A DNA stretch of 64,000 nt from Cyanobacteria bacterium SZAS-4 (GCA_018266255.1 JAFEAT010000010.1:394842-458841); one strand, 5' to 3'. Positions 1 to 64,000 are shown, counted from the stretch's first letter. Notes: generated by a model from the sequence alone, not told the origin. Program-made: numbers and translations.

Positions 1-648
1 GTCTTCCAGTCGTTGCAAAAACTCTTTAGTGACAGGAACTTGATTAGTTACATCAAGGGGAATCATTTTAACTTGCACGCCAGTGTCTAAAACTTGTTTG
101 AACGCGACGGGATCGGCGTAGACATTCCACTCGGCGCTGCCGTCGTGCTCACCTTCTTCGACGTTGCCGGGCACTTGAATGGCACCACCCATAACAACTA
201 TTTCTGCCACTTTTTTGCGCAAATCAGGATTTTTCATTAGTGGTGCCAGGACAGTCAATGGCCCGGTCGCGACGATGGTAAGCGGTTCTTTCGAATGAGC
301 GAGGCAATCAGCAAATGCTTCTTCTGAGCGTCGTCCCTTGCCTTGCTGGTAAAGCTTTTTCAAGTAGATATCGCCGAATAAAGGCAACTCGTTGATGATG
401 TAACTTTCGCGACGCCAGTTATCGGGAAATGGATTGGGCACGGGATCGTCGTTCCACGCAATCTCGGGTCCGTCGATGTCTAAATAGGTCGCCATCTTTA
501 GAATAGCTTCGAATGCCTGGTCTGCGTAGCAATCACCATTGGTGATGCCAACTGCTTGCAAATCTATGTCGGCAGAAAGCCACAGCAATATGCAGCTTAG
601 AATGTCGTCGACGTGTCCGTCATGATCGTGTATGACCGGTTTCGGCAT
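1..648 (-). CDS. Nucleoside hydrolase (inosine/uridine-preferring IUNH family), 3' end cut by window edge
   Basis: Minus-strand frame is open from the ATG (complement of 646-648) to position 1. My translation is MPKPVIHDHDGHVDDILSCILLWLS...VVMGGAIQVPGNVEEGEHDGSAEWNVYADP. The N-terminal cluster HDHDGHVDD matches the DxDxxxDD-type signature of IUNH enzymes. It is absent from the ORF track because no stop lies in the window. Confidence 0.7.
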   Translation of the reverse strand, partial: MPKPVIHDHDGHVDDILSCILLWLSADIDLQAVGITNGDCYADQAFEAILKMATYLDIDGPEIAWNDDPVPNPFPDNWRRESYIINELPLFGDIYLKKLYQQGKGRRSEEAFADCLAHSKEPLTIVATGPLTVLAPLMKNPDLRKKVAEIVVMGGAIQVPGNVEEGEHDGSAEWNVYADPVAFKQVLDTGVQVKMIPLDVTNQVPVTKEFLQRLED

Positions 649-790
649 GAGTTCTCTATGTAGCCGCGTCTCTTGCCAATGCAAGGACAGCGGAGCTAGT
701 TTACTTCCTAGCTGAACCCATTTTCATTAGTTTGAGTAGTTTGGATAACTCGTGTTAACCCTGAGATTGCAAGTGGATGCGCCGAAAGGG

Positions 791-818
791 TTGACATACA
801 TACATTTGTATGTATAAT
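791..818 (+). promoter_or_regulatory. Sigma70-like promoter with an embedded perfect palindrome (candidate operator)
   Basis: TTGACA (791-796), 16-nt spacer, TATAAT (813-818). A 9-bp inverted repeat ATACATACA-tt-TGTATGTAT spans 796-815. It points rightwards, divergent from the nucleoside hydrolase gene and toward the 3' end of the suf operon. Confidence 0.4.
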
Positions 819-855
819 GGAGATATTAGGGCGATATGCTGACACGGCAATCCGG

Positions 856-910
856 GCACCGCACCAAGGGCATGGCACCAGGGCGCTGCACCAAGGGCAG
901 TGGCGGCACC
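856..910. repeat. Degenerate ~13-nt tandem array built on GCACC / GCACCAAGGGCA
   Basis: GCACC occurs at 856, 861, 875, 888 and 906. GCACCAAGGGCA is exact at 861-872 and 888-899, with the variant GCACCAGGGCG at 875-885. The array is non-coding and lies about 40 nt downstream of the candidate promoter. Confidence 0.55.
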
Positions 911-990
911 TAATGCGTGATGTGCCCCGGGGCCATCACGCCTTCAGACATCCCTGCGTGCGCGTGTAGACGGGCATGCAATTGTGTTGG

Positions 991-1299
991 CTACATAATG
1001 CCAAGTTCCATTTTGGCGTCTTCGCTTGCCATCAGACGAGGGTCCCAGCGTGGGCTCCAGACGAGCTGCACTTTTACTTCTTTGGCCCAAGGAAGCTTTT
1101 TCACTGCGCTGTGCGCTTGAGCTTGGATGACTGCGCCAACAGGACAGGCGGGACTTGTCAGTGTCATTTTGATGGTCACGTCGTTGTCTTTCACTTCGAC
1201 TCCGTAAATCAATCCTAAATCAACGATGCTGACGCCCAGTTCAGGGTCGACTACAGTTCTGAGATTCTCACGCACTACGTCTTCTTGCAGAGTAGACAT
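991..1299 (-). CDS. sufT: Fe-S assembly protein SufT (DUF59/MIP18 family)
   Basis: 102 aa. Carries VVDPELGVSIVDLGLIYGV and the MTLTSPACP motif typical of DUF59. It is the last gene of the suf operon. Confidence 0.8.
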   Translation of the reverse strand: MSTLQEDVVRENLRTVVDPELGVSIVDLGLIYGVEVKDNDVTIKMTLTSPACPVGAVIQAQAHSAVKKLPWAKEVKVQLVWSPRWDPRLMASEDAKMELGIM

Positions 1300-1304
1300 C
1301 GGTC

Positions 1305-1766
1305 CTATTTAACCTCTTTGACTTTTTGTTCTTCTTGAGCCGTGATAATGCCTTCCAGCAGAGTGTTCCAGGGCAATAACGCACACTTGATTCTGACTGG
1401 ATATTTGCGCACGCCTTGCAACGCTTCCAGTTCCTCCATCTCTTCCGGCAGACTGACGTCTCCAGATTTCGACATCATCATAGATTTGAATGCATCGACT
1501 GTTTTCTTGACGTCTGCAATTGACTGCCCAACCACTGCTTCACTCATCATCGAGCCGGAAGCTGTGTTGATCGAGCAACCTTTCGCGGTTATCTTGACGT
1601 CTTTGACAGTGTCGCCATCCAGTTGGATGTAGAGTGTCAGTTCGTCTCCACAAAGAGGATTTACGCCTTCGACTTTCGCCGACGCATCCTCTATTTCACC
1701 GCGGTTACGCGGGTTGTGGTAGTGATCGAGAATTGTTTCCCGATAGAGGTCATCTGCAAGCGACAT
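1305..1766 (-). CDS. sufU: SufU/IscU-like sulfur-transfer or scaffold protein
   Basis: 153 aa with three conserved Cys contexts: NPLCGDE, KGCSINTASGS and IKCALLPW. It overlaps the sufS stop by 17 nt. Confidence 0.8.
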   Translation of the reverse strand: MSLADDLYRETILDHYHNPRNRGEIEDASAKVEGVNPLCGDELTLYIQLDGDTVKDVKITAKGCSINTASGSMMSEAVVGQSIADVKKTVDAFKSMMMSKSGDVSLPEEMEELEALQGVRKYPVRIKCALLPWNTLLEGIITAQEEQKVKEVK

Positions 1767-2988
1767 GTCCCAAAACCTTATCTGCTTCTTTGAGGGCTTC
1801 CAATAATATATCGACTTCTTCTTTTGTGTTGTAAATATAGAAACTTGCTCTTGCCGTTCCCATTACTTTCAGGTCACGCATCAGGGGTTGGCAGCAATGA
1901 TGTCCGGCGCGAATAGCGATGCCGGCATCGTTGAGGATTTGTCCGACGTCATGTGGATGAACGTCTTTGAAATTGAAGGAGATGACGCCACCACGCTTAG
2001 TGGCATCGTGTGGACCGTAGATTTGAGCGTCGCCCAAACCTTTCAGTCCTTTGATTGCGTATTCGACTAGTTCGATTTCGTGAGCGCGCACAGCGTCCAT
2101 TCCCAGGGCGTTGAGATAGTCAATCGCTGCTGCGCTGGCGATGACGTCGGCGATGTTTGGTGTGCCGGCTTCAAATTTCCAGGGCAATTCGTTCCACGTT
2201 GTCTTTTCACGCGACACAGAATTGATCATGTCTCCGCCAGTCATGTACGGTGGCATCGCATTGAGCAATGACTCGCGCCCCCACAAAACGCCGACACCAG
2301 TTGGTCCCAACAGTTTGTGCATCGAGAACGCGAGGAAGTCGCAATCAAGTTCTCTCACCGAAGTTTGCAGATGCGGCACACCTTGTGCGCCGTCGACGAG
2401 AATGACGGCCCCGACATTGTGAGCGAGTTTAGCTAGTTCGTTGATTGGATTGATTGTGCCAAGAACGTTAGACATTTGAGTAACGGCGACGATGCGCGTT
2501 TTCTTCGTAATCAATTTTTCCGCAGCAACGAGATCGATCTCGCCTTCTTCTGTAAGCGGCAAGAATACGAGTTTTGCTTCACGCTCGAGCGCTAGCTGCT
2601 GCCAGGGAACGAAGTTGGAGTGATGTTCCATCGGCGTGATGACAATCTCGTCGCCAGGCAGAACGTTCTGTCGTCCATAGGTCTGCGCCACTAAATTGAT
2701 TGCTTCAGTTGCGTTTTTAGTGAAAATGATTTCGTGCACTTCGGCTGCGTCGATAAACTGACGCAACTTTTCGCGAGTTACTTCGAAAGCTTCAGTCGCT
2801 TCTTCACTCAACGTGTGGATGCCGCGATGAATATTGGCGTTGTAATTTTCGTAATAGTCAGTCAGCGATTTGATCACGCTGAGTGGCTTCTGCGATGTTG
2901 CCGCACTGTCTAAGTAGACGAGTTTTTTTCCGTTGACTTGACGGTCCAGAACTGGGAAATCTTTTCTAACTGCTTTGATATCGAACAT
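1750..2988 (-). CDS. sufS: Cysteine desulfurase SufS (group II, PLP-dependent)
   Basis: 412 aa. PLP-lysine context FSMHKLLGPTGVGVLWG and active-site RAGHHCCQPL. Confidence 0.95.
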   Translation of the reverse strand: MFDIKAVRKDFPVLDRQVNGKKLVYLDSAATSQKPLSVIKSLTDYYENYNANIHRGIHTLSEEATEAFEVTREKLRQFIDAAEVHEIIFTKNATEAINLVAQTYGRQNVLPGDEIVITPMEHHSNFVPWQQLALEREAKLVFLPLTEEGEIDLVAAEKLITKKTRIVAVTQMSNVLGTINPINELAKLAHNVGAVILVDGAQGVPHLQTSVRELDCDFLAFSMHKLLGPTGVGVLWGRESLLNAMPPYMTGGDMINSVSREKTTWNELPWKFEAGTPNIADVIASAAAIDYLNALGMDAVRAHEIELVEYAIKGLKGLGDAQIYGPHDATKRGGVISFNFKDVHPHDVGQILNDAGIAIRAGHHCCQPLMRDLKVMGTARASFYIYNTKEEVDILLEALKEADKVLGHVACR

Positions 2989-3022
2989 GGTTTTGATCCT
3001 TACACTTTTGCTTGCGTGCGCT

Positions 3023-3334
3023 TTAGACGGCGACCCATAAATCTTCTCCGCGCTCTTCGCAGGGATATGTTGCTATCGGTTTCACTGCGGGCATACACAC
3101 CACCGCTCCCGTCTCAACATCGAATCTTGCACCATGGCGGGGACACTCGATTGTGTTCTCCACCAGTTCGCCCTCGCCCAGTGGTCCGCCATCGTGTGTA
3201 CACAAATCATCGACGGCGAAGAACTTGCCTTCTACGTTGCACACCGCGATGCGATGTTTTTCGACTGTGAAAACTTTGACGTGACCTTCAGGCACGTCTG
3301 CTTTGTTTGCAACTTTGCAGAACTCAGCGGTCAT
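3023..3334 (-). CDS. Rieske [2Fe-2S] ferredoxin-like protein inside the suf operon
   Basis: 103 aa with CTHDGGPL (CxH) and CPRHGARF (CxxH) Rieske ligand boxes. Confidence 0.85.
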   Translation of the reverse strand: MTAEFCKVANKADVPEGHVKVFTVEKHRIAVCNVEGKFFAVDDLCTHDGGPLGEGELVENTIECPRHGARFDVETGAVVCMPAVKPIATYPCEERGEDLWVAV

Positions 3335-3340
3335 CAGCGT

Positions 3341-4693
3341 TTACACTCCGTGGATTTTTTCAGCTAGAACGTCGTAGACCCAATCTTTGGCTCTGCCGAT
3401 CGTGCATGCTTCCAAAATTTGTCTGAAGAATCCTGTCACGATCAATTCTTCGGCTGCTGGTGCAGACAAACCGCGACTCATCAAATAGAAAACCTGTTCG
3501 CGATCTACTGGACCGACTGTAGCTCCGTGTGAGCACTTTACGTCGTCGGCGAGAATTTCCAGTTTAGGAATAGAATCGGCGCGGGCTTCATTGCCTAAGA
3601 GCAGATTTTTGTTGCTCTGGAATGCAGCCGTCTTCTGCGCGATCTTGGCGACTTCGATAACTCCTTGATAAATAGATTGGGCGTTGCCCTTCAATGCCAC
3701 TCTAAAGTTGATGTTAGAGCTGGTGTCAGGTGCGTTGTGTTTTTGAATTGTGTTGAAGCTGTAGTGCTCGTCTGTGTCGCCAAGGACGATGCCCTGCAGA
3801 TCGCTTTCTGCACCTTTCGCGTTCAACACTGTGGCGATGTCGCCTTTCAGTTGTGAGCCGCCAAGGGCGACGGTGAGAGACTTTACAGATGCATCTTGTT
3901 CGACTTGATTGTGTGTTCGAGTGACCGCAAACACATTCGAATCGAAACGTTGCACTTCCAGATATTCACACTTTGCTCCGGGGGCAACGTGCACTTCGAC
4001 CAATACGTTTGCTAGTGAGCGCAAAGTTGTTTTGTTCTCTTTTCCTGGCTCGGAGCTGAGAATGTTGACCAGACTGGCTTTGCTGTGCGAGCCAAGAACC
4101 GCTATCAGTCGAGGAAATATGGCGACTCCGTTAGGAGAGCCGTTTGAAGAAGTGAAGTGTGTGAGGCTGACGAACGGACCTTCGATTTCCACATTTGGTG
4201 GCACATAGAGGAAAGTGCCACCATTGAACAAAGCTTTGTTCATCAGAACAAATTTCTGGTCGCTTTCGATTTGCGAAAGATATGGACGAATCAATTCTGC
4301 GTGATCGCGCAAGGCTTCTTTCAGTGTGCAGAAGATTACGCCTTTAGCAGCCAGCTCGGCTGGCAGTTTTGCCGGCACTGACGCTTGACCGACTTCAGCT
4401 ACAACACCTGAGTGATTGTCGAAAAATGTCAGTGCAGTTTCGAACCATTCTGGCAATTTCGCTTTCTCATCTTTCTTGGTGGAAAGATCGATAGCATTCA
4501 AATTCGACAGATCCAAACTTTCAATTTCGGTCTTGCGCCAATCTTCATCGCGACCGGTAGGCATTGGTGTCTGAAGGTAAGCCTCCCAGGACGAGACGCG
4601 TAGCTCTTTCAACCATGATGGTTCGCCATTTTGGGAAGCCAAATTATCCACTCGCTCCCGAGCTATTGTGTTTACCAATTTCGACTCTGACAT
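3341..4693 (-). CDS. sufD: Fe-S cluster assembly protein SufD
   Basis: 450 aa. The C-terminal region ([24 protein letters not shown]) parallels the SufB C-terminus. It sits between sufB and sufS. Confidence 0.9.
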   Translation of the reverse strand: MSESKLVNTIARERVDNLASQNGEPSWLKELRVSSWEAYLQTPMPTGRDEDWRKTEIESLDLSNLNAIDLSTKKDEKAKLPEWFETALTFFDNHSGVVAEVGQASVPAKLPAELAAKGVIFCTLKEALRDHAELIRPYLSQIESDQKFVLMNKALFNGGTFLYVPPNVEIEGPFVSLTHFTSSNGSPNGVAIFPRLIAVLGSHSKASLVNILSSEPGKENKTTLRSLANVLVEVHVAPGAKCEYLEVQRFDSNVFAVTRTHNQVEQDASVKSLTVALGGSQLKGDIATVLNAKGAESDLQGIVLGDTDEHYSFNTIQKHNAPDTSSNINFRVALKGNAQSIYQGVIEVAKIAQKTAAFQSNKNLLLGNEARADSIPKLEILADDVKCSHGATVGPVDREQVFYLMSRGLSAPAAEELIVTGFFRQILEACTIGRAKDWVYDVLAEKIHGV

Positions 4694-4787
4694 TTGTCTT
4701 TCCTTGATTCCGCATTAATTCGGGCCGCTAAATACACTGCGCCAAATCTTTAGATCTGGCGGCAGTGCATAAGAGAGTTCACGATTT

Positions 4788-6227
4788 TTACCCCACCGAA
4801 CCTGACATCTCAAGCTGAATCAGGCGGTTCAGTTCAACAGCGTATTCAAGCGGCAGTTCTTTTGTGAACGGCTCGAAGAATCCGTTGATGATCATCGCGG
4901 TTGCTTCGTCTTGTGTCAGACCTCGGCTCATTAAGTAGAAGAGTTGCTCTTCACCGACTTTTGATACCGTAGCTTCGTGTTCGATCGTGACGTCTTTCTC
5001 GTCGATTTCCATGGTCGGATAAGTATCCGAACGTGATTTTTCATCGAGCAGAAGTGCGTCGCACTTGATGTTCGACTTGGCGCCTTTGGCTTCTGGGTAG
5101 ACTTTTACGAGTCCACGATAAGAAGTTCTGCCGCCGTTCTTCGAGATAGATTTAGAGACGACCAGTGATGTCGTATTTGGTGCAGCGTGCACCATCTTGG
5201 CACCAGCGTCTTGATGTTGGTCTTCGCCGGCAAAAGCAATCGACAAAACTTCACCGTGAGCGCGTTCGCCAACCAGGTGAATAGCTGGATACTTCATGGT
5301 CAGCTTGGAGCCGATGTTTCCGTCGACCCACTCGACCTTTGCATCTGTGTGAGCAACGGCGCGTTTGGTGACGAGGTTGTATACGTTCTTAGACCAGTTT
5401 TGAATTGTCGTGTAGCGAATGTGGGCGCCTGGTTTGGCGATTAATTCAACTACAGCCGAGTGCAACGAGTCTGTGGAATAAGTTGGAGCCGTGCATCCTT
5501 CGATGTAGTGAACGAAGCTGCCCGGTTCAGCGATGATCAATGTTCTTTCGAACTGACCCATATTTTCAGCGTTGATTCTGAAATAAGCTTGCAGTGGGAT
5601 TTCGACTCGAACGCCTTCTGGCACCCAGACGAAACTTCCACCTGACCAAACGGCAGAATTCAGGGCAGAGAACTTGTTGTCTGCAGCAGGAATTACTGTT
5701 CCAAAGTGCTTACGGATAATCTCTTCGTGTTCGCGCAGTCCTGAATCCATATCAAGGAAGATAACGCCTTGCGCTTCCAGATCTTCGCGAATCGAGTGGT
5801 AGACCACTTCCGATTCGTATTGAGCGGTTACGCCAGCGAGAAACTTTCTTTCTGCCTCTGGAATTCCAAGACGATCGAATGTTTGTTTGATGCCTTCTGG
5901 AACGTCGTCCCAACTCTTTTCTGTTTTTTCAGAAGAGCGCACGAAGTAGAAGATGTTTTCAAAATCGATTGAGTCGAGAAGACCACAGTTGCCCCATTTA
6001 GGCATTGGCTTCTTGAGGAATATGTCGAGAGCGCGGAGACGGTATTTCAACATCCACTCCGGCTCGTTCTTCATCGCCGAAATCTTTTCAACGATTTCGC
6101 GTGTCAAACCTCTGCCTGACTTGAAGACATAGTCTTCTTTGTCCTGGAAACCATACTGAGAGTAATCGTTTCCGATGTTGCCGATTGATTGGTCTTGAAT
6201 TAGTTCCGCAGACATGGTCGCCTCCAT
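4788..6227 (-). CDS. sufB: Fe-S cluster assembly protein SufB
   Basis: 479 aa. Conserved SufB blocks [20 protein letters not shown] and [21 protein letters not shown]. Confidence 0.95.
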
Positions 6228-6236
6228 CCGTAAATG

Positions 6237-7007
6237 TTATGAAACACCTGACGGCGTAAGTTCCTGTGATACCCAGTCGTAGCCACGTGCTTCCAGTTCT
6301 TTGGACAGGTCGCCGCCGCCAGATTTGACGATGCGACCATCTTGGAAAACGTGGACGAACTGTGGTTCCACATAATTTAGAATGCGCTGATAGTGTGTAA
6401 TCAGCAAAATTGCAGTTTCCGGATTCGACAAATTGTTGATGCCTTCCGAAACTGTCTTGAGCGCGTCGATGTCGAGACCTGAGTCTGTTTCATCCAATAC
6501 TGCCAGGGCTGGCTTAAGAAGAGCGAGTTGAAGGATTTCAAGTCGCTTCTTTTCTCCACCTGAAAAACCATCATTGATATAGCGTCCAAGAAATTCATTG
6601 GCGACGCCGAGCTTTTTCATCTGCTCTTTCAATTCAGCTCTGAACTCTTTGATCGGAACGTCTTTGCCGCGCACTGCGTTCACCGATGCGCGAACGAAGT
6701 TCGATACGGAAACACCAGGAATCGCCACTGGATATTGAAACGCCAGAGCAAGCCCGGTGCGAGCACGCTCATCGGGTGTCATCTCAGTGATGTCGATGCC
6801 TTTGAAAAGAATTTTGCCTTCAGTTACCACGTAGCGAGGGTGTCCCATCAACGTGTATGACAGAGTTGATTTGCCGGAACCGTTGCGACCCATGATGGCG
6901 TGTACTTCGCCTGGAAAGATCTCCAAGTTGACGCCCTTGAGGATTTCTTTGTCCTCGACTTTGGCGTGGAGATTTTGAACGGAAAGTATCGGTTGTTTAG
7001 CAGTCAT
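6237..7007 (-). CDS. sufC: Fe-S cluster assembly ATPase SufC
   Basis: 256 aa. Walker [13 protein letters not shown] signature FSGGEKKR and Walker [13 protein letters not shown]. Confidence 0.95.
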
Positions 7008-7253
7008 GAAAGTTGCCTTTGATTGGTCAATGGTCCTGTGGAAAAGGCGATCCTAGCTTTTTCGAGCTGGTTGGCTCGGGTGAGGTAACCTTAAAAATGT
7101 CAAAGCTTAGGATAGTAGGCTTTTATAGATAAAATAGTATCAAAAATCTCGGATCTATTCCCAGTTCTTAAGGATCAAGTAGCGAACTGATACAAAGCCC
7201 AATCCTAGAGGCTTCTGGAAGAGTAGAATGAGAGGGTAAAGGCCAGGACAGCG

Positions 7254-7925
7254 ATGAGAACTCAGCAACTAGGCGAAAATCCAGAACGCACCCAGGAAGC
7301 CGTGCTGATGTACATCAAGCGCACGGGCGAGGTGACTGTAGCTGATCTCTGCAAAGAGCTAAGCATTACGTCTATGGCAGTCAGGCGCCACATTGCCGGG
7401 CTTCAGAAGGATGGGCTGGTCGATTCTCGTATTGTTCGCCAGTCTCGAGGGCGTCCTACCTACCACTATAAATTGACCGAGAAGGCCGAGGGGCTATTTC
7501 CCACGGGCTTCCAGAATTTGGCTGTCGATTTGCTCGATGTTGTCTTCGAACAGAGCGGTCATCAGGGCGTTATGGACCTGCTCAGCCGCCGTAACGAGAA
7601 AATGGCTGAGCGCTTTCAGGTGCGGGTCGCTAATAAAGGTATAAAGGAAAGAGTGGCAGAAGTCGCCAAAATCTTCTCCGAAAATGGCTACATGACTGAG
7701 TGGGAAACACTTCCGGACGGCAATTTCATCATCTTCCAGCGCCATTGCGCCGTTCATGATCTAGCCTTGAAATATCGGCAGCTTTGCGTGCTGGAGCCTC
7801 AGTTGATGGAAAATCTTTTAGGTGTGAAAGTAACGCGTCAGCAATATATCCTTAAAAACGATCCGGTCTGCGGTTACCTCGTGCCGAATATTGAATCTGA
7901 GCAATCAGAGGCTGCCCAAATCTGA
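7254..7925 (+). CDS. sufR: SufR-like winged-helix transcriptional regulator (candidate Fe-S sensing repressor of suf)
   Basis: 223 aa, divergent from sufC. N-terminal wHTH is VTVADLCKELSITSMAVRRHIAGLQKDGLV. The C-terminal half has spaced cysteines (RHC..., QLC..., PVCGY), as in SufR regulators. Confidence 0.65.
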   Translation: MRTQQLGENPERTQEAVLMYIKRTGEVTVADLCKELSITSMAVRRHIAGLQKDGLVDSRIVRQSRGRPTYHYKLTEKAEGLFPTGFQNLAVDLLDVVFEQSGHQGVMDLLSRRNEKMAERFQVRVANKGIKERVAEVAKIFSENGYMTEWETLPDGNFIIFQRHCAVHDLALKYRQLCVLEPQLMENLLGVKVTRQQYILKNDPVCGYLVPNIESEQSEAAQI

Positions 7926-8121
7926 TTTAGTTATGGACGATACACAACAACTTGAGATACATTTATGGGCGCCGTAAGATTGACGTTTTTTCGTGTCTCT
8001 TATGTTGATGGCATCCCTCTGGAATCCGATGCTCAACAGTAACTCGCGTGAAGGTTTTCGAGCTGAAGACCTTGCCAAGTAAGAGCAGTGTTTTGACAAA
8101 CTTTTTAAACGAGCTTCATCG

Positions 8122-9303
8122 ATGAAAAACCTATCAATCGCATTTTTGACTGTGTTGCTGTTCAGTTCGGTGTCCGCCACCGCCGCTGAAAAGCCCCATC
8201 CGCCATCGCTTCTCATCGAGACCACTCGTAACGCCGATAAGCAGGCGATCGATGATTTTCTGACTGAGAATGGGTGCACGATACTGGGTGAAGCGCATTC
8301 AACTAAGTGTGGCATACACGTAATTGAGGTCGCTCCCAAAAGTGGCGACCTGACTCAGTTTAAGCAGAAAATCGAAAAAGTAAAAAATGCGAATATAAAA
8401 AGCATCGAAATCACTCCCTTAACGCGCTTGGAAGCGTTGCCTAATGATCCAGACAGTCCTCAGCAATACGCGCTGGGCATCATGAATTTCAGCAGTGCCC
8501 TCAATATCATTGGAAATCACCAGAAAATAACACCACGTTTCACTCTTGTGGATACTGGCGTGCAGCCCGTGTCAGGCGAGCTTACTCATGTCTCTCAGTA
8601 TAATTTCGTCAACGGCGCAAACGGCACGCCTGAATCTCCATTTGACAGCGGAATTCATGGTACTGCTGTGGCTGGAACTGGAGCTGCCACCACGGATAAT
8701 CACAATCTTATAGCTGGGGTCGGAACGAGTAATTTGCCTGTTCGTATTACTTCTTGCAGAATCAGCAATGACGGTGGGACTATCAATACTCTCGATGTGA
8801 TTCAAGCTTTACTCTGGTGTGTTGACAATCAAGCGCTGCGAGGCGGACCTGGACCAATCAATGTCAGTCTTGGTAGTACTGCACCTCCTACCTACAACGG
8901 CTCTTCTGTTGTACAGGACATCGCTCATGAATTGCGCAATCAAGGTGACTTGTTAGTGCTCGCCGCAGGTAACAATGCGATGCTTGACCCAAGTCCAGAG
9001 CTTTATGCTCGTCGAGTTGCCGGGACTGATCAAAACAATCAGCTTGCGTCGTTCTCTGTATTTGGTCCGTTCCACGGTGCTGCGCCGGCTGTAAACATCA
9101 TCATTATTCCAAGTTTGGCGTTGGAAAGTGGTACTTCGCTGGCGGCGCCGTATTGGTCAGGCAGTATTGCGCTTCTGCAAAGTCTGAATCCAAGACTAAA
9201 TGCGGTGCAAGCAGACTCTATCATCTATAACCAGGCGAACGTGACCGGAGCCGACTGGCACATTCCCAACCTGTTCAAGGCTGTTAACAGCGCTCGATTC
9301 TGA
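8122..9303 (+). CDS. Secreted subtilisin-like serine peptidase (S8 family)
   Basis: 393 aa. Signal peptide MKNLSIAFLTVLLFSSVSATAAE. Catalytic contexts are LVDTGV (Asp), HGTAVAG (His), LAAGNN (oxyanion Asn) and SGTSLAAP (Ser). Confidence 0.85.
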   Translation: MKNLSIAFLTVLLFSSVSATAAEKPHPPSLLIETTRNADKQAIDDFLTENGCTILGEAHSTKCGIHVIEVAPKSGDLTQFKQKIEKVKNANIKSIEITPLTRLEALPNDPDSPQQYALGIMNFSSALNIIGNHQKITPRFTLVDTGVQPVSGELTHVSQYNFVNGANGTPESPFDSGIHGTAVAGTGAATTDNHNLIAGVGTSNLPVRITSCRISNDGGTINTLDVIQALLWCVDNQALRGGPGPINVSLGSTAPPTYNGSSVVQDIAHELRNQGDLLVLAAGNNAMLDPSPELYARRVAGTDQNNQLASFSVFGPFHGAAPAVNIIIIPSLALESGTSLAAPYWSGSIALLQSLNPRLNAVQADSIIYNQANVTGADWHIPNLFKAVNSARF

Positions 9304-9372
9304 TTCACGATTGTGCAAAAGTTTCGATCCTCAACCGAGACACATTCTGGTCAAGTATTCCGGAACGCTGTC

Positions 9373-9993
9373 ATGTGGCAGCGTTGGTGCCTGATCGCTT
9401 GTATTGCAGTTTGCCCCGGTCTGTGTGCGGGATCATCTGCGCGCAATGTTTCTTTGCCGTGGACGGTGACGATTACGACCGAAAGTTTGAAGCAATGCCT
9501 GGACTTTCCCAACTCACATATGAAGCCTTTCATAAAGGCTTCAGTTGATTTCGAGCAACCGATGGAGGCGGTTAGCACTCCTGATGATGATCTCGAAAAA
9601 GGACATGATCCAGTGCCAAACACGCACTACGAAGAGTTGTTTTTTGGCGGTTCACATCTGCTGGGGCTGCGACGGGCGCACGAGTTGAATGTAGAAGGAG
9701 GTGAAGCTGGTGTGATCAAAGTCGGTGACTTCGAACCCGACGCTCGCAGTGAAGAAGCTGCCGCTGCCTCCAGTGCGATCGCTCGCCTCTTTCTTGATCT
9801 TTATCGTCGAAGAGCTGCATTGAAGTATGTCGAAGTCTCGCCCGAGGGATTCGATTTCTTGGTGCAGGAGCTAAATAGATATGGGTTTCGACCAGCCTAC
9901 GTCACTCCAGAACGACCTATTACAGCGCTTTTCGTATTAAACGTCAGATCTAATCCTACTGGGAAAAACGCCGATCTTATTTATGGGCAATGA
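9373..9993 (+). CDS. Hypothetical secreted protein (maximal ORF starts at GTG 9313)
   Basis: Starting at ATG 9373 gives a signal-peptide-like N-terminus, MWQRWCLIACIAVCPGLCAGSS. It is packed tightly behind the S8 gene. I recognise no domain. Confidence 0.5.
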   Translation: MWQRWCLIACIAVCPGLCAGSSARNVSLPWTVTITTESLKQCLDFPNSHMKPFIKASVDFEQPMEAVSTPDDDLEKGHDPVPNTHYEELFFGGSHLLGLRRAHELNVEGGEAGVIKVGDFEPDARSEEAAAASSAIARLFLDLYRRRAALKYVEVSPEGFDFLVQELNRYGFRPAYVTPERPITALFVLNVRSNPTGKNADLIYGQ

Positions 9994-9996
9994 GTA

Positions 9997-10902
9997 TTGA
10001 GTAAGAGTAAATACCGATCGTCTTCAGGCAACATGCTCAGCATGGTCGTTTTGGTCGGCATGGTACTACTTCTGGTGTGCGGTTGTGGTTTCGTGGTTTC
10101 TATTCTTTTCACATCCCATCATCGCAATCAGATGAAAGCCGACGACCTGGCGCTGAGTCTGGCTCTGGGGTTGAATAAACATAATTGGGTCGGACAGATG
10201 AACAACCTGGTCGAATCAGCTCGAGAACTTGTCTTCACCTCTAGAGATGCGCATGAAGAAGTGCTTGCTGACTACCCGCGCTTGAGATCGCTATCGGAGA
10301 GGCTTATGAACGAAGCAAGAGAATCGGCCGCGTTTGTAGAGAGGGAGAGGATTTCACTCGGACGAGAACTCTGTAAATCGGCTCAACACAGTGCCGCAGT
10401 TACCAACGAGCAACGGCAGGCACAGCCTTTATTCAGTCTGCCGTGGCTTGAAACTGAGACTATATCGGTGAAAGCGTTAGAGGTCGGCAGAATTCGCAAC
10501 GTACAAAGCAGTGCGCATCTACCTCAGGCTTTGCCTAGTTTGAAAGATTATGATATGCGCAAGGGCATAGCAAACAAACAGTCGGAGCTTTACAACAGTT
10601 GTGATAAAGCGGCGCTACCCTCACCAGATGATGACTTGCTATTCGCTTTTTGTTCGCTTCCCGCTGCCGTCGAAAAATCCATTCCGTCAGCACGAATAAC
10701 CGGTAACGATGCTTTTGAGCCGACCGCTCTCATATTCGACGACGGAATGAATTATTCAGCCAATCTCAAATCATTGCCTTCCGCAGTTCGCCTAACGGCG
10801 GTGATGAACGTTCGAGGCACTTTGAATCGCACTGTAAAACCGGGTGAAGTAAAAATAGTTGTTTCCGCAGCTTCGCCGGGTTCAGAGCCGGACTTTCCTT
10901 AA
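9997..10902 (+). CDS. Hypothetical membrane-anchored protein
   Basis: 301 aa, starting 3 nt after the previous stop. One N-terminal hydrophobic helix, MLSMVVLVGMVLLLVCGCGFVVSILF. The start is uncertain (TTG 9997 or ATG 10033). Confidence 0.55.
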   Translation: MSKSKYRSSSGNMLSMVVLVGMVLLLVCGCGFVVSILFTSHHRNQMKADDLALSLALGLNKHNWVGQMNNLVESARELVFTSRDAHEEVLADYPRLRSLSERLMNEARESAAFVERERISLGRELCKSAQHSAAVTNEQRQAQPLFSLPWLETETISVKALEVGRIRNVQSSAHLPQALPSLKDYDMRKGIANKQSELYNSCDKAALPSPDDDLLFAFCSLPAAVEKSIPSARITGNDAFEPTALIFDDGMNYSANLKSLPSAVRLTAVMNVRGTLNRTVKPGEVKIVVSAASPGSEPDFP

Positions 10903-11050
10903 TCAATAGAATCGGCGTGGGGATTGTACTCACGAATCTGGTCAGGCGTGGGGGAAATTCCCGCGTTGTGATTGAAATACGAATTGCTCAGCAGCATGTG
11001 CGCCGCTAATCTATGATCATGTTCAACGAGTGTGAAAGAGTCTTCGAACA

Positions 11051-11272
11051 ATGGTTGTAATCGATCCAACTTTGCCAATTATGGAGCTGCTGAAGATGGC
11101 AGCTGATAATCATCATAAGCGCATTGAATTGGCGGAAGACGAAAAGCGCGAATTGATCGCTTTGCTGAAAAAGAAGGCGATGGATGAGCTCGAATACGGT
11201 CAAGAAATCGAACTCGATACGGTGCGTCTAATTCGCAGGGTCACAGGGGCCGTCGGCGTCTATTTTACCTAA
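11051..11272 (+). CDS. Small hypothetical helical protein (weak call)
   Basis: 73 aa with charged helical-looking sequence (RIELAEDEKRELIALLKKKAMDELEYGQEIELD). No clear Shine-Dalgarno. It overlaps an equally short antisense ORF. Confidence 0.25.
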   Translation: MVVIDPTLPIMELLKMAADNHHKRIELAEDEKRELIALLKKKAMDELEYGQEIELDTVRLIRRVTGAVGVYFT

Positions 11273-11351
11273 GCGAATTGTTCGGACTGGCGAATTTTTT
11301 CTAGCGAAGTACTAGCGATTTATCTTCGATTGCAGATCGTAGTTTTGACTC

Positions 11352-11416
11352 GGGATCTTTATAGTCTGGGATCTTTATAGTCTCGGGATCTTGTAGTCTC
11401 GGGATCTTTATAGACT
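11352..11416. repeat. Four contiguous 16-17-nt direct repeats (GGGATCTTTATAGTCTC)
   Basis: Units are 11352-11367, 11368-11384, 11385-11400 (1-nt deletion) and 11401-11416 (1 substitution). They are non-coding and lie about 270 nt upstream of the 556-aa gene. Confidence 0.9.
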
Positions 11417-11600
11417 AAGGGCACCTTTAAACAGGTCAGCTCCGCACAAGATACCCAGCTCTTAATCTTAAAAGGCTCACGGGTGCCAAAATCTATGAAC
11501 TCGACGGTTCCTCTTGATTTGGTAATGTCTCGGTAATGTCCATTTCTTATACTTCGTTCACAAGTTGAAGTTGAACTTACTAGCAACACCGACTGCTTCG

Positions 11601-11610
11601 CCCCCCCCCC
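11601..11610. repeat. Homopolymeric C10 tract in a gene leader
   Basis: Ten consecutive C, flanked by G (11600) and T (11611), 76 nt upstream of ATG 11686. Confidence 0.95.
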
Positions 11611-11685
11611 TAATGAACGAACTACCCGCCACTACCCCCGGTGGCACCGCGATGCTGCGGATAACACCCAATGAGGATCGACATA

Positions 11686-13341
11686 ATGGCAAGAACAGCA
11701 GATGCTCCACAGACTAAAGAAGAGAAGAAAGGTACCGATCGCGTTGAATCAGCTATTGCTAAAAGCCCCTCGGATCCAAGCCCATTCTTGAAAGAGTTGG
11801 ACTCTATTACTGGTCCTGCACAAGCGAAAGCTTTGTCTCAATTAGACAAAGATGGCTACGGAACACGCGCCGAAGGCCTTCAAGCTCAAAAAATTATGAG
11901 CGATTTGCACGGCGTGAAGAGTACATTTGGCTACGGTGAAATCACCAAAGACGATATCAAAAGTTATGGCGACAATGCTAAGAGCCCCGCTGAGAAAGCT
12001 TTAGCACAGAGACTGCAAGACCACTTCACTCAAATTTCTCAAGACGGCAAAGTGATCAGCCAGGCTGATATTACTAAATATTTGGGGCAAGAACAGAACA
12101 AGGCTGACATGCGTAACCTGCATGCCAAAGATCCTGCAACAGGCAAGACTCTTCTTGACTCCGTCAGCGACGGTAAGGGCGGTGTATCCGGCGATGCTTT
12201 AGACAAGAAACTTGCAGATCCAAATTTGACCGCTGCAGATAGAGCCAGCTTAGAGCGCTTGAACGCTGCTCGTGATAAGTCTACTTTCATGCGCACTCCG
12301 CAAGGCGATCTGACAGCCGATCAAGTCAAGAAAATGGACGAGAATGCTGGTCTGAAGCCCGAAGATATTAGCAAGCTGAAGAAGCAGGCCGAACCTCAAG
12401 GTGCTGACCAACAGGCGACGCAAGCAGCATTGACTGACTTGAACACAAAGCCAGGTGGCGGACAGAGCCTGTTGGATAAGATCGGTGATGGTAAAGGTGG
12501 AGTCGATGCCGCTAAGGTTCAAGACTTCTTGGCTCATCCAGAGCGCCATAACCTCACTCCAGAAAATGCGAAGACTCTTAAAACTCTCAACGACAAAATT
12601 GAGCAGAATCAGTTCAGCACCCCAGGCATGGATGGTGGCATCTCACCTCGCATGAATCTCAGTCAGGGTGATTTGCAAAAGATGGGTGCAGACGCTGGAG
12701 TCAACTACGACAAGATTGCTGCTAAACCACTGACTCCACCCGAGTCGGCAGACCAGAAAGGTCGTGAAGCACAGTTCCAGCACTTGTTCGAAAGCAAAAA
12801 TGGCAAGCCAAGTTTGTACGATCAGATGAAAGGACCAGATGGTGGCATCCCTGCTGCCAACCTGGACAAGGCTCTCGCCAATCCAAACTTGAGTCAAGCA
12901 GACCGTGCATCACTGGCTTATCTCAAAAACTTGCAGCCAGACGGTTACTTCAGCAAAGATAATTTCTCCAAAGAAGAAATCGCAGCCAAAGCGCGTGAGC
13001 ACAACATGAAGCCTGAGGCCATCAAGAAAGCAGGCATTGATGCACCACCTGTTAAGGCTCCTGAAGTGGCTCCAGCTGCAACTGGCGGAGAAATCAAACC
13101 AGAAGGTCATAAGGCACTCACTGTTCAATCGGGTCAAGGTTACTTCCATGTTGCAGAGCGTCTTCTCTCCGAAGCGCACAAAGGTGACAAGAAGTACGAA
13201 CCAAGTCAGAAAGAACTGAAGGAGTTGGTAACTCAACTGAAGCATGCAAACGGCAATCGTAAGTCGTTGAACAGCAAAGAAGAGCTCAAGATCGACGATG
13301 CAATCAGACACAACCCAGCACTGGCAGGATTGTTTGCCTAA
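11686..13341 (+). CDS. Hydrophilic repeat protein with three ~95-aa internal repeats and a LysM-like C-terminal module (maximal ORF from 11671)
   Basis: ATG 11686 is preceded by GAGGA (11673-11677). There is no signal peptide. Repeats carry ...LLDSVSDGKGGVSGDALDKKLADPNLTAADRASLERLN..., ...LLDKIGDGKGGVDAAKVQDFLAHPERHNLTPENAKTLKTLN... and ...LYDQMKGPDGGIPAANLDKALANPNLSQADRASLAYLKN.... I could assign no function. Confidence 0.75.
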   Translation: MARTADAPQTKEEKKGTDRVESAIAKSPSDPSPFLKELDSITGPAQAKALSQLDKDGYGTRAEGLQAQKIMSDLHGVKSTFGYGEITKDDIKSYGDNAKSPAEKALAQRLQDHFTQISQDGKVISQADITKYLGQEQNKADMRNLHAKDPATGKTLLDSVSDGKGGVSGDALDKKLADPNLTAADRASLERLNAARDKSTFMRTPQGDLTADQVKKMDENAGLKPEDISKLKKQAEPQGADQQATQAALTDLNTKPGGGQSLLDKIGDGKGGVDAAKVQDFLAHPERHNLTPENAKTLKTLNDKIEQNQFSTPGMDGGISPRMNLSQGDLQKMGADAGVNYDKIAAKPLTPPESADQKGREAQFQHLFESKNGKPSLYDQMKGPDGGIPAANLDKALANPNLSQADRASLAYLKNLQPDGYFSKDNFSKEEIAAKAREHNMKPEAIKKAGIDAPPVKAPEVAPAATGGEIKPEGHKALTVQSGQGYFHVAERLLSEAHKGDKKYEPSQKELKELVTQLKHANGNRKSLNSKEELKIDDAIRHNPALAGLFA

Positions 13342-13387
13342 ATAAAATGCGCAGGAGTTGTCTCGATTTTAATTTGAGGTTTCGGTA

Positions 13388-13795
13388 ATGAGTACACAAG
13401 CACATCGCATGCTAAACAAATTTCGTCACGTCAGTCAAAATTCGAGACCTCCTGTTGCCACGTCATCCGTGACTTATGCAGCAAACGGTACCGACCCGGA
13501 TGCACCACCAATCTCAGCAGCAAGCGGCACTCATCAGAATCAACTGAAATATGAGAGACCTGATTTGCCACCGACCGAATTGCACCCAATGTTCACCAAC
13601 CAGTCGCTCGAAGAGTTGCTTAACGGTATTTCGAACTTGTTATTGCCACCACTTGCGCTTGCAGATGGCGGCGATGCATTCGATGGAGATGCCACGAATG
13701 ACTGGTTCTATCCTGGTCGTAGTCTGAGAAACGGAATGTTGCCAGACGTTGATCTTGTAGAAATTCAAGTATTGGAAATTTCCCAACTGTCCTAA
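13388..13795 (+). CDS. Hypothetical protein
   Basis: 135 aa. GAGG lies 9 nt upstream of the ATG. It sits 46 nt downstream of the 556-aa gene on the same strand and is followed by a terminator. Confidence 0.5.
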   Translation: MSTQAHRMLNKFRHVSQNSRPPVATSSVTYAANGTDPDAPPISAASGTHQNQLKYERPDLPPTELHPMFTNQSLEELLNGISNLLLPPLALADGGDAFDGDATNDWFYPGRSLRNGMLPDVDLVEIQVLEISQLS

Positions 13796-13923
13796 TTTAC
13801 TAAAATCCACTTTTTCTACGGAGGAATTGTTTCGAGATCACGGCCACAAGACTCTAATGGGGGGCTAAATCGAAAAGAACTCAAACTCTCGACAAAATAA
13901 TTACTAACATCAGCTAAGTACTG

Positions 13924-13966
13924 TCTGCCGTTTATGCGTCTGAAGCGCACAAGCGGCAGATTTTTT
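13924..13966 (+). terminator. Rho-independent terminator
   Basis: Stem TCTGCCG (13924-13930) pairs with CGGCAGA (13954-13960). An inner TGCG/CGCA pair is present, followed by TTTTTT (13961-13966). Confidence 0.6.
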
Positions 13967-14204
13967 GTCCAGTTTCGTAATACTGAAGACCGGCAACGTC
14001 CCACGTGCTGGTCTTTTCCGCTTCTCCCGATTGTTGTCATGCCTACGACACAAGTTTTTTCGTATTGTCTTTCTGTGAGGCGAAACGCCTTATACCCCGC
14101 CCGCAGTTTCAACACACTTACCAATATTTGCGAAGGTCACTACAAATGGTGGCGCTACGTGGATCAACCGATCGTGCCCCTTCATCATTTGAGGATTTTA
14201 TAGA

Positions 14205-15110
14205 ATGGCTAAATCAGAAGTACCAACCAGCGATGCGATTGTTGATCACATCAAATCGAAAGATTCGAGCAGCAATCTCTCCGATATCGCAAGAGAAATC
14301 CACGACATGATGGATCACACTAAGCCTGGTGCATCCGCTGCGGCTATGGCTAAAATCAATGAAGCTTTGCATGCCCAGGGAATTCTGCCAGGCGTTGACA
14401 TCACTGGTGTGCAAGGTCAGGACTTCGTCGGAGTAGTCACCAGCGATAAAGGGGAAGGTAACGTAATTAGAGTTGATTCTACAGACATAAGTCACCGAGA
14501 ACGGGACCAAACTGTAAACAAGACTGAGATCAATGGAAGACAGGCAACCATTGCGGCAGATGGCTCAGGCTTTGTCACTGTAAAGCCAGGCGACAACCCA
14601 TCTTTCATTGCTCGCGACATGCTTAAGTCGCAGGGACTGGCAAATCCAACTGCAAATGATATCGCAATGTATGAGCTCAAGCTTGAGGCTCTCAATGGTA
14701 AAGACATAGCGCACAAATTGCATCCAGGTGACGTTCTGAAATTGCCACCGGCCCTTAAGGATGGAATTGACAGCCAGTTCTTTGGTGAACGCGCTCTCGA
14801 CACTCTAGGTGATACTAAAACACAGCTCAACAGCGATTTGGCAGCAGCCCAGGCGGCAATCCAAAAAACTGGTCACTGGAATTGGTTTGGGGCGCCTTAC
14901 AGCATAAACATGGATGAAATCACTAGAGATATGAACAAACCTGGTTTAACAGATCAAGAAAAACGCGGATACCAGTACTTGAAGGACCACTTTAGTGAAA
15001 TCGCAGTTGACGGCAACGTCTGGGCCGACAAGCTGACGGACTGGAATACAAAGAAAGTCCAGGATGCTGAGCTGGCCTTCTTTAAAAACACGAATGGTGG
15101 AATGATGTAG
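14205..15110 (+). CDS. Hydrophilic paralog-family protein with a LysM-like module
   Basis: 301 aa. GAGGA lies 9 nt before the ATG and there is no signal peptide. VTVKPGDNPSFIARDMLKSQGLANPTANDIAMYELKLEALNGKDIAHKLHPGDVLKLP has a LysM-like beta-alpha-alpha-beta pattern. LKDHFSEIAVDGNV matches LQDHFTQISQDGKV in the 556-aa protein. Confidence 0.7.
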   Translation: MAKSEVPTSDAIVDHIKSKDSSSNLSDIAREIHDMMDHTKPGASAAAMAKINEALHAQGILPGVDITGVQGQDFVGVVTSDKGEGNVIRVDSTDISHRERDQTVNKTEINGRQATIAADGSGFVTVKPGDNPSFIARDMLKSQGLANPTANDIAMYELKLEALNGKDIAHKLHPGDVLKLPPALKDGIDSQFFGERALDTLGDTKTQLNSDLAAAQAAIQKTGHWNWFGAPYSINMDEITRDMNKPGLTDQEKRGYQYLKDHFSEIAVDGNVWADKLTDWNTKKVQDAELAFFKNTNGGMM

Positions 15111-15159
15111 GACTTTGTTCGCTTTGTTCAACTAAGCCACTGCATACGGTGCAATTCTA

Positions 15160-15189
15160 AAAGGTTCGCAGATTTTTTTGCGAACCTTT
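15160..15189. terminator. Bidirectional hairpin terminator between convergent genes
   Basis: AAAGGTTCGCA (15160-15170) pairs with TGCGAACCTTT (15179-15189) around a T-rich loop, flanked by A and T runs. Confidence 0.6.
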
Positions 15190-15235
15190 AGTTTACAAAG
15201 CGATCGAACTAAATTGCGCGGATATGGATTGGTGT

Positions 15236-15910
15236 TTACTGCTCAGAAAGTTTGTAACCAACGCCGTGAATATTTTGTATCAACGACGGCACTCCGTCAG
15301 TATCGATTTTGTTTCGCAGTTTTTTAACCGTAGATCTAATTGTCTCTGTAGATTTGTCAGAGTCGGCTGTCCAAACTCTTTCAAGCAGCTTATCAGTGCT
15401 AAAAACCTGATCTGGATGTCGCATCAAGAATTCCAAAAATGTAAATTCCATTCGTGCCAAATGAATCGGTTCACCGTCTTTGGTGACTGTGTGCTTGACG
15501 CAATCGAGCACCAGATTGCCAGCCTTCAAAGTGTTTGAATTTAAATTCGTTGGTCGACGCAATAGTGCCCGCACTCTCGCCGACAACTCTTTCAAGTGAA
15601 ATGGCTTTGTCAAGTAATCGTCGCCACCAGCATCGAATCCAATTTCCTTTTCGGTAACGGTGTCTTTACCTGTCAACATGAGAATCGGTGCGCGTCCGCC
15701 GTGATTCCTGTACTGTGTGCAGACCTCGATTCCATTCATCTTCGGCAGAGCTAGATCCAAAATGATCAAGTCATATTCATACGCTCGCATCATTTCAAGT
15801 CCATCGGTGCCAGTCTCGACATGCTCTACGAGATACTTTTCGAAGAGCAACCAGTCACGCACGGTTGTTGCTACTTGCATGTCATCTTCGACGATCAGAA
15901 TTTTTGCCAT
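15236..15910 (-). CDS. OmpR-family response regulator
   Basis: 224 aa. Receiver motifs KILIVEDD and DLIILDLALPKMNG. The C-terminal winged helix ends in IHGVGYKL. Confidence 0.9.
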   Translation of the reverse strand: MAKILIVEDDMQVATTVRDWLLFEKYLVEHVETGTDGLEMMRAYEYDLIILDLALPKMNGIEVCTQYRNHGGRAPILMLTGKDTVTEKEIGFDAGGDDYLTKPFHLKELSARVRALLRRPTNLNSNTLKAGNLVLDCVKHTVTKDGEPIHLARMEFTFLEFLMRHPDQVFSTDKLLERVWTADSDKSTETIRSTVKKLRNKIDTDGVPSLIQNIHGVGYKLSEQ

Positions 15911-16029
15911 GGTTATTGCTTTTGGAAGGAATGCCTGGGATCTTGTCTGTTATAACTTATTTTATCGTTCCTTTTCGAGTATCCGGCGTTATTGCGACAG
16001 CATTCCTGTCGTGCAATTGAGAACAGTTT

Positions 16030-17508
16030 ATGCGTTTTGATTTCAAGATAGCGCACGTCGGACTAATTCTAGTCTGCGTTCCGCTTGTCTTCGAACTGCT
16101 GTTCATTGGACTCTTGAACCACCTCGTGCAGCAAGCTGAAACTGAAATCAAGTATCAGAGCGCGGTGAAGGACATTGTCTACACAGCGAGCAGCGTTAAT
16201 ACGTTCGCCACTCAGATGGCAACCAACGTAGGTGGCTACAGCCTGACTCACAGCGAAAGTTTTCTCAAGAAATTTCTCGACAACGATATTAAGTGCAAAC
16301 AGGCTTTCGATCAGCTGGAAGAACAGCTGAAAAACGACCCAGAACATCTCGCTATGGCGCTGGAAGGACGGAAGTATGGCTTGCTGGGTTCACAGCTTCT
16401 GCACGACCTCTGCGACAGCATCTCGCGCGGCTCCGGCGGCAGAGACATGATTGCTGGACCAGGACAGCTTGTCAAAGTTAAGGGCATCATCGACAACATG
16501 ACAAAGTCGTTGCGGTCGATTATCAAAGATTATTTGGCTGTGGCGGAAGAGAGCCCCAAGCGCGAAGCGCAAAATCGAAAGTACTACCAGGTCGTAATTG
16601 TATTTGGTGTGAGTTTCAACATCTTGTTGGCAGTCTTTTTGGCAATTTTGTTCAGTAAAGCAATTACGTCAAAGGTTCGGATAATCAATGAGAATACTCT
16701 TCGTGTGCCGAAAGGACTGCCGTTGAACGAACCTGTAACAGGGATGGCCGAGATCGTGCAACTCGATCGTGTTTTCCATTCAATGGTGGATGAGTTGAAT
16801 GCCTCGAAAAAAATGCAACAGTATTTGATCGCTATGGTCAGTCACGATCTGCGTTCGCCCTTAACGTCGCTGCAGGGCATGTTGACCCTGCTCTCCGTAG
16901 GCGCACTGGGCACCCTGCCTGACAAAGCGCAGGCAAAGGTGGAATTGGCTGAGGCGGATTTAACGCGACTAATCAAGTTGACCAATGATCTTTTGGACAC
17001 GGAGCGTCTTGCCTCTGGCAAGCTCGATTTGAAAATCTTGTCAGCTTCGATGGAAGAGCTAATCGATTCGTCTCTTGAGTCGGTGCGCTCATTTGCAGAT
17101 CAGCACAAAATCAAGCTCAAGGCGGAAACAATTCCAATTGAAGTGGAGATGGATCCGAATCGTATTTTGCAGGTTTTGTGTAATTTTCTCACCAATGCCA
17201 TTAAGTACGCACCAGAAAATTCTCTTGTTACGGTGCGTTGTGAGAAGGATGGAAACTTCGTGCGTGCGTCAGTAATCGACCAGGGGCGCGGCGTTCCCAG
17301 GGAAAAACAGGAAGTGATATTCGAGAAATTCCAGCAAGTCGATGAGGCCGATGCTCGGGTCATGGGTGGTAAAGGATTGGGCTTGGCAATATGCAAATCC
17401 ATTGTTGAGCAACACGGTGGAACGCTCGGAGTTGTGAGCGAGAGCGGCAACGGTAGTGCCTTCTGGTTTCGCATACCAATTAGGACACCAAAAATTCACA
17501 GTGCTTAA
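16030..17508 (+). CDS. Membrane sensor histidine kinase
   Basis: 492 aa with two TM segments. H-box MVSHDLRSPLTSL, plus N, G1 and G2 boxes (FLTNAIKYAP, DQGRGVP, GKGLGLAICK). It is divergent from the response regulator across a 119-nt spacer. Confidence 0.9.
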   Translation: MRFDFKIAHVGLILVCVPLVFELLFIGLLNHLVQQAETEIKYQSAVKDIVYTASSVNTFATQMATNVGGYSLTHSESFLKKFLDNDIKCKQAFDQLEEQLKNDPEHLAMALEGRKYGLLGSQLLHDLCDSISRGSGGRDMIAGPGQLVKVKGIIDNMTKSLRSIIKDYLAVAEESPKREAQNRKYYQVVIVFGVSFNILLAVFLAILFSKAITSKVRIINENTLRVPKGLPLNEPVTGMAEIVQLDRVFHSMVDELNASKKMQQYLIAMVSHDLRSPLTSLQGMLTLLSVGALGTLPDKAQAKVELAEADLTRLIKLTNDLLDTERLASGKLDLKILSASMEELIDSSLESVRSFADQHKIKLKAETIPIEVEMDPNRILQVLCNFLTNAIKYAPENSLVTVRCEKDGNFVRASVIDQGRGVPREKQEVIFEKFQQVDEADARVMGGKGLGLAICKSIVEQHGGTLGVVSESGNGSAFWFRIPIRTPKIHSA

Positions 17509-17683
17509 TTAGTATCGAAATATCCGATTAGAGAACACAACGCAGAAGTGCCGACTGCATGTCTGGCACTGGTGCAATAGATTTTTTGAGTGCTGTATTC
17601 ACGGTGCCGCTTTGCCATGAACAAAAGTGCGCATCTTACCAAATTCGACCGCTAGTCAGTCCACTTTCAAAACGTTTGTCACT

Positions 17684-17731
17684 ACTAAGTCCTCCGTTTA
17701 CTAAATCCTCCTTTTACTAAGTCCGCCTTTT
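17684..17731 (+). repeat. Three contiguous 16-nt direct repeats containing CCTCC, immediately upstream of a start codon
   Basis: ACTAAGTCCTCCGTTT (17684-17699), ACTAAATCCTCCTTTT (17700-17715) and ACTAAGTCCGCCTTTT (17716-17731). The ATG of the 749-aa gene is at 17746. Confidence 0.9.
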
Positions 17732-17745
17732 AGATAGGTCATATC

Positions 17746-24664: not shown

Positions 24665-27105
24665 ACAGCGGCAGAGATGCTGCTCTGAAAGCTTTGGCGG
24701 CGGCATTATTGCTGGTCTCTTCCAGTTTGCCTCCGGCGCTCTCGCAAGATTCGGCAGGCACATCCTCAGCCACTGCTGCTGCTTCGGCTAAGCCAGGCGC
24801 AGAGGAGTTGAAAGTCGATGACGTCATCAATCGCGCCCTCACTGCGTATGGTGGGCGAGATGCGCTCGCGCAGCTCGAAGCTAACTCGACTGCTTATGGA
24901 AAACAAACTTCCAGCGATTCAGGACAAACCCTAGTTTATCGATGTGAGCGGAAAGGAAACAAATGGCGCATCGATTTAGACACCGCCTCAGCCGAATCTG
25001 GCGATGCCAGTACTGATGCTGCAGCTACGGCCGCGGCGAGTCGAGCCTCAACAAGCACCGCATATGATGGCGTGAATGCCTGGCAATCGGTTGGCGGCGA
25101 AGTAACCAATCTCAGCCCTGACAAATTACTCTGGTTAGATGAGCAGCAGCAGCGCCAACCGACTTTGCTCGGCAAGTTTGGCGAGAAGGGATACACCTTT
25201 ATCTTGCTTGGTAGAACTCAGTATAAACAAATTCCAGTCTACTCAATTGAAGTTACAAAGGAAGGAACGAGTCCGACTACCTTATTCTTGGATCAAAACA
25301 ATTATCTGGTGGTTGCTAGTTCATACGATATCGATAGTATCGCCGGTGATGCGAAGGGCACGACGAAGGTTCCTGTCGCCGTCGAATATAGTGAATACAG
25401 ACCAACCGCCGGAACACTGGTGCCCTTCAAGCAAGTGCAACTGAGCAATACGAAACAAGTTTCGCAATTGGAATTGAGCAGCGTTAACACAGCCACAGCC
25501 GTCGACGAAGCCCTCTTCAATAGACCCAGCAACGGTACTGCTTACCGCGTTTCTAGACCTGTGAGCGTTCCTTTTGATTATTCGCAAAGAGAAATTGTCG
25601 TGAAGGGGCGCATCAACGGTTCTGAAGAACTGGACTTTCTTCTAGACACTGGAGCAAGTGACACCATTATCGATCGTCGTGTGGCGGCCGAGCATTACTT
25701 GACTAAGTTCGGTCAGTACGACATCGCCGCAATGTCGGGAATGGTGACAGCACGGTCTTCTTCGATCAAGCGTATGGAGCTTGGTAATTTGTTGATGAAC
25801 GATGTTCCGGCAAGAATTCTAGACCTCAGTGCGCAGTCTCGGCAGATGGGTAAAAACATTGCCGGCATCATCGGCACTAATGTGATTAGCAAGTTTCTGG
25901 TCACTTTGGATTACGCTAAACCAGCTGTGGTGTTTGCTGATATCGATTCAACTGCGCGCCCGGCAAAAGCGGCTGCTACCGCGTTTACGCAGAAGCAAGC
26001 GCCGTTTGTGAAAGTCGTATTCAACGGCAAAGACGAGCAGGTTTTGTTGTTCGATACAGGAGCGGCATTCAATCATATTCCGCCAAATGTGGCACAGAAA
26101 TATTTGGGAAGCGACCCAGCTAACGTCAGGCACAGCACAGAAGGCACCGGGCTTGATGGCCGACCATTGCAGCTTGGCACTGTTGTCGTTGACACTGTCA
26201 CCATTGGTGGACTGCCTTCTCGCAAGGTCAGCTTCACGTTTCCATCTGGTGCAGAAGCATTGAAAGCAGCAACAAAAAGTGGTGGAAGAGAGGGAGGCTT
26301 TTTTCAAGATTCTCGTCTTGGGATTTTGGGTAATCCATTCTTTCAGAATTTCATCGTCACCATCGATTACAAATTCAATCGTTTATTACTGCAACCAAAT
26401 CCGATCGTGAAGTTGCGCGCCGAGATTGAGCAAGCTTTGAACACTGGCGACGAGAAGCTGGTTGTGCGAAGGGATTTCAGGCTGGCTGAGCTTGCCTATC
26501 AGAAAGCAATGATGATCGCTGACAGTAGTCACGATGCTAAAGAGCAGGCGCGATTGTCGGGGCGTCTCGGAAATTTGCGTCGAGTCATGGCGAAGGATCT
26601 GAATCGGCCAGAGCACGCAAAAGCCGCTTACGATTATTTTGTCAGAGGGCAGGAGAAAGCGAGAAGTGTTCATGCGCAAGACGTCGAGGGACGCATTCTC
26701 GCCGACTGGAGTTTGCTTTATGTCGATAACGGACAGCTCACAGAAGCTAAGCAAACTATCGACAGAGCGTTATTGTTAGCGCCGCAAGATCCAAACGTAA
26801 ACGTCGATATTGCCGTTCATCTATATAAGCAGCGTCTCTTCCCTGAAGCGCAAAAATACATCGAAAAGGCTCTCTTCCTCGATCCTAACAACTGGCAAGC
26901 GCTGTGGTATCAAGTCAAGTTGAGCGAAAACTTTTACGATACGGCGCGCGTGGTGGCAACTCTAAAAGAGATTTTGCGGTTTTATCCGTGGAGCAAAACA
27001 GCAAGCGATAAGTTGCGAAGTTTGACCAATTCCGGTGCCGCCGCTGCTGCATCTCCTTCATCGCCTTCGCCTGTGCAGCGTAATGTAGTCATTCCTGGTC
27101 ATTGA
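24637..27105 (+). CDS. Secreted protein: LolA-like N-domain, two retropepsin-like aspartic protease lobes, C-terminal TPR repeats
   Basis: The maximal ORF starts at GTG 24574, inside kdsA. GTG 24637 gives a classic signal peptide (MFRSRSRKIDSGRDAALKALAAALLLVSSSLPPALS). Two D-T-G-A motifs are present (FLLDTGASDTIID and LLFDTGAAFNHI). TPR-like helices fill the last ~230 aa. Confidence 0.75.
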   Translation: MFRSRSRKIDSGRDAALKALAAALLLVSSSLPPALSQDSAGTSSATAAASAKPGAEELKVDDVINRALTAYGGRDALAQLEANSTAYGKQTSSDSGQTLVYRCERKGNKWRIDLDTASAESGDASTDAAATAAASRASTSTAYDGVNAWQSVGGEVTNLSPDKLLWLDEQQQRQPTLLGKFGEKGYTFILLGRTQYKQIPVYSIEVTKEGTSPTTLFLDQNNYLVVASSYDIDSIAGDAKGTTKVPVAVEYSEYRPTAGTLVPFKQVQLSNTKQVSQLELSSVNTATAVDEALFNRPSNGTAYRVSRPVSVPFDYSQREIVVKGRINGSEELDFLLDTGASDTIIDRRVAAEHYLTKFGQYDIAAMSGMVTARSSSIKRMELGNLLMNDVPARILDLSAQSRQMGKNIAGIIGTNVISKFLVTLDYAKPAVVFADIDSTARPAKAAATAFTQKQAPFVKVVFNGKDEQVLLFDTGAAFNHIPPNVAQKYLGSDPANVRHSTEGTGLDGRPLQLGTVVVDTVTIGGLPSRKVSFTFPSGAEALKAATKSGGREGGFFQDSRLGILGNPFFQNFIVTIDYKFNRLLLQPNPIVKLRAEIEQALNTGDEKLVVRRDFRLAELAYQKAMMIADSSHDAKEQARLSGRLGNLRRVMAKDLNRPEHAKAAYDYFVRGQEKARSVHAQDVEGRILADWSLLYVDNGQLTEAKQTIDRALLLAPQDPNVNVDIAVHLYKQRLFPEAQKYIEKALFLDPNNWQALWYQVKLSENFYDTARVVATLKEILRFYPWSKTASDKLRSLTNSGAAAAASPSSPSPVQRNVVIPGH

Positions 27106-27488
27106 TGTTCAAATCGTTCTGGTTGTTTTTAGGCGTGAGAGGAAGACCATCGCGGGCAAAGGAGCGCGCAGAAAAGCTGCTCCGCACAGCGCCGAGACAA
27201 AGTCTGCTGTCAGTGCAAGCTACCGCCAAATCGATTTTGCAGGAATTGGTTTCAGAAAATTTGGTCCTGGAGAACGCCGCCGACCACAACGAGCGCGCTC
27301 ACGCTTACAGGCTGCTGGGCGATTTGCGAGTCAAGCAAATGAATTTTGCTGACGCCGAAAAACATTATCAGGCCGCCATCGACAGTTATAACGATGCGCT
27401 CAATCTCGAAGCCGATAATAGGACCGCAATTTCGAACAAGTTCAAAACGGTTGAAGCGATGGAAGAGCTGAAACGCACACGCTTTTAG
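27105..27488 (+). CDS. Small TPR-like protein, translationally coupled to the preceding gene
   Basis: The ATG overlaps the upstream TGA (TGATG at 27103-27107). It contains the TPR-like HAYRLLGDLRVKQMNFADAEKHYQAAIDSYNDALNLEADN. Confidence 0.6.
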   Translation: MFKSFWLFLGVRGRPSRAKERAEKLLRTAPRQSLLSVQATAKSILQELVSENLVLENAADHNERAHAYRLLGDLRVKQMNFADAEKHYQAAIDSYNDALNLEADNRTAISNKFKTVEAMEELKRTRF

Positions 27489-27685
27489 CTGTTACAACGC
27501 CCTGGTCGACTTAAGGTACAAATTAGACCCAGTTGCCCGTTAATATCTAATTGTTCCCCCGAATTAACCCCCCGTAAGTCTAACGAGCGAAGCCGAAACA
27601 CTGGCTTGCTTGTGCAGCACTGGCATGGCATTTGTCGTTCACGTGCAACTGCGTTAGAACGCCGATTTTTATTGAGGTGTGTGGC

Positions 27686-30600
27686 GTGCCCCCCACTGAT
27701 AAACCCACAGATAAACCAGCTCCAGAAGCTCCGAGCTTTCCCACCGTTAAAGTTCTGGATGAAATGCAGAAGACTCAGCGCGACCAGACTTCAACTGGAT
27801 CGAGCAAAGAAGAGAAGGGAGCGGGCGAAGAATCGGTGGGGCAATTTAGATTGTTGCTCAATAGAGCTGACAACGGACTCCAGCTGCCTGACCTGAAACT
27901 TGTTCACGGAAAAAAGGAAGGCGGATTTGAGTTAGTAAATCTCAAAGCACCACCCAGAGAACAACCAAAGGCGGAGCCGGGACCAGAAATTCGCTCTGAG
28001 AATGGTCATGTCAGCCGCGTCAACACCGCCCACAACGGCTCTTTCGAAGTGTCCAGCGATGGACACATTCGTCACAAATACAACGGTCGCACTGAGACGA
28101 TCACAGGCAAGCTCGGCGCTGACGATAAGGGGAATGCCTATCTCTATCACGCTGACACGCAAGTCACAGAAGTCTTTAATGCCAACGGCACGACAAGCAA
28201 GCTTTACATGCGCGACTCGCAATACACACAGGAACCCACAATCGGTAGCTTCGATCGGCAAGATCTGCGAGGAGATTTACGACTAGAACTACGACGTGAG
28301 CAACGCCAGAACCCGTTGTTGTCTTATGCTGAAAAATTTGAATCAGTGCGAGAAGAGTCAGACGGTTCAAAAATCATTACCGACTCGAACGGTGAGCGCA
28401 AAGCCATCGAGCAGCAAAACGGCAACGTCTTGCTTTTCAAAGACGGTAAGCTCACTTCGATAACGACTATAGAAGGCACTCTCGAAACTCATGATGGTGG
28501 CAGAACATGGCGCTACGGTGAAACTCCACTTCTTGTGATCGGCGGAGACAACCCGCTCTTGAAACCACAAACTCACTGGCGCCCAGTGCAGGCGCACGTT
28601 GAAGCCGACATTAAGGGGAATGTCGACATAAGTTTTGATAATGGACACCAGCTCCGCCTCAATGCTGATGGCACATCTGAATGGCTGGATGTAAACGGAG
28701 TGCGATGCGTCAACAACTCTGGCGGCAAGCCTGTGCACAAAGAGTTTCCTAACGGAGCGGTAGAAAAATACGAGTACGATCGCGGTTATGAATTCAGAGG
28801 CAATAAAATTGTTGAAAAATTCGACCTGGTCAGCAAGACGCTCACTCCTGGTGAATCATCAGTAGCACTCGATTACAACGGTAATCCTGCTCGTGTCACT
28901 TATCCAAACGGGGAGTTCCGCGACCTTCAAAGCGATAGCAAAGGCAATGCCACCATTACTGATACCGATGGTCATAAGTACAAAGGCACTGTCGAAAAAG
29001 ACGGCACTTTGCATTTCTCGCTCACTCGCGAAAATCAGACTCTCGACTACACGATAAAGCCAGACGGCACCTATGTTGCCACAGGCAAACAGCAAGACGG
29101 GAAGCCTTTCGAGGTGAAAGGTCTGTTCGATAAACCAACCGAAATTACTAATGCTCGCGGCTTGACCCAAATAACATATGACAAAAAAGGAGATGTGCAG
29201 GACGTCACTTGCAACGGTGAAACGATTCGAGCAGGCATCGGACCGTTTGCCGTTCAGACCAATCGCAATGGAGATGTTGCCGTCGCAAACAAGACTGCCA
29301 GCTACATCTTCAAAAATGATGGTACTGGGAGCAGTAAAGGCATAGAGCGAAATTCTACTGTCGAGAAATTGAATGCCAGCGAAAGCCAGGAAAAGTTCTC
29401 AACTTTAGCCGATTTGAACAAGCGCCTTGCCATTCGCAACGAAGACAGTAAATTTGCTAAACCCTGGAACTGGACATCGAGCACAGTCGATGATCTTCGC
29501 GGAGTGATGTCGCCGTCTGTTGCGCTGTCATTGCGTTCAGCAGCAGATGGCATGCCACCGCGCCTGAGAGAGGAAACTCTCGCCCAGGAGCTTCAGTCGA
29601 TTCAGAGCGGTAACCCTGCTGAGCGCTTGAACAGCGTGCAGATGATCGGAGCGTTGGGTCACTACGCTGGCGAAGAGCACGTCAAGGCGCTTGCACAGTT
29701 CCAGGGCGAGACCGGCAAATACAAGTTAGTTGAATCGGGCATGACCGACAAACAGGCAGAGCAATTTCAGCGTCTAGCAGGTCAAGCTCTATTGCGCATT
29801 GCCGACTCCGATAAAGGTGTAAGCGTTTCGCTCGACCATGCCTCCGCTGTGTTGCGCAGTGATGCTCTAGTGCGTGTACCTGGCGATGACAGAGCAGCAG
29901 TTGCAGCCATCGATGCACTCAAGCAAAGCTGGCCGGGTTTGGAAAACGAGCAGACTCGCTCTGCTTTGGTCAGTTATGCAGAAGGAGACATCGTCGAGTT
30001 CAGCAAGAGTGCCGAAGCTCAAAATATAGCTTATGAAGTCGGCATGACACCACCGCTTGCCGAGACATTTCGCACAATGGGAGTGCCAGGCAGCGCTGAG
30101 GAGTTGATGGAAAAGGCACAACAGGCATCACAAAACTACGGCAAAGCCACAGTGGAAAATGTGCTGAGCAATGTCGCTCGCATCAATTCACTAACGCCTG
30201 CGTTGAGACAGGAACTTACCGGTGCCGCCCACGAGTTGAATCCGCTGCAAGTAGTTGGTCAGCTGGAAACCAAAGGCATCGATAACAGCACGCCAACTGG
30301 AAAAGCCCTTCTGTCGAACATGAACGAGTGGCTGACAGCGAAAGAAAAAAGTATCAGCGACAGCATGCGATCGACTGAAAGCGATCTCAGGCTCGAGCAG
30401 TCAGAGTTGAAACGTACATTGAAAGACCTCGACCATCACACAAAAGAAAACGCAGTCTCTCTGTGGCAGAGACTGAAGTACTGTGCCACTTTCACCGGTG
30501 ACATCGACAAATTCGCATCAGAGCAAAGCAAGTTCTGCGCTCAAATTCCAAAACATCAAGCAGATCGGCAGCAGACCATGCAGCAGATGAGCGCGCTGGT

Positions 30601-33334
30601 AATGGACCGTGAGTCCTTAAAACTGGCCGAGCGTGTCGGTTATCAATTCGAATCAACCTACAGAGACGAAAAGCTCGCCGACATGCAAGCACTGGCAGTG
30701 GTGGCAGATACACCCAAGCAAGTATTGCACGACATCGGCAAATCTGTCCTCACGAGTGCAGAGGAATCAATGGCTCGCTTGCATGAAGTTCACAACGCGC
30801 AACTCTCGTCGATACCGACATTCAACCCCAAAGACTTTAACAGCAGTTTGGATTTCATCGCCGGCCTGCATTCGGAAAATGCAGAAGGTCTTCGCCAGTC
30901 TGATCGAACAGCTTTGCAGAAGCTCGCTCTGGACGCAATCGACGCAGATCCGACGATGAAAAAATTCCAGTTCGCTGCTGCTCAAATTGCCGAGCACGGT
31001 TCGACTTTCCACTCTCTTTTTGAAACAGGATTGGGCGGCACTCGCTATGAAGATTTCGTCAAACTGGCTAAGAAGGAGGCCGGTGCCATCGATAGTGCAC
31101 TGAATTCCATCACGGCCGAAGACATACGAGTGATGAACAATCACATTCAAGACATCGATAAGGCGCTGGCGAAAATGGATCCCAATGCCGAGCCTGAAGC
31201 ATTCAAAGCTTTGCAAGATAAGGCAGAAGCCTTACACAAGATGCTCGAAATCGTCGATCCAAATTCCAGGCAGAACAATCAGCTCAAAGACGCTCTTAAC
31301 ACAGTGCTTCGTTCTGACAAATTCGATGAGAGCACATTTTCTAACTGGATAGTAAAAGATGGACCCGTTGTCTTGGCCTCAGTTGCGGCAGCAACGGCAG
31401 TAATTGTTGCCACCGCCGGCACTGGCGCTCCTGTAGCGCTGACAATCTTTGGAATGCTGGCCGCACCAGCCGCTGGTATGGCTGCTGCAGAGGTTGTTCA
31501 GGATATTGAATATGGACTGGGCGCAAGAAAGGACAGTGGTCTTGCTCTTGATTGGGCTAGAGGCAAGGAAGTTTACGATAATGAGACAGGCAAATTCCGC
31601 CAAACAGAATTCATAAATGATGTCGCGGCTACCTATGGCAAACAGTACGCTCGAGATCTGGCAATCACAGTCGCCACCTTAGGACTCGGGAAAGGGCTGT
31701 CCGCCGCGGTAAACTCGACCGGTGGTCCGCAAGCGTTGACCAGACTGCTGGCGGCTAATCGCACAGCCTTGTCTCGCACCGCCACAGCAATGGAAGAAAT
31801 TGAGTCTGCTGTGAGCAAGCAAGTCGTTAAGCAATCTTTCGCTCGCGAGTTCAGCAGACAATTTTTGCAAATGTCAGGCATGGGGGCAACCCAAGCTCTC
31901 GGCGAAGACTCGTTGAATTCTTTGTTGAAAGGCGAGAGTCAAATTCTTATTCCAGTTTTGGTCGGCACGTTATTGACTGCAGCGCACGGAGTGAACTTCC
32001 ACCCAAATGCACGCAACACGCGTGTCAAAGTCGACATGGACCCAAGTGCACCAGAGTTTGCCAACTTTAAGGAGTTTGTCAAACAGCATCAGGAAAACTT
32101 GCGCAGAGATGGAAATGTCGTGGAGCCGCTGGGAAACGGTAGTTACAAGGTCAAGCAATGGAACGGCAAAGAAGTTACATTCGAGCTATCTGAGAACGTA
32201 GCCAGAGCGTTGACTCATTTTGAAAACGCTCAGTCCCTCGATCTTCAACTGAACGAAACATTTGCACGAGCAAAAGTTGTGGACTCGACAGGCGTCGTTT
32301 CGGGCAATGGCACAGTTGAAGTATTTGGCAATTCAAACGTTGAATTGTCTGCTCCTGCCGGTCAGACTCTTAGAGTTGTGGTTCAAGAAGGAACACCTCA
32401 GCTCCGCGTTGCCGAGGGCAACCAGGGGCGGATCGAGTTTGTCAATCACACTACAAACAAGACCCTCAGCGATCAATTCAAAGATGCCGCAGGTAATCCG
32501 GCTAAAAATGTGCATGTGCTTAGTCCGCTGACTGAGATTCTAACGCCGAAGCAAATCGAACGCGTTCTCGAAGTGCAGGAACTACAAGATGCTCTTCCGA
32601 AAGGAAAATTGTCAGAACACCTCAATGCGAATATTGAGGCTCTGCCTGAATCTCAGAGAGCCGAGGCGATCGCGCTGCGCGACGCAGCAAAGGTCAAATT
32701 TGACGAAATTGTTGAAAAAGTCTATGGCGACGGTGCAGCCAAGAAAGAGAAGATTCTGCACATTGTAGTCGGACCGCCCGGTGCCGGTAAGTCGAGCATT
32801 CTCGTCGATCCGCTGTCTAAAAAGCACGGTGCATTTGTAGTGGACTCCGATCATATCAAGCCGCTTCTCGATGGTTACGAGAAAGGTCTTGGTACAAATG
32901 CTGTTCACGCTGATTCCGCTTACATCGGAAACCTCGTTTTGGACAAAGCATTTGCTAATGGTGACAACATTGTCTATCCACAACTTGGGCGTACCAAAGC
33001 CAACTTGGAGGCGCTAATTGCGCGCGCCAAAGAGAAAGGCTATAAGATCGGTCTCCATCTCGCGGATCTTCCACCTGATGAATCGGCACGGAGAGTCTTC
33101 AACCGCAGTGAGCAGGCCCCTGATGCGCGTGGTATCAGGCAGATGGTCGATCCAGAATTTGCTCTCACCACTGTCGGACGCAATCCTGCGCTAGTGTTTG
33201 AGGAAACGATCGCCAAGCCGGAAATGGTCGATGAGTATTCTCACTATGACACCAACGTGCCATATGAACAGAAAGCGAAGTTGGTCAAATCCTCCCACAC
33301 GCCACCATGGACGCCACCAACAAAGAACCCTTGA
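27686..33334 (+). CDS. Giant modular protein ending in a zeta-toxin-like P-loop kinase domain (maximal ORF 27632-33334, 1,900 aa)
   Basis: Single uninterrupted 5.7-kb ORF. GTG 27686 is preceded by GAGG (27674-27677). The N-terminus is Pro-rich and signal-less, followed by YD-like beta repeats (e.g. ALDYNGNPARVTYPNGEF) and a long helical region. Hydrophobic segments lie at 31367-31489, 31658-31712 and 31940-31990. The C-terminal domain has Walker A GPPGAGKS (32771-32794) and VVDSDH 18-20 residues after the Walker Lys (32843-32851). Confidence 0.8.
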   Translation: MPPTDKPTDKPAPEAPSFPTVKVLDEMQKTQRDQTSTGSSKEEKGAGEESVGQFRLLLNRADNGLQLPDLKLVHGKKEGGFELVNLKAPPREQPKAEPGPEIRSENGHVSRVNTAHNGSFEVSSDGHIRHKYNGRTETITGKLGADDKGNAYLYHADTQVTEVFNANGTTSKLYMRDSQYTQEPTIGSFDRQDLRGDLRLELRREQRQNPLLSYAEKFESVREESDGSKIITDSNGERKAIEQQNGNVLLFKDGKLTSITTIEGTLETHDGGRTWRYGETPLLVIGGDNPLLKPQTHWRPVQAHVEADIKGNVDISFDNGHQLRLNADGTSEWLDVNGVRCVNNSGGKPVHKEFPNGAVEKYEYDRGYEFRGNKIVEKFDLVSKTLTPGESSVALDYNGNPARVTYPNGEFRDLQSDSKGNATITDTDGHKYKGTVEKDGTLHFSLTRENQTLDYTIKPDGTYVATGKQQDGKPFEVKGLFDKPTEITNARGLTQITYDKKGDVQDVTCNGETIRAGIGPFAVQTNRNGDVAVANKTASYIFKNDGTGSSKGIERNSTVEKLNASESQEKFSTLADLNKRLAIRNEDSKFAKPWNWTSSTVDDLRGVMSPSVALSLRSAADGMPPRLREETLAQELQSIQSGNPAERLNSVQMIGALGHYAGEEHVKALAQFQGETGKYKLVESGMTDKQAEQFQRLAGQALLRIADSDKGVSVSLDHASAVLRSDALVRVPGDDRAAVAAIDALKQSWPGLENEQTRSALVSYAEGDIVEFSKSAEAQNIAYEVGMTPPLAETFRTMGVPGSAEELMEKAQQASQNYGKATVENVLSNVARINSLTPALRQELTGAAHELNPLQVVGQLETKGIDNSTPTGKALLSNMNEWLTAKEKSISDSMRSTESDLRLEQSELKRTLKDLDHHTKENAVSLWQRLKYCATFTGDIDKFASEQSKFCAQIPKHQADRQQTMQQMSALVMDRESLKLAERVGYQFESTYRDEKLADMQALAVVADTPKQVLHDIGKSVLTSAEESMARLHEVHNAQLSSIPTFNPKDFNSSLDFIAGLHSENAEGLRQSDRTALQKLALDAIDADPTMKKFQFAAAQIAEHGSTFHSLFETGLGGTRYEDFVKLAKKEAGAIDSALNSITAEDIRVMNNHIQDIDKALAKMDPNAEPEAFKALQDKAEALHKMLEIVDPNSRQNNQLKDALNTVLRSDKFDESTFSNWIVKDGPVVLASVAAATAVIVATAGTGAPVALTIFGMLAAPAAGMAAAEVVQDIEYGLGARKDSGLALDWARGKEVYDNETGKFRQTEFINDVAATYGKQYARDLAITVATLGLGKGLSAAVNSTGGPQALTRLLAANRTALSRTATAMEEIESAVSKQVVKQSFAREFSRQFLQMSGMGATQALGEDSLNSLLKGESQILIPVLVGTLLTAAHGVNFHPNARNTRVKVDMDPSAPEFANFKEFVKQHQENLRRDGNVVEPLGNGSYKVKQWNGKEVTFELSENVARALTHFENAQSLDLQLNETFARAKVVDSTGVVSGNGTVEVFGNSNVELSAPAGQTLRVVVQEGTPQLRVAEGNQGRIEFVNHTTNKTLSDQFKDAAGNPAKNVHVLSPLTEILTPKQIERVLEVQELQDALPKGKLSEHLNANIEALPESQRAEAIALRDAAKVKFDEIVEKVYGDGAAKKEKILHIVVGPPGAGKSSILVDPLSKKHGAFVVDSDHIKPLLDGYEKGLGTNAVHADSAYIGNLVLDKAFANGDNIVYPQLGRTKANLEALIARAKEKGYKIGLHLADLPPDESARRVFNRSEQAPDARGIRQMVDPEFALTTVGRNPALVFEETIAKPEMVDEYSHYDTNVPYEQKAKLVKSSHTPPWTPPTKNP

Positions 33335-33338
33335 TCGG

Positions 33339-33530
33339 TCAAGAAGACTTTTTTTCTTTCTTGTCAAACGCCTTGAGCGCTTCTGCTTCTGCTGCAGTGG
33401 GGTCGAACATGACCCTACCGGCTTCTGTGATAATCAAATCACTACGTTTGTAGCCGTTCTTAATCATCTGAGCTATTTTTGCTTCGATGCGAGCTTGCTT
33501 CTCTTCTTCAGATTCATCAGGTTGAGTCAT
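33339..33530 (-). CDS. Small charged helical protein, downstream partner of the phosphatase gene
   Basis: 63 aa. A strong SD (GAGGAGG) lies 6 nt upstream of the ATG, which is 35 nt downstream of the phosphatase stop on the same strand. Its stop is only 4 nt from the stop of the convergent giant gene. Confidence 0.6.
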   Translation of the reverse strand: MTQPDESEEEKQARIEAKIAQMIKNGYKRSDLIITEAGRVMFDPTAAEAEALKAFDKKEKKSS

Positions 33531-33565
33531 GAGTTGCCTCCTCGATTAATCCAGTAAAGACAATG

Positions 33566-34174
33566 CTATTCTGCGACCTTGACGTGAGTCGACTGATCTT
33601 CAGCATAGTGTTTTACAGCGCCCGCTAGTTTGGTGAATTTGGGCGTGAAAAAGTATTTGCGCATTTCCTGGTAAGCCTTGTCATAGTCCCAGTTCTCGTG
33701 TGTGACGCGCCAGATTCCGACCATGCATCCGGTGCGGTCTGAACCGTGTGCACAGTGCACAAAAACAGGACCACCACCCTTCTCTGCTTTCTCGACTGCA
33801 TCGATAAAGGTGTGTACTTGCTTTTCTGTCGGTGCATCAGACGCCATCGTCATGTTGATATATTTGATGCCTAGCTCGTCTGCGAGTGCTTTTTCCTCTT
33901 TTGGTTGGATTGGATCATCTTCTTTCGTTCTGGAAGCTTTGGGCTTGCCTTCAGATGGTGCGCGTAAATCGATGATCGTTTTGATGCCTTTGTCTTTCAA
34001 GGCAGGCATCGTTTTTTCGGTCGGTCCACCACCTCTATAAAGATATGGATGCACCTCGTGAAAGTTCAACAAGCCAGGCAGCTCAGTTGGTACATTGCCA
34101 GCGAGGGCTGCGGTCACCGAAGAAAGTATGATTAGAGAGCGGATTGCGAACCGCCAGGGCACCGTTGGTTTCAT
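33566..34174 (-). CDS. Secreted atypical dual-specificity / tyrosine phosphatase (Siw14/Oca-like, CX5R)
   Basis: 202 aa. Signal peptide MKPTVPWRFAIRSLIILSSVTAALAG. LYRGGGP motif and P-loop VHCAHGSDRTGCMVGIWRV (CX5R). Confidence 0.8.
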   Translation of the reverse strand: MKPTVPWRFAIRSLIILSSVTAALAGNVPTELPGLLNFHEVHPYLYRGGGPTEKTMPALKDKGIKTIIDLRAPSEGKPKASRTKEDDPIQPKEEKALADELGIKYINMTMASDAPTEKQVHTFIDAVEKAEKGGGPVFVHCAHGSDRTGCMVGIWRVTHENWDYDKAYQEMRKYFFTPKFTKLAGAVKHYAEDQSTHVKVAE

Positions 34175-34395
34175 TTGAACTTCTTAAATTCGGGGAAGAC
34201 TGTGCAAATCCACATACGATCTGCACGAAATCAGTTTTAGCATGGTAGGACGGCTTTAGTCTTTCTGCCGACAGGTGGACCGGTGTGTGGAATTCGTGAT
34301 GTTTTTATTAACAATTTCTCATAAATGCCGTTTTGATTGAACCATTTCTTCTCTGATTACGTAGTTATAGATGAAACCAATGATTTGGTTGGGGG

Positions 34396-35037
34396 ATGGC
34401 AGTGGACCTTACCGACGAGGCCCTAATTGAAAACTTCCGGAGAACTGAAAACATTACGATGTTTCAGACTCTGGTGCGGCGATATCAAAGCCGCATCTAC
34501 ACTGCAGCATTCCGCATTCTATCTAACTCAGAGGAGGCTGAAGAAGTTGTGCAAGATACGTTCTTGAAGGTGCATCAAAATATTTCCAAGTTCAGGCAGC
34601 AAGCCTCGTTCTCGTCATGGGTATTCAAGATTGCCCATAACCAGTGCATGGATATTTTGCGCAACCGTCAGCGTAGAAAAGGATTTCGGTTGCTCTCGTT
34701 CGATCCCCAATCAAATAAACCAGAGCCGACTGAGGAGGCAATGGAAGCGTATTCGGTCATCTCGCAGTTGACCGATCCAGGTGCGGATCCTTCGCAATCG
34801 CTGGAGCTGAATGAGCAAGGAAAGATGGTGACTGATGCTCTGAAGCAGCTGACTGACACGCAAAGAACGGTAGTGGTGTTACACGATATAGAAGGATTTC
34901 AATATCAGGAGATTGCCGAGATTGTCGGCACAAGCATCGGAACGGTGCGTTCGCGCCTTCACTACGGCCGAATCAAGTTGAAAGAATTACTGGAGCCCTA
35001 TTTTTCCCAACAAAATATGTCCGCTATTTCCAGGTGA
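34396..35037 (+). CDS. ECF-type RNA polymerase sigma-70 factor
   Basis: 213 aa. Region 2 (WVFKIAHNQCMDILRNR) and region 4 (YQEIAEIVGTSIGTVRSRLHYGR). Confidence 0.9.
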   Translation: MAVDLTDEALIENFRRTENITMFQTLVRRYQSRIYTAAFRILSNSEEAEEVVQDTFLKVHQNISKFRQQASFSSWVFKIAHNQCMDILRNRQRRKGFRLLSFDPQSNKPEPTEEAMEAYSVISQLTDPGADPSQSLELNEQGKMVTDALKQLTDTQRTVVVLHDIEGFQYQEIAEIVGTSIGTVRSRLHYGRIKLKELLEPYFSQQNMSAISR

Positions 35038-35042
35038 TTGCC

Positions 35043-35912
35043 ATGTCCAACGATTTTAATTGCAAACAACTAGAACCTCTTCTCAGCGCTTATCACGATG
35101 GTGAGCTGACTGAGGCAGAGCGTGCAGACGCAGACCGCCACTTGAATGGGTGTGCTGATTGTCAAAACCGTTTGCTCGAAATTAGTGCTGTTGCAACCTC
35201 GCTGAAATCGTTGCCCCGTCTGAATCCTAAAACCGATGTGGCGGCAAACATCGAACAGCTCATTGCAAATCAACCGAAGGGAATCAGTCGAATTCAGCCA
35301 CCTGTAATCTGGGGTGCCGCTGGAATTGCAGCTGCAGCAGCCGTTCTTCTGGTAGCAGGCAATTTTAAAGCTGTGACTAATCAGGCAAATAATCCGCTCA
35401 CTGCAAACTCCAAGACCAACCAGGTTATGCCAAAGCCCATGCCAAACGCTGTCAAATCGCAAGAATTGGAGATCGCTCACAATCTAGACACCACTGCAAA
35501 TCCAATCCAAGACTTTACAGAGCCTGCGCAAATCAGCGCGCATCACGATCAAAGTAGTGCGCCAAACGGCACAGTGTCCAAGAAAGAAGGTGGTATGCCA
35601 ACACAGCATGAAAAACCTACGACGGACAACAACGCAAAGAAAAATTCGAAATTCAATCCGCATTTGCAAGTTGCTAGTAACGGCAACGAGGGTGCCACCA
35701 ACGCGGTTGCTACCAATGCGGTCGCTACTGCATCCGGTTCTCAATCAGATGCGAGTGCACCTCAACTTATCGCTAATCGAAATGTAGGCACTGCATCGAT
35801 CGGCGGCGCAGATAGCAGTCTGGTCGCCATTTACGATACAGAGCAACGCGGCGTCACTGAAGAACTAGGGATCACAACCGACGAGGATGGACTGTATGCG
35901 ATCAAGCTTTAA
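35043..35912 (+). CDS. Anti-sigma factor (zf-HC2 type), single-pass membrane protein
   Basis: ATG 35043 is preceded by AGGTGA (maximal ORF from GTG 35034). Contains LSAYHDGELTEAERADADRHLNGCADCQNRL and one TM helix (VIWGAAGIAAAAAVLLVAG). Confidence 0.8.
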   Translation: MSNDFNCKQLEPLLSAYHDGELTEAERADADRHLNGCADCQNRLLEISAVATSLKSLPRLNPKTDVAANIEQLIANQPKGISRIQPPVIWGAAGIAAAAAVLLVAGNFKAVTNQANNPLTANSKTNQVMPKPMPNAVKSQELEIAHNLDTTANPIQDFTEPAQISAHHDQSSAPNGTVSKKEGGMPTQHEKPTTDNNAKKNSKFNPHLQVASNGNEGATNAVATNAVATASGSQSDASAPQLIANRNVGTASIGGADSSLVAIYDTEQRGVTEELGITTDEDGLYAIKL

Positions 35913-36750
35913 TAGAGCAGACCTGTTTAAACAAGTGACATTAGGGCTTCTCCTCGCCTCGACGTTTACACTCGATCTTGTTGCTGGCGCAGAGCCGACT
36001 TTCGGTAACCTTCCGCTTCAACCCACTTTGATAGCGCAGGGCGATGCAAGTTTGCCACCACCAGACCCGAACTATCGTCCAAGAAGCCGATTCCAAAACG
36101 ATGCAAACGGGCTTGGCGCAGGTGCTTCAAATCAAGCCGAAGACGGGCCGATTCGTCGCAGAATACGCCGGCGAATGAATGAGCAACTTGGAGGCGATGG
36201 CAGTGCGCAGGTAAGTGGCGCTCCGGGTGCTGCGGCGATTATGGGTGCACCTGCAGCTGCCGGTGCAGCGGCTGGTGTGGGCGCTGGTGCTGGAGCCGGT
36301 GGACGCTTTAAAAACGGCTTTGGCGGCGGCGGTCGATTTAAAAATGGCTTCGGTGGTGGCGGCGGTGGTGGCGCGAATATGTTCGGCAAAAAGGCGCTCG
36401 ACCTTACTTCACTCAACTTGACGCCAGAGCAAAAACAAAAAATTCAAGAGATGCGCAAGCAAGTAGCACCAAAAACACGTGAGTTACGCCAGCAGCTAAA
36501 CGCGAAACGGCAGGAGCTGCGCGACATGATGTTTGAAGCGAACGCAGGCGATGACCAGGTGCGCGCGAAAAGAAAAGAAGTGCGCCAGTTGCAAGACAAA
36601 GTCGAGGATATGCAGATCAACGACTTCCTCGGAATTCGTTCAGTGCTCACTCCCGATCAGCGCTTGAAGCTCACAGACTTGAAGCCCGGCAACAAATTTG
36701 CGGCCGGAAACGGAACGCAGCTCGTCGCACCTGTAGTCACGACTCCTTAA
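35896..36750 (+). CDS. Periplasmic Spy/CpxP-family (LTxxQ motif) protein with Gly-rich region
   Basis: ATG 35896 is preceded by GAGGA (maximal ORF from 35887). It has a signal-like N-terminus. LTxxQ motifs are LNLTPEQKQKIQEMRK and LTPDQRLKLTDL. GGRFKNGFGG occurs as a tandem duplicate. Confidence 0.75.
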   Translation: MRSSFNRADLFKQVTLGLLLASTFTLDLVAGAEPTFGNLPLQPTLIAQGDASLPPPDPNYRPRSRFQNDANGLGAGASNQAEDGPIRRRIRRRMNEQLGGDGSAQVSGAPGAAAIMGAPAAAGAAAGVGAGAGAGGRFKNGFGGGGRFKNGFGGGGGGGANMFGKKALDLTSLNLTPEQKQKIQEMRKQVAPKTRELRQQLNAKRQELRDMMFEANAGDDQVRAKRKEVRQLQDKVEDMQINDFLGIRSVLTPDQRLKLTDLKPGNKFAAGNGTQLVAPVVTTP

Positions 36751-36784
36751 GAACCACCGATAGTCAGGACTCTTAGGTCTGCGA

Positions 36785-38152
36785 CTATTTGCCTTTCTTC
36801 TTGGCGTTTGCGCCACCCCACTCTAACAAGAAGTTTGGATCTGGCTCATCGCCTCCTGAACTGCTTGCAGCGGGTTTGGTTTCTGGTGCTGGTTCTTTCG
36901 CGACAGCTGGTGCTGCTGCTTTAGGTTTCTTGGCAGTGGCTTTTGGTGCTGCCGGTTTCTGGAACACAGGTGGTGGCGGTTGGAACATTCCCATTGGATT
37001 GCCAAATACAGGCACCATTGGTGGTGGTGGTGGAACCATGCCCTGAGGACGCTTGCTCGATTTTACTGCTGGCACACCGAATACCATGGTCGGTGCTGCC
37101 TGCATTGCTGGCGCCGGAGCTGCTGCAACGTGCTTCACTTTTGCCGGTGGTGCTGCGGCTTCTTCTGTTCCACCGCTTTCGGCTGGATCGTCACCGCTCT
37201 TGTCTTTCTTCTTCGGAATCGTCTTCGCGGTCGTTCTCAAAGCTGCAGCGCTGGCGTGCATTTCGTCTTGCGCAACCTCCACTTGAGGTTGCTGTTTAGG
37301 CTGTTTGGTGTGTTTTTCCTTAGCCGGTTTCTGTTGTTTAGGCTCTTTCTTCGGTTTCTTTTCCGACTTCTCAGGCTTCTTCGTTTCTACAGGTTTCTTC
37401 TCTTCTTTCTTCTCAGGTTTCTTCTCTGGTTCTACTTTCTTCGGCTCAGGCTTTTTCTCTGGCTGCATCCACGGGAAGATTTTCAAAGGTACTTTCGCTG
37501 CTGATGCCGGCGGAGTCGGCGTTGGAGCCGGTGTGGCTGAAGCAATCAGAGCAGTGTCTGTCTTCGGAGTGTCAGGCTTAGCCGCAACTCCTGTCACTAC
37601 CGGTGGTGCTACTGTGTTTCCGGCGGCGGCCACGCTGATGTTGTAAGACTCATGGATGGCGCGAGCTGTTTTGTGATTCGATTGAAGCCAAAGTACCAGC
37701 GCTTCTCGCGCTTCAGGCGAACTACTGTGTTTGGATAGAGCCGCGTGAATCTGCACTAACGCCTCGTCATTTTTTCCGCGCAGTTGAAGCAGCTCAGCAA
37801 ACTTTACTCTTGCCATAATCGAGTTCGGGTTGTGTTGCACGGCTTTCTGCAAATAGGCTTCAGAGCGCACAAATTTTTTGGCGTCAAGGGCGAGCGTTCC
37901 CATCTCGTAGTAAAGCTGCCCGATGTAGCTCGATTCTGCTCCGTACTCTCGGCTGGCGCTGTCAATTGCCTTCTGGTAGTAGTCGAGAGCGGCTTCGGTA
38001 TCGCCGCTTAGATAGTGCTCGAAGGCGATTGAACGAAGTCCAGGCGCATCTGTCGTGTTAGCGGATGCCGCTAAGGAGCCAGAAGTTAAGCCTATTGACG
38101 CTGTAAGACCAAGAAGAGTAAGCGCTGTTCGCAGCTTAGGAAATATTTGCAC
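36785..38152 (-). CDS. Secreted TPR protein with a long Lys/Pro/Glu/Ala-rich low-complexity tail
   Basis: 455 aa. Signal peptide MQIFPKLRTALTLLGLTASIGLTSGSLAASA. TPR-like helices are followed by KKPEPKKVEPEKKPEKKEEKKPVETKKPEK... and Pro/Ala-rich stretches. Confidence 0.7.
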   Translation of the reverse strand: MQIFPKLRTALTLLGLTASIGLTSGSLAASANTTDAPGLRSIAFEHYLSGDTEAALDYYQKAIDSASREYGAESSYIGQLYYEMGTLALDAKKFVRSEAYLQKAVQHNPNSIMARVKFAELLQLRGKNDEALVQIHAALSKHSSSPEAREALVLWLQSNHKTARAIHESYNISVAAAGNTVAPPVVTGVAAKPDTPKTDTALIASATPAPTPTPPASAAKVPLKIFPWMQPEKKPEPKKVEPEKKPEKKEEKKPVETKKPEKSEKKPKKEPKQQKPAKEKHTKQPKQQPQVEVAQDEMHASAAALRTTAKTIPKKKDKSGDDPAESGGTEEAAAPPAKVKHVAAAPAPAMQAAPTMVFGVPAVKSSKRPQGMVPPPPPMVPVFGNPMGMFQPPPPVFQKPAAPKATAKKPKAAAPAVAKEPAPETKPAASSSGGDEPDPNFLLEWGGANAKKKGK

Positions 38153-38354
38153 TGTGCCGCCTGAAAATCCGCGTTGTGTTACTCCATTCTAAGGAAAAAT
38201 CGGCCAGAGTAAACGGGGAAAAACCTAGAATGCAGCCATTTCGATAGATCAGACTGTTACGATCTCGCCTGTCTGTGCCCAAAACCCTGCTAAAATTCAA
38301 TACTTTCCGACTTCTACCGCTTTCAAGCGGCTAAAAATTCTAATCAGGTGAATT

Positions 38355-39254
38355 ATGCGTCGACCAAGACAACAACGGACACGCGGCGGCAGAGATTCCG
38401 CACCTCAAGGTTCCTCATCGACTTCGAACCAGGCTCCGACACGTCACTTAAGTCAAACTCTCGACATCAATACAAATTTGGGCGAGGGTTTCGGACCTTA
38501 CAAGATGGAAGGCGAGTCAGATGTTCTCCCTTACGTCACTTCTGCAAATATCGCTTGTGGAGCGCATGCAGGCGACCCGCTCATCATGGAAGCGGCACTT
38601 GAGGAAGTTCGCTATTACGGTCTCTCTCTGGGAGCGCACATCGGCTATCCCGACTTGCAAGGCTTCGGACGCCGCGAAATACATTTGTCCACCGCTGAAC
38701 TGCGTGCCACGATTCTTTTCCAGCTTGGTGCTCTGTCAGGATTGGCTCGCACACTTGGTTTTGAGATTACCCAAGTTCGTCCGCACGGATTTTTGTATCG
38801 CCAAATGGCAAGCGATCCTAGAACTGCTGCCGTTGTAGCGAAGGCAGTTTCTGAGTACGACAGATGGTTAGTGTTGATCGGACCAGCCGGTAGCAGCCTT
38901 GTCGCTGCTGGAGACCGCGCCGGCATCCGCGTCGCTGGTGAAGCTTGGGTAGACCGCGCCTACGATGCCAACGGTCATCTCTTGCCTCACAGCCACAGTC
39001 GCGCCATCATCAAAAATCCAAACGAGATTTTGAATCAGGCCGCTAGCCTGATTCGTCATGGAACTGTAACGGCTGTAGACGGAACCAAAATCCATCTGGA
39101 CTTCGAGACTCTCCACATGCACTCGCATATGGCGCAAGCACGCCAGGTCGCAGAACAGATCCGCAACATGGTGCCGCATGCAGCAGCGCTGACGGCAGAG
39201 CCGTTCACGCTGGACAGCAATGAGTCCAACGAGTTAGCTTTCGGCGCCTACTAG
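38355..39254 (+). CDS. pxpA: LamB/YcsF family protein (5-oxoprolinase subunit A-like)
   Basis: Contains LDINTNLGEGFG and SANIACGAHAGDP blocks. An Arg-rich 35-aa N-terminal extension makes the start uncertain. Confidence 0.8.
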   Translation: MRRPRQQRTRGGRDSAPQGSSSTSNQAPTRHLSQTLDINTNLGEGFGPYKMEGESDVLPYVTSANIACGAHAGDPLIMEAALEEVRYYGLSLGAHIGYPDLQGFGRREIHLSTAELRATILFQLGALSGLARTLGFEITQVRPHGFLYRQMASDPRTAAVVAKAVSEYDRWLVLIGPAGSSLVAAGDRAGIRVAGEAWVDRAYDANGHLLPHSHSRAIIKNPNEILNQAASLIRHGTVTAVDGTKIHLDFETLHMHSHMAQARQVAEQIRNMVPHAAALTAEPFTLDSNESNELAFGAY

Positions 39255-39318
39255 GCAAGCAAGCCCGTTTTCGACGCCTATTGGGCGACGAGAAATTGTC
39301 GTTGCCTTTCAGGCGACG

Positions 39319-39870
39319 CTAAGGCAGTCTCTGCGAGATCGGTACGATTTCGTCGTACCAACTTCCGTAATACTCTGGATAGTCTTCGCCAGTAGTCGAT
39401 GTGATCGTCTTTTGCAGGGCGCGTCGAATCGCTCTACGGCCGCCGCTCTTGTAGCGATTGAGCCATTCCAATTCTTTGGGATCTACGTTAACCCCAGCTT
39501 GCATAAGCTCTTTGACTATATTGATTTCGTGAACGATTGCTTCGGTTTCTTCATCGATGCAGCGATCGATGAACTCCTGCCGTCCCGTTTTCCCCGGGAT
39601 TGGATCTATGGTTGGCTTGATAATTGCGTGCACGAACTCATGAGCGATGCTAATCAGCTTGTAATTACGTGGACACCAGCGTCCGATGTAGATCGTACGC
39701 TTCTTCCGGTCGTAATAGGCTCGGCATGGTCCGTCGACAAGCCTGATGCGTACTCCTTCTTGACGGATACGCTCAATATCGGCAATCAACGTCGGCGACT
39801 TCAAAGCCGCTTCTACAAGGCGTTTGCCGAATTGCCTTCTTAAATTTCGTACGGGTGAATTTCCCGTCAT
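39319..39870 (-). CDS. Orphan small HExxH protein (putative zinc metallopeptidase fold)
   Basis: 183 aa with no signal peptide. SIAHEFVHAI (HExxH) is preceded by RAYYDRKKRTIYIGRW. A second acidic/His stretch (DEETEAIVHE) lies 30 residues later. Confidence 0.5.
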   Translation of the reverse strand: MTGNSPVRNLRRQFGKRLVEAALKSPTLIADIERIRQEGVRIRLVDGPCRAYYDRKKRTIYIGRWCPRNYKLISIAHEFVHAIIKPTIDPIPGKTGRQEFIDRCIDEETEAIVHEINIVKELMQAGVNVDPKELEWLNRYKSGGRRAIRRALQKTITSTTGEDYPEYYGSWYDEIVPISQRLP

Positions 39871-40369
39871 CGCAGTGGGCCCCCAGTTCGTGAAGATATA
39901 TTAATTCTATAACAAAAGGCTGCCAAATGGTACTGGCAAAAAATAGGCGCAGGTGGGCAATTTGCCAAGATGTCATGCTTTTGACAACTTGAAAGGTAGA
40001 TTAATTCTGATTTTTTACTCAGTTTCGTCTTCATTAATCGCTTCTTCCCCGTTGTTTGCTCAAAATCAAGTACTCAACGGTTCGCAACAATTTATGCGAC
40101 CGCCAGTTTTGGATAAATGACCTGAGCTTTAAGACGGTCGATCAAGAGGTGAATGACGCAATTGTTAAGCTGTTCGTTACAATTTCATTCGCCGATATCG
40201 CAGATAGTTTGCTAGCTCAAAACTATTGCGGCATATGGTGCTAGCAGACATCGCCTTATCTGGAAACCACTATAAGGAGACTCTATATTGTCTTCCCCTA
40301 CCAGGTGATTTGTTCTATCGTGGTTTTTAAGACCTACTGAGCAGTTTTCAGCCGAAGTAGCGATAACAC

Positions 40370-42181
40370 ATGTCTGCGCAATCCGAGAAAAGTTCAGCCA
40401 CATATCTTGAGTCAAAAAATCTGCTCAAGCTGTTCAATCGCGTCGCGCGCTCTCTCAAAATTTGCGCAGATGAGCGTTCGATGCTGACGTCTGCAGTTGA
40501 GACTATCGGTACAGAGCTGGCTTTAGACCGCTGCGCCATCCTTCTAGTCGACCGGAAGGAGAGTTCTGAAGATAGCTCGGAGTTGTGTGTTACTGCTGAG
40601 CATTGCAAGGGCGGACAGAGTTCGTCCATCGACCAGCACTATAAGCTGAAAGCAAACTCCGAAGTCTTTCGCTTGTTTCAGCAAGGAAAACCTGTGCCAC
40701 TCAACGACGTTGCGCCGGGCGCACCGGGGGCAGACCACGAGCTGACCAAGTTGGGAAATGACACCAATAGCAAATCTTTGATTGTGTTTCCGATCATCGA
40801 CGCAGACAAAATCCTCGGTTGCCTGTCGATGCACTACTGCGGTGAGCCCTATACCTTCTCAGAAGAAATCCTCGAATTGGGTGAAGCAATTTCAGCGGAA
40901 TTGTCCACCGCGCTTTGTCGAGCTAAGGCAAATGCCCAACGTGAAGCAGAAGGTCGCATCTTTAAACAGACCAGTTTTCCAGCGTTGGTTTTGGATACGA
41001 CCGGACGAGTGCGACGATTCAACGATGCTTTTCAGCGTATGCTTTCTGCTTCGCGAAAAGATTTTGCCAATCAATCGATTCTAGATGTGATACCAGATGG
41101 ACAACGGGTTCTCGACGCGGTGCGAGGTTTGTCTCAAGTTAGACCCAGTGTCACTCTCGGTGAAGTGTTAGTGAGTCAATCTGATGGATCGGCCAGTCAT
41201 GTTGATGTCTGCATCTCTTCGTTGGCGAAAGGCGGCGAAACTGCTGATGCATTGCTTATGTTCGTGCCACCTGGCAGCAAGCAGTCTGCCACTTCAGCTG
41301 AAGCTGAGGCCTCTAAGCGCTCTACTGAAGAATTGGCGAACAATCTTTCACGTCAACTGAGTTGGGAACGATGGGTGCGCCAGATCATTTGCAAGCTTCA
41401 CGCAACGCTCGATCGCGACACATTGCTGCAGACAGTTGTGGATGGCTTCGGTCGGGCGCTTGCCGCCAGCCGATGTCTGATCGTACGCACCGATGGTCCT
41501 GCATCACCACTTGTGACACATGAATACGCAGAGCCAGATATCTCACCTTTAGGTTTGGGACGCACGGGGCAATTTCCCACAAATGCAGTTTCTTATTTTA
41601 GACATAAAGTGGCATCGATACCTGATATCTCTGCGCTCGAAAAGTCGCACGAACTGTCTGCCAGCGAGTACGAATATTTCGCGGATAACGGCATCAAAAG
41701 TATGGCTGGTGCGCCGATGGTTTCGCACGGTATCAATTTTGGTGTCATCATTATTTTGGAAAGCGCACCGTCAAGGCACTGGACACCGCATGAATTGGAT
41801 ATGCTGGAGATCGCAGCGAGTCAAACAGCAGTAGCTTTATCACACAGTCAGCAATATCTTCAATTGAAGGATCAACTGTTCAATATGAACTTGCTCGGAA
41901 ATCTGACCCAGCAATTAACGAACACTCTCGAGTTGGTCAGTCGCAGCAAAATCGAGGCGTCTGAGGAGAAGCGTCCAACAGAAAACGCGCCACCACTTTC
42001 TCTGCGTGAGTTGGAAGTACTCAAATTGATCGCATCTGGATTGGCAAATAGAGAAATTGCCCAACGATTATTCCTGACAGAATCGACGGTTGAATTGCAC
42101 GCATCCCGCATTCGTAAGAAGCTTAAACTGAAGAGCAGAACAGCTCTTGTTAAATTCGCTTGCGACAACGGACTGGCGTAA
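40370..42181 (+). CDS. GAF-PAS-GAF sensor fused to a LuxR-type HTH transcriptional regulator
   Basis: 603 aa. The C-terminal LSLRELEVLKLIASGLANREIAQRLFLTESTVELHASRIRKKL is a LuxR/GerE HTH. The upstream GAF-like and PAS-like segments were judged by eye. Confidence 0.75.
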   Translation: MSAQSEKSSATYLESKNLLKLFNRVARSLKICADERSMLTSAVETIGTELALDRCAILLVDRKESSEDSSELCVTAEHCKGGQSSSIDQHYKLKANSEVFRLFQQGKPVPLNDVAPGAPGADHELTKLGNDTNSKSLIVFPIIDADKILGCLSMHYCGEPYTFSEEILELGEAISAELSTALCRAKANAQREAEGRIFKQTSFPALVLDTTGRVRRFNDAFQRMLSASRKDFANQSILDVIPDGQRVLDAVRGLSQVRPSVTLGEVLVSQSDGSASHVDVCISSLAKGGETADALLMFVPPGSKQSATSAEAEASKRSTEELANNLSRQLSWERWVRQIICKLHATLDRDTLLQTVVDGFGRALAASRCLIVRTDGPASPLVTHEYAEPDISPLGLGRTGQFPTNAVSYFRHKVASIPDISALEKSHELSASEYEYFADNGIKSMAGAPMVSHGINFGVIIILESAPSRHWTPHELDMLEIAASQTAVALSHSQQYLQLKDQLFNMNLLGNLTQQLTNTLELVSRSKIEASEEKRPTENAPPLSLRELEVLKLIASGLANREIAQRLFLTESTVELHASRIRKKLKLKSRTALVKFACDNGLA

Positions 42182-42242
42182 CTTAATACGCACCGAGCTG
42201 TAGGTCAGTCAGAGTCTTCTTGGAATGCCATGCAAGATTCTT

Positions 42243-43607
42243 CTATAAGCGTGCTCGAGTTTTTATTTCTATGTAACTGTCTACGAGTTTGTTGCTCAAT
42301 TCTTGTGGGGGGCAATCTAACACAAGACATCCGCGTCGCTGCAAAACAGTCAGTGCCAACTCTCTTTGCGCTAGTAAATCGATCGCAACCGCTCTCTGGT
42401 ATGCTCTCTCAATATCGACTTCCGTAGTGCCATCGCTCGAGCTAGAGTCGTTTTTAGGGCTCGTCTTGGTTTCGAGAGTAACGCTACTATTTGCTATCTC
42501 GGTTACTTGTCGATCTTTTAAAGTTACGCAAAAGGGCAAATGCCTTTTACTAAGACTGGCGAGACCTGTTAAGAGGGCTTGCGATCCAGTTGGATCGGTC
42601 AAATCGCTGAGCACCACAATTAGTGACCTGCCTTTTTGTGCAGTAGCGAAATAAGAAAGCATACCGGCGTAATCTGGTTCGACCAGGCGCGGTTCGATGT
42701 CGAATGAAGCTTCCAAGATGCTCTTCAGGTGCGACTTTCCGCGCCTTGGTGGAAGATACATCAAGGGCTTGTCAGCGAAGATTCCGAAGCCGACCTGGTC
42801 GTTGTGTGACAAACCTGTCAGCGCCAGACAAAGAGCAGAATTCAGTGCGTGGTCAAATCGCGTCAATCCTTCTAGATCTGAAGCCATCATTCGACCTGCG
42901 TCAATCAAGATCAGGAGGCGTTGCTCTTGCTCTGCCTCGTAAGTTCTCACTACGGGGCGATCGCGGCGTGCTGTAGCTTTCCAATCGATCGCTTTGGAAT
43001 CGTCACCAACGGTGTATTCTTTTAAGCTGGAAAAATCGGTGCCCTGTCCGCGCCGCCTTTGATGCAACTCACCAAGCTCGGAAGAGTGACTTAGCTTGAT
43101 TGACAAATCGTGCAATGTTTTCAGATCGCTGTAAACTTTGACAGCCTGCTGGGCTGGCACTTTTACTTCATGCCAGAAAAGTTTCAAGAAGCTCAGATAG
43201 CGAATGTTGATCAGGCCAAAGTTATATGAGCCACGCCGCTTTGGCAAAAGATTATATTTGAGGGCACTGAATCCGTTAGCAGGCAGCTCAAACTCAAACT
43301 CGCGCACGTCTGACGTTATAGATGTTGGAAAATCGTCGCGCACTCTGCATTTGAGCGGCATGCCACCCTCGTTGAGTATGCGCAATTCGACCAAATTTTC
43401 TCTGCCGATTGACAGTCGTTCCGCAATCGATCTTGTCGCTGAAATGAATTTTTTGTCGAGTGTCAATTGGTAGTCTACGATTAGCAAAACTAGAACGACG
43501 ACATCAACGGCATAAGCCGCAGTCTTAAGAGCAGGAATCCAGTTGGCTGCGCAGAAAATGCAGGCAGCCAGGGTGAGTAAAAGGTACGTCAGTTTGCTTG
43601 CGATCAA
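42243..43607 (-). CDS. DUF58 (vWA-like) protein with two N-terminal TM helices
   Basis: 454 aa. RRRGQGTDFSSLKEYTVGDDSKAIDWKATARRDRPVVRTYEAEQEQRLLILIDAG is the DUF58 hallmark block. Confidence 0.85.
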   Translation of the reverse strand: MIASKLTYLLLTLAACIFCAANWIPALKTAAYAVDVVVLVLLIVDYQLTLDKKFISATRSIAERLSIGRENLVELRILNEGGMPLKCRVRDDFPTSITSDVREFEFELPANGFSALKYNLLPKRRGSYNFGLINIRYLSFLKLFWHEVKVPAQQAVKVYSDLKTLHDLSIKLSHSSELGELHQRRRGQGTDFSSLKEYTVGDDSKAIDWKATARRDRPVVRTYEAEQEQRLLILIDAGRMMASDLEGLTRFDHALNSALCLALTGLSHNDQVGFGIFADKPLMYLPPRRGKSHLKSILEASFDIEPRLVEPDYAGMLSYFATAQKGRSLIVVLSDLTDPTGSQALLTGLASLSKRHLPFCVTLKDRQVTEIANSSVTLETKTSPKNDSSSSDGTTEVDIERAYQRAVAIDLLAQRELALTVLQRRGCLVLDCPPQELSNKLVDSYIEIKTRARL

Positions 43608-43619
43608 GATTTTACTTCG

Positions 43620-44567
43620 CTAGCGAGGCACTGGAATTTGTTTCAGCAAATTGCCGATTACTTGTGAAAGCGTTACGCCGTCGAGTTCTGACTCTGGTGT
43701 GAGAATTAGTCGATGACGCAGAACTGGTTCGGCAACGAACTTTATGTTATCTGGCGTGACGAAATCTTTTCCTTCGATGGCAGCATGCGCCTTCGCTGCA
43801 GCGAGCCAGCTCAGTGCTGAACGTGGGCTGGCCCCTAACTGCAGGTCAGAGAGATTTCTGGATTTTTGAACGAGGTCGACCAGGTAACCGAGTATGGTGT
43901 CGTCAACCTTTATTGATTCCAGTGCCAGGCGACATTCGAGAATTTCATCGGCTGTTGTAACCGGATCGAGTTGCACTGCGTGCTTCTTGTACGCGCCTCC
44001 CTGCCACTTCGTCAGCATCAGTCGCTCTGCTTCTACACCCGGATATCCGATTAGAACTTTGAGCATGAATCGGTCCAGCTGTGCTTCAGGCAAAGGGTAG
44101 GTGCCTTCGAACTCGACTGGGTTTTGAGTAGCTACTACCATGAACAAATCTGGAAGTTTTTCAGTTCGGCCGTCGAGCGTTATCTGTCGTTCTTCCATCG
44201 CTTCCAGCAGGGCCGACTGAGTCTTGGGCGGCGTGCGGTTGATTTCGTCTGCCAGTAATAAGCTTGTGAAAATCGGACCACGCTTCATCGTGAAGGTCTT
44301 CGTTGTCAGGTCGTAGATGCTTGTGCCAAGTATGTCGGAAGGCAACATGTCGGGGGTCAGTTGCACTCGTCCAAACTCAGTTCCCACAAGGCTTGCAAGG
44401 GTTTTGACTAACAAGGTCTTTGCGGTGCCAGGCACGCCCTCAAGAAGCACATGCCCTTCGGCCAGCAATGCGATAAGTAGTTGATCGATGACTATCTCTT
44501 GACCAACAATGACCTCTGAAAGACTCTTGCGAAGTCGTTGAAAAACCGCAGAAATTTTTTGACTCAT
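43620..44567 (-). CDS. MoxR-family AAA+ ATPase
   Basis: 315 aa. Walker A LEGVPGTAKT, Walker B LLADEINRTPPKTQSALLEAMEE. Confidence 0.9.
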   Translation of the reverse strand: MSQKISAVFQRLRKSLSEVIVGQEIVIDQLLIALLAEGHVLLEGVPGTAKTLLVKTLASLVGTEFGRVQLTPDMLPSDILGTSIYDLTTKTFTMKRGPIFTSLLLADEINRTPPKTQSALLEAMEERQITLDGRTEKLPDLFMVVATQNPVEFEGTYPLPEAQLDRFMLKVLIGYPGVEAERLMLTKWQGGAYKKHAVQLDPVTTADEILECRLALESIKVDDTILGYLVDLVQKSRNLSDLQLGASPRSALSWLAAAKAHAAIEGKDFVTPDNIKFVAEPVLRHRLILTPESELDGVTLSQVIGNLLKQIPVPR

Positions 44568-44568
44568 G

Positions 44569-45843
44569 TCAGCCGCCTAGCCTTTTGAGAGATGTATTTT
44601 TAACGAATTGGTGGTTGAGTTGCTCGGTAATTTTATCGCAGCTAGTAATTATTGATTTGAATTGTGCATCGGATAGATTTTTCTCTTCGGACGCGAGTTC
44701 GAACTCGGTCAAGAATTTTGGTACCAGATCCTTGATCTTAGCGACTTGCATAGGATTGGCTTCTGCAAAAGCTTTCCAGGATTCGATGATTTTGCTCGTC
44801 TGCTCGTGCGGAGAGATGGAGAGCAATTTACACAGTCGGTTGCGCAGCGTGTGACCGGTGATTTCGCAGATTGCGCCATGAGCCTTTGCCCTGCGATATG
44901 CGTTTGACAGTCCGTTAATGAATTCGAGATTGGAAATTTTTCTTGAGTCGTTAACGACGGCAGTTGCTCCAAATCTTTTCGAAGAGCTGTAAATGCCAAC
45001 GCCTAAAATCAGCATTGCCTGGAGAAATGCAGCTCCCCATGGGCTTCTGCCGAGAACCACGAAGACATTTCCGCTCTCGCTGAATCCGTGGCAGCGTTCG
45101 TCAAACATGATGTCACCGCTTGCGGTGCTCATCCAATTTACTAAAAACTGAAAGTTTGCCCAGTTGTTGCGCTCTGAAAGTCTGCGATTAGCACACAAGG
45201 TAGGCGCTGTACCGACCAGTATTCTTCCTTTACCGTATTTCAACTCGCTAAAAATTGCTTTGTCATTGACTGATACAAGTGGTTTGCCACCAGTGATGTT
45301 AGTGTCGCTGGTTAGAGTGAGCGTTGGCACATGGGCGAAAAGCTCTTTGGTGGCATCGACTGGAACTGCTTCGTCGTGCAGGTCTCTGCCATCTGCGATG
45401 TCGAGATTTATTTTTTCAAGCAAACGGCGAGTCATCTTGAAAGAGAAGTGATCGAGGTATATAAGATCGTTCCCGGCGTGTACCCATTTGAGAATTTGTT
45501 CCGCCTCGAATTCGGCAGGCGAGGTGGACGGTGCGATGATGACCAGCATTCCATGCGCATTTCGCAGATTTCGATATGGCATCAGCCACGGATGTGCAGT
45601 CAACCCCACTTTCTTCAAAACTTCCGATAAGCCGCTCAGTCCACTCGGTTTTTTGTTGAAGATGGATGAGAGAACACGTTGCTCGGGAAGATAGTTTTGG
45701 ATCTGCTCGTCGAAAGCGCTGCCGACATAAACAGCTATCGCACTTACTAGTATTAGCAAAGAGAGCTGCCACCATATTTGAGTTCGATTTACTTTCTCTA
45801 CTGGTGGTGTTTCTAGAGGTGGTGTGGTTTCTAAAGAATTCAT
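44569..45843 (-). CDS. DUF4350-like membrane-anchored protein
   Basis: 424 aa with an N-terminal TM helix. The DIMFDERCHGFSE block resembles the DUF4350 motif, and a late TM follows. Its start overlaps the upstream gene (ATGA). Confidence 0.7.
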   Translation of the reverse strand: MNSLETTPPLETPPVEKVNRTQIWWQLSLLILVSAIAVYVGSAFDEQIQNYLPEQRVLSSIFNKKPSGLSGLSEVLKKVGLTAHPWLMPYRNLRNAHGMLVIIAPSTSPAEFEAEQILKWVHAGNDLIYLDHFSFKMTRRLLEKINLDIADGRDLHDEAVPVDATKELFAHVPTLTLTSDTNITGGKPLVSVNDKAIFSELKYGKGRILVGTAPTLCANRRLSERNNWANFQFLVNWMSTASGDIMFDERCHGFSESGNVFVVLGRSPWGAAFLQAMLILGVGIYSSSKRFGATAVVNDSRKISNLEFINGLSNAYRRAKAHGAICEITGHTLRNRLCKLLSISPHEQTSKIIESWKAFAEANPMQVAKIKDLVPKFLTEFELASEEKNLSDAQFKSIITSCDKITEQLNHQFVKNTSLKRLGG

Positions 45844-46514
45844 TTGGCACTCGCTATCTCGCCTGCGGTGCGCTCTTTAATGAACTGACATTCCTCTTCC
45901 ACTTTTCGCAGATGTTCGCCTATCTCTCTGTAATCTTCAGCGCTGGCTTGTTTATTGCCGAACCAGACTAATTCAACTCGATTGGCAAGGGATTTGAATG
46001 AACGTGCTAGCATCTCGCTGCGCGGTTCCAGGGCATACCAATATTCGTAGTTTGTTCGAGTGGGAGCAAACTCGACCACTGCACTTTCGTGCATGGTTCT
46101 GAGCGAAGACATGTAGAGCGCCCGACATGCTTTTCTCCAATCTTTCTTTTCGGAAAGTTCGTCTGCTTCCTTTTTCCAGCCCTCAGCGTCTAGCAGTCGA
46201 TATGCAGCGGACTGACCTTTCCGCGCCAACTGGGCTTGTGCACTGAGCTGCCCCATTCTTTTGAGTGCGAAGTAGACGATGGCAAAGAGGCAGATTGCCC
46301 CGACGAGCAATACCAAGACTTGCATGATATTGCCGACGGCGTTGGTGTCAGCCATTCCTGGCATGTGAATGCGCAACGATGAAAGTAAGTCGGTGACGAA
46401 TCGCCAGGCTCTGTCTAACCATTCCTGCATCTGCACGAGAAGATCAGGAGGCTTTTTGTAGTTGTACTTGCCTGCTACCGCAGCAATCTCAGGAGCGATG
46501 TCTCGTGGATTCAT
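45840..46514 (-). CDS. DUF4129-like membrane protein
   Basis: 224 aa with one TM helix. The C-terminal block RTNYEYWYAL...VELVWFGNKQASAEDY is typical of DUF4129. Confidence 0.7.
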   Translation of the reverse strand: MNPRDIAPEIAAVAGKYNYKKPPDLLVQMQEWLDRAWRFVTDLLSSLRIHMPGMADTNAVGNIMQVLVLLVGAICLFAIVYFALKRMGQLSAQAQLARKGQSAAYRLLDAEGWKKEADELSEKKDWRKACRALYMSSLRTMHESAVVEFAPTRTNYEYWYALEPRSEMLARSFKSLANRVELVWFGNKQASAEDYREIGEHLRKVEEECQFIKERTAGEIASAK

Positions 46515-46517
46515 GGG

Positions 46518-47447
46518 CTAAGCACCGGTCGCGATGAGCTGATTGAGGTTATGTTCGACGTCGAGCCCTTCCTGTCGCACCTTTAAATCGCGGTAGAACA
46601 ATCCCGCCGCCATGAAACTGATCGGCACGAGGAACATGTTGATGATCGCCTGCCAGAATTGACTGAGCACGAGGCAGTAGAATGGCATGGCTGCTGAGGG
46701 ATCAGTGTGATTTGCGGGGAAGCCGCTTCTGAAAAGCTCGAACATCGCCAGTGCCACTACTGGCAGTGACAATGTCCAGGAAAAGATTGAGATGATGATC
46801 GAAAGTAAAATGGCAAAACCGATAGCGCGCCATACGTCGTGCATAAGCAGATGAAACACCTTCCCTAATAGCAAGGTCCAGCGTTGCTCTTCACAGGCAA
46901 GCGCAGACGTCATCAATAGATAGTAGACACTGAGTAATCCAATTGAAGCTAGCAAGCCGATGAAACCAACAAGAATTCCAACTACTGCTACCGGCAAAAG
47001 TTTCGACCCCAAAACGGCCGCGAGTATGATTTCGGCTCCCCAGAAAACAACCATGCCTACGCAGAAAAAGTATGACAAAAGGAATAGTCCGATGATCGTC
47101 CATTTTTTGTCGAAAGCAAAACTCAATGCCTCCCGATAATTGTCAGACAATCCATTGGCAAGGCGAACGAAAGCAAATTGTCTAATCGTCAAAAACCAGA
47201 GACCGACGACAGAAATCAGCATTCCGACGCTGAACCCAGCCAGACCCATTAGCAAAAGACCGATGTCTTTTGGATTTTTCAAGCCGTAAGTGGCGGCGAA
47301 TTGAATGATGGTGTGTCCGATAGCCATGACGATACACGGCGTAATCTGCTCGCGCAGAAGCAGGGGCACATTCGTTCTGAAAAGCCTGAAGGCGCGACCG
47401 ATAATATCGCCGACAGTTTGAGGATTAGAAGGAGGTGCTTCGAACAA
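46518..47447 (-). CDS. Polytopic integral membrane protein, first gene of the MoxR operon
   Basis: 309 aa with about 6-7 hydrophobic helices. It lies 3 nt upstream of the DUF4129 gene. Confidence 0.65.
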   Translation of the reverse strand: MFEAPPSNPQTVGDIIGRAFRLFRTNVPLLLREQITPCIVMAIGHTIIQFAATYGLKNPKDIGLLLMGLAGFSVGMLISVVGLWFLTIRQFAFVRLANGLSDNYREALSFAFDKKWTIIGLFLLSYFFCVGMVVFWGAEIILAAVLGSKLLPVAVVGILVGFIGLLASIGLLSVYYLLMTSALACEEQRWTLLLGKVFHLLMHDVWRAIGFAILLSIIISIFSWTLSLPVVALAMFELFRSGFPANHTDPSAAMPFYCLVLSQFWQAIINMFLVPISFMAAGLFYRDLKVRQEGLDVEHNLNQLIATGA

Positions 47448-47606
47448 CTTAGATCTCCTGCCCTTAGTTTAGCGGACGATGTGGCGAATCTCCTTTGGAC
47501 AAAATTTCTTCAGTTTGGGGGCCAAGCGTGGCACTCTTGCTAAAGTAGTCACCTAGAAAAGTCCACAGCTCGCTGTATCGACTCCCATTGGATTGCCTGT
47601 AACTCC

Positions 47607-48119
47607 ATGTTAAAACCCGAACTCTACTCGCCGCATCCGCTGCCCGCCATCCTCAATATTCCCCGTCACTTCACGGCAAGCGCGGTGATCCTCTCGCAGA
47701 ATCATATTTTGTTGGTTCATCATCGCCGGATAGGCGCCTGGTTGCCTCCCGGTGGACATATCGAAGATGATGAAATGCCCCACCAGTGTGCTGAGCGCGA
47801 AACGATGGAGGAGACTGGAGTGGCGATTGACGTCGTCAGTTCAAATTTGCCCTTCACCGGCGACTCGGATGCGTTCCTTTTGCCCACGCCACTTTGCATT
47901 CACAGCGTGAAGGCGGTGGAGAAGGGGGTTGACTACTACCACATCGATTTTGTCTTTTTTGGCAGACCCAAACAGCTGGACGCTTTACCGTCCATCGAGC
48001 ACACCGACGATGTTTACGAGGCGCGGTGGTTTTCTCTCGACAAGCTGCACGAAGTGCCCCTGGCGAAAAATGTCGTAGAAGTCGTCGGAGTCGCTCGCGA
48101 GCGGCTTGCCAACAGTTAG
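47607..48119 (+). CDS. NUDIX hydrolase
   Basis: 170 aa. Nudix box GGHIEDDEMPHQCAERETMEETGV. Confidence 0.85.
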   Translation: MLKPELYSPHPLPAILNIPRHFTASAVILSQNHILLVHHRRIGAWLPPGGHIEDDEMPHQCAERETMEETGVAIDVVSSNLPFTGDSDAFLLPTPLCIHSVKAVEKGVDYYHIDFVFFGRPKQLDALPSIEHTDDVYEARWFSLDKLHEVPLAKNVVEVVGVARERLANS

Positions 48120-48242
48120 ATTCACTTTTTCGCCGTTGATTTAGGTTATTTGCGGAGAAATTTGGGATACTAGGGGTGGCGTCCCAGCGCGGGGCAACTG
48201 GTAATTGGCGACATACCGCCCTAGAGGACGGAACCGCTCCAC

Positions 48243-50903
48243 ATGAGCTCTGACCATCGCAGCGAATTTGTGCAAAGACTTTCAGGTGTGCGAGATCTAA
48301 AAAAGATCTTGGAGACCACAGTCAAAGAAATGGGCGACATGTTTCAGGCAGACTGTTGCCAGATCATGCTGAGCAATCCGCTCGATCCTAACGTCACCTC
48401 GATATGCGAATTTCGTGCGATGCCCGGCGAAGATATGCGCGGCATCGCTGGCGTTACTATGCCACTGGTTTTGCATGGACGCACCTTCGGCTCGCTGAGC
48501 ATGTCGCGTCGCAACGAAGTCAGCCAGGAAGAAGTTAACCAGATGCGTGTGATTCTTGGTGAGCTTGGCGATATCGTTCGCCACGCCCAGATCAACGATA
48601 TCGTGCAACGTGATACTTTTCGCGATACGTTTTTGGTGGAAATCGGAAACGTCATGGCGTACTCGCTGGGCATCGGCGATGCGCTGTTCATGGTCGTCAA
48701 CATTTTAGGTAAAGTCTTGCAGGCCAGCCGTTGTTTGTTCGTCTGCACCGACGATAGTGCTGCAGGCTGGAAGTGTTACGAGTTCTGGCAGCAAGAAAAA
48801 GTGCAGAGCTGCCAGGAATACCGATGGCCTACTACAGATTCGCCAGTGATTGCTCAGACGTTGCTGTCTACTGCACCGCTTAGAGTTTTTGAGGGGCAGC
48901 AAAATTCATATGTTTCGCCAGTGCAGGAAGAGTTGCAGTTCATCGGCGTTAAATCGCTTTTGGGCGTGGCTTTGAAGAGTTCGACAGCTACACACGGTTG
49001 CGTCATTCTTCAGCAGTGCGATTACCGACGCGCTTGGACGCGCAATGAAGTCGACATGGTTCAGAAAGTGGCAGACAAAGTTGCTGACGCGCTTGCTAAA
49101 TTGCCGGCTGAGAAGCGTGCTCGTGAACCAATCATGCAGCTTCACCAGCGCATCGTCGCTGTGCCTGATCAACCTGCACAAGATGGAAAGACTTCTTACG
49201 ACTCTGTGCGCAAAGCGTTGAAAGGTGCACTTGGACAACAAGCGATCCCGAGTGCTCGTGCCACCTCAGCGCCGCCACCACCGCCTAAACCAACGGCTGT
49301 CGTGCCACCAGCCCCGACACCGCCTGCAGCTCCAGCGCGTCCATTGCCTCCACCGAACGTGACGATGGCGACGACTCTACAAGGTCTAGCGCCGCCGCCG
49401 CTCCCGGCTCCAGCCACTAGCGCTCCGACAATCTCACCTGTGCAATCGCGCACGCAAGCCCCTGTTGAACCAGGCAGCAAATCACTGGGAAGTATCTTGG
49501 GTAACCAGGCTGCTGCTGCACCTCCCACGCCACCGCCTGCAGTCGCACCACCTGTGGTACCTCCTGCCCAGGCGAAAACTGGCGATGATCCTTATGCAGA
49601 TCTCGATTTTGGCGACATGGATAACGCCACGCCTGAGCAACAAGCAGCTGCAGCTGCTGCTGGTCGTGCTGTTCCAGGTCGACCCGGACTCGACACAGCG
49701 ATGGACCCCGATGCCACATGGGGTAATCTCGACGCCATCCAACCTCCGCATGGACAGTCGCTAGCCCCAGAAAATCCAGCTACGGCCGCGCAGGCAAGGC
49801 AGCAAATGGAAGAGGCTGCACGTGCGGCACAGCAAGAACAACCTGTTGTAGCTCCGCCTCCTGTGCCACCAGCTGCGCCACCAGTTGCGCCACCAGTTGC
49901 GCCACTAGTCTCGACACCGGTCGCTCCCATCCCTGCTCCCGCACCACCAGCACCTGTTCCCGCTCCTGTCGCAGCAACCGTCGCTCCTGCAGCTCAGGCT
50001 GATGGTGGAGGAAGCCCATGGGGTGACCTGGATGCTATAGCTGCGCCATCGACTCCAACGAAGGGACTGGGCGGATTCATCGGAAAAGCCAGAGCTGTTG
50101 CCGCTGCTCCAGCCGCCGGCAGTGCACTGATGGCCTCATTCCATAAAGATAAGTCGAAGTTTGCTGCAGCCGCAGAAGCGCCACCAGTGTCGCCAGAGTT
50201 TGTGGCTGGACCAGCAACTGCCCCACCTGTAGATGAAGCTGCCGCCGCTGCCAAATTAGAAGAGTTGATGAAATCGACGACGAACGCTACCAGCGATTAC
50301 ATCTTCGCTACTCCGGGGCTAGATATGCGTATGTTGGGGCGTATCGACGGATGGGTATCCCAGATCGAACAGAAAGACAAGTACATTGGTGGACACGCCA
50401 GACAAGTGGCAGAGTTCGCTTGCGCAATCGCTCAGGAAGCGGGCTTAAGTGCAGCCGACGTTGAACTGGTAAGACAAGCATCCTTGGTGCATGATGTTGG
50501 TAAGTTGGGTTCTGCCGCACCGATCCTGCAGAAGCCAGACGAGCAACTCTCAGACCCTGACTTGATTACAGTGATGAAGCATCCACTCGATGGTGCAGAG
50601 TTGTTGGAATCATTCCCCGACCTCCAGCGATTAGCTCCGATCGTGCGTTCTCATCATGAGGAGTACAACGGAAACGGATATCCGCAAGGTCTGAAGGGCG
50701 ACGAAATACCCGTTGCGGCACGTATCATTCACGTGGCAAACAGCTATCACTCGATGACGAGCGCCAAGCGTTACGGACCTGGAATGACACCGGCAGCCGC
50801 TCAGAATGAACTTGTGAAAGGCGCCGGACAACAGTGGGATCCAACTTATGTTCAGATGCTGATTCAAGCGATTATGGGCAAAAAGGTGCCTGCCGCATTC
50901 TAA
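48243..50903 (+). CDS. GAF-domain sensor with a ~330-aa Pro/Ala-rich linker and C-terminal HD-GYP domain (putative c-di-GMP phosphodiesterase)
   Basis: 886 aa. HD-GYP motifs are LVHDVGKL and HHEEYNGNGYPQGLKGDEIP. The central region (about 49250-50250) is almost pure P/A/V/Q. Confidence 0.8.
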   Translation: MSSDHRSEFVQRLSGVRDLKKILETTVKEMGDMFQADCCQIMLSNPLDPNVTSICEFRAMPGEDMRGIAGVTMPLVLHGRTFGSLSMSRRNEVSQEEVNQMRVILGELGDIVRHAQINDIVQRDTFRDTFLVEIGNVMAYSLGIGDALFMVVNILGKVLQASRCLFVCTDDSAAGWKCYEFWQQEKVQSCQEYRWPTTDSPVIAQTLLSTAPLRVFEGQQNSYVSPVQEELQFIGVKSLLGVALKSSTATHGCVILQQCDYRRAWTRNEVDMVQKVADKVADALAKLPAEKRAREPIMQLHQRIVAVPDQPAQDGKTSYDSVRKALKGALGQQAIPSARATSAPPPPPKPTAVVPPAPTPPAAPARPLPPPNVTMATTLQGLAPPPLPAPATSAPTISPVQSRTQAPVEPGSKSLGSILGNQAAAAPPTPPPAVAPPVVPPAQAKTGDDPYADLDFGDMDNATPEQQAAAAAAGRAVPGRPGLDTAMDPDATWGNLDAIQPPHGQSLAPENPATAAQARQQMEEAARAAQQEQPVVAPPPVPPAAPPVAPPVAPLVSTPVAPIPAPAPPAPVPAPVAATVAPAAQADGGGSPWGDLDAIAAPSTPTKGLGGFIGKARAVAAAPAAGSALMASFHKDKSKFAAAAEAPPVSPEFVAGPATAPPVDEAAAAAKLEELMKSTTNATSDYIFATPGLDMRMLGRIDGWVSQIEQKDKYIGGHARQVAEFACAIAQEAGLSAADVELVRQASLVHDVGKLGSAAPILQKPDEQLSDPDLITVMKHPLDGAELLESFPDLQRLAPIVRSHHEEYNGNGYPQGLKGDEIPVAARIIHVANSYHSMTSAKRYGPGMTPAAAQNELVKGAGQQWDPTYVQMLIQAIMGKKVPAAF

Positions 50904-50931
50904 CGGCTCAAGTCAGCTAGCGGACAGCGCG

Positions 50932-51180
50932 TCACAATGCAAGAAGGGCAAAGTGCGCAAAATCGTTTGGAAGAATTCGAAAGTTACCGAAGTGAAACGA
51001 TTCCACAGTTGGAAGCGCTAAAACGAGCGTCAGTGTCACAGCAAGCGCTAGTACTACTAGCAGTGCTACTGCATACAGCTGCGTCGCGTTGATTACGACA
51101 TGGTGTTGCTCTTCCGACAGCGTGGTCGGCTTAAATCTATGCGGCAAGCCGCCCGATTTATCGAAGGTCATTACGGTCAT
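50932..51180 (-). CDS. Small membrane protein (hypothetical)
   Basis: 82 aa. A strong SD (GGAGGTG) lies 7-9 nt upstream of the ATG. One clear TM helix, LYAVALLVVLALAVTLTLVLAL. Confidence 0.5.
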   Translation of the reverse strand: MTVMTFDKSGGLPHRFKPTTLSEEQHHVVINATQLYAVALLVVLALAVTLTLVLALPTVESFHFGNFRILPNDFAHFALLAL

Positions 51181-51335
51181 TTAGGTTCACCTCCCATTGG
51201 GTTTGATCCTGGCAACCGAGGTCCTCAATGACGGAAGTGCCCGCTTAAAGTTCCCTGGTAACTGTCCAAGATTCGTCTGGTCCGTATAGATGTGTGAGCC
51301 CACAATTTATCGTTCAAATTACCAGGTGTTTTGCC

Positions 51336-52388
51336 ATGTCTATAAAACCTGATGCTATCTTGGAACTGGCTTACACTGACCTGTCTGGCTCAGCCAAAGC
51401 GGCTTACGAGGCTTTTAAGCAGGAGCTGCACGGGGGTTACGTAGACTATAGAAGTCTCTACACAAGAACCGCTGCTCAGGATAAAGCGCTGCCTGATTTT
51501 GAATTGGTTGACCCCGAGCATCCAAATCATATCGGCAAGCCTGGTGACCACAAGGAGCAGCTGACTGTCAATGGAATTTCGCGCGAATATACAGTGCACG
51601 TTCCACCTCAGTATGACGGAACGACAAAGCTGCCGGTCGTTGTGATGTTGCACGGGCACGGAGAAGACGGGCAACAGTTTGCGGATTTAAGTCAAATAAA
51701 CGCCGAAGCAGACAAAAAAGGATTTATCGCAGTCTATCCTGACGCCGTTCAATGGTTTGGCGAAAAGAACCAGTCAGCCTGGAATGCGAACGATGGACTC
51801 GTGCCACCTGGGACTAATGTGGATGACGTCCAGTTCGTCAATTCAATTATCGATACGACAGCGAAACAGCTTCCCGTGGACTCAGATCGCGTCTTCGTAG
51901 CCGGTTACTCAAATGGTGGAATGCTCGCGGCAGAAGTTGCTAACAAATTGTCCGACAAAGTTGCCGCTGTCGGTTTGGTGAGCACCGGTATGTCTGACGC
52001 TAACGAAACCACTGATGGCTCGCCGATTTCAGTGGTCAGCATCCATGGAACCGATGACCCGCTCATTCCAATCTGTGGATTTCCAAAGGTGCCGAAAACA
52101 TTGAATCGGTTAGGGCTTCCTCAGTTTGAATCGTACGATGATGCAACAGACTATTGGGTGAGTAAGGATGGCGCATCGCAGCCTCTGATCACAAAAGACG
52201 GCAACGTTACCAAAGCTGACTATCAAAATGGAAAGAACGGAACGGAGGTGGCGCAGTACACCGTATCTGGTGGCAACCACGCCTGGTATGGAAGCGAAGG
52301 GTCGAGCGGAGCAAACGCATCAATCAACGCCACCGAGGTTCTCTGGGACTTCTTTCAGGCCCATCCCAAACAAGCCTATCCAAATTGA
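51336..52388 (+). CDS. Alpha/beta-hydrolase esterase (PHB-depolymerase/LpqC-like family)
   Basis: ATG 51336 is preceded by AGGTG (maximal ORF from GTG 51294). Contains VVVMLHGHGEDG, the nucleophile elbow GYSNGGM, and VVSIHGTDDPLIP. Confidence 0.8.
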   Translation: MSIKPDAILELAYTDLSGSAKAAYEAFKQELHGGYVDYRSLYTRTAAQDKALPDFELVDPEHPNHIGKPGDHKEQLTVNGISREYTVHVPPQYDGTTKLPVVVMLHGHGEDGQQFADLSQINAEADKKGFIAVYPDAVQWFGEKNQSAWNANDGLVPPGTNVDDVQFVNSIIDTTAKQLPVDSDRVFVAGYSNGGMLAAEVANKLSDKVAAVGLVSTGMSDANETTDGSPISVVSIHGTDDPLIPICGFPKVPKTLNRLGLPQFESYDDATDYWVSKDGASQPLITKDGNVTKADYQNGKNGTEVAQYTVSGGNHAWYGSEGSSGANASINATEVLWDFFQAHPKQAYPN

Positions 52389-52400
52389 TCCCGTCGATGA

Positions 52401-52427
52401 ATCAATTTAAGCACAAGATTGTAAGTC
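52401..52427 (+). repeat. Dispersed intergenic element, copy B
   Basis: ATCAATTTAAGCACAAGATTGTAAGTC lies 13 nt after the esterase stop. An 8-bp inverted partner AAATTGAT sits at 52383-52390. Confidence 0.85.
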
Positions 52428-52461
52428 CCCAAATCTGGCAAACAGCGCTGATTACCAAACA

Positions 52462-52487
52462 AAAAGCGCCCTGTGAGGGGCGCTTTT
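52462..52487. terminator. Bidirectional rho-independent terminator
   Basis: AAAAGCGCCC-tgtga-GGGGCGCTTTT, with A-run and T-run flanks. It lies between the convergent esterase and rpsA genes. Confidence 0.8.
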
Positions 52488-52519
52488 AAAATTCACGAAC
52501 AATCCGATAGTCGACTGAA

Positions 52520-53656
52520 TTAGCCGCCGATCAAATCGCTCACATCCATTCCTCTCAGGCTCAAGCTGATCTTGTGCTCTTTAGGAGAGAATTTCTTGAT
52601 GATTGCTTTGATGCTCTGACCAACCTGAACAACTTCCTCAGGCTTGATGTTTGGCTGTTCCGACATCTCGACGGTTGGCAACAATGCATCAACACCTGGA
52701 TAGATTTGAACGAAAGCACCGAAGCTTTGAATCTTTCTGACGGTGCCGTTAACGACTTGTCCGTCTTGGAATTTGTCTTCGATTTCTTTCCATGGGTCAG
52801 GCTGCATCTGCTTGAGTGACAAGCTGATATGACCTTTGTCTCGGTCTACTTTCAACACCTTGGTGGTGATTACTTGACCAACTTTCAATACATCTGATGG
52901 GTGTGAAACACGTTCCCACGAAATTTCTGAGATTGGCAACAAACCATCCAAGCCGCCCAGGTCGATAAATGCACCGAAGTCTGCGATTCTCACAACTTCG
53001 CCTGAGACGACTTGACCAGCTTCCAATGTGTTCAAAATCTTTTCGCGCTGAGCAGCTTTCTCTTCTTGAACAGCGAGCCGCTGGCTCAAGATCAGCTTGT
53101 TGCGCTTGGTGTCGGTTTCCAAAATCTTCATCGGGATTTCCATTCCGATCAATTCTTCTGGAGTCGTTCCCTTGACGCGCAATTGGCTGGCCGGTACGAA
53201 ACCGCGCAAACCATAAACGTCTACAACTACGCCGCCTTTGACCACTGCGGAAATTTTGGCGCGAATCGTGTCGTCGTTCTTTTTCTGTTGCTCGAGCAAT
53301 ACCCATCCGCGGGCTTGCGCGACGCGCTTGAGAGAGAGTGTGAGCTGACCATTCTCATTTTCTTCTCTAAGGATGTAGAACTCAGCCTTTTCGTTGACTT
53401 TGATAACGTCTTCGACTGAATCTATTGGAATGTTGGAGACTTCTTTGATCGGCACGAATCCTTCCGATTTTCCACCGACATCAACGAGGATGCCGTCACG
53501 CTCGATGCGTACAACAAGTCCTGTAACGATGTCGCCTTGCTCGAATTTGAAGCCCAGTGTTTCCTCCAAGAGGCGCTCGAATTCGGATTTTTCGGTTTGT
53601 GTCACTGAGGTGGTTTCTCCTTTGACCTCTAAAATTTTTGGCATCGGATCGGTCAT
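52520..53656 (-). CDS. rpsA: 30S ribosomal protein S1 (short, four S1 domains)
   Basis: 378 aa. It has repeated S1 OB-fold signatures, e.g. GDIVTGLVVRIERDGILVDVGGKSEGFVP and GQVVSGEVVRIADFGAFIDLGGLDGLLP. Confidence 0.9.
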   Translation of the reverse strand: MTDPMPKILEVKGETTSVTQTEKSEFERLLEETLGFKFEQGDIVTGLVVRIERDGILVDVGGKSEGFVPIKEVSNIPIDSVEDVIKVNEKAEFYILREENENGQLTLSLKRVAQARGWVLLEQQKKNDDTIRAKISAVVKGGVVVDVYGLRGFVPASQLRVKGTTPEELIGMEIPMKILETDTKRNKLILSQRLAVQEEKAAQREKILNTLEAGQVVSGEVVRIADFGAFIDLGGLDGLLPISEISWERVSHPSDVLKVGQVITTKVLKVDRDKGHISLSLKQMQPDPWKEIEDKFQDGQVVNGTVRKIQSFGAFVQIYPGVDALLPTVEMSEQPNIKPEEVVQVGQSIKAIIKKFSPKEHKISLSLRGMDVSDLIGG

Positions 53657-54225
53657 GTCCTTGTGTTGTGTGCGAAGCCTGGCTCCAAGTCCATCTCTGA
53701 TGGTGGTTCGGGCTTCTGTGAGTACTCCTGTTAGGAACGAATCCTAAGTCAGTCGCTACAAACAGCCGCTGGCTTCTTGTGTAATCTGTTCTGTGTAAGG
53801 TTTGAGTCCCAACACGCTACAGCTACGCCCAGTTTAACGCTTGTTTGGCGAAACTACCAATATAAGACAAGTGGGGACGGGACTCAATACAAAGTATGAA
53901 CCTTTAACTGAACCTTTAGAGTCTCGTAAACAGTTAATTGGTGAGGCTTATCGGCATCATGGCGAGTTGTCATTAGCGTATCGACATGTTGCTGTACGTT
54001 ACACGCGCGGTTTGGAGTGACCTAGAACGGGCCCTCTGTGAGAATCCTATAAGAAGGAACTGCCACCTCGTGCCGGGTAGTACCTGCGTGCTCAACGTCG
54101 TCTTTGAGTGTCAATTCTCATCGCGAAGACGAAGCTTGTTCCAAAAATTACACGAATAGTTCCGGAGTCATTCCGCAGCAACGGATTAGAGTCGGAATGT
54201 TCGAACTCTAAAGGAAAATCAAGCC

Positions 54226-54489
54226 ATGACTACACAATCTGACCGTAGAGAAATAGAAAGTACGGCTATCTCTTCCGACTTACCAACCGGTGTCTTAGCA
54301 GAACAATCAGTCGGCCTGCAAGTTGGACGAATTCCTGATGCGATGCGAGGAGCGAATACGGCAGATGTTCCACACATCGAATTGGTCGGTCAGACGAATG
54401 TGCCTAGCTTGATCGATCAAGGGCACGAGCCAATTCCAACGTACACCGGATGGCCCTATAACATGGGATACCAACCGGTTAGAACTTAA
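54226..54489 (+). CDS. Small hypothetical protein
   Basis: 87 aa. AAGGA lies upstream of the ATG. There is no recognisable domain and no signal peptide. Confidence 0.35.
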   Translation: MTTQSDRREIESTAISSDLPTGVLAEQSVGLQVGRIPDAMRGANTADVPHIELVGQTNVPSLIDQGHEPIPTYTGWPYNMGYQPVRT

Positions 54490-54812
54490 AACGTGCGCAC
54501 CGAAACACTTTCGAGCTCTTACTTGCCTGTGCCAAACTTGATGCATTCTTGCGTCTGCACGCGATCGTATATCGAATCGGATTTGCGCGCGTCTGTCATT
54601 TTGGATTTGTGCTCTATCGTAAACACGCCTTGCAATGCGCTATATGCATTTCGCGTATGTTTTGATTGATTTGTATAACCATGCGGGATCGGCTGTATAT
54701 CCTGATTCTGTAAGGGTTTTCATGTTTATCTTTCGCGCGAAATTCTGATTATAATGCCGTCAGTACCAGCGCTAATGCGATGTTTTCATTTTCACCGAGT
54801 AGAGGCAATTTC

Positions 54813-55391
54813 ATGAAGTTACACACCCTCCTTAACCTAAGCCTGGCTGTTGGCTTACTCTCACCTGCGTTGCTTTCTGCCACCAGTTGCAGTGCTGCTG
54901 AACCGCTTTCACCAATTCCAGCACCTGCAGTGAAGACAGAGACTCCTGCTGCCCCTGCTGTAGATTTGGACCCAGCTTCTCAGCGAGTGGAACAAGCAAA
55001 ACTGAAGTTAGACCAGGCACGCGCACAAGTGAGTGCATCGCGGGCGATGTTGAGAGCTGCCGAGGCAGAATTCCGCGCCGCTAAAGCAGACAAAGAAGCT
55101 CTTACAGCGCGAAACGAAGCGATCAAATTGGCTGATGCTTCGGGCTTGAAAGATGATGGCGTTCAACCAGTTCAGCCACAAGCTGCAATCACGTTTGGAA
55201 CCAACCGTCTCTACCCCGCTTCAACTGCTCCGACTCCAGCTTCTGCTCCTGCACCAGCTGCGACACCAGCACCTGATATGTCGAGCACAAGAATTCAGCA
55301 AGCTGATTTCAACGCTCCACAAGCAGATAACGGTGGAGCCGTTGCTGACCTGCGTCCAACGAAAGCTGCTGAGCCAACTCAACCTCAATAA
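54813..55391 (+). CDS. Secreted coiled-coil / Ala-Pro-rich protein
   Basis: ATG 54813 is preceded by GAGG (maximal ORF from 54780). Signal peptide MKLHTLLNLSLAVGLLSPALLSATSCSA. Coiled-coil-like QRVEQAKLKLDQARAQVSASRAMLRAAEAEFRAAKADKEAL. Confidence 0.6.
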   Translation: MKLHTLLNLSLAVGLLSPALLSATSCSAAEPLSPIPAPAVKTETPAAPAVDLDPASQRVEQAKLKLDQARAQVSASRAMLRAAEAEFRAAKADKEALTARNEAIKLADASGLKDDGVQPVQPQAAITFGTNRLYPASTAPTPASAPAPAATPAPDMSSTRIQQADFNAPQADNGGAVADLRPTKAAEPTQPQ

Positions 55392-55412
55392 GTCGAGCTG
55401 CAATCAACTTAT

Positions 55413-55456
55413 ATGTCGGCATGATCTAATGATCGTGCCGACATCTTTTATTTTTT
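55413..55456 (+). terminator. Rho-independent terminator
   Basis: 14-bp stem, ATGTCGGCATGATC-taat-GATCGTGCCGACAT (55413-55444), followed by CTTTTATTTTTT. Confidence 0.85.
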
Positions 55457-55559
55457 GATTGCCCGTCCTGTTTGGCGTTTTCGTATTTACCGCCGCCGAT
55501 GGTAGCAATTCGGAAATGTTCTACCTCTAATGTACAAATCACTAAGAGGATCTATCGGA

Positions 55560-56399
55560 ATGGCAAACAACGCGTGCGAGCAAGTGGCGGCTCAACCAGA
55601 GTGGTTGGCAAAACAGACAGCAGGGAAGAGCGAGGCAGATCAGAAAATTTGGAACTCTGCCTACGAATCTATTCATTCTGCCAATCACTATCAGCCAGGA
55701 GAGGGTCCCAATCAGGCACTCACGCGTTTGAAGAGCCAGGGACTATTGGCCGATGTCTCAATCTCGGACATTAATAAGGAAGCGCATCGACTGGAGATGC
55801 AGCAGGGTAAAGACGGTCAGCCGAAGCAACTCTTCACCACTAAAGATGAAGTGCTGGGGCCTCGCCGCGAGCACCATGAAATCGCTCGTTTCGTCGAGCG
55901 TCAAATCAAGACCGAGCAAGCAAATCGCCTCGCTCCGTCAACGGAAAACGTGCAGTCAGTCATGACTCCCGAGCGCACGGCGCAAATGAAAGCTGCTGGA
56001 CTCGAGACCGATCCGCAAGCATTGCACGACAAGATGGTTCGACGGATGACCGAAGATAAGGGCTTATCCAGTCGCCAGATGGAGCACATGAAGTCGTTCC
56101 CGGTCGGCGCACCTTACGTGGCTTCTGGCGCCATCACCGGCGCTCAGATGGATCATGTGATGAAAGAGCAAAAGGCTATGCGTGATACCAAGCGTGAAGA
56201 TAAAAACTTCAACGATTTGAAAGCTTGCAATCCTGAAGAGTATAAAAAGCAGTGGACGCAGTATCTGAAAGACACTGATGTTGGGCAGCTTTTGAGAGTG
56301 CATGCCAAGGAAGATCCGCAGCATTATAAGCTCTCGAAAATAGTTGCAGCCGATTCGATGATCTCAGCTCTCAAGCAGCTGGAAAAACAAAAAACTTAG
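55560..56399 (+). CDS. Hydrophilic paralog-family protein (shares the PGxxP...LKSQGL module with the 301-aa protein)
   Basis: ATG 55560 is preceded by GAGGA (maximal ORF from 55530). There is no signal peptide. YQPGEGPNQALTRLKSQGLLADVSISDINKEAHRLEMQQGKD aligns with VKPGDNPSFIARDMLKSQGLANPTANDIAMYELKLEALNGKD at 14205-15110. Confidence 0.7.
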   Translation: MANNACEQVAAQPEWLAKQTAGKSEADQKIWNSAYESIHSANHYQPGEGPNQALTRLKSQGLLADVSISDINKEAHRLEMQQGKDGQPKQLFTTKDEVLGPRREHHEIARFVERQIKTEQANRLAPSTENVQSVMTPERTAQMKAAGLETDPQALHDKMVRRMTEDKGLSSRQMEHMKSFPVGAPYVASGAITGAQMDHVMKEQKAMRDTKREDKNFNDLKACNPEEYKKQWTQYLKDTDVGQLLRVHAKEDPQHYKLSKIVAADSMISALKQLEKQKT

Positions 56400-56427
56400 T
56401 TTTCCTCTTGCCCAATTAAGCGACGTG

Positions 56428-56456
56428 GGTGCACTTCTACGAAGTGTACCTATTTT
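56428..56456 (+). terminator. Rho-independent terminator
   Basis: GGTGCACTTC-tac-GAAGTGTACC (one G-U pair) followed by TATTTT. Confidence 0.65.
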
Positions 56457-56685
56457 GCATGTTGACCGAAAGTAATTCGGCAATTACCGATCCTGTGCTT
56501 TGTTTGCAGACTACTTGCTGGATTCTGAGATACGAAATGTAGCATGGCAAAGAATTGAATGAATGAACCCGTGCAATAATGATTTAGTCGCTCGCTTCAG
56601 AGCGCTTTTCTCGAAAAGGAATCGGTTTTTCTGAGCACTGGCTTAACGATACCGAATATGGTGGCGAAGAATTCAGGTGATCGCA

Positions 56686-57621
56686 ATGATGCGTGACCCG
56701 ATGGATCGCCTGCAAATGGTGTTTATAGTTATCGTGGCTGTTGCTGCAATCGCAATTGCCGTAATCGTTTCGCACATCGTCGACCGGTCTTATGAGCACG
56801 TCAGTGAGATCAAGCAAACAAAAATTGAAGGCACCACCGATGATATCTCGATGGACATCGTAAAAAACGCTGATGACGCAAAGACGATCCTTGCGAAAAC
56901 TAGCGGCTCTCCTAACGAGCTTAAATTCACAGATCAAACCGTGACGCGGGCTGATTTGAAGACCTTCGTGAACGAACCTAAATACACCAAATTCAGAATG
57001 TTGAGATGCGATTTCGACTCTAAAGACTTTGATGTGCTCAAAGAAACGAAAGTGAAAATTGTGAGCATGAGCGACTGTCCAGTCGATAAAGAGCTGATGG
57101 ACCAGATTGTTGAAATGCCGAAATTGCATACCATTGAGATGTTTCGTTGTGACATTTCCAAAAATGCGTTTACGAATCTCGCAGTTTCAAAAGTGCGCCT
57201 GATCAAACTAAGAAAGTGTGGCGAAACTCGTGACCGCATCTTTACCAAATCGCTGTTCAAAGGACTCGCAAGAATGCCGACTCTCGTGCACGCAGAGCTG
57301 AGCAAAAATACTTTTGAAGATCACGCCATAGATGGTTTTGCAGGCGCGCAATGCATGGTGCTCAATATTTCTCGAACAAACGCTACAGATGAGGATTTGG
57401 AGACTCTAAAACACTTGCCTCATCTTCAGTATGCTGACCTCGAATTTTGCGGAAAATTGACGTGCAAGGGTTTGAAGTTCGTCAACCAAAACCCCTCAGT
57501 CAAGTCTGTGCGAACAGACATTCCTGTTTCGTCATGCAACTTTTCAGCAGCCGACGTAAGTAAGTTTCAGCCTAGTTCGTATCGCGTGCCAGACGACATG
57601 CAATTTGAACGAGAGCCCTAA
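56686..57621 (+). CDS. Membrane-anchored leucine-rich-repeat protein (FBXL/AMN1-like cysteine-containing LRRs)
   Basis: ATG 56686 is preceded by AGGTGA (maximal ORF from GTG 56677). N-terminal TM helix MVFIVIVAVAAIAIAVIVSHIV. Repeats have the form LxxLxLxxCxxITxxGL, e.g. LPHLQYADLEFCGKLTCKGLKFV and LHTIEMFRCDISKNAFTNL. Confidence 0.7.
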   Translation: MMRDPMDRLQMVFIVIVAVAAIAIAVIVSHIVDRSYEHVSEIKQTKIEGTTDDISMDIVKNADDAKTILAKTSGSPNELKFTDQTVTRADLKTFVNEPKYTKFRMLRCDFDSKDFDVLKETKVKIVSMSDCPVDKELMDQIVEMPKLHTIEMFRCDISKNAFTNLAVSKVRLIKLRKCGETRDRIFTKSLFKGLARMPTLVHAELSKNTFEDHAIDGFAGAQCMVLNISRTNATDEDLETLKHLPHLQYADLEFCGKLTCKGLKFVNQNPSVKSVRTDIPVSSCNFSAADVSKFQPSSYRVPDDMQFEREP

Positions 57622-57637
57622 CCAGTCGTCTGAAGCG

Positions 57638-57707
57638 CTTACAAAAAAGTGCTTAATTTGATGCGCGTGAAGGTAGACGCATCAAATTAAGCACAACTTT
57701 GTAAGGC
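57638..57707. repeat. Inverted pair of the dispersed element (copies C' and C) forming a long hairpin
   Basis: CTTACAAAAAAGTGCTTAATTTGATGCG (57638-57665) faces CGCATCAAATTAAGCACAACTTTGTAAGG (57678-57706). There are 17 perfect base pairs plus 8 more beyond a 3-nt mismatch. It lies between the convergent LRR gene and rnc. Confidence 0.85.
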
Positions 57708-57744
57708 CGTGAACTAGTCTTCTAGTCTTCGGATGCGCTGAAAG

Positions 57745-58590
57745 CTAGTTGATTTCGGAAATCTCGGAAACGATTTTTTGCTCAGGAAGTTTTGGCGATG
57801 GCTTCGCTTTCTTCTTGGAGAGCTCTTCCAAAGCGGCTTTGGCTGCTTCTTGTTCCGCCATTTTTTTCGAGCGTCCTGAACCTTCCGCAATTACCGTCCC
57901 GGCGATTGAGACGTTGACCAGAAAAATCGGATCGTGCGGCGGTCCTTCTGTTCTTTGAACGGTGTAGATTGGCACACCCTGAGCTTTTGATTGTGTGAAC
58001 TCTTGCAGTTCAGCTTTGAAATTGTCTTTGATTTCATCGCGATCGACACTTGTAGCGAGATTGCCGAACAAGCGAACGATAAGATTTTGCGCGTGAATCA
58101 ATCCCAAATCAGTGTAGACAGCGCCGAGCACTGCTTCGAATGATTGCGCTACGATCGACGGGCGCATCTGCACCTGACGACCGAGAAGAATGTATTTGCT
58201 GAGGTTGAGAGTGGCTGCCAGTTCTGCCAGTGTTTTGTCGCTAACCAGAACGGATCTGATTTCGGTTAACTGACCTTCATCGTAATCAGGGAATCTTTCA
58301 AGCAGATATTCGCTGATAACGAACTTAAGAACTGCATCGCCAAAAAACTCGAGGCGCTCGTAGTCTTTCGTGCCGGGTACTTCGGCTGCGTAAGACGAGT
58401 GGCAAAGCGCTTCGTGCAGAATTGCCATGCGACCGAAGTGCATGCCAAGACGATCACAAAGCTGTTCGAGTTCTTTGAGTCTTTTTTGGGGAATTGTTAG
58501 TGGGTTTCCAGTCATGGGACTTGCGCGGTAAACAGAGGTGTCAATGCCAGTATGCAACATTTTTGTTTCTTCTGAGAGGTCCGTGTTCAA
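57745..58590 (-). CDS. rnc: Ribonuclease III
   Basis: 281 aa. Signature ERLEFFGDAVLKFVISEYL, C-terminal dsRBD (PIYTV...EGPPHDPIFLVNVSI...GSGRSKKMAEQEAAKAAL) and a Lys-rich tail. The start is uncertain (TTG 58590 or an internal ATG). Confidence 0.9.
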   Translation of the reverse strand: MNTDLSEETKMLHTGIDTSVYRASPMTGNPLTIPQKRLKELEQLCDRLGMHFGRMAILHEALCHSSYAAEVPGTKDYERLEFFGDAVLKFVISEYLLERFPDYDEGQLTEIRSVLVSDKTLAELAATLNLSKYILLGRQVQMRPSIVAQSFEAVLGAVYTDLGLIHAQNLIVRLFGNLATSVDRDEIKDNFKAELQEFTQSKAQGVPIYTVQRTEGPPHDPIFLVNVSIAGTVIAEGSGRSKKMAEQEAAKAALEELSKKKAKPSPKLPEQKIVSEISEIN

Positions 58591-59003
58591 ACGTTCCGGG
58601 GATTACCTATCCGATTTGACCTGGCAGCAAAGTTGTTTCGGATGTAATGCAGCGAGCTGCTTTGCGAATCTATTCGACCGATAGTTTGTTAACCAATATT
58701 TCCTGCTCGATCGAAGCTACCGCATAACAACTTACAACTACTGAGCGTGCTTGTAGTTATTTGCGAAGAATTGTGGATTACCAAGAGCACAAAACCGTGG
58801 TGGCGCACGGGCTGAAGGTGCGCGTGCGTGAGCGTTTCGAAGTGTCATTAGAAAAATGAGACAGTGACTTCGTTTGCAACAAATAATCGTTTGATTACCT
58901 GGCTATAATTTAGAGGCACCGCGTGTCCGCGTATGGCCTGCTATTCTTTATCTGTCGTCAAAGCGGTTGCAAACGGGCTGTGCAAAGGACATAAAGAGGC
59001 GCC

Positions 59004-59396
59004 ATGTATCAATTGCAGTTGGGTCAGATTGGGCTATTCGTGCTGGTGGGCTTTGCCCTACCGGCTCTTGGAATGGTTCTTCTTGCCTGGGGTTTACAGC
59101 TCTTCCTTGGTTATCACAGACCGAGCCAAACAAAGAATCAACCGTATGAGTGCGGCATGAAGCCTATGCAAGCTGCACACGTTCAGTTCGATATCCGTTA
59201 CTACTTGTATGCGCTGCTTTTCATTCTGTTCGATATCGAAATCGTTTTTATCGTGCCATGGATATTGGCAACTGATGAAATCTCACAGAGCGTGGGCTGG
59301 AAGTGGCTCGGACCTGTCGAGATGTTGGTTTTCCTCGTCATACTCGCCGTTGGACTGGCGTATGCCTGGAAAAAGGGAGCCCTAAAGTGGGAGTGA
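59004..59396 (+). CDS. nuoA: NADH-quinone oxidoreductase (NDH-1) subunit A
   Basis: 130 aa with three TM helices. Conserved PYECGM and LFILFDIE blocks. Confidence 0.9.
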
Positions 59397-59400
59397 AATC

Positions 59401-60102
59401 ATGACCGATTCAAATCCAGGTCCTCAACAAATTCCCTCATTGCCTGTGCCTGATGAGCTCAAGGATACGGTGACGCTGACATCTGTCGATCGCGCCGTTG
59501 AGATGCTGACAAAATTGATCGACCCTATTGCCAACCTCGCGCGTGCGAATTCGGTATGGCCGCTGACTTTTGGAACTTCGTGTTGCGCAATTGAGATGAT
59601 GAGCGTCGGTATGTCGAGATATGACATATCGCGTTTCGGTTCAGAGGTATTTCGTGGAACGCCTCGTCAAGCGGATTTGATCATCACCGCTGGAACGATC
59701 ACGCGAAAGATGGCACCGGCGTTGATTACTTTATACGAGCAACTTCCTGAACCTAAATATGTAATTGCCATGGGAGCATGCACCGTAACTGGCGGCATGT
59801 TCAATGATTCTTACTCGGTCGTTCAAGGCGTGGACAGAATCATCCCTGTTGATATCTATTTGCCAGGATGCCCTCCACGTCCAGAAGGAATTTTGGATGC
59901 GTTGCTGAAATTGCAACAGAAGATTCGCACTGAGTCTTACAACGAACGTCGTAAACGCACCTATGCGCAGAGCGCCGTTCGCCATGTCGACTACGACTCA
60001 GGGCGTCCGATGGAAGATTTGGTGGCAGAAGCCCAGCATGAGACTGCGCTTATTCTCGCCACTGGGGAAGGCTCTAAAGAAAATCCAACCGGCGCGAAAT
60101 AG
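59401..60102 (+). CDS. nuoB: NDH-1 subunit B
   Basis: 233 aa. N2 cluster ligand contexts [18 protein letters not shown] and LPGCPPRPE. Confidence 0.95.
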
Positions 60103-60111
60103 AGAATTGTA

Positions 60112-60834
60112 ATGACTGACGAAGAAAAGAAGCCTGAAGAGTCTAAAACTGAGCCTGCGAAAGCGGATGCAGCGAAGACAGATGATGCCGCAAAACCTGC
60201 TGCTGATGCCGCAAAACCTGCTGCTGATGCTGCAAAGCCAGCTGCCGATGCCGCAAAACCTGCTGCTGCTCCTGCTGCTGCCAAACCAGCCGCTCCTGCT
60301 GCCCCTGCTGCTGCCAAACCGGAACCACCTCCTCCGCCTACAGCCGGTCCAGCCGGTACGTTTTTGAAAGAACACGGCGTTGTAACTATTCCGATGGTTG
60401 ATTCATGCGGCTGTGAAACTGCTGAAATCAACCCTGCTGATCTGGCTGCAGCTCTACGTTTACTGCGTAGCAGCTCGGAAATCGCTCTGGATTTTTTGGT
60501 CACCGTATCTGGTGTCGACAATATCGATACTTACGATTCGGTCTATCACCTGCAATCTTTCTCCAACAAAAACGAATTTGTTTTGAAAGTGCGCATCAAA
60601 AAATCAGACGTGCCAGAAGGCAAGTTGCCTAACGTGCCGAGCATCGCCAATCTCTGGAAGACTGCCAACTGGCATGAGCGTGAAACTTATGACCTGGTTG
60701 GAATTCGCTATAACGGACACCCTTATCCGCGCCGCATCCTCAACACATGGGATTGGGATGGTTACCCGTTGCGCCGCGATTACAAGCAGCCAGTAGATTC
60801 ATTGAACGACAAAAATCCCCACAGTATGCGTTAA
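60112..60834 (+). CDS. nuoC: NDH-1 subunit C with a ~75-aa Ala/Pro/Lys-rich N-terminal extension
   Basis: 240 aa. The core block is WKTANWHERETYDLVGIRYNGHP. The N-terminus contains 4 x DAAKPAA, encoded by 21-nt tandem units at 60184-60267. Confidence 0.9.
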   Translation: MTDEEKKPEESKTEPAKADAAKTDDAAKPAADAAKPAADAAKPAADAAKPAAAPAAAKPAAPAAPAAAKPEPPPPPTAGPAGTFLKEHGVVTIPMVDSCGCETAEINPADLAAALRLLRSSSEIALDFLVTVSGVDNIDTYDSVYHLQSFSNKNEFVLKVRIKKSDVPEGKLPNVPSIANLWKTANWHERETYDLVGIRYNGHPYPRRILNTWDWDGYPLRRDYKQPVDSLNDKNPHSMR

Positions 60835-60858
60835 CGAAACGAGCACCAGAGGCTAATT

Positions 60859-61989
60859 ATGGCGACCGAGCTTAAAACACATTCACTGAAAACCGATGAG
60901 ATGATCATCAACATGGGTCCGCAGCATCCTGCTACCCACGGTGTTTTGCGGTTGATTGTCAACCTCGATGGTGAAATCGTCAAACACGTCGAGCCAGTCA
61001 TCGGTCACCTGCATCGCGGTCAAGAATGGCAAGGACAGAACCGCACCTGGTTCCAGTACCAAGCTTTGATCGACCGTGTGGACTACTTGTCCGGAATGTT
61101 CACTTCCTGGGCAATGGCCCGCGCCGCAGAAAAAGTAGACGGGCTGGTTGTGCCCGAACGTGCAGAATGGCTGCGCATCATCGCTTCAGAAATGAATCGC
61201 ATCACATCGCACTTGTTGTGGCTCGGAACTTACCTGATTGACTTGGGTGCCATGTTCGGCTTCCCCTTCTATCCATTTAGAGAGCGGGAAAAATTATTCG
61301 TTCTGCTTGAAGAAATCGCCGGTCAGCGCATGATGTTCAACTACATCAGAATCGGTGGCGTACAGCGCGATCCCAAGCCAGATTGGTTCAAGCGCTTGAA
61401 AGAATTTACCGAAGATTTCCCAGATCGCGTCGATGAATACGAAGCGATCGTCAGCGAAAACCCAATCTTCTTAAAGCGCACTCAAGGCGTTGGAATTTTG
61501 CCAAAGGCAGTTGCTGTCGACTACGGCGTCACTGGACCGACGCTGCGCTGCTCTGGTGTGAACTATGACTTGCGTCGTTTCAAACCATATTCAATGTATG
61601 AGAAATTGGAATTCGAAGTACCGACATTCTCTGGTGACGGTGACACGCAAGAGCGCTACATCGCTCGCGTTAGAGAAATGCGCGAATCGAACAAAATCCT
61701 CAAGCAGTGCTTAGACATGATTCAGCCTGGCGAGATCATGGCGAAGAAGCAAGTTGCCGGTATGCGTATCAAAGCTGGTGAAGGTTTCGAAGCGGTGGAA
61801 GGACCTCGCGGCGTGCTTGGTTGCTACATCATCTCAAACGGTAGCGACAAGCCATTCCGATTCCGCTGGAGAAATCCATCGTTCAGTAACTTGTCAGTTT
61901 TGCCTGAGTTATTAGTCGGGCACCCCATCGCAGACGTGATGGCAATCTTTGGATCAATCGACGTAATCATTCCTGACGTAGACCGATAA
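60859..61989 (+). CDS. nuoD: NDH-1 subunit D
   Basis: 376 aa. NMGPQHPATHGVLRL and the C-terminal FGSIDVIIPDVDR. Confidence 0.95.
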   Translation: MATELKTHSLKTDEMIINMGPQHPATHGVLRLIVNLDGEIVKHVEPVIGHLHRGQEWQGQNRTWFQYQALIDRVDYLSGMFTSWAMARAAEKVDGLVVPERAEWLRIIASEMNRITSHLLWLGTYLIDLGAMFGFPFYPFREREKLFVLLEEIAGQRMMFNYIRIGGVQRDPKPDWFKRLKEFTEDFPDRVDEYEAIVSENPIFLKRTQGVGILPKAVAVDYGVTGPTLRCSGVNYDLRRFKPYSMYEKLEFEVPTFSGDGDTQERYIARVREMRESNKILKQCLDMIQPGEIMAKKQVAGMRIKAGEGFEAVEGPRGVLGCYIISNGSDKPFRFRWRNPSFSNLSVLPELLVGHPIADVMAIFGSIDVIIPDVDR

Positions 61990-62011
61990 AGGGAGCACTT
62001 CAAGCAACACC

Positions 62012-63406
62012 ATGGGAAATGCCTCAGAGATTTTCAAGTTCACCCGGCTAAGCATTATCTGGCTATGCCTGATCTTCATTCCCGTCTGGCTTGTCGCATA
62101 CGCCGTCGGTATCTTCATTCCGTACTTCTTGATCAAAGATCAACAGAACATCTTCTTTGATGTTTTCCAGGCGCTCGTTCCAATCATCGCAGTGCTGGTC
62201 TTCATTCCAATCAACGCGATGTTCATGGTTTTGTTCGAAAGAAGGGGTCTGGCACTGTTTACGGTGCGCAGCGGACCTAACCGAGTCGGCGTGGATGGTT
62301 TGTTGCAAACCGCTGCCGATGCAGTGAAGTTGCTCTTCAAAGAAGACATCACACCACGTGGCGCAGATATCGCCATGTTCACTCTGGCTCCAATCACATT
62401 TTTCGCTCCATCTGTATTCGCCGCTATTCCACTGCTAGCAGCTGTTACCAACGATCATCCGCTTTTCCACATCGTCAATTTGCCAACCGGCATCTTCTAT
62501 GTTCTGGCAGCTTCATCGGTGCCAGTCGTTGGAATCGTGATGGGTGGCTGGGCTAGCAACAACAAATACTCATTGGTCGGTGGATTGCGAAGCGCCGCTC
62601 AGGCGATCAGCTACGAAATTCCACTGGTCTTGTCGCTTGTTTCGATGTGCATGATGGCGAAATCGCTAGATGTCGTGCAAATCGCCAATCAGCAAGCCGG
62701 CGGTATTCTCGACTGGAATATCTTTGGCGGTGGCGCATTGCGCGGTATCGACAAATTCATCGCGCTCAACTTAGTTGGCAACACAATCGATGCCAAAACA
62801 ATTCTCGACGCTGCCTATCCGTCTGGAATCTTGTCTTACATCGCAGCAGGCGTGCTCATCGTTTGCTCAGTGATCATGTTCTTGCTCTACCTGACTGGAG
62901 CATGCGCCGAAATCAACCGCATTCCGTTTGACTTGCCTGAGGCAGAAAGCGAACTGGTCAGCGGCTACAACACTGAATATAGTGGTATCAAATTCGCCAT
63001 CTTCTTCCTGGCAGAATTCACCAACTTGTTTATCGTCAGCTCCATTGCCGTTGTGATGTTTATGGGCGGCGGCGGTAACCCAATTCCAGCATGGTTGCTT
63101 GACCCATGGTGGCCAAGTTTCGCCAGCTCAGTTGGACCAATGTTCGACTTAGTCACTGCTAAAGGTTTGATGTTGGTCGATGAGCACACGTTCTTCCCAG
63201 CGCTGTGGGTAATCGCCAAGACCTATGCTTTCGTTTTCTTCGCTGTCTTGATTCGCGGCACTCTGCCTCGTTTCAGAATCGACCAACTGATGGACTTCGG
63301 CTGGAAGCGCTTGATTCCATTGTCTTTGATTGTGTTCTTAGTAATGGCATTTGCAAGAGTGTTGGTTAATGTCCACCTCGTTATGCCCGCGGGAGGAGCC
63401 CCCTAA
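62012..63406 (+). CDS. nuoH: NDH-1 subunit H (unusually long, with apparent insertions)
   Basis: 464 aa. Conserved LFERRGLALFTVRSGPNRVG, AEINRIPFDLPEAESELVSGY and RGTLPRFRIDQLMDFGWK blocks. Confidence 0.9.
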   Translation: MGNASEIFKFTRLSIIWLCLIFIPVWLVAYAVGIFIPYFLIKDQQNIFFDVFQALVPIIAVLVFIPINAMFMVLFERRGLALFTVRSGPNRVGVDGLLQTAADAVKLLFKEDITPRGADIAMFTLAPITFFAPSVFAAIPLLAAVTNDHPLFHIVNLPTGIFYVLAASSVPVVGIVMGGWASNNKYSLVGGLRSAAQAISYEIPLVLSLVSMCMMAKSLDVVQIANQQAGGILDWNIFGGGALRGIDKFIALNLVGNTIDAKTILDAAYPSGILSYIAAGVLIVCSVIMFLLYLTGACAEINRIPFDLPEAESELVSGYNTEYSGIKFAIFFLAEFTNLFIVSSIAVVMFMGGGGNPIPAWLLDPWWPSFASSVGPMFDLVTAKGLMLVDEHTFFPALWVIAKTYAFVFFAVLIRGTLPRFRIDQLMDFGWKRLIPLSLIVFLVMAFARVLVNVHLVMPAGGAP

Positions 63407-64000
63407 TGCCAAACTTGATTTCACGAGCTTTCGATAGTATTTATCAGGTTTTTAAGGGACTTTCGACTGTTGGCGGACATACGTTCAAAGAGCCGATCAC
63501 AGAGCAATATCCCGACCATGCGCCGAACTTGCCTGCAGAGTTTAGAGGACGATTGGCGCTCAGCGTAAATCCTGAAACCGGCGAGCATCTTTGTATTTCC
63601 TGCCGCCAGTGCGAGCGCGTTTGCCCAGACAAATGTATTGAAATCACTGCGCACAAGAGTCCTGAAACGAACAAGCTCGAGTTGATCGATTTCAAAATCG
63701 ACCATGGACTCTGCATGTTCTGCGGATTGTGCACTGAAGTTTGCCCAACCACTTGCATCATCAACACAAACGATTTTGAAATGGCTGACTACACTCGTGA
63801 ATCGCTGATTTACGACATCAAGAAATTGACGTTGAGCCAAGAAGAATCCGCATACTACTTCGAGAAGAAAGAGATTCCGATTCCGAAGCCAAAACCAGCT
63901 AAGCCCGCACCTGCTGCCGCTGGAGCTGCTGCTGCTGCGAAACCAGCTGCACCTGCTGCCGCTGCTGCTGCGACTGCCGACAAACCTGCTGCTGAAGCGA
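63406..64000 (+). CDS. nuoI: NDH-1 subunit I (3' end runs off the window) with an Ala/Pro/Lys-rich C-terminal extension
   Basis: The ATG overlaps the nuoH TAA by 1 nt (TAATG). My translation MPNLISRAFDSIYQVFKGLSTVGGHTF... has two 4Fe-4S boxes, CISCRQCERVCP and CMFCGLCTEVCP. From about 63883 it reads PKPKPAKPAPAAAGAAAAAKPAAPAAAAAATADKPAAEA. It is not in the ORF track because no stop lies in the window. Confidence 0.9.
   Translation, partial: MPNLISRAFDSIYQVFKGLSTVGGHTFKEPITEQYPDHAPNLPAEFRGRLALSVNPETGEHLCISCRQCERVCPDKCIEITAHKSPETNKLELIDFKIDHGLCMFCGLCTEVCPTTCIINTNDFEMADYTRESLIYDIKKLTLSQEESAYYFEKKEIPIPKPKPAKPAPAAAGAAAAAKPAAPAAAAAATADKPAAEA

What the first reader, a model, noticed from the sequence alone, without database searches (positions are those of the whole stretch)
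11686..15110. Dispersed paralog family of hydrophilic, signal-less proteins sharing PGxxP...LKSQGL and (Q/K)DHF(T/S)xIxxDG(K/N)V modules
Seen:
- The 301-aa protein (14205-15110) shares LKDHFSEIAVDGNV (14983-15021) with LQDHFTQISQDGKV in the 556-aa protein (12016-12054).
- It also shares VKPGDNPSFIARDMLKSQGLANPTANDI...GKD (about 14575-14700) with YQPGEGPNQALTRLKSQGLLADVSISDI...GKD in the 279-289-aa protein at 55560-56399 (about 55686-55810).
- The PGxxP...L module has a LysM-like beta-alpha-alpha-beta pattern.
- All three proteins begin MA(R/K/N)... with polar, disordered-looking N-termini. None has a Sec or Tat signal. Each has its own SD.

Inference: this is a lineage-specific family, possibly exported by a non-Sec route or acting on the cell wall via a LysM-like fold.
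Basis: partly seen in the sequence, partly recalled or inferred. Interest (0 to 1): 0.6.

Follow-up and report, generated by a model that had tools for sequence, protein, structure and literature searches.

The report
Signal-less LysM and EF-hand-like modular proteins
Two neighbouring genes of an uncultured non-photosynthetic cyanobacterium (Obscuribacterales) encode signal-less proteins built from a cell-wall-binding LysM module and degenerate EF-hand units, and one of them carries a lineage-specific N-terminal domain that elsewhere heads cell-wall hydrolases, RHS proteins, lipases and proteases, which hints at an unrecognised export route; the third protein in the finding is not shown to be related.

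Summary
All quoted motifs, starts and Shine-Dalgarno sites exist, and none of the three proteins has a signal peptide.

- **Pairwise similarity:** both BLAST matches (E 0.001 and 0.002) are at chance level for a 52-protein window.
- **556-aa and 301-aa proteins:** profile comparisons show they are related. They share an EF-hand-pair-derived unit (E 1.8e-6) and, more tentatively, a LysM domain with an insert (E 1.5e-4 and 4e-4).
- **279-aa protein (55560-56399):** it matches no LysM or EF-hand profile better than reversed-sequence controls. It models as a confident all-alpha fold with no structural relative.
- **LysM:** the assignment holds for the 301-aa protein (Pfam E 9e-6, above cut-off; beta-alpha-alpha-beta in the model).
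- **DHFxxIxxDGxV:** this is a degenerate EF-hand. A paralog in the same genome carries five canonical EF-hands plus the same LysM.

New result: residues 3-95 of the 301-aa protein form an unannotated domain. It occurs 17-19 times in this genome, gives 206 representatives worldwide, and was found almost only in this family. It is N-terminal in 90% of cases. It is fused to peptidoglycan hydrolases, RHS repeats, lipases, proteases or LysM, always without a signal peptide.

The most likely reading is Sec-independent, cell-wall-directed exported proteins. Export itself is inferred.

The parts
11686..13341 (+). P0001, a 551-aa signal-less protein. It has a conserved N-terminus, five EF-hand-derived units and a C-terminal LysM-like module.
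   Evidence: ORF and translation. SD GAGGAT 9 nt upstream. 21 ortholog clusters, all Melainabacteria/Obscuribacterales. Two copies per genome, found in full length only in the own genus.
11881..12117 (+). First EF-hand-pair-derived unit of P0001 (aa 66-144). It includes the DHF motif LQDHFTQISQDGKV at 12016-12054.
   Evidence: hhalign against the P0002 C-terminus gives E 1.8e-6, prob 90%. The unit's HMM hits the canonical EF-hand paralog C32_2202 at E 1.7e-8. Pfam EF-hand_like is weak, in 11 of 22 orthologs.
12133..13095 (+). Three further EF-hand-derived repeats of P0001 (aa 150-470): a DG(K/x)GG(V/I) loop followed by a (L)(S/T)xxDRASL helix.
   Evidence: The C32 EF-hand repeat profile aligns in register at 161-198, 260-306 and 382-415 (E 0.004-0.013). 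The P0002 C-terminal profile hits 387-425 at E 8.7e-6.
13111..13308 (+). LysM-like C-terminal module of P0001 (aa 476-541), with the same inter-helix insert as P0002.
   Evidence: hhalign gives E 1.5e-4 (60 columns) against the P0002 LysM profile and E 4e-4 (57 columns) against the genome LysM-insert profile; the reversed control gives 0.2. There is no Pfam hit and no structure model, so this is tentative.
13388..13795 (+). Conserved 135-aa ORF of unknown function, probably co-transcribed with P0001.
   Evidence: 59% identity to the syntenic 139-aa gene of a related genome. No Pfam hit. It is followed by the terminator.
13923..13967 (+). Intrinsic terminator hairpin plus U-run. It separates the P0001/135-aa unit from P0002.
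   Evidence: RNA fold -24.1 kcal/mol, z -4.3, none of 200 shuffles as stable.
14205..15110 (+). P0002, a 301-aa signal-less protein: N-terminal family domain, then LysM, then an EF-hand-pair-like C-terminus.
14211..14489 (+). N-terminal domain of P0002 (aa 3-95): three helices, the signature ALHAQGILPGVDITG, then beta strands. It belongs to a lineage-specific N-terminal domain family.
   Evidence: An iterated HMM converges on 17 genome proteins; P0002 scores E 7.6e-23. Present in 34 of 61 genomes of the order and 1 of 200 elsewhere in the phylum sample. 206 representatives in 1.84e9. No Pfam or NCBIfam model covers it.
14556..14762 (+). LysM domain of P0002 (aa 118-186), with about 15 extra residues between and within the two helices (LKSQGLANPTANDI).
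   Evidence: Pfam LysM E 9.3e-6, above the gathering score; residues 125-181 cover model positions 2-43. Found in 9 of 10 orthologs. AF2 shows E122-125, H132-142, H150-164, E177-180. 13 such domains occur in 12 genome proteins.
14817..15095 (+). EF-hand-pair-like C-terminal domain of P0002 (aa 205-297), containing LKDHFSEIAVDGNV.
   Evidence: AF2 pLDDT 81-87. The model shows helix-loop-helix twice, with short paired strands in the loops. Homologous to the P0001 unit. Canonical Ca ligands are missing, read directly from the sequence.
15160..15190 (.). Perfect hairpin (aaaggttcgc...gcgaaccttt) with a T-run between the convergent P0002 and response-regulator genes; a likely bidirectional terminator.
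   Evidence: Read directly from the sequence; not folded.
55560..56399 (+). P0003, a 279-aa signal-less conserved all-alpha protein. It is not demonstrably related to P0001 or P0002.
   Evidence: 16 ortholog clusters. AF2 pLDDT 90.3, pTM 0.79. No PDB or BFVD fold match. No profile link. Conserved synteny with an LRR protein and RNase III.

Best explanation
**What it is.**
- P0001 and P0002 are adjacent, separately transcribed genes. As full-length genes they were found only in the window's own genus.
- They encode hydrophilic proteins without Sec or Tat signals, assembled from shuffled modules.
- P0002 has three parts: (a) a roughly 90-aa N-terminal domain, (b) a LysM domain with an insert, and (c) a degenerate EF-hand pair.
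- P0001 has a conserved N-terminus, five EF-hand-derived units and a LysM-like end.
- The DHFxxIxxDGxV motif is the incoming helix and shortened loop of an EF-hand that has lost its calcium ligands.

**The N-terminal domain.**
- It defines a small family found almost only in this taxonomic family of the Obscuribacterales.
- The same domain, at the very N-terminus and with no signal peptide, precedes peptidoglycan hydrolases (SLT, lysozyme, M23, NlpC/P60, glucosaminidase), RHS repeats with protease heads, GDSL lipases, LysM and EF-hand modules.

**Proposed mechanism (inferred, not shown).**
- The N-terminal domain is a delivery or trafficking module for a Sec-independent route.
- LysM anchors the protein to peptidoglycan, either the cell's own or that of a neighbouring cell.
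- The EF-hand-derived units act as calcium-independent scaffold or interaction modules.
- P0002, and perhaps P0001, would be non-enzymatic cell-wall-binding members of an exported effector-like repertoire.

P0003 is a separate orphan protein.
For: Domain composition (shown):
- Pfam LysM in P0002 is above the cut-off and is found in 9 of 10 orthologs.
- The AF2 secondary structure fits beta-alpha-alpha-beta followed by an EF-hand-like pair.
- Profile-profile links between P0001 and P0002: E 1.8e-6, 8.7e-6 and 1.5e-4, and 4e-4.
- Paralog C32_2202 has five canonical EF-hands (Pfam E 6e-26) plus LysM (7.5e-9). It is hit by the P0001 unit HMM (1.7e-8) and the P0002 LysM HMM (1.7e-11).

N-terminal domain family (shown):
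- 17 proteins at convergence of the iterated HMM and 19 matches in the six-frame search.
- 133 of 147 representatives carry it within the first 30 residues.
- Heads seen in this genome: SLT, glucosaminidase, M23+LysM, CHAP (weak), GDSL, RHS with or without a calpain-type protease, HExxH.
- Heads among 149 global representatives: SLT 17, SLT_3 8, Phage_lysozyme2 7, RHS 9, LysM 6, GDSL 3.
- Distribution: 34 of 61 genomes of the order, 1 weak match in 200 elsewhere in the phylum sample.
- No hydrophobic N-terminus in any of 25 proteins checked.

Genes are real and conserved:
- Orthologs and synteny.
- SD sites and terminators.
Against: - Export is not shown. No TssC (T6SS), contractile sheath, WXG100 (T7SS), FlhA (T3SS/flagellum) or VirB4 (T4SS) was found in this 88%-complete genome. 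There is therefore no candidate machine.
- No conserved immunity-like or chaperone neighbour recurs at the N-domain loci.
- Cytoplasmic LysM proteins exist (E. coli Kbp/YgaU; from my own knowledge).
- P0001 lacks a detectable N-terminal family domain (hhalign prob 0.7-2%).
- Its LysM-like end has only moderate profile support and no Pfam hit.
- P0001 was not modelled.
- The P0002 model is of medium quality (pLDDT 72, pTM 0.35) and Foldseek returned no significant match.
Confidence: 0.55

Rival explanations
1. These are cytoplasmic proteins. The LysM and EF-hand-like modules bind an intracellular ligand or sense ions, as in the cytosolic LysM protein Kbp/YgaU. The N-terminal domain would be an oligomerisation, regulatory or auto-inhibitory module that keeps the fused hydrolases inactive until cell lysis or developmental autolysis.
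For: - No signal peptide.
- No specialised secretion system detected.
- The genes sit in a conserved core-chromosome neighbourhood (Suf operon, MarR, two-component system, pyruvate kinase) rather than in an island.
Against: - The same N-terminal domain heads many enzymes whose only known substrates lie outside the cytoplasmic membrane: SLT, lysozyme, M23, NlpC/P60, glucosaminidase.
- It also heads RHS-repeat proteins with protease ends, an architecture typical of exported toxins.
- P0002 orthologs diverge quickly (47-48% identity within the genus, against 73-78% for P0001).
Confidence: 0.22
2. One reading: the 556-aa, 301-aa and 279-aa proteins are three paralogs of one family. They share a LysM-like PGxxP...LKSQGL module and a DHF module.
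For: - BLASTP P0002-P0003 gives 43% identity over 42 aa, E 0.002.
- The two helices of P0003 predicted by AF2 (50-59, 68-82) fall exactly in register with the LysM helices of P0002 (132-142, 150-164). Isolated beta bridges at residues 43 and 97 flank them.
Against: - E 0.002 is what 1,326 window pairs yield by chance.
- LysM profiles (orthologs alone, or 13 genome domains) score P0003 no better than reversed sequences: E 0.11-0.19 against 0.08-0.2.
- Iterated HMMs never recruit P0003.
- No Pfam LysM in any of 16 orthologs.
- P0003 folds as one compact all-alpha domain.
- P0003 has no EF-hand-like unit.
Confidence: 0.08
3. The N-terminal domain family is of phage or tailocin origin. The domain would incorporate lysins and other cargo into a particle, and P0002 would be a particle-associated wall-binding protein.
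For: Phage_lysozyme2 (7), SLT (17) and LysM heads are common among virion-associated lysins.
Against: - No phage sheath gene in the genome.
- No phage genes around P0001/P0002; the locus is core-syntenic.
- RHS, calpain-type, GDSL and EF-hand heads are not typical virion proteins.
- The alignment was too divergent to scan viral contigs.
Confidence: 0.07

Closest known systems
LysM domain (Pfam PF01476), in the long-helix variant seen in Kbp/YgaU-type and phage P2 gpX-type proteins
   Same: P0002 residues 118-186 pass the Pfam gathering score. They carry the GD...IA...LN...PGD...LP signature and model as beta-alpha-alpha-beta.
   Different: - About 15 extra residues lengthen helix 1, the inter-helix loop and helix 2 (consensus LKxQxGxxPTNAEI). 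This form occurs 13 times in the genome.
- The protein has no signal peptide and no catalytic domain.
- Ligand binding is untested.
- The comparison with Kbp and gpX comes from my own knowledge and was not tested here.
EF-hand domain pair (Pfam PF13499 and relatives)
   Same: - Helix-loop-helix pairs with short paired strands in the loops, in the P0002 model.
- A homology chain leads to a same-genome paralog with five canonical EF-hands.
   Different: - The loops are one residue short and lack acidic ligands: P0001 S-Q-D-G-K-V-I-S-Q-A-D and P0002 A-V-D-G-N-V-W-A-D-K-L, against D-K-D-G-N-N-H-I-S-K-K-E in the paralog.
- Pfam EF-hand models do not match; only EF-hand_like at E 0.05.
- Calcium binding is therefore unlikely.
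N-terminal marker or trafficking domains of polymorphic toxins and effectors (MIX, FIX and RIX of T6SS effectors; LXG of T7SS toxins)
   Same: - One conserved domain at the extreme N-terminus.
- No signal peptide.
- Fused to many unrelated heads, including peptidoglycan hydrolases, lipases, proteases and RHS repeats.
- Multiple copies per genome.
   Different: - No sequence match to any Pfam, NCBIfam or PDB entry.
- None of the cognate machines (T6SS, T7SS) is detectable in the genome.
- No recurrent immunity gene.
- Many members, such as P0002, have no enzymatic head.
- This is a 'works like' analogy only, not a membership claim.

Membership tests
LysM (PF01476) | Match to the Pfam model above the gathering score | tested here: met
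   P0002: 25.9 bits against a cut-off of 20.9, E 9.3e-6, in 9 of 10 orthologs. P0001: no Pfam hit in 22 orthologs. P0003: none in 16 orthologs.
LysM (PF01476) | Beta-alpha-alpha-beta fold | tested here: met
   P0002 AF2 model: E122-125, H132-142, H150-164, E177-180, pLDDT 71-81. Foldseek gave no LysM hit for the whole chain. P0001 was not modelled. P0003 shows two helices in register, but only isolated bridges, inside an all-alpha domain: inconclusive.
LysM (PF01476) | Binding of GlcNAc-containing glycans (peptidoglycan, chitin) | not testable with these tools
   This needs a binding assay.
LysM, for the P0001 C-terminus (aa 476-541) | Profile-level homology to established LysM domains | tested here: inconclusive
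   hhalign gives E 1.5e-4 (prob 51%) and 4e-4 (prob 35%) over the full domain in register, against 0.2 for the reversed control. HMM searches do not recruit it.
EF-hand | Canonical 12-residue loop with oxygen ligands at positions 1, 3, 5 and 12 | tested here: not met
   Read from the sequence: the loops of P0001 and P0002 are shortened and lack the ligands. Paralog C32_2202 has them.
EF-hand | Match to Pfam EF-hand models | tested here: not met
   Only PF09279 EF-hand_like, at E 0.05 (best 0.011; 11 of 22 orthologs), below the cut-off. C32_2202 and C36_77401 match strongly.
EF-hand | Paired helix-loop-helix fold and homology to bona fide EF-hand proteins | tested here: met
   AF2 model of P0002 residues 195-297. 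The P0001 unit HMM hits C32_2202 at E 1.7e-8. Five in-register profile hits. Weak Foldseek hits to sorcin, CIB2 and axonemal EF-hand proteins, which are not significant.
Polymorphic toxin/effector with an N-terminal trafficking domain | Conserved domain at the extreme N-terminus joined to diverse C-terminal heads | tested here: met
   133 of 147 representatives start within 30 residues of the N-terminus. Heads are listed.
Polymorphic toxin/effector with an N-terminal trafficking domain | A cognate secretion apparatus encoded in the genome | tested here: not met
   No TssC, sheath, WXG100, FlhA or VirB4 in the own genome, which is 88% complete. TadG-like genes are ubiquitous in the order and not specific.
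Polymorphic toxin/effector with an N-terminal trafficking domain | An adjacent immunity gene | tested here: inconclusive
   No recurrent neighbour family across 20 loci. Immunity genes are diverse, so absence of recurrence does not exclude them.
Sec/Tat-exported protein | N-terminal hydrophobic signal peptide or twin-arginine motif | tested here: not met
   The maximum hydropathy window is <=0.74 in all 25 proteins checked, against 1.9-3.0 in the controls. No RR motif in the first 30 residues, read from the sequence.

The most novel reading that the evidence does not exclude
The roughly 90-aa N-terminal domain carried by P0002 marks the substrates of a so far undescribed Sec-independent export or delivery pathway of the Obscuribacteraceae, which are non-photosynthetic relatives of cyanobacteria. 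Its signature is three helices plus L(H/K)xxG(L/I)LPxLxI. It has no Pfam, NCBIfam or PDB counterpart. The pathway would carry a whole arsenal of wall hydrolases, RHS toxins, lipases, proteases and LysM/EF-hand binders. That would imply an antagonistic or predatory lifestyle in a lineage that lacks T3SS, T4SS, T6SS, T7SS and contractile injection systems.
Probability: 0.3. Interest if true: 0.8.

Novelty: new variant of a known kind. Interest (0 to 1): 0.5.

Why it matters
LysM and EF-hand are well-known modules, and in that respect P0001 and P0002 are ordinary building blocks in an unusual, signal-less, lineage-restricted arrangement.

The part that matters is the unannotated N-terminal domain.
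- It ties P0002 to about 200 representative proteins found almost only in the Obscuribacteraceae.
- In those proteins it heads enzymes that must act outside the cytoplasm, yet they have no signal peptide.
- The genome has no recognisable specialised secretion system.

If the domain is a delivery tag, it gives two things:
- a direct handle for finding a new export route, by phyletic profiling, pull-downs or reporter fusions;
- a way to list the secreted arsenal of an uncultured, ecologically widespread sister group of the photosynthetic cyanobacteria.

The work also shows how a plausible three-way 'family' seen by eye can be two real relatives plus one chance match.

Tried and rejected
1. P0003 as a LysM or EF-hand relative. 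Ortholog and paralog profiles, iterated HMMs and Pfam all failed.
2. P0003 or P0001 as carriers of the N-terminal family domain. There are only short matches: P0003, 20-32 columns, E 5e-4 to 1e-3, prob 22-32%; P0001, E 0.02-0.08, prob <=2%. These are suggestive but not accepted.
3. The 749-aa YD/papain and 1,900-aa proteins in the window as N-domain members. The HMM gives no hit.
4. Fold searches. P0002 against the PDB, and P0003 against the PDB and BFVD, gave no match with E < 0.3. No AlphaFold DB library was available.
5. PDB sequence searches with the profiles. They returned only coiled-coil or designed-helix noise.
6. Two-component systems as specific partners of N-domain genes. 5 of 20 loci have a kinase nearby, but the genome has 112 kinase and 69 regulator homologs, and the neighbours are not each other's closest paralogs. 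This is chance level.
7. TadE/TadG-vWA triplets next to two N-domain loci as the export machine. TadG-like genes are in 58 of 61 genomes of the order, whether or not the N-domain is present.
8. A remnant of the 131-aa gene that sits between the two genes in a relative. There is no trace in the window or the genome.
11. Literature search (Obscuribacter + secretion system) found nothing relevant.

Full report
**Setting.** The window is contig C1:394842-458841 of a 6.3-Mb, 48.7% GC, 88%-complete genome. The three proteins of the finding are:
- P0001 (11686-13341, 551 aa),
- P0002 (14205-15110, 301 aa),
- P0003 (55560-56399, 279 aa).

**Check of the observation.**
- All three proteins start MA(R/K/N). 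The starts are supported by GAGGAT 9 nt upstream and by ortholog alignments that begin at the same residue.
- None has a hydrophobic N-terminus. The maximum 15-residue hydropathy in the first 60 residues is <=0.53, against 1.9-3.0 for a subtilase, a 203-aa protein and a membrane protein of the same window.
- Pairwise BLASTP gives E 0.001 for P0001-P0002 (23 residues) and 0.002 for P0002-P0003 (42 residues, 43% identity). P0001-P0003 gives nothing.
- To judge chance I ran all 1,326 pairs of the 52 non-overlapping window proteins. On pairwise similarity alone, neither link is above chance.

**Profiles separate the two links.**
- Each protein has orthologs only in Melainabacteria/Obscuribacterales records: 10, 16 and 21 clusters. 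I aligned them as A1 (P0002), A2 (P0003) and A3 (P0001).
- A1 against A3 gives 72% probability, E 3.3e-5.
- With the C-terminal part of P0002 alone, this rises to 90%, E 1.8e-6 over 76 columns (P0002 214-290 with P0001 66-142). Further hits fall on the internal repeats of P0001 (387-425, E 8.7e-6; 166-192, E 1.4e-3).
- The HMM of that part finds P0001 and its paralog at E about 1e-6 among 24,533 genome ORFs.
- A second shared module appeared. The LysM segment of P0002 aligns with P0001 476-541 over the whole domain, including the same insert. E is 1.5e-4. Against a profile of 13 LysM domains of this genome E is 4e-4, and the reversed control gives 0.2.
- P0003 scores E 0.04-0.19 (prob <=1.3%) against the P0002 LysM and C-terminal profiles and the genome LysM profile. 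Its best match to the P0002 N-terminal part is E 0.019 (prob 2.4%). These values are no better than the reversed controls.
- No iterated HMM recruits P0003.

**What the modules are.**
- *LysM.* Pfam LysM matches P0002 at 125-181 (25.9 bits, cut-off 20.9) and 9 of 10 orthologs. The AF2 model (pLDDT 72) shows strand 122-125, helices 132-142 and 150-164, and strand 177-180. The domain is about 15 residues longer than the Pfam model. This long form (consensus LKxQxGxxPTNAEI between the helices) occurs 13 times in 12 proteins of the genome.
- *DHF module.* It is a degenerate EF-hand. Paralog C32_2202 (729 aa) has five canonical EF-hands, for example RFSQIDKDGNNHISKKEIETYV. Pfam gives EF-hand_7 at E 6e-26 and the same long LysM at E 7.5e-9.
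- C32_2202 is hit by the P0001 unit HMM (E 1.7e-8) and by the P0002 LysM HMM (E 1.7e-11).
- A profile of its repeats aligns in register with five units of P0001 (E 6e-4 to 0.013) and with P0002 (E 1.8e-3).
- In P0001 and P0002 the loop is one residue short and lacks the acidic ligands, so calcium binding is unlikely. This is read from the sequence and is an inference.
- In the P0002 model, residues 195-297 form two helix-loop-helix motifs whose loops pair through short strands, as in an EF-hand pair (pLDDT 81-87).

**P0003.**
- Its model is confident (pLDDT 90.3, pTM 0.79) and almost entirely helical.
- It has no significant match in the PDB or in viral predicted structures: best E 0.5-0.8, TM < 0.2.
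- Helices 50-59 and 68-82 fall exactly in the BLAST register with the two LysM helices of P0002, and isolated bridges lie at 43 and 97. A local LysM-like helix pair therefore cannot be excluded, but nothing statistical supports it.
- Its LKSQGLLADVSISDI stretch fits the signature of the N-terminal domain family better (hhalign E 5e-4 to 1e-3, 20-32 columns, prob 22-32%). That match is still too short to accept.
- P0003 sits in conserved synteny with an LRR protein, RNase III and the NADH dehydrogenase operon.

**The N-terminal domain of P0002.**
- An HMM of residues 1-117 of the P0002 family, iterated on the genome's ORFs, converges on 17 proteins (E < 1e-3). The domain lies at or near the first residue. 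A six-frame search counts 19 matches.
- Their tails in this genome are:
  - SLT (E 3e-9);
  - glucosaminidase (1e-6, just under the cut-off);
  - M23 plus LysM;
  - weak CHAP;
  - beta-helix plus GDSL lipase;
  - RHS repeats ending in a calpain-type protease, in HExxH motifs, or in an NlpC/P60-like end (the last two read from the sequence);
  - LysM;
  - EF-hand-like units.
- In 1.84 billion representative proteins, only 206 match at E <= 0.001.
- 133 of 147 carry the domain within the first 30 residues.
- Pfam tallies for 149 of them are SLT 17, SLT_3 8, Phage_lysozyme2 7, RHS 9, LysM 6, GDSL 3, EF-hand 2, calpain 2, and NlpC/P60, M23 and GH5 one each.
- No Pfam, NCBIfam or PDB entry covers the domain.
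- It is present in 34 of 61 genomes of the order: 33 of 57 in one family and 0 of 3 in the other. The window's genus has 12-19 copies; other genera have 0-8.
- Only 1 weak match was found in 200 other genomes of the phylum sample.
- None of the 25 proteins examined has a signal-peptide-like N-terminus.

**Genomic context.**
- In a related genome the order is: Suf operon, MarR, P0001 ortholog, 139-aa gene, 131-aa gene, P0002 ortholog, response regulator, kinase, YD-repeat protein, pyruvate kinase. This is a core neighbourhood.
- In the window, a subtilase and two further genes (8122-10902) are inserted before P0001. The 131-aa gene is missing without trace.
- P0001 and the conserved 135-aa ORF are followed by a strong terminator hairpin (13923-13967, -24.1 kcal/mol, z -4.3). 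P0002 is therefore a separate transcription unit, and it ends at a perfect hairpin at 15160-15190.
- Full-length P0001 (two copies per genome, 73-78% identity) and full-length P0002 (47-48% identity) were found only in the window's genus, where they are adjacent.
- The N-domain-plus-LysM architecture reaches two more genera.

**Mechanism.**
- Shown: the domain composition; the homology of P0001 and P0002; the existence, N-terminal position, taxonomic restriction and head repertoire of the N-terminal domain family; and the lack of Sec or Tat signals.
- Inferred: many heads act only on peptidoglycan or are typical exported toxin architectures, so the family is probably exported by a Sec-independent route, with the N-terminal domain as the delivery module.
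- On that reading, P0002 (and perhaps P0001, which may travel with it or use a diverged N-terminus) would be a non-enzymatic wall-binding member.
- Against this: the genome shows no TssC, contractile sheath, WXG100, FlhA or VirB4. No conserved partner gene recurs near the loci. Two-component systems and Tad-like genes nearby are explained by their abundance.
- The main rival is a cytoplasmic role, with the N-terminal domain as a regulatory or oligomerisation module.

**Limits.**
- Only two structure predictions were allowed, so P0001 was not modelled.
- No AlphaFold DB library was on hand.

**Verdict.**
- The LysM idea is right for P0002, tentative for P0001 and unsupported for P0003.
- The DHF motif is a decayed EF-hand.
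It is a lineage-specific N-terminal domain that links P0002 to a signal-less arsenal of wall hydrolases, RHS proteins, lipases and proteases.

Noticed in passing
window 13388-13795: A conserved 135-aa ORF with no Pfam hit lies 47 nt after P0001 and before a strong terminator. Its conserved core is LLPPLALADGGDAFDGDATNDWFYPGRSLRNG. A 59%-identical gene holds the same position in a related genome. It could be a partner (chaperone, immunity or adaptor) of P0001.
   Followed up: partly
window 13796-14204 versus L001:9349-9744: A related genome has an extra 131-aa gene between the 139-aa ORF and the P0002 ortholog. The window has about 400 nt of non-coding DNA there, and tblastn finds no remnant anywhere in the genome.
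   Followed up: yes
window 8122-10902: A signal-peptide subtilase (S8), a 226-aa ORF and a 301-aa membrane-anchored protein are inserted between MarR and P0001, compared with the synteny of the related genome. The N-terminus of the 301-aa protein resembles TadG-like pseudopilin N-termini by eye, but it has no Pfam hit.
   Followed up: partly
window 55560-56399: P0003 gives a very confident AF2 model (pLDDT 90, pTM 0.79) of a compact all-alpha domain. It has no match in the PDB or BFVD. It is a candidate new fold, conserved next to an LRR protein.
   Followed up: partly
own genome C32:2202-4391: A 729-aa protein has five canonical EF-hands, each followed by an LSxEDxxAL helix and an NDEWGxExxG motif. 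It also has a (PGDQK)n linker and a long-form LysM. It looks like the undecayed relative of P0001. The ORF runs into an N-gap of the assembly.
   Followed up: partly
own genome C41:267388-270222 and C5:346244-347353: Some N-domain proteins have histidine-rich stretches (HHHHHDG..., HGHHDQHG repeats) before or between N-domains. The C41 protein has two tandem N-domains, PITKPITNPPEN repeats, a beta-helix and a GDSL lipase.
   Followed up: no
own genome C5:353678-358000 and C16:57584-60419: Homologous three-gene sets (TadE-like, a TadG-like protein with a vWA domain, and a second TadE-like) lie next to two N-domain genes. TadG-like genes are present in 58 of 61 genomes of the order, in many copies, so there is no specific link.
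   Followed up: yes
window 18001-18039 (749-aa YD/papain protein): Its AGLPDLIIVNGEG stretch resembles the GLLPxLxIxG signature of the N-terminal domain. However, the N-domain HMM does not score this protein or the 1,900-aa protein at 27632-33334.
   Followed up: yes
window 15160-15190: A perfect 10-bp hairpin with A/T runs on both sides lies between the convergent P0002 and response-regulator genes. It is a likely bidirectional terminator.
   Followed up: no

Follow-up and report, generated by a model that had tools for sequence, protein, structure and literature searches.

Our analysis of a 64,000-nucleotide stretch of DNA (the window) from a non-photosynthetic relative of cyanobacteria leads us to favour, on balance, a two-gene module in which a giant membrane-associated kinase of the zeta/AvrRxo1 type is paired with a cognate inhibitory partner of 63 residues. 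An earlier note on this DNA had described the giant protein as lacking an antitoxin; the 63-aa gene is most likely the supposedly missing antidote, and the locus a new variant of a known toxin-antidote theme and not an orphan toxin. The features concerned are the following, with residue numbers of the segments (as well as K1720 and D1740) given in the 1900-aa frame that begins at TTG 27632.

27686..33334, + strand: giant gene, 1882 aa from GTG 27686 (ORF list, translation, homologue P0002, dN/dS)
27686..27958, + strand: Pro/Lys-rich N-terminus without signal peptide, residues 19-109 (composition, hydropathy)
27959..29491, + strand: variable head, residues ~110-620, rich in G, N, D and T
29498..32224, + strand: conserved central module, residues ~623-1531, rich in Ala, Leu and Glu at first and then bearing the hydrophobic segments
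31349..31498, + strand: hydrophobic hairpin of two transmembrane-like helices, residues 1240-1289 (Kyte-Doolittle maximum 2.03)
31937..31999, + strand: third hydrophobic segment, residues 1436-1456 (Kyte-Doolittle maximum 1.72), conserved in P0002
32231..32458, + strand: small all-beta domain just before the kinase linker (relatives, AF2)
32741..33334, + strand: zeta/AvrRxo1-like P-loop kinase domain (Pfam, AF2, Foldseek, profile against the PDB)
33339..33530, - strand: 63-aa acidic partner gene, candidate antitoxin/immunity protein (Shine-Dalgarno, dN/dS, HMM, synteny)
33566..34174, - strand: DSP-PTPase-type phosphatase (Pfam PTP-NADK 2e-20, Tc-R-P 9e-13)

The frame from TTG 27632 to 33334 on the + strand is a single one of 1900 codons without interruption, just as the earlier note had read its 5.7 kb. 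The start codon is likely GTG 27686 rather than TTG 27632, which yields 1882 rather than 1900 residues; GAGG sits 7 nt before this GTG, and the NCBI record likewise models 1882 aa, under the name 'zeta toxin family protein'. Continuity of the ORF is supported by the homologue P0002 from an independent data set (1923 aa, 78% identity), which is collinear with it from end to end. Comparison of the two yields a dN/dS of 0.14 over the whole protein with purifying selection in each segment, and the giant ORF is, as judged from these comparisons, a real gene.

The last ~200 residues constitute a catalytically complete P-loop kinase resembling zeta, PezT and AvrRxo1. Placement of this domain in the Zeta_toxin superfamily, proposed previously from its motifs, is borne out by Pfam, by a family profile searched against the PDB and by fold comparison. 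The Walker A motif GPPGAGKS (32771-32794) and the DSD within VVDSDH (32843-32851), 18-20 residues past the Walker Lys, lie in the translation where they had been reported. Pfam Zeta_toxin (PF06414; cut-off 22.3) matches the full-length protein with 41.2 bits and the domain taken alone with 46 bits, and AAA_33 also passes, nearly level with it, at 38-42 bits (cut-off 27). When the AF2 model of the domain (pLDDT 81) is compared with the PDB by Foldseek, zeta (7e-10), AvrRxo1 (8e-9) and PezT (2e-7) are retrieved in a range of 7e-10 to 5e-7 with a TM-score of about 0.6, whereas polynucleotide and adenylate kinases follow at 2e-5 or weaker, that is, 3-4 orders of magnitude behind; the modelled fold is thus closer to the zeta/AvrRxo1/PezT group than to other P-loop kinases. 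The profile finds zeta (1GVN_B) at 1.3e-8 and aligns the Walker Lys (K1720), the second Asp of VVDSDH (D1740) with zeta D67, and the Arg of RRVFNR with the lid Arg R158. D88, D90 and R175 are invariant across the kinase clade.

The UDP-GlcNAc kinase activity that the earlier note named for the family, on the other hand, does not follow for this protein from the kinship. YPQLGRT aligns to zeta IEGTGRT in such a way that E116 is replaced by Pro and T118 by Leu, and while the equivalents of R120 and T121 are kept in the window, the Arg varies within the clade (HPTTGYC, YPTTGGD). Hence, from the alignment, UDP-GlcNAc cannot be assumed to be the target, and with the UNAG-binding residues not kept, toxicity is not assured either. 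The clade possesses motifs of its own (GLGxNAVHxxS and NGDN), and the kinase probably acts on a nucleotide or nucleotide-sugar, not necessarily UDP-GlcNAc.

The regions preceding the kinase differ markedly in conservation. The N-terminus is, as previously described, rich in Pro and Lys (10.9% each in residues 19-110) and its hydropathy reveals no signal-peptide-like hydrophobic core; at 64% identity to P0002 it is conserved less than any other segment. The variable head is probably beta-rich, contains 23 D/N-G dipeptides, and has P0002 as the only homologue found. The YD-like beta-hairpin repeats claimed for it could not be substantiated: Pfam RHS_repeat stays below its cut-off of 22 bits everywhere in the protein (11 bits, E 0.57), and self-BLAST of the giant protein gives no internal repeats. 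By contrast, the central module aligns with P0019 (30% identity across 929 aa, E 2e-107) and with the 3515-aa ORF of locus L011 (29% across 1001 aa, E 7e-104), and more weakly with P0026, P0024, P0027 and P0083; we take these alignments to show a homology common to other giant kinase carriers. Its Ala/Leu/Glu-rich composition is compatible with the helices that had been proposed for ~670 residues, but Pfam gives no support for their being HEAT-like. The three hydrophobic segments noticed earlier are recovered by hydropathy, two in residues 1240-1289 and one in 1436-1456; the presence of three predicted transmembrane segments makes the topology ambiguous. The segment bearing the hairpin is the most conserved of the entire protein (92% identity, dN/dS 0.07 relative to P0002), and the other giant carriers examined have a hydrophobic stretch of about 20-50 residues as well. 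The giant carriers form a clade characterized by the helical and transmembrane-hairpin module and apparently of Melainabacteria origin. The small beta domain that follows is common to P0011, P0012, P0013, P0014, P0015 and P0022; its AF2 core is modelled at pLDDT 87-93, and a search of the PDB returned no significant match (best E 1.6).

The partner gene is convergent with the giant gene, with 4 bp between both stop codons, and exhibits a strong Shine-Dalgarno sequence (GAGGAGG, 7 nt before ATG) and a dN/dS of 0.22 relative to L006. Its product belongs to a small-protein family without a name, having the core GY..L....G.V..D......DAF, represented by 19 clusters among 5.8 billion proteins, for which neither Pfam nor the solved structures offered a match. 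An HMM trained on the partners found at the other loci, and thus free of the window, has the 63-aa ORF as its sole match among the window's 1901 ORFs (E 4.4e-8; the next best reaches only E 1.9). A survey of homologues for conserved neighbours, as the earlier note had advised, places this family directly downstream of the kinase in nine of the ten assessable loci of close relatives (the window, L006, L044-46, L001, L002-05, L010, L009/L011, L049 and L050), co-directionally in six of the nine, and irrespective of whether the kinase carrier comprises 328 or 3,515 residues; L047 (P0003 fragment, 68% identity) shows no partner in the 880 bp available downstream. The partners are acidic in 7/9, and the identity matrices of kinase and partner are congruent (Mantel r 0.76, p 4e-4), a congruence of trees that may arise merely from joint inheritance of neighbouring genes. 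The earlier note was correct in finding no epsilon/PezA-type gene upstream, where Pfam identifies, as it had said, an aspartyl-protease/TPR protein and a TPR protein, and in describing the small ORF as convergent; its assignment to the phosphatase transcript is possible, as both genes are on the same strand, whereas its dismissal, and with it the absence of an antitoxin, does not stand.

We thus suggest that the first gene encodes a signal-less, membrane-associated giant composed of a lineage-specific head, a helical region with transmembrane hairpin, a beta domain and the terminal kinase, and that this carrier is probably either a membrane anchor for the kinase or the vehicle that brings it into a membrane. 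The second gene encodes an acidic protein that most likely binds the kinase domain and holds it inactive in the producer, in the manner of epsilon for zeta and Arc1 for AvrRxo1. Evolutionarily, kinase and partner may represent a mobile cassette on carriers of 328 to >3,500 residues, with hosts that appear to be Melainabacteria (Obscuribacteraceae, Vampirovibrio). Given that the partner gene is conserved beside the kinase, the puzzle of self-protection largely disappears. Since the gene is convergent and located behind a phosphatase gene, its expression would not be coupled to that of the kinase gene as in classical toxin-antitoxin operons.

In the epsilon/zeta and PezA/PezT systems, free-standing kinases of 250-290 aa are encoded with the antitoxin gene directly upstream. 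Their structures (1GVN, 3Q8X, 2P5T) share the P-loop kinase fold and are among the top Foldseek and profile hits, with the Walker A Lys, D67 and R158 aligned, and a small acidic protein is likewise genetically paired. Here, however, the kinase is not free-standing but forms the C-terminal end of a membrane-associated protein of 1,882 aa, the UNAG-contacting residues have given way to the motifs of the clade, and the partner is downstream, convergent and without a match in Pfam or among solved structures. AvrRxo1 (XopAJ), a type III-secreted zeta-like kinase delivered into another cell, with Arc1 as antitoxin/chaperone, is the second-best structural match, and avrRxo1:arc1 is a precedent in this superfamily for an antitoxin gene downstream of the toxin gene; the two modules are analogous in gene order only, the partner being 3' of the kinase. 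Membership in that family was rejected, as the weak hit to NCBIfam NF041405 has 21.5 bits where 300 are required; the Arc1 motif KExFD(x25-27)[YL]ExxYY is absent from the 63-aa partner, a type III context is lacking, and the kinase sits on a giant carrier that has transmembrane segments. EzeT of E. coli, a self-neutralising two-domain protein in which a cis-acting N-terminal antitoxin domain precedes the zeta domain, likewise has its kinase at the C-terminus of a longer polypeptide, but the present system has a separate conserved partner gene and ~1,700 upstream residues of unrelated modules. Like polymorphic toxins, the giant is long and modular and ends in a toxin-type domain, a small cognate gene follows directly 3', and the cassette of tip plus partner occurs on very different carriers; unlike them, it exhibits no recognised PAAR, RHS core, LXG, TPS, MuF or similar domain and no signal peptide, no arrays of spare toxin/immunity cassettes were seen in the window, and the partner is convergent here.

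The fusion as such is not undescribed, contrary to what the earlier note supposed: many of the best 150 representative kinase relatives comprise 700-5,500 aa, the NCBI record already carries the zeta name, and zeta-like kinases within very large multi-domain proteins, namely polyvalent proteins and MuF fusions, were reported by Iyer et al. 2017 (PMC5512222). What is new is the partner family and this clade of giant carriers. The giant differs from polyvalent proteins in its chromosomal, non-mobile context, strictly C-terminal kinase, lack of marker domains, conserved transmembrane-hairpin module and dedicated small partner.

A rather unlikely alternative, yet the one among the rivals that survives best, is that no toxin is involved and that the giant is a small-molecule kinase anchored in the membrane for a housekeeping or regulatory task, acting for example on an envelope precursor or a nucleotide cofactor, while the small protein regulates it as a subunit, carries its substrate or helps in assembly. 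The chromosomal context of ordinary metabolic, housekeeping and regulatory genes with uniform GC content would suit such a role, as would the absence of hits with PADLOC and PHROG and of plasmid or phage relatives above 31% identity, the near equality of the AAA_33 and Zeta_toxin scores, and the non-conserved UNAG pocket. However, each of the nearest relatives in structure is a toxin or an effector that has a protein inhibitor, the N-terminal heads of the carriers are hypervariable, and the cassette has been shuffled among very different carriers with a patchy and narrow distribution, a pattern typically shown by conflict systems and not by housekeeping enzymes.

We consider it improbable that the protein is an orphan delivered effector devoid of a dedicated antitoxin, the producer being protected by cis regions, compartmentalisation or a non-self target. 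Conservation of the 63-aa gene under purifying selection beside the kinase argues against this, and so does its presence next to proteins of only 328-364 aa that are devoid of the giant's upstream regions, even though the upstream side has no epsilon/PezA-like gene, EzeT is a precedent for cis-acting antitoxin domains in the family, the conserved beta domain and a helical linker directly precede the kinase in several relatives, and L047 has no small gene.

The phosphatase gene shares its strand with the partner gene, lies upstream of it at a distance of 35 nt and is possibly co-transcribed with it; a functional link is only a lead. An enzymatic antidote, in which the phosphatase would undo the kinase reaction within the producer (a nucleotide might, for example, lose its 3'-phosphate, as a 3'-NADP product of the AvrRxo1 type would require) with the small protein as adaptor or second layer, could coexist with the kinase-partner module, and we give it little credence. 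It draws on the Tc-R-P match, a 'polymorphic toxin system' phosphatase, and on an unrelated DHH/DHHA1-like phosphoesterase at the same position in L044; yet the DHH hits of the latter are just under the Pfam cut-offs, and such an enzyme is seen in just 2/9 loci, being absent from this position in L001, L002, L010, L011, L049 and L050 (L006 is not assessable, as its sequence stops just past the partner gene). Finally, it is highly improbable that the giant is a polyvalent protein from a phage or conjugative element, or that the assembly joined unrelated genes into a chimera: distant kinase relatives do carry LPD38, ddrB-ParB and also GH108 domains, multi-domain phage proteins head the BFVD matches and such proteins are on record, but the giant contains no LPD or mobile-element domains, no mobile genes are nearby, its plasmid and phage relatives are as remote as stated above, and collinear full-length homologues from independent samples with uniform coding constraint also speak against the chimeric misassembly that had been considered earlier.

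Beyond the kinase-partner module itself, it is tempting to speculate, albeit with rather low probability, that the giants are membrane-inserting, contact- or secretion-delivered effectors specific to Melainabacteria, whose hairpin would translocate a non-UNAG kinase into prey or competitors. Searches with Pfam, NCBIfam and PHROGs and of the window found neither a secretion signal nor a trafficking domain in the giant, and no secretion system in its neighbourhood. If this were true, the 63-aa GY...DAF protein would represent a new immunity-protein fold protecting the producers, and in some lineages a recruited phosphatase would, as a backup, reverse the product of the kinase.

The zeta-like kinase domain that ends the giant protein has a conserved small gene beside it. 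An exhaustive representative search with this domain retrieved close relatives (45–80% identity) in proteins of 328, 360, 364, 735, 1923, 2536, 3449 and 3515 aa, and a survey of their neighbourhoods revealed a small gene directly 3' of the kinase gene in each locus with a readable flank. The one exception is L047, a 167-aa kinase fragment (68% identity) with no partner in the 880 bp available downstream; the sequence of L048 stops too early to judge. All partners listed below share the core GY-x3-L-x4-5-G-x-V-x2-D-x6-DAF with a 63-aa ORF of the window. The features concerned are:

27632-33334 (+): giant ORF, kinase domain at the C-terminus of the product
33339-33530 (-): 63-aa partner ORF, convergent with the giant gene

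Partners encoded 3' of the kinase gene in related loci
L001 (Vampirovibrio sp.): 131 aa, motif in two tandem copies
L002-L005: 111 aa
L010: 113 aa
L009/L011 (Obscuribacteraceae MAG; kinase at the end of a 3515-aa ORF): 65 aa
L049 (3449-aa giant): 64 aa
L050 (2536-aa giant): 65 aa
L044-46 (735-aa protein): 61 aa, convergent
L006: 63 aa, convergent

A profile HMM was built from five copies of the core, leaving out the window, L006 and the later-read L011, L044-46, L049 and L050. Of 1,901 ORFs in the six frames of the 64-kb window, it matched one, that at 33339-33530 (-) (E 4.4e-8; next E 1.9), which is annotated by NCBI as a hypothetical protein. The earlier note had assigned this ORF merely to the phosphatase transcript; it is instead a conserved, kinase-linked gene with its own Shine-Dalgarno sequence (GAGGAGG, 7 nt before the ATG) and a dN/dS of 0.22. 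The identity matrices of kinases and partners agree (Mantel r 0.76, p 4e-4), which shows that the two are co-inherited but does not prove interaction. Of nine partners, seven are acidic. In a set of 5.8 billion proteins the family accounts for only 19 clusters, none of them with a Pfam domain or a name, and its profile returned only short spurious lectin matches from the PDB, no stretch of which passed.

A genome scan with the kinase yielded only three loci. Distant relatives (25–44% identity) are either ∼1,100-aa proteins from marine sources or soil kinases of 199 aa, and the partner was absent from the 30 loci of this identity range covered by the metagenome scan. The ∼1,100-aa protein, with the kinase at residue ∼870 and no small partner, recurs in marine metagenome loci (L012-L031) and is probably of phage or polyvalent type. 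In L007 a more distant zeta-like kinase (696-1684; 40% identity) overlaps by 4 bp a different, 75-aa downstream ORF, followed by a Pfam-less gene of >1,700 aa (2338-6460); partner families seem to differ between kinase clades.

The kinase domain belongs to the Zeta_toxin superfamily, as had been proposed, and shows every defining feature for which it was tested. Zeta_toxin (41–46 bits; cut-off 22.3) and AAA_33 (38–42 bits; cut-off 27) both pass, so that Pfam alone hardly tells them apart. The last 250 residues, modelled with AF2 (pLDDT 81), were compared with the PDB by Foldseek:

Zeta toxin (3Q8X, 1GVN): E 7e-10 to 4e-9
AvrRxo1 (4Z8Q): E 8e-9
PezT (2P5T): E 2e-7
Polynucleotide and adenylate kinases: E 2e-5 or weaker

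Zeta was also matched by a profile of the kinase clade (E 1.3e-8). Since single-sequence phmmer with the domain gave only weak adenylate-kinase and AvrRxo1 matches, profile and fold searches were needed to recognize this kinship in the PDB. Both the Walker A motif GPPGAGKS (32771-32794) and the DSD 18–20 residues past its Lys are present as first read. In the profile, the Walker A Lys (K1720 in 1900-aa numbering) aligns with that of zeta, the second Asp of DSD (D1740, rather than the D1738 singled out earlier) with zeta D67, and the Arg of RRVFNR with zeta R158, and the phosphotransfer machinery is thus complete. Of the zeta contacts to UDP-GlcNAc (UNAG), E116 is replaced by Pro and T118 by Leu, while the equivalent of R120 is present in the giant and variable across the clade, which has invariant motifs of its own (GLGxNAVHxxS, NGDN and KGYK). 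With the UNAG residues not kept and no antitoxin upstream, the locus is not a canonical epsilon/zeta-PezAT system. Nor does the giant belong to the AvrRxo1/XopAJ family (the NCBIfam model scores far under its cut-off) or to the RHS toxins.

We favour, with slightly better than even confidence, a module of kinase toxin and cognate inhibitor: the zeta-like kinase would act as the toxin, the 63-aa partner would inhibit it, and the giant membrane-associated protein would carry it. The fold, the catalytic residues, the conserved pairing and the carrier family are demonstrated, whereas toxicity, an inhibitory role of the partner, membrane insertion or delivery, and the substrate are inferred. A regulatory, non-toxic kinase with a small subunit we consider rather unlikely for a domain whose best fold matches are zeta toxins.

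The earlier note had described a toxin with no antitoxin and proposed an orphan or cis-protected effector. EzeT, a variant with a fused cis-antitoxin, offers a parallel for such protection, but the conserved 63-aa partner makes the no-antitoxin statement the weak point of that finding and dissolves the paradox of a toxin without antidote; we therefore hold the proposal to be improbable. The partner arrangement itself has a precedent within the zeta superfamily, the downstream antitoxin of avrRxo1:arc1.

A second candidate antidote is enzymatic. Phosphatases of two unrelated kinds lie immediately 5' of the partner gene, in its orientation, in the window and in L044, the two loci of convergent type whose flanks are long enough (the L006 contig stops just past the partner gene):

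33566-34174 (-): DSP-PTPase (PF22741 PTP-NADK, PF22785 Tc-R-P), 35 nt from the partner gene
L044 8765-9742 (-): DHH/DHHA1-like phosphoesterase, just under Pfam cut-offs

A product-reversing phosphatase may thus have been recruited non-orthologously. However, six other loci have no phosphatase at the equivalent position, and there is little probability that the phosphatase is the antidote, a role that would in any case be compatible with a toxin and its inhibitor. The stops of the giant and partner genes are 4 bp apart (33334-33339), likewise in L006. A promoter and terminator scan of 33200-34500 stayed at background level, and with no terminator-like element between the stops the transcripts must overlap or collide, which could provide antisense or transcriptional-interference control.

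The giant gene is, as first described, a single unbroken ORF of 1900 codons (ORF list, translation). NCBI holds the identical protein as 'zeta toxin family protein [Cyanobacteria bacterium SZAS-4]' (1882 aa, 482-kb contig), modelled from an in-frame GTG at 27686 with GAGG 7 nt 5' of it. A word-indexed search with the full-length protein returned only itself and one homologue. L006, which comes from an independent run (Logan SRR28520286), encodes a 1923-aa protein of 78% identity, collinear with residues 21 to 1900, against which dN/dS (Nei-Gojobori) is 0.14 overall, below 1 in all segments and lowest (0.07) in the hydrophobic-segment region, the most strongly constrained part. As GC is also flat at ∼0.50 over the region, a chimeric misassembly or spurious ORF can be set aside.

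The architecture is that of a variable head, a conserved helical and transmembrane module, a beta domain and the kinase. The N-terminus is Pro/Lys-rich and devoid of a hydrophobic signal core, as stated earlier; residues 1–620 have P0002, the L006 homologue, as sole relative, and no paralogue of the N-terminal 1,240 residues was found within the window. The reported 'YD-like' repeats were not recovered (RHS_repeat E 0.57, far below cut-off; neither internal repeats by self-BLAST nor YD motifs in residues 110–620), and the 'HEAT-like' region has no Pfam match, its helices being suggested by composition alone. Residues ∼623–1531, an Ala/Leu/Glu-rich region with a hydrophobic hairpin, have homologues in P0019 (3449 aa; E 2e-107, 30% identity across 929 aa) and in the 3515-aa product of L011 (E 7e-104, 29% across 1001 aa), with weaker matches to P0026, P0024, P0027 and P0083; each giant with homology to this module has a hydrophobic stretch of ∼20–50 residues. 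Then follow a small all-beta domain (∼1530–1610), a helical linker and the kinase. This domain is common to relatives of 714–792 aa and 2536–5546 aa; its AF2 model has a confident core and no significant Foldseek match in the PDB (best E 1.6). The kinase-plus-partner cassette also occurs on much shorter proteins. Larger carriers are encoded at L011 53-10600 (+) (3515 aa, Obscuribacteraceae MAG) and elsewhere (P0019, 3449 aa, and P0014, 5546 aa), and the 293-aa match P0007, on a short contig, represents just the C-terminal part of one such giant.

The hydrophobic segments reported earlier lie at residues 1240–1289 (two helices) and 1436–1456. The prediction of three transmembrane segments and the lack of a signal peptide leave the topology ambiguous, and the hairpin might just as well anchor the protein in the producer as insert it into the membrane of a target. 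No secretion route was identified: the giant has no signal peptide and no PAAR, RHS-core, LXG, TPS or MuF domain (Pfam, NCBIfam), PADLOC and PHROGs gave no meaningful match for giant, partner or phosphatase, and the surrounding genes are unremarkable (pyruvate kinase, GH57 branching enzyme, KdsA, an aspartyl-protease/TPR protein, an ECF sigma/anti-sigma pair). Further genes of the region are:

17746-19995 (+): 749 aa, signal-less, RHS_repeat above cut-off (31.6 bits), proline-rich tandem linker (PEVRR/PETRK), C-terminal Cys...His pattern recalling a papain-like peptidase
24574-27105 (+): 843 aa, retropepsin-like aspartyl protease domains and C-terminal TPRs, weak PADLOC PDC-M08B match
27102-27488 (+): 128-aa TPR protein, 4-bp overlap with the 843-aa gene, just 5' of the giant gene
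34396-35912 (+): ECF sigma factor and zf-HC2 anti-sigma factor, adjoining and divergent from the phosphatase gene

The 843-aa and 128-aa proteins are not kept in related loci. The 749-aa protein has no BLAST similarity to the giant and may represent another modular 'repeat plus effector' protein of the same genome.

The fusion is not undescribed in kind, as had been supposed: zeta-like kinases are known from polyvalent proteins and MuF fusions (Iyer et al. 2017, PMC5512222). Many of the best 150 kinase representatives are 700–5,500 aa long, some relatives carry LPD38 or ddrB-ParB, and BFVD gave multi-domain proteins of phages as its best matches; by its context the giant is not a polyvalent protein (plasmid and phage tblastn gave nothing above 31% identity), and a polyvalent mobile-element protein or chimera is very improbable. 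What appears to be new is (i) the small partner family, (ii) the clade-specific substrate pocket, as read from the alignment, and (iii) the giant carriers, apparently of Melainabacteria, with their common transmembrane-hairpin module; our literature search found no paper connecting Melainabacteria with zeta toxins.

Few toxin families attack small-molecule metabolism (UDP-GlcNAc, NAD), and zeta-type kinases are one of them; the non-photosynthetic relatives of cyanobacteria include the predatory Vampirovibrio. The locus defines a kinase clade in which the substrate pocket differs and the partner family had no name before, and which is borne on giant membrane-associated carriers apparently from these non-photosynthetic relatives. 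As a practical lesson, the puzzle of an 'orphan toxin' arose from overlooking a convergent small ORF. Partner and carrier families are undescribed and tractable by experiment. Should the partner prove to be an inhibitor, it would constitute a further, apparently unrelated antitoxin or immunity family for zeta-like kinases beside epsilon/PezA and Arc1, and would provide a handle on the kinase substrate; if the carriers deliver the kinase, they would represent a new delivery scaffold.
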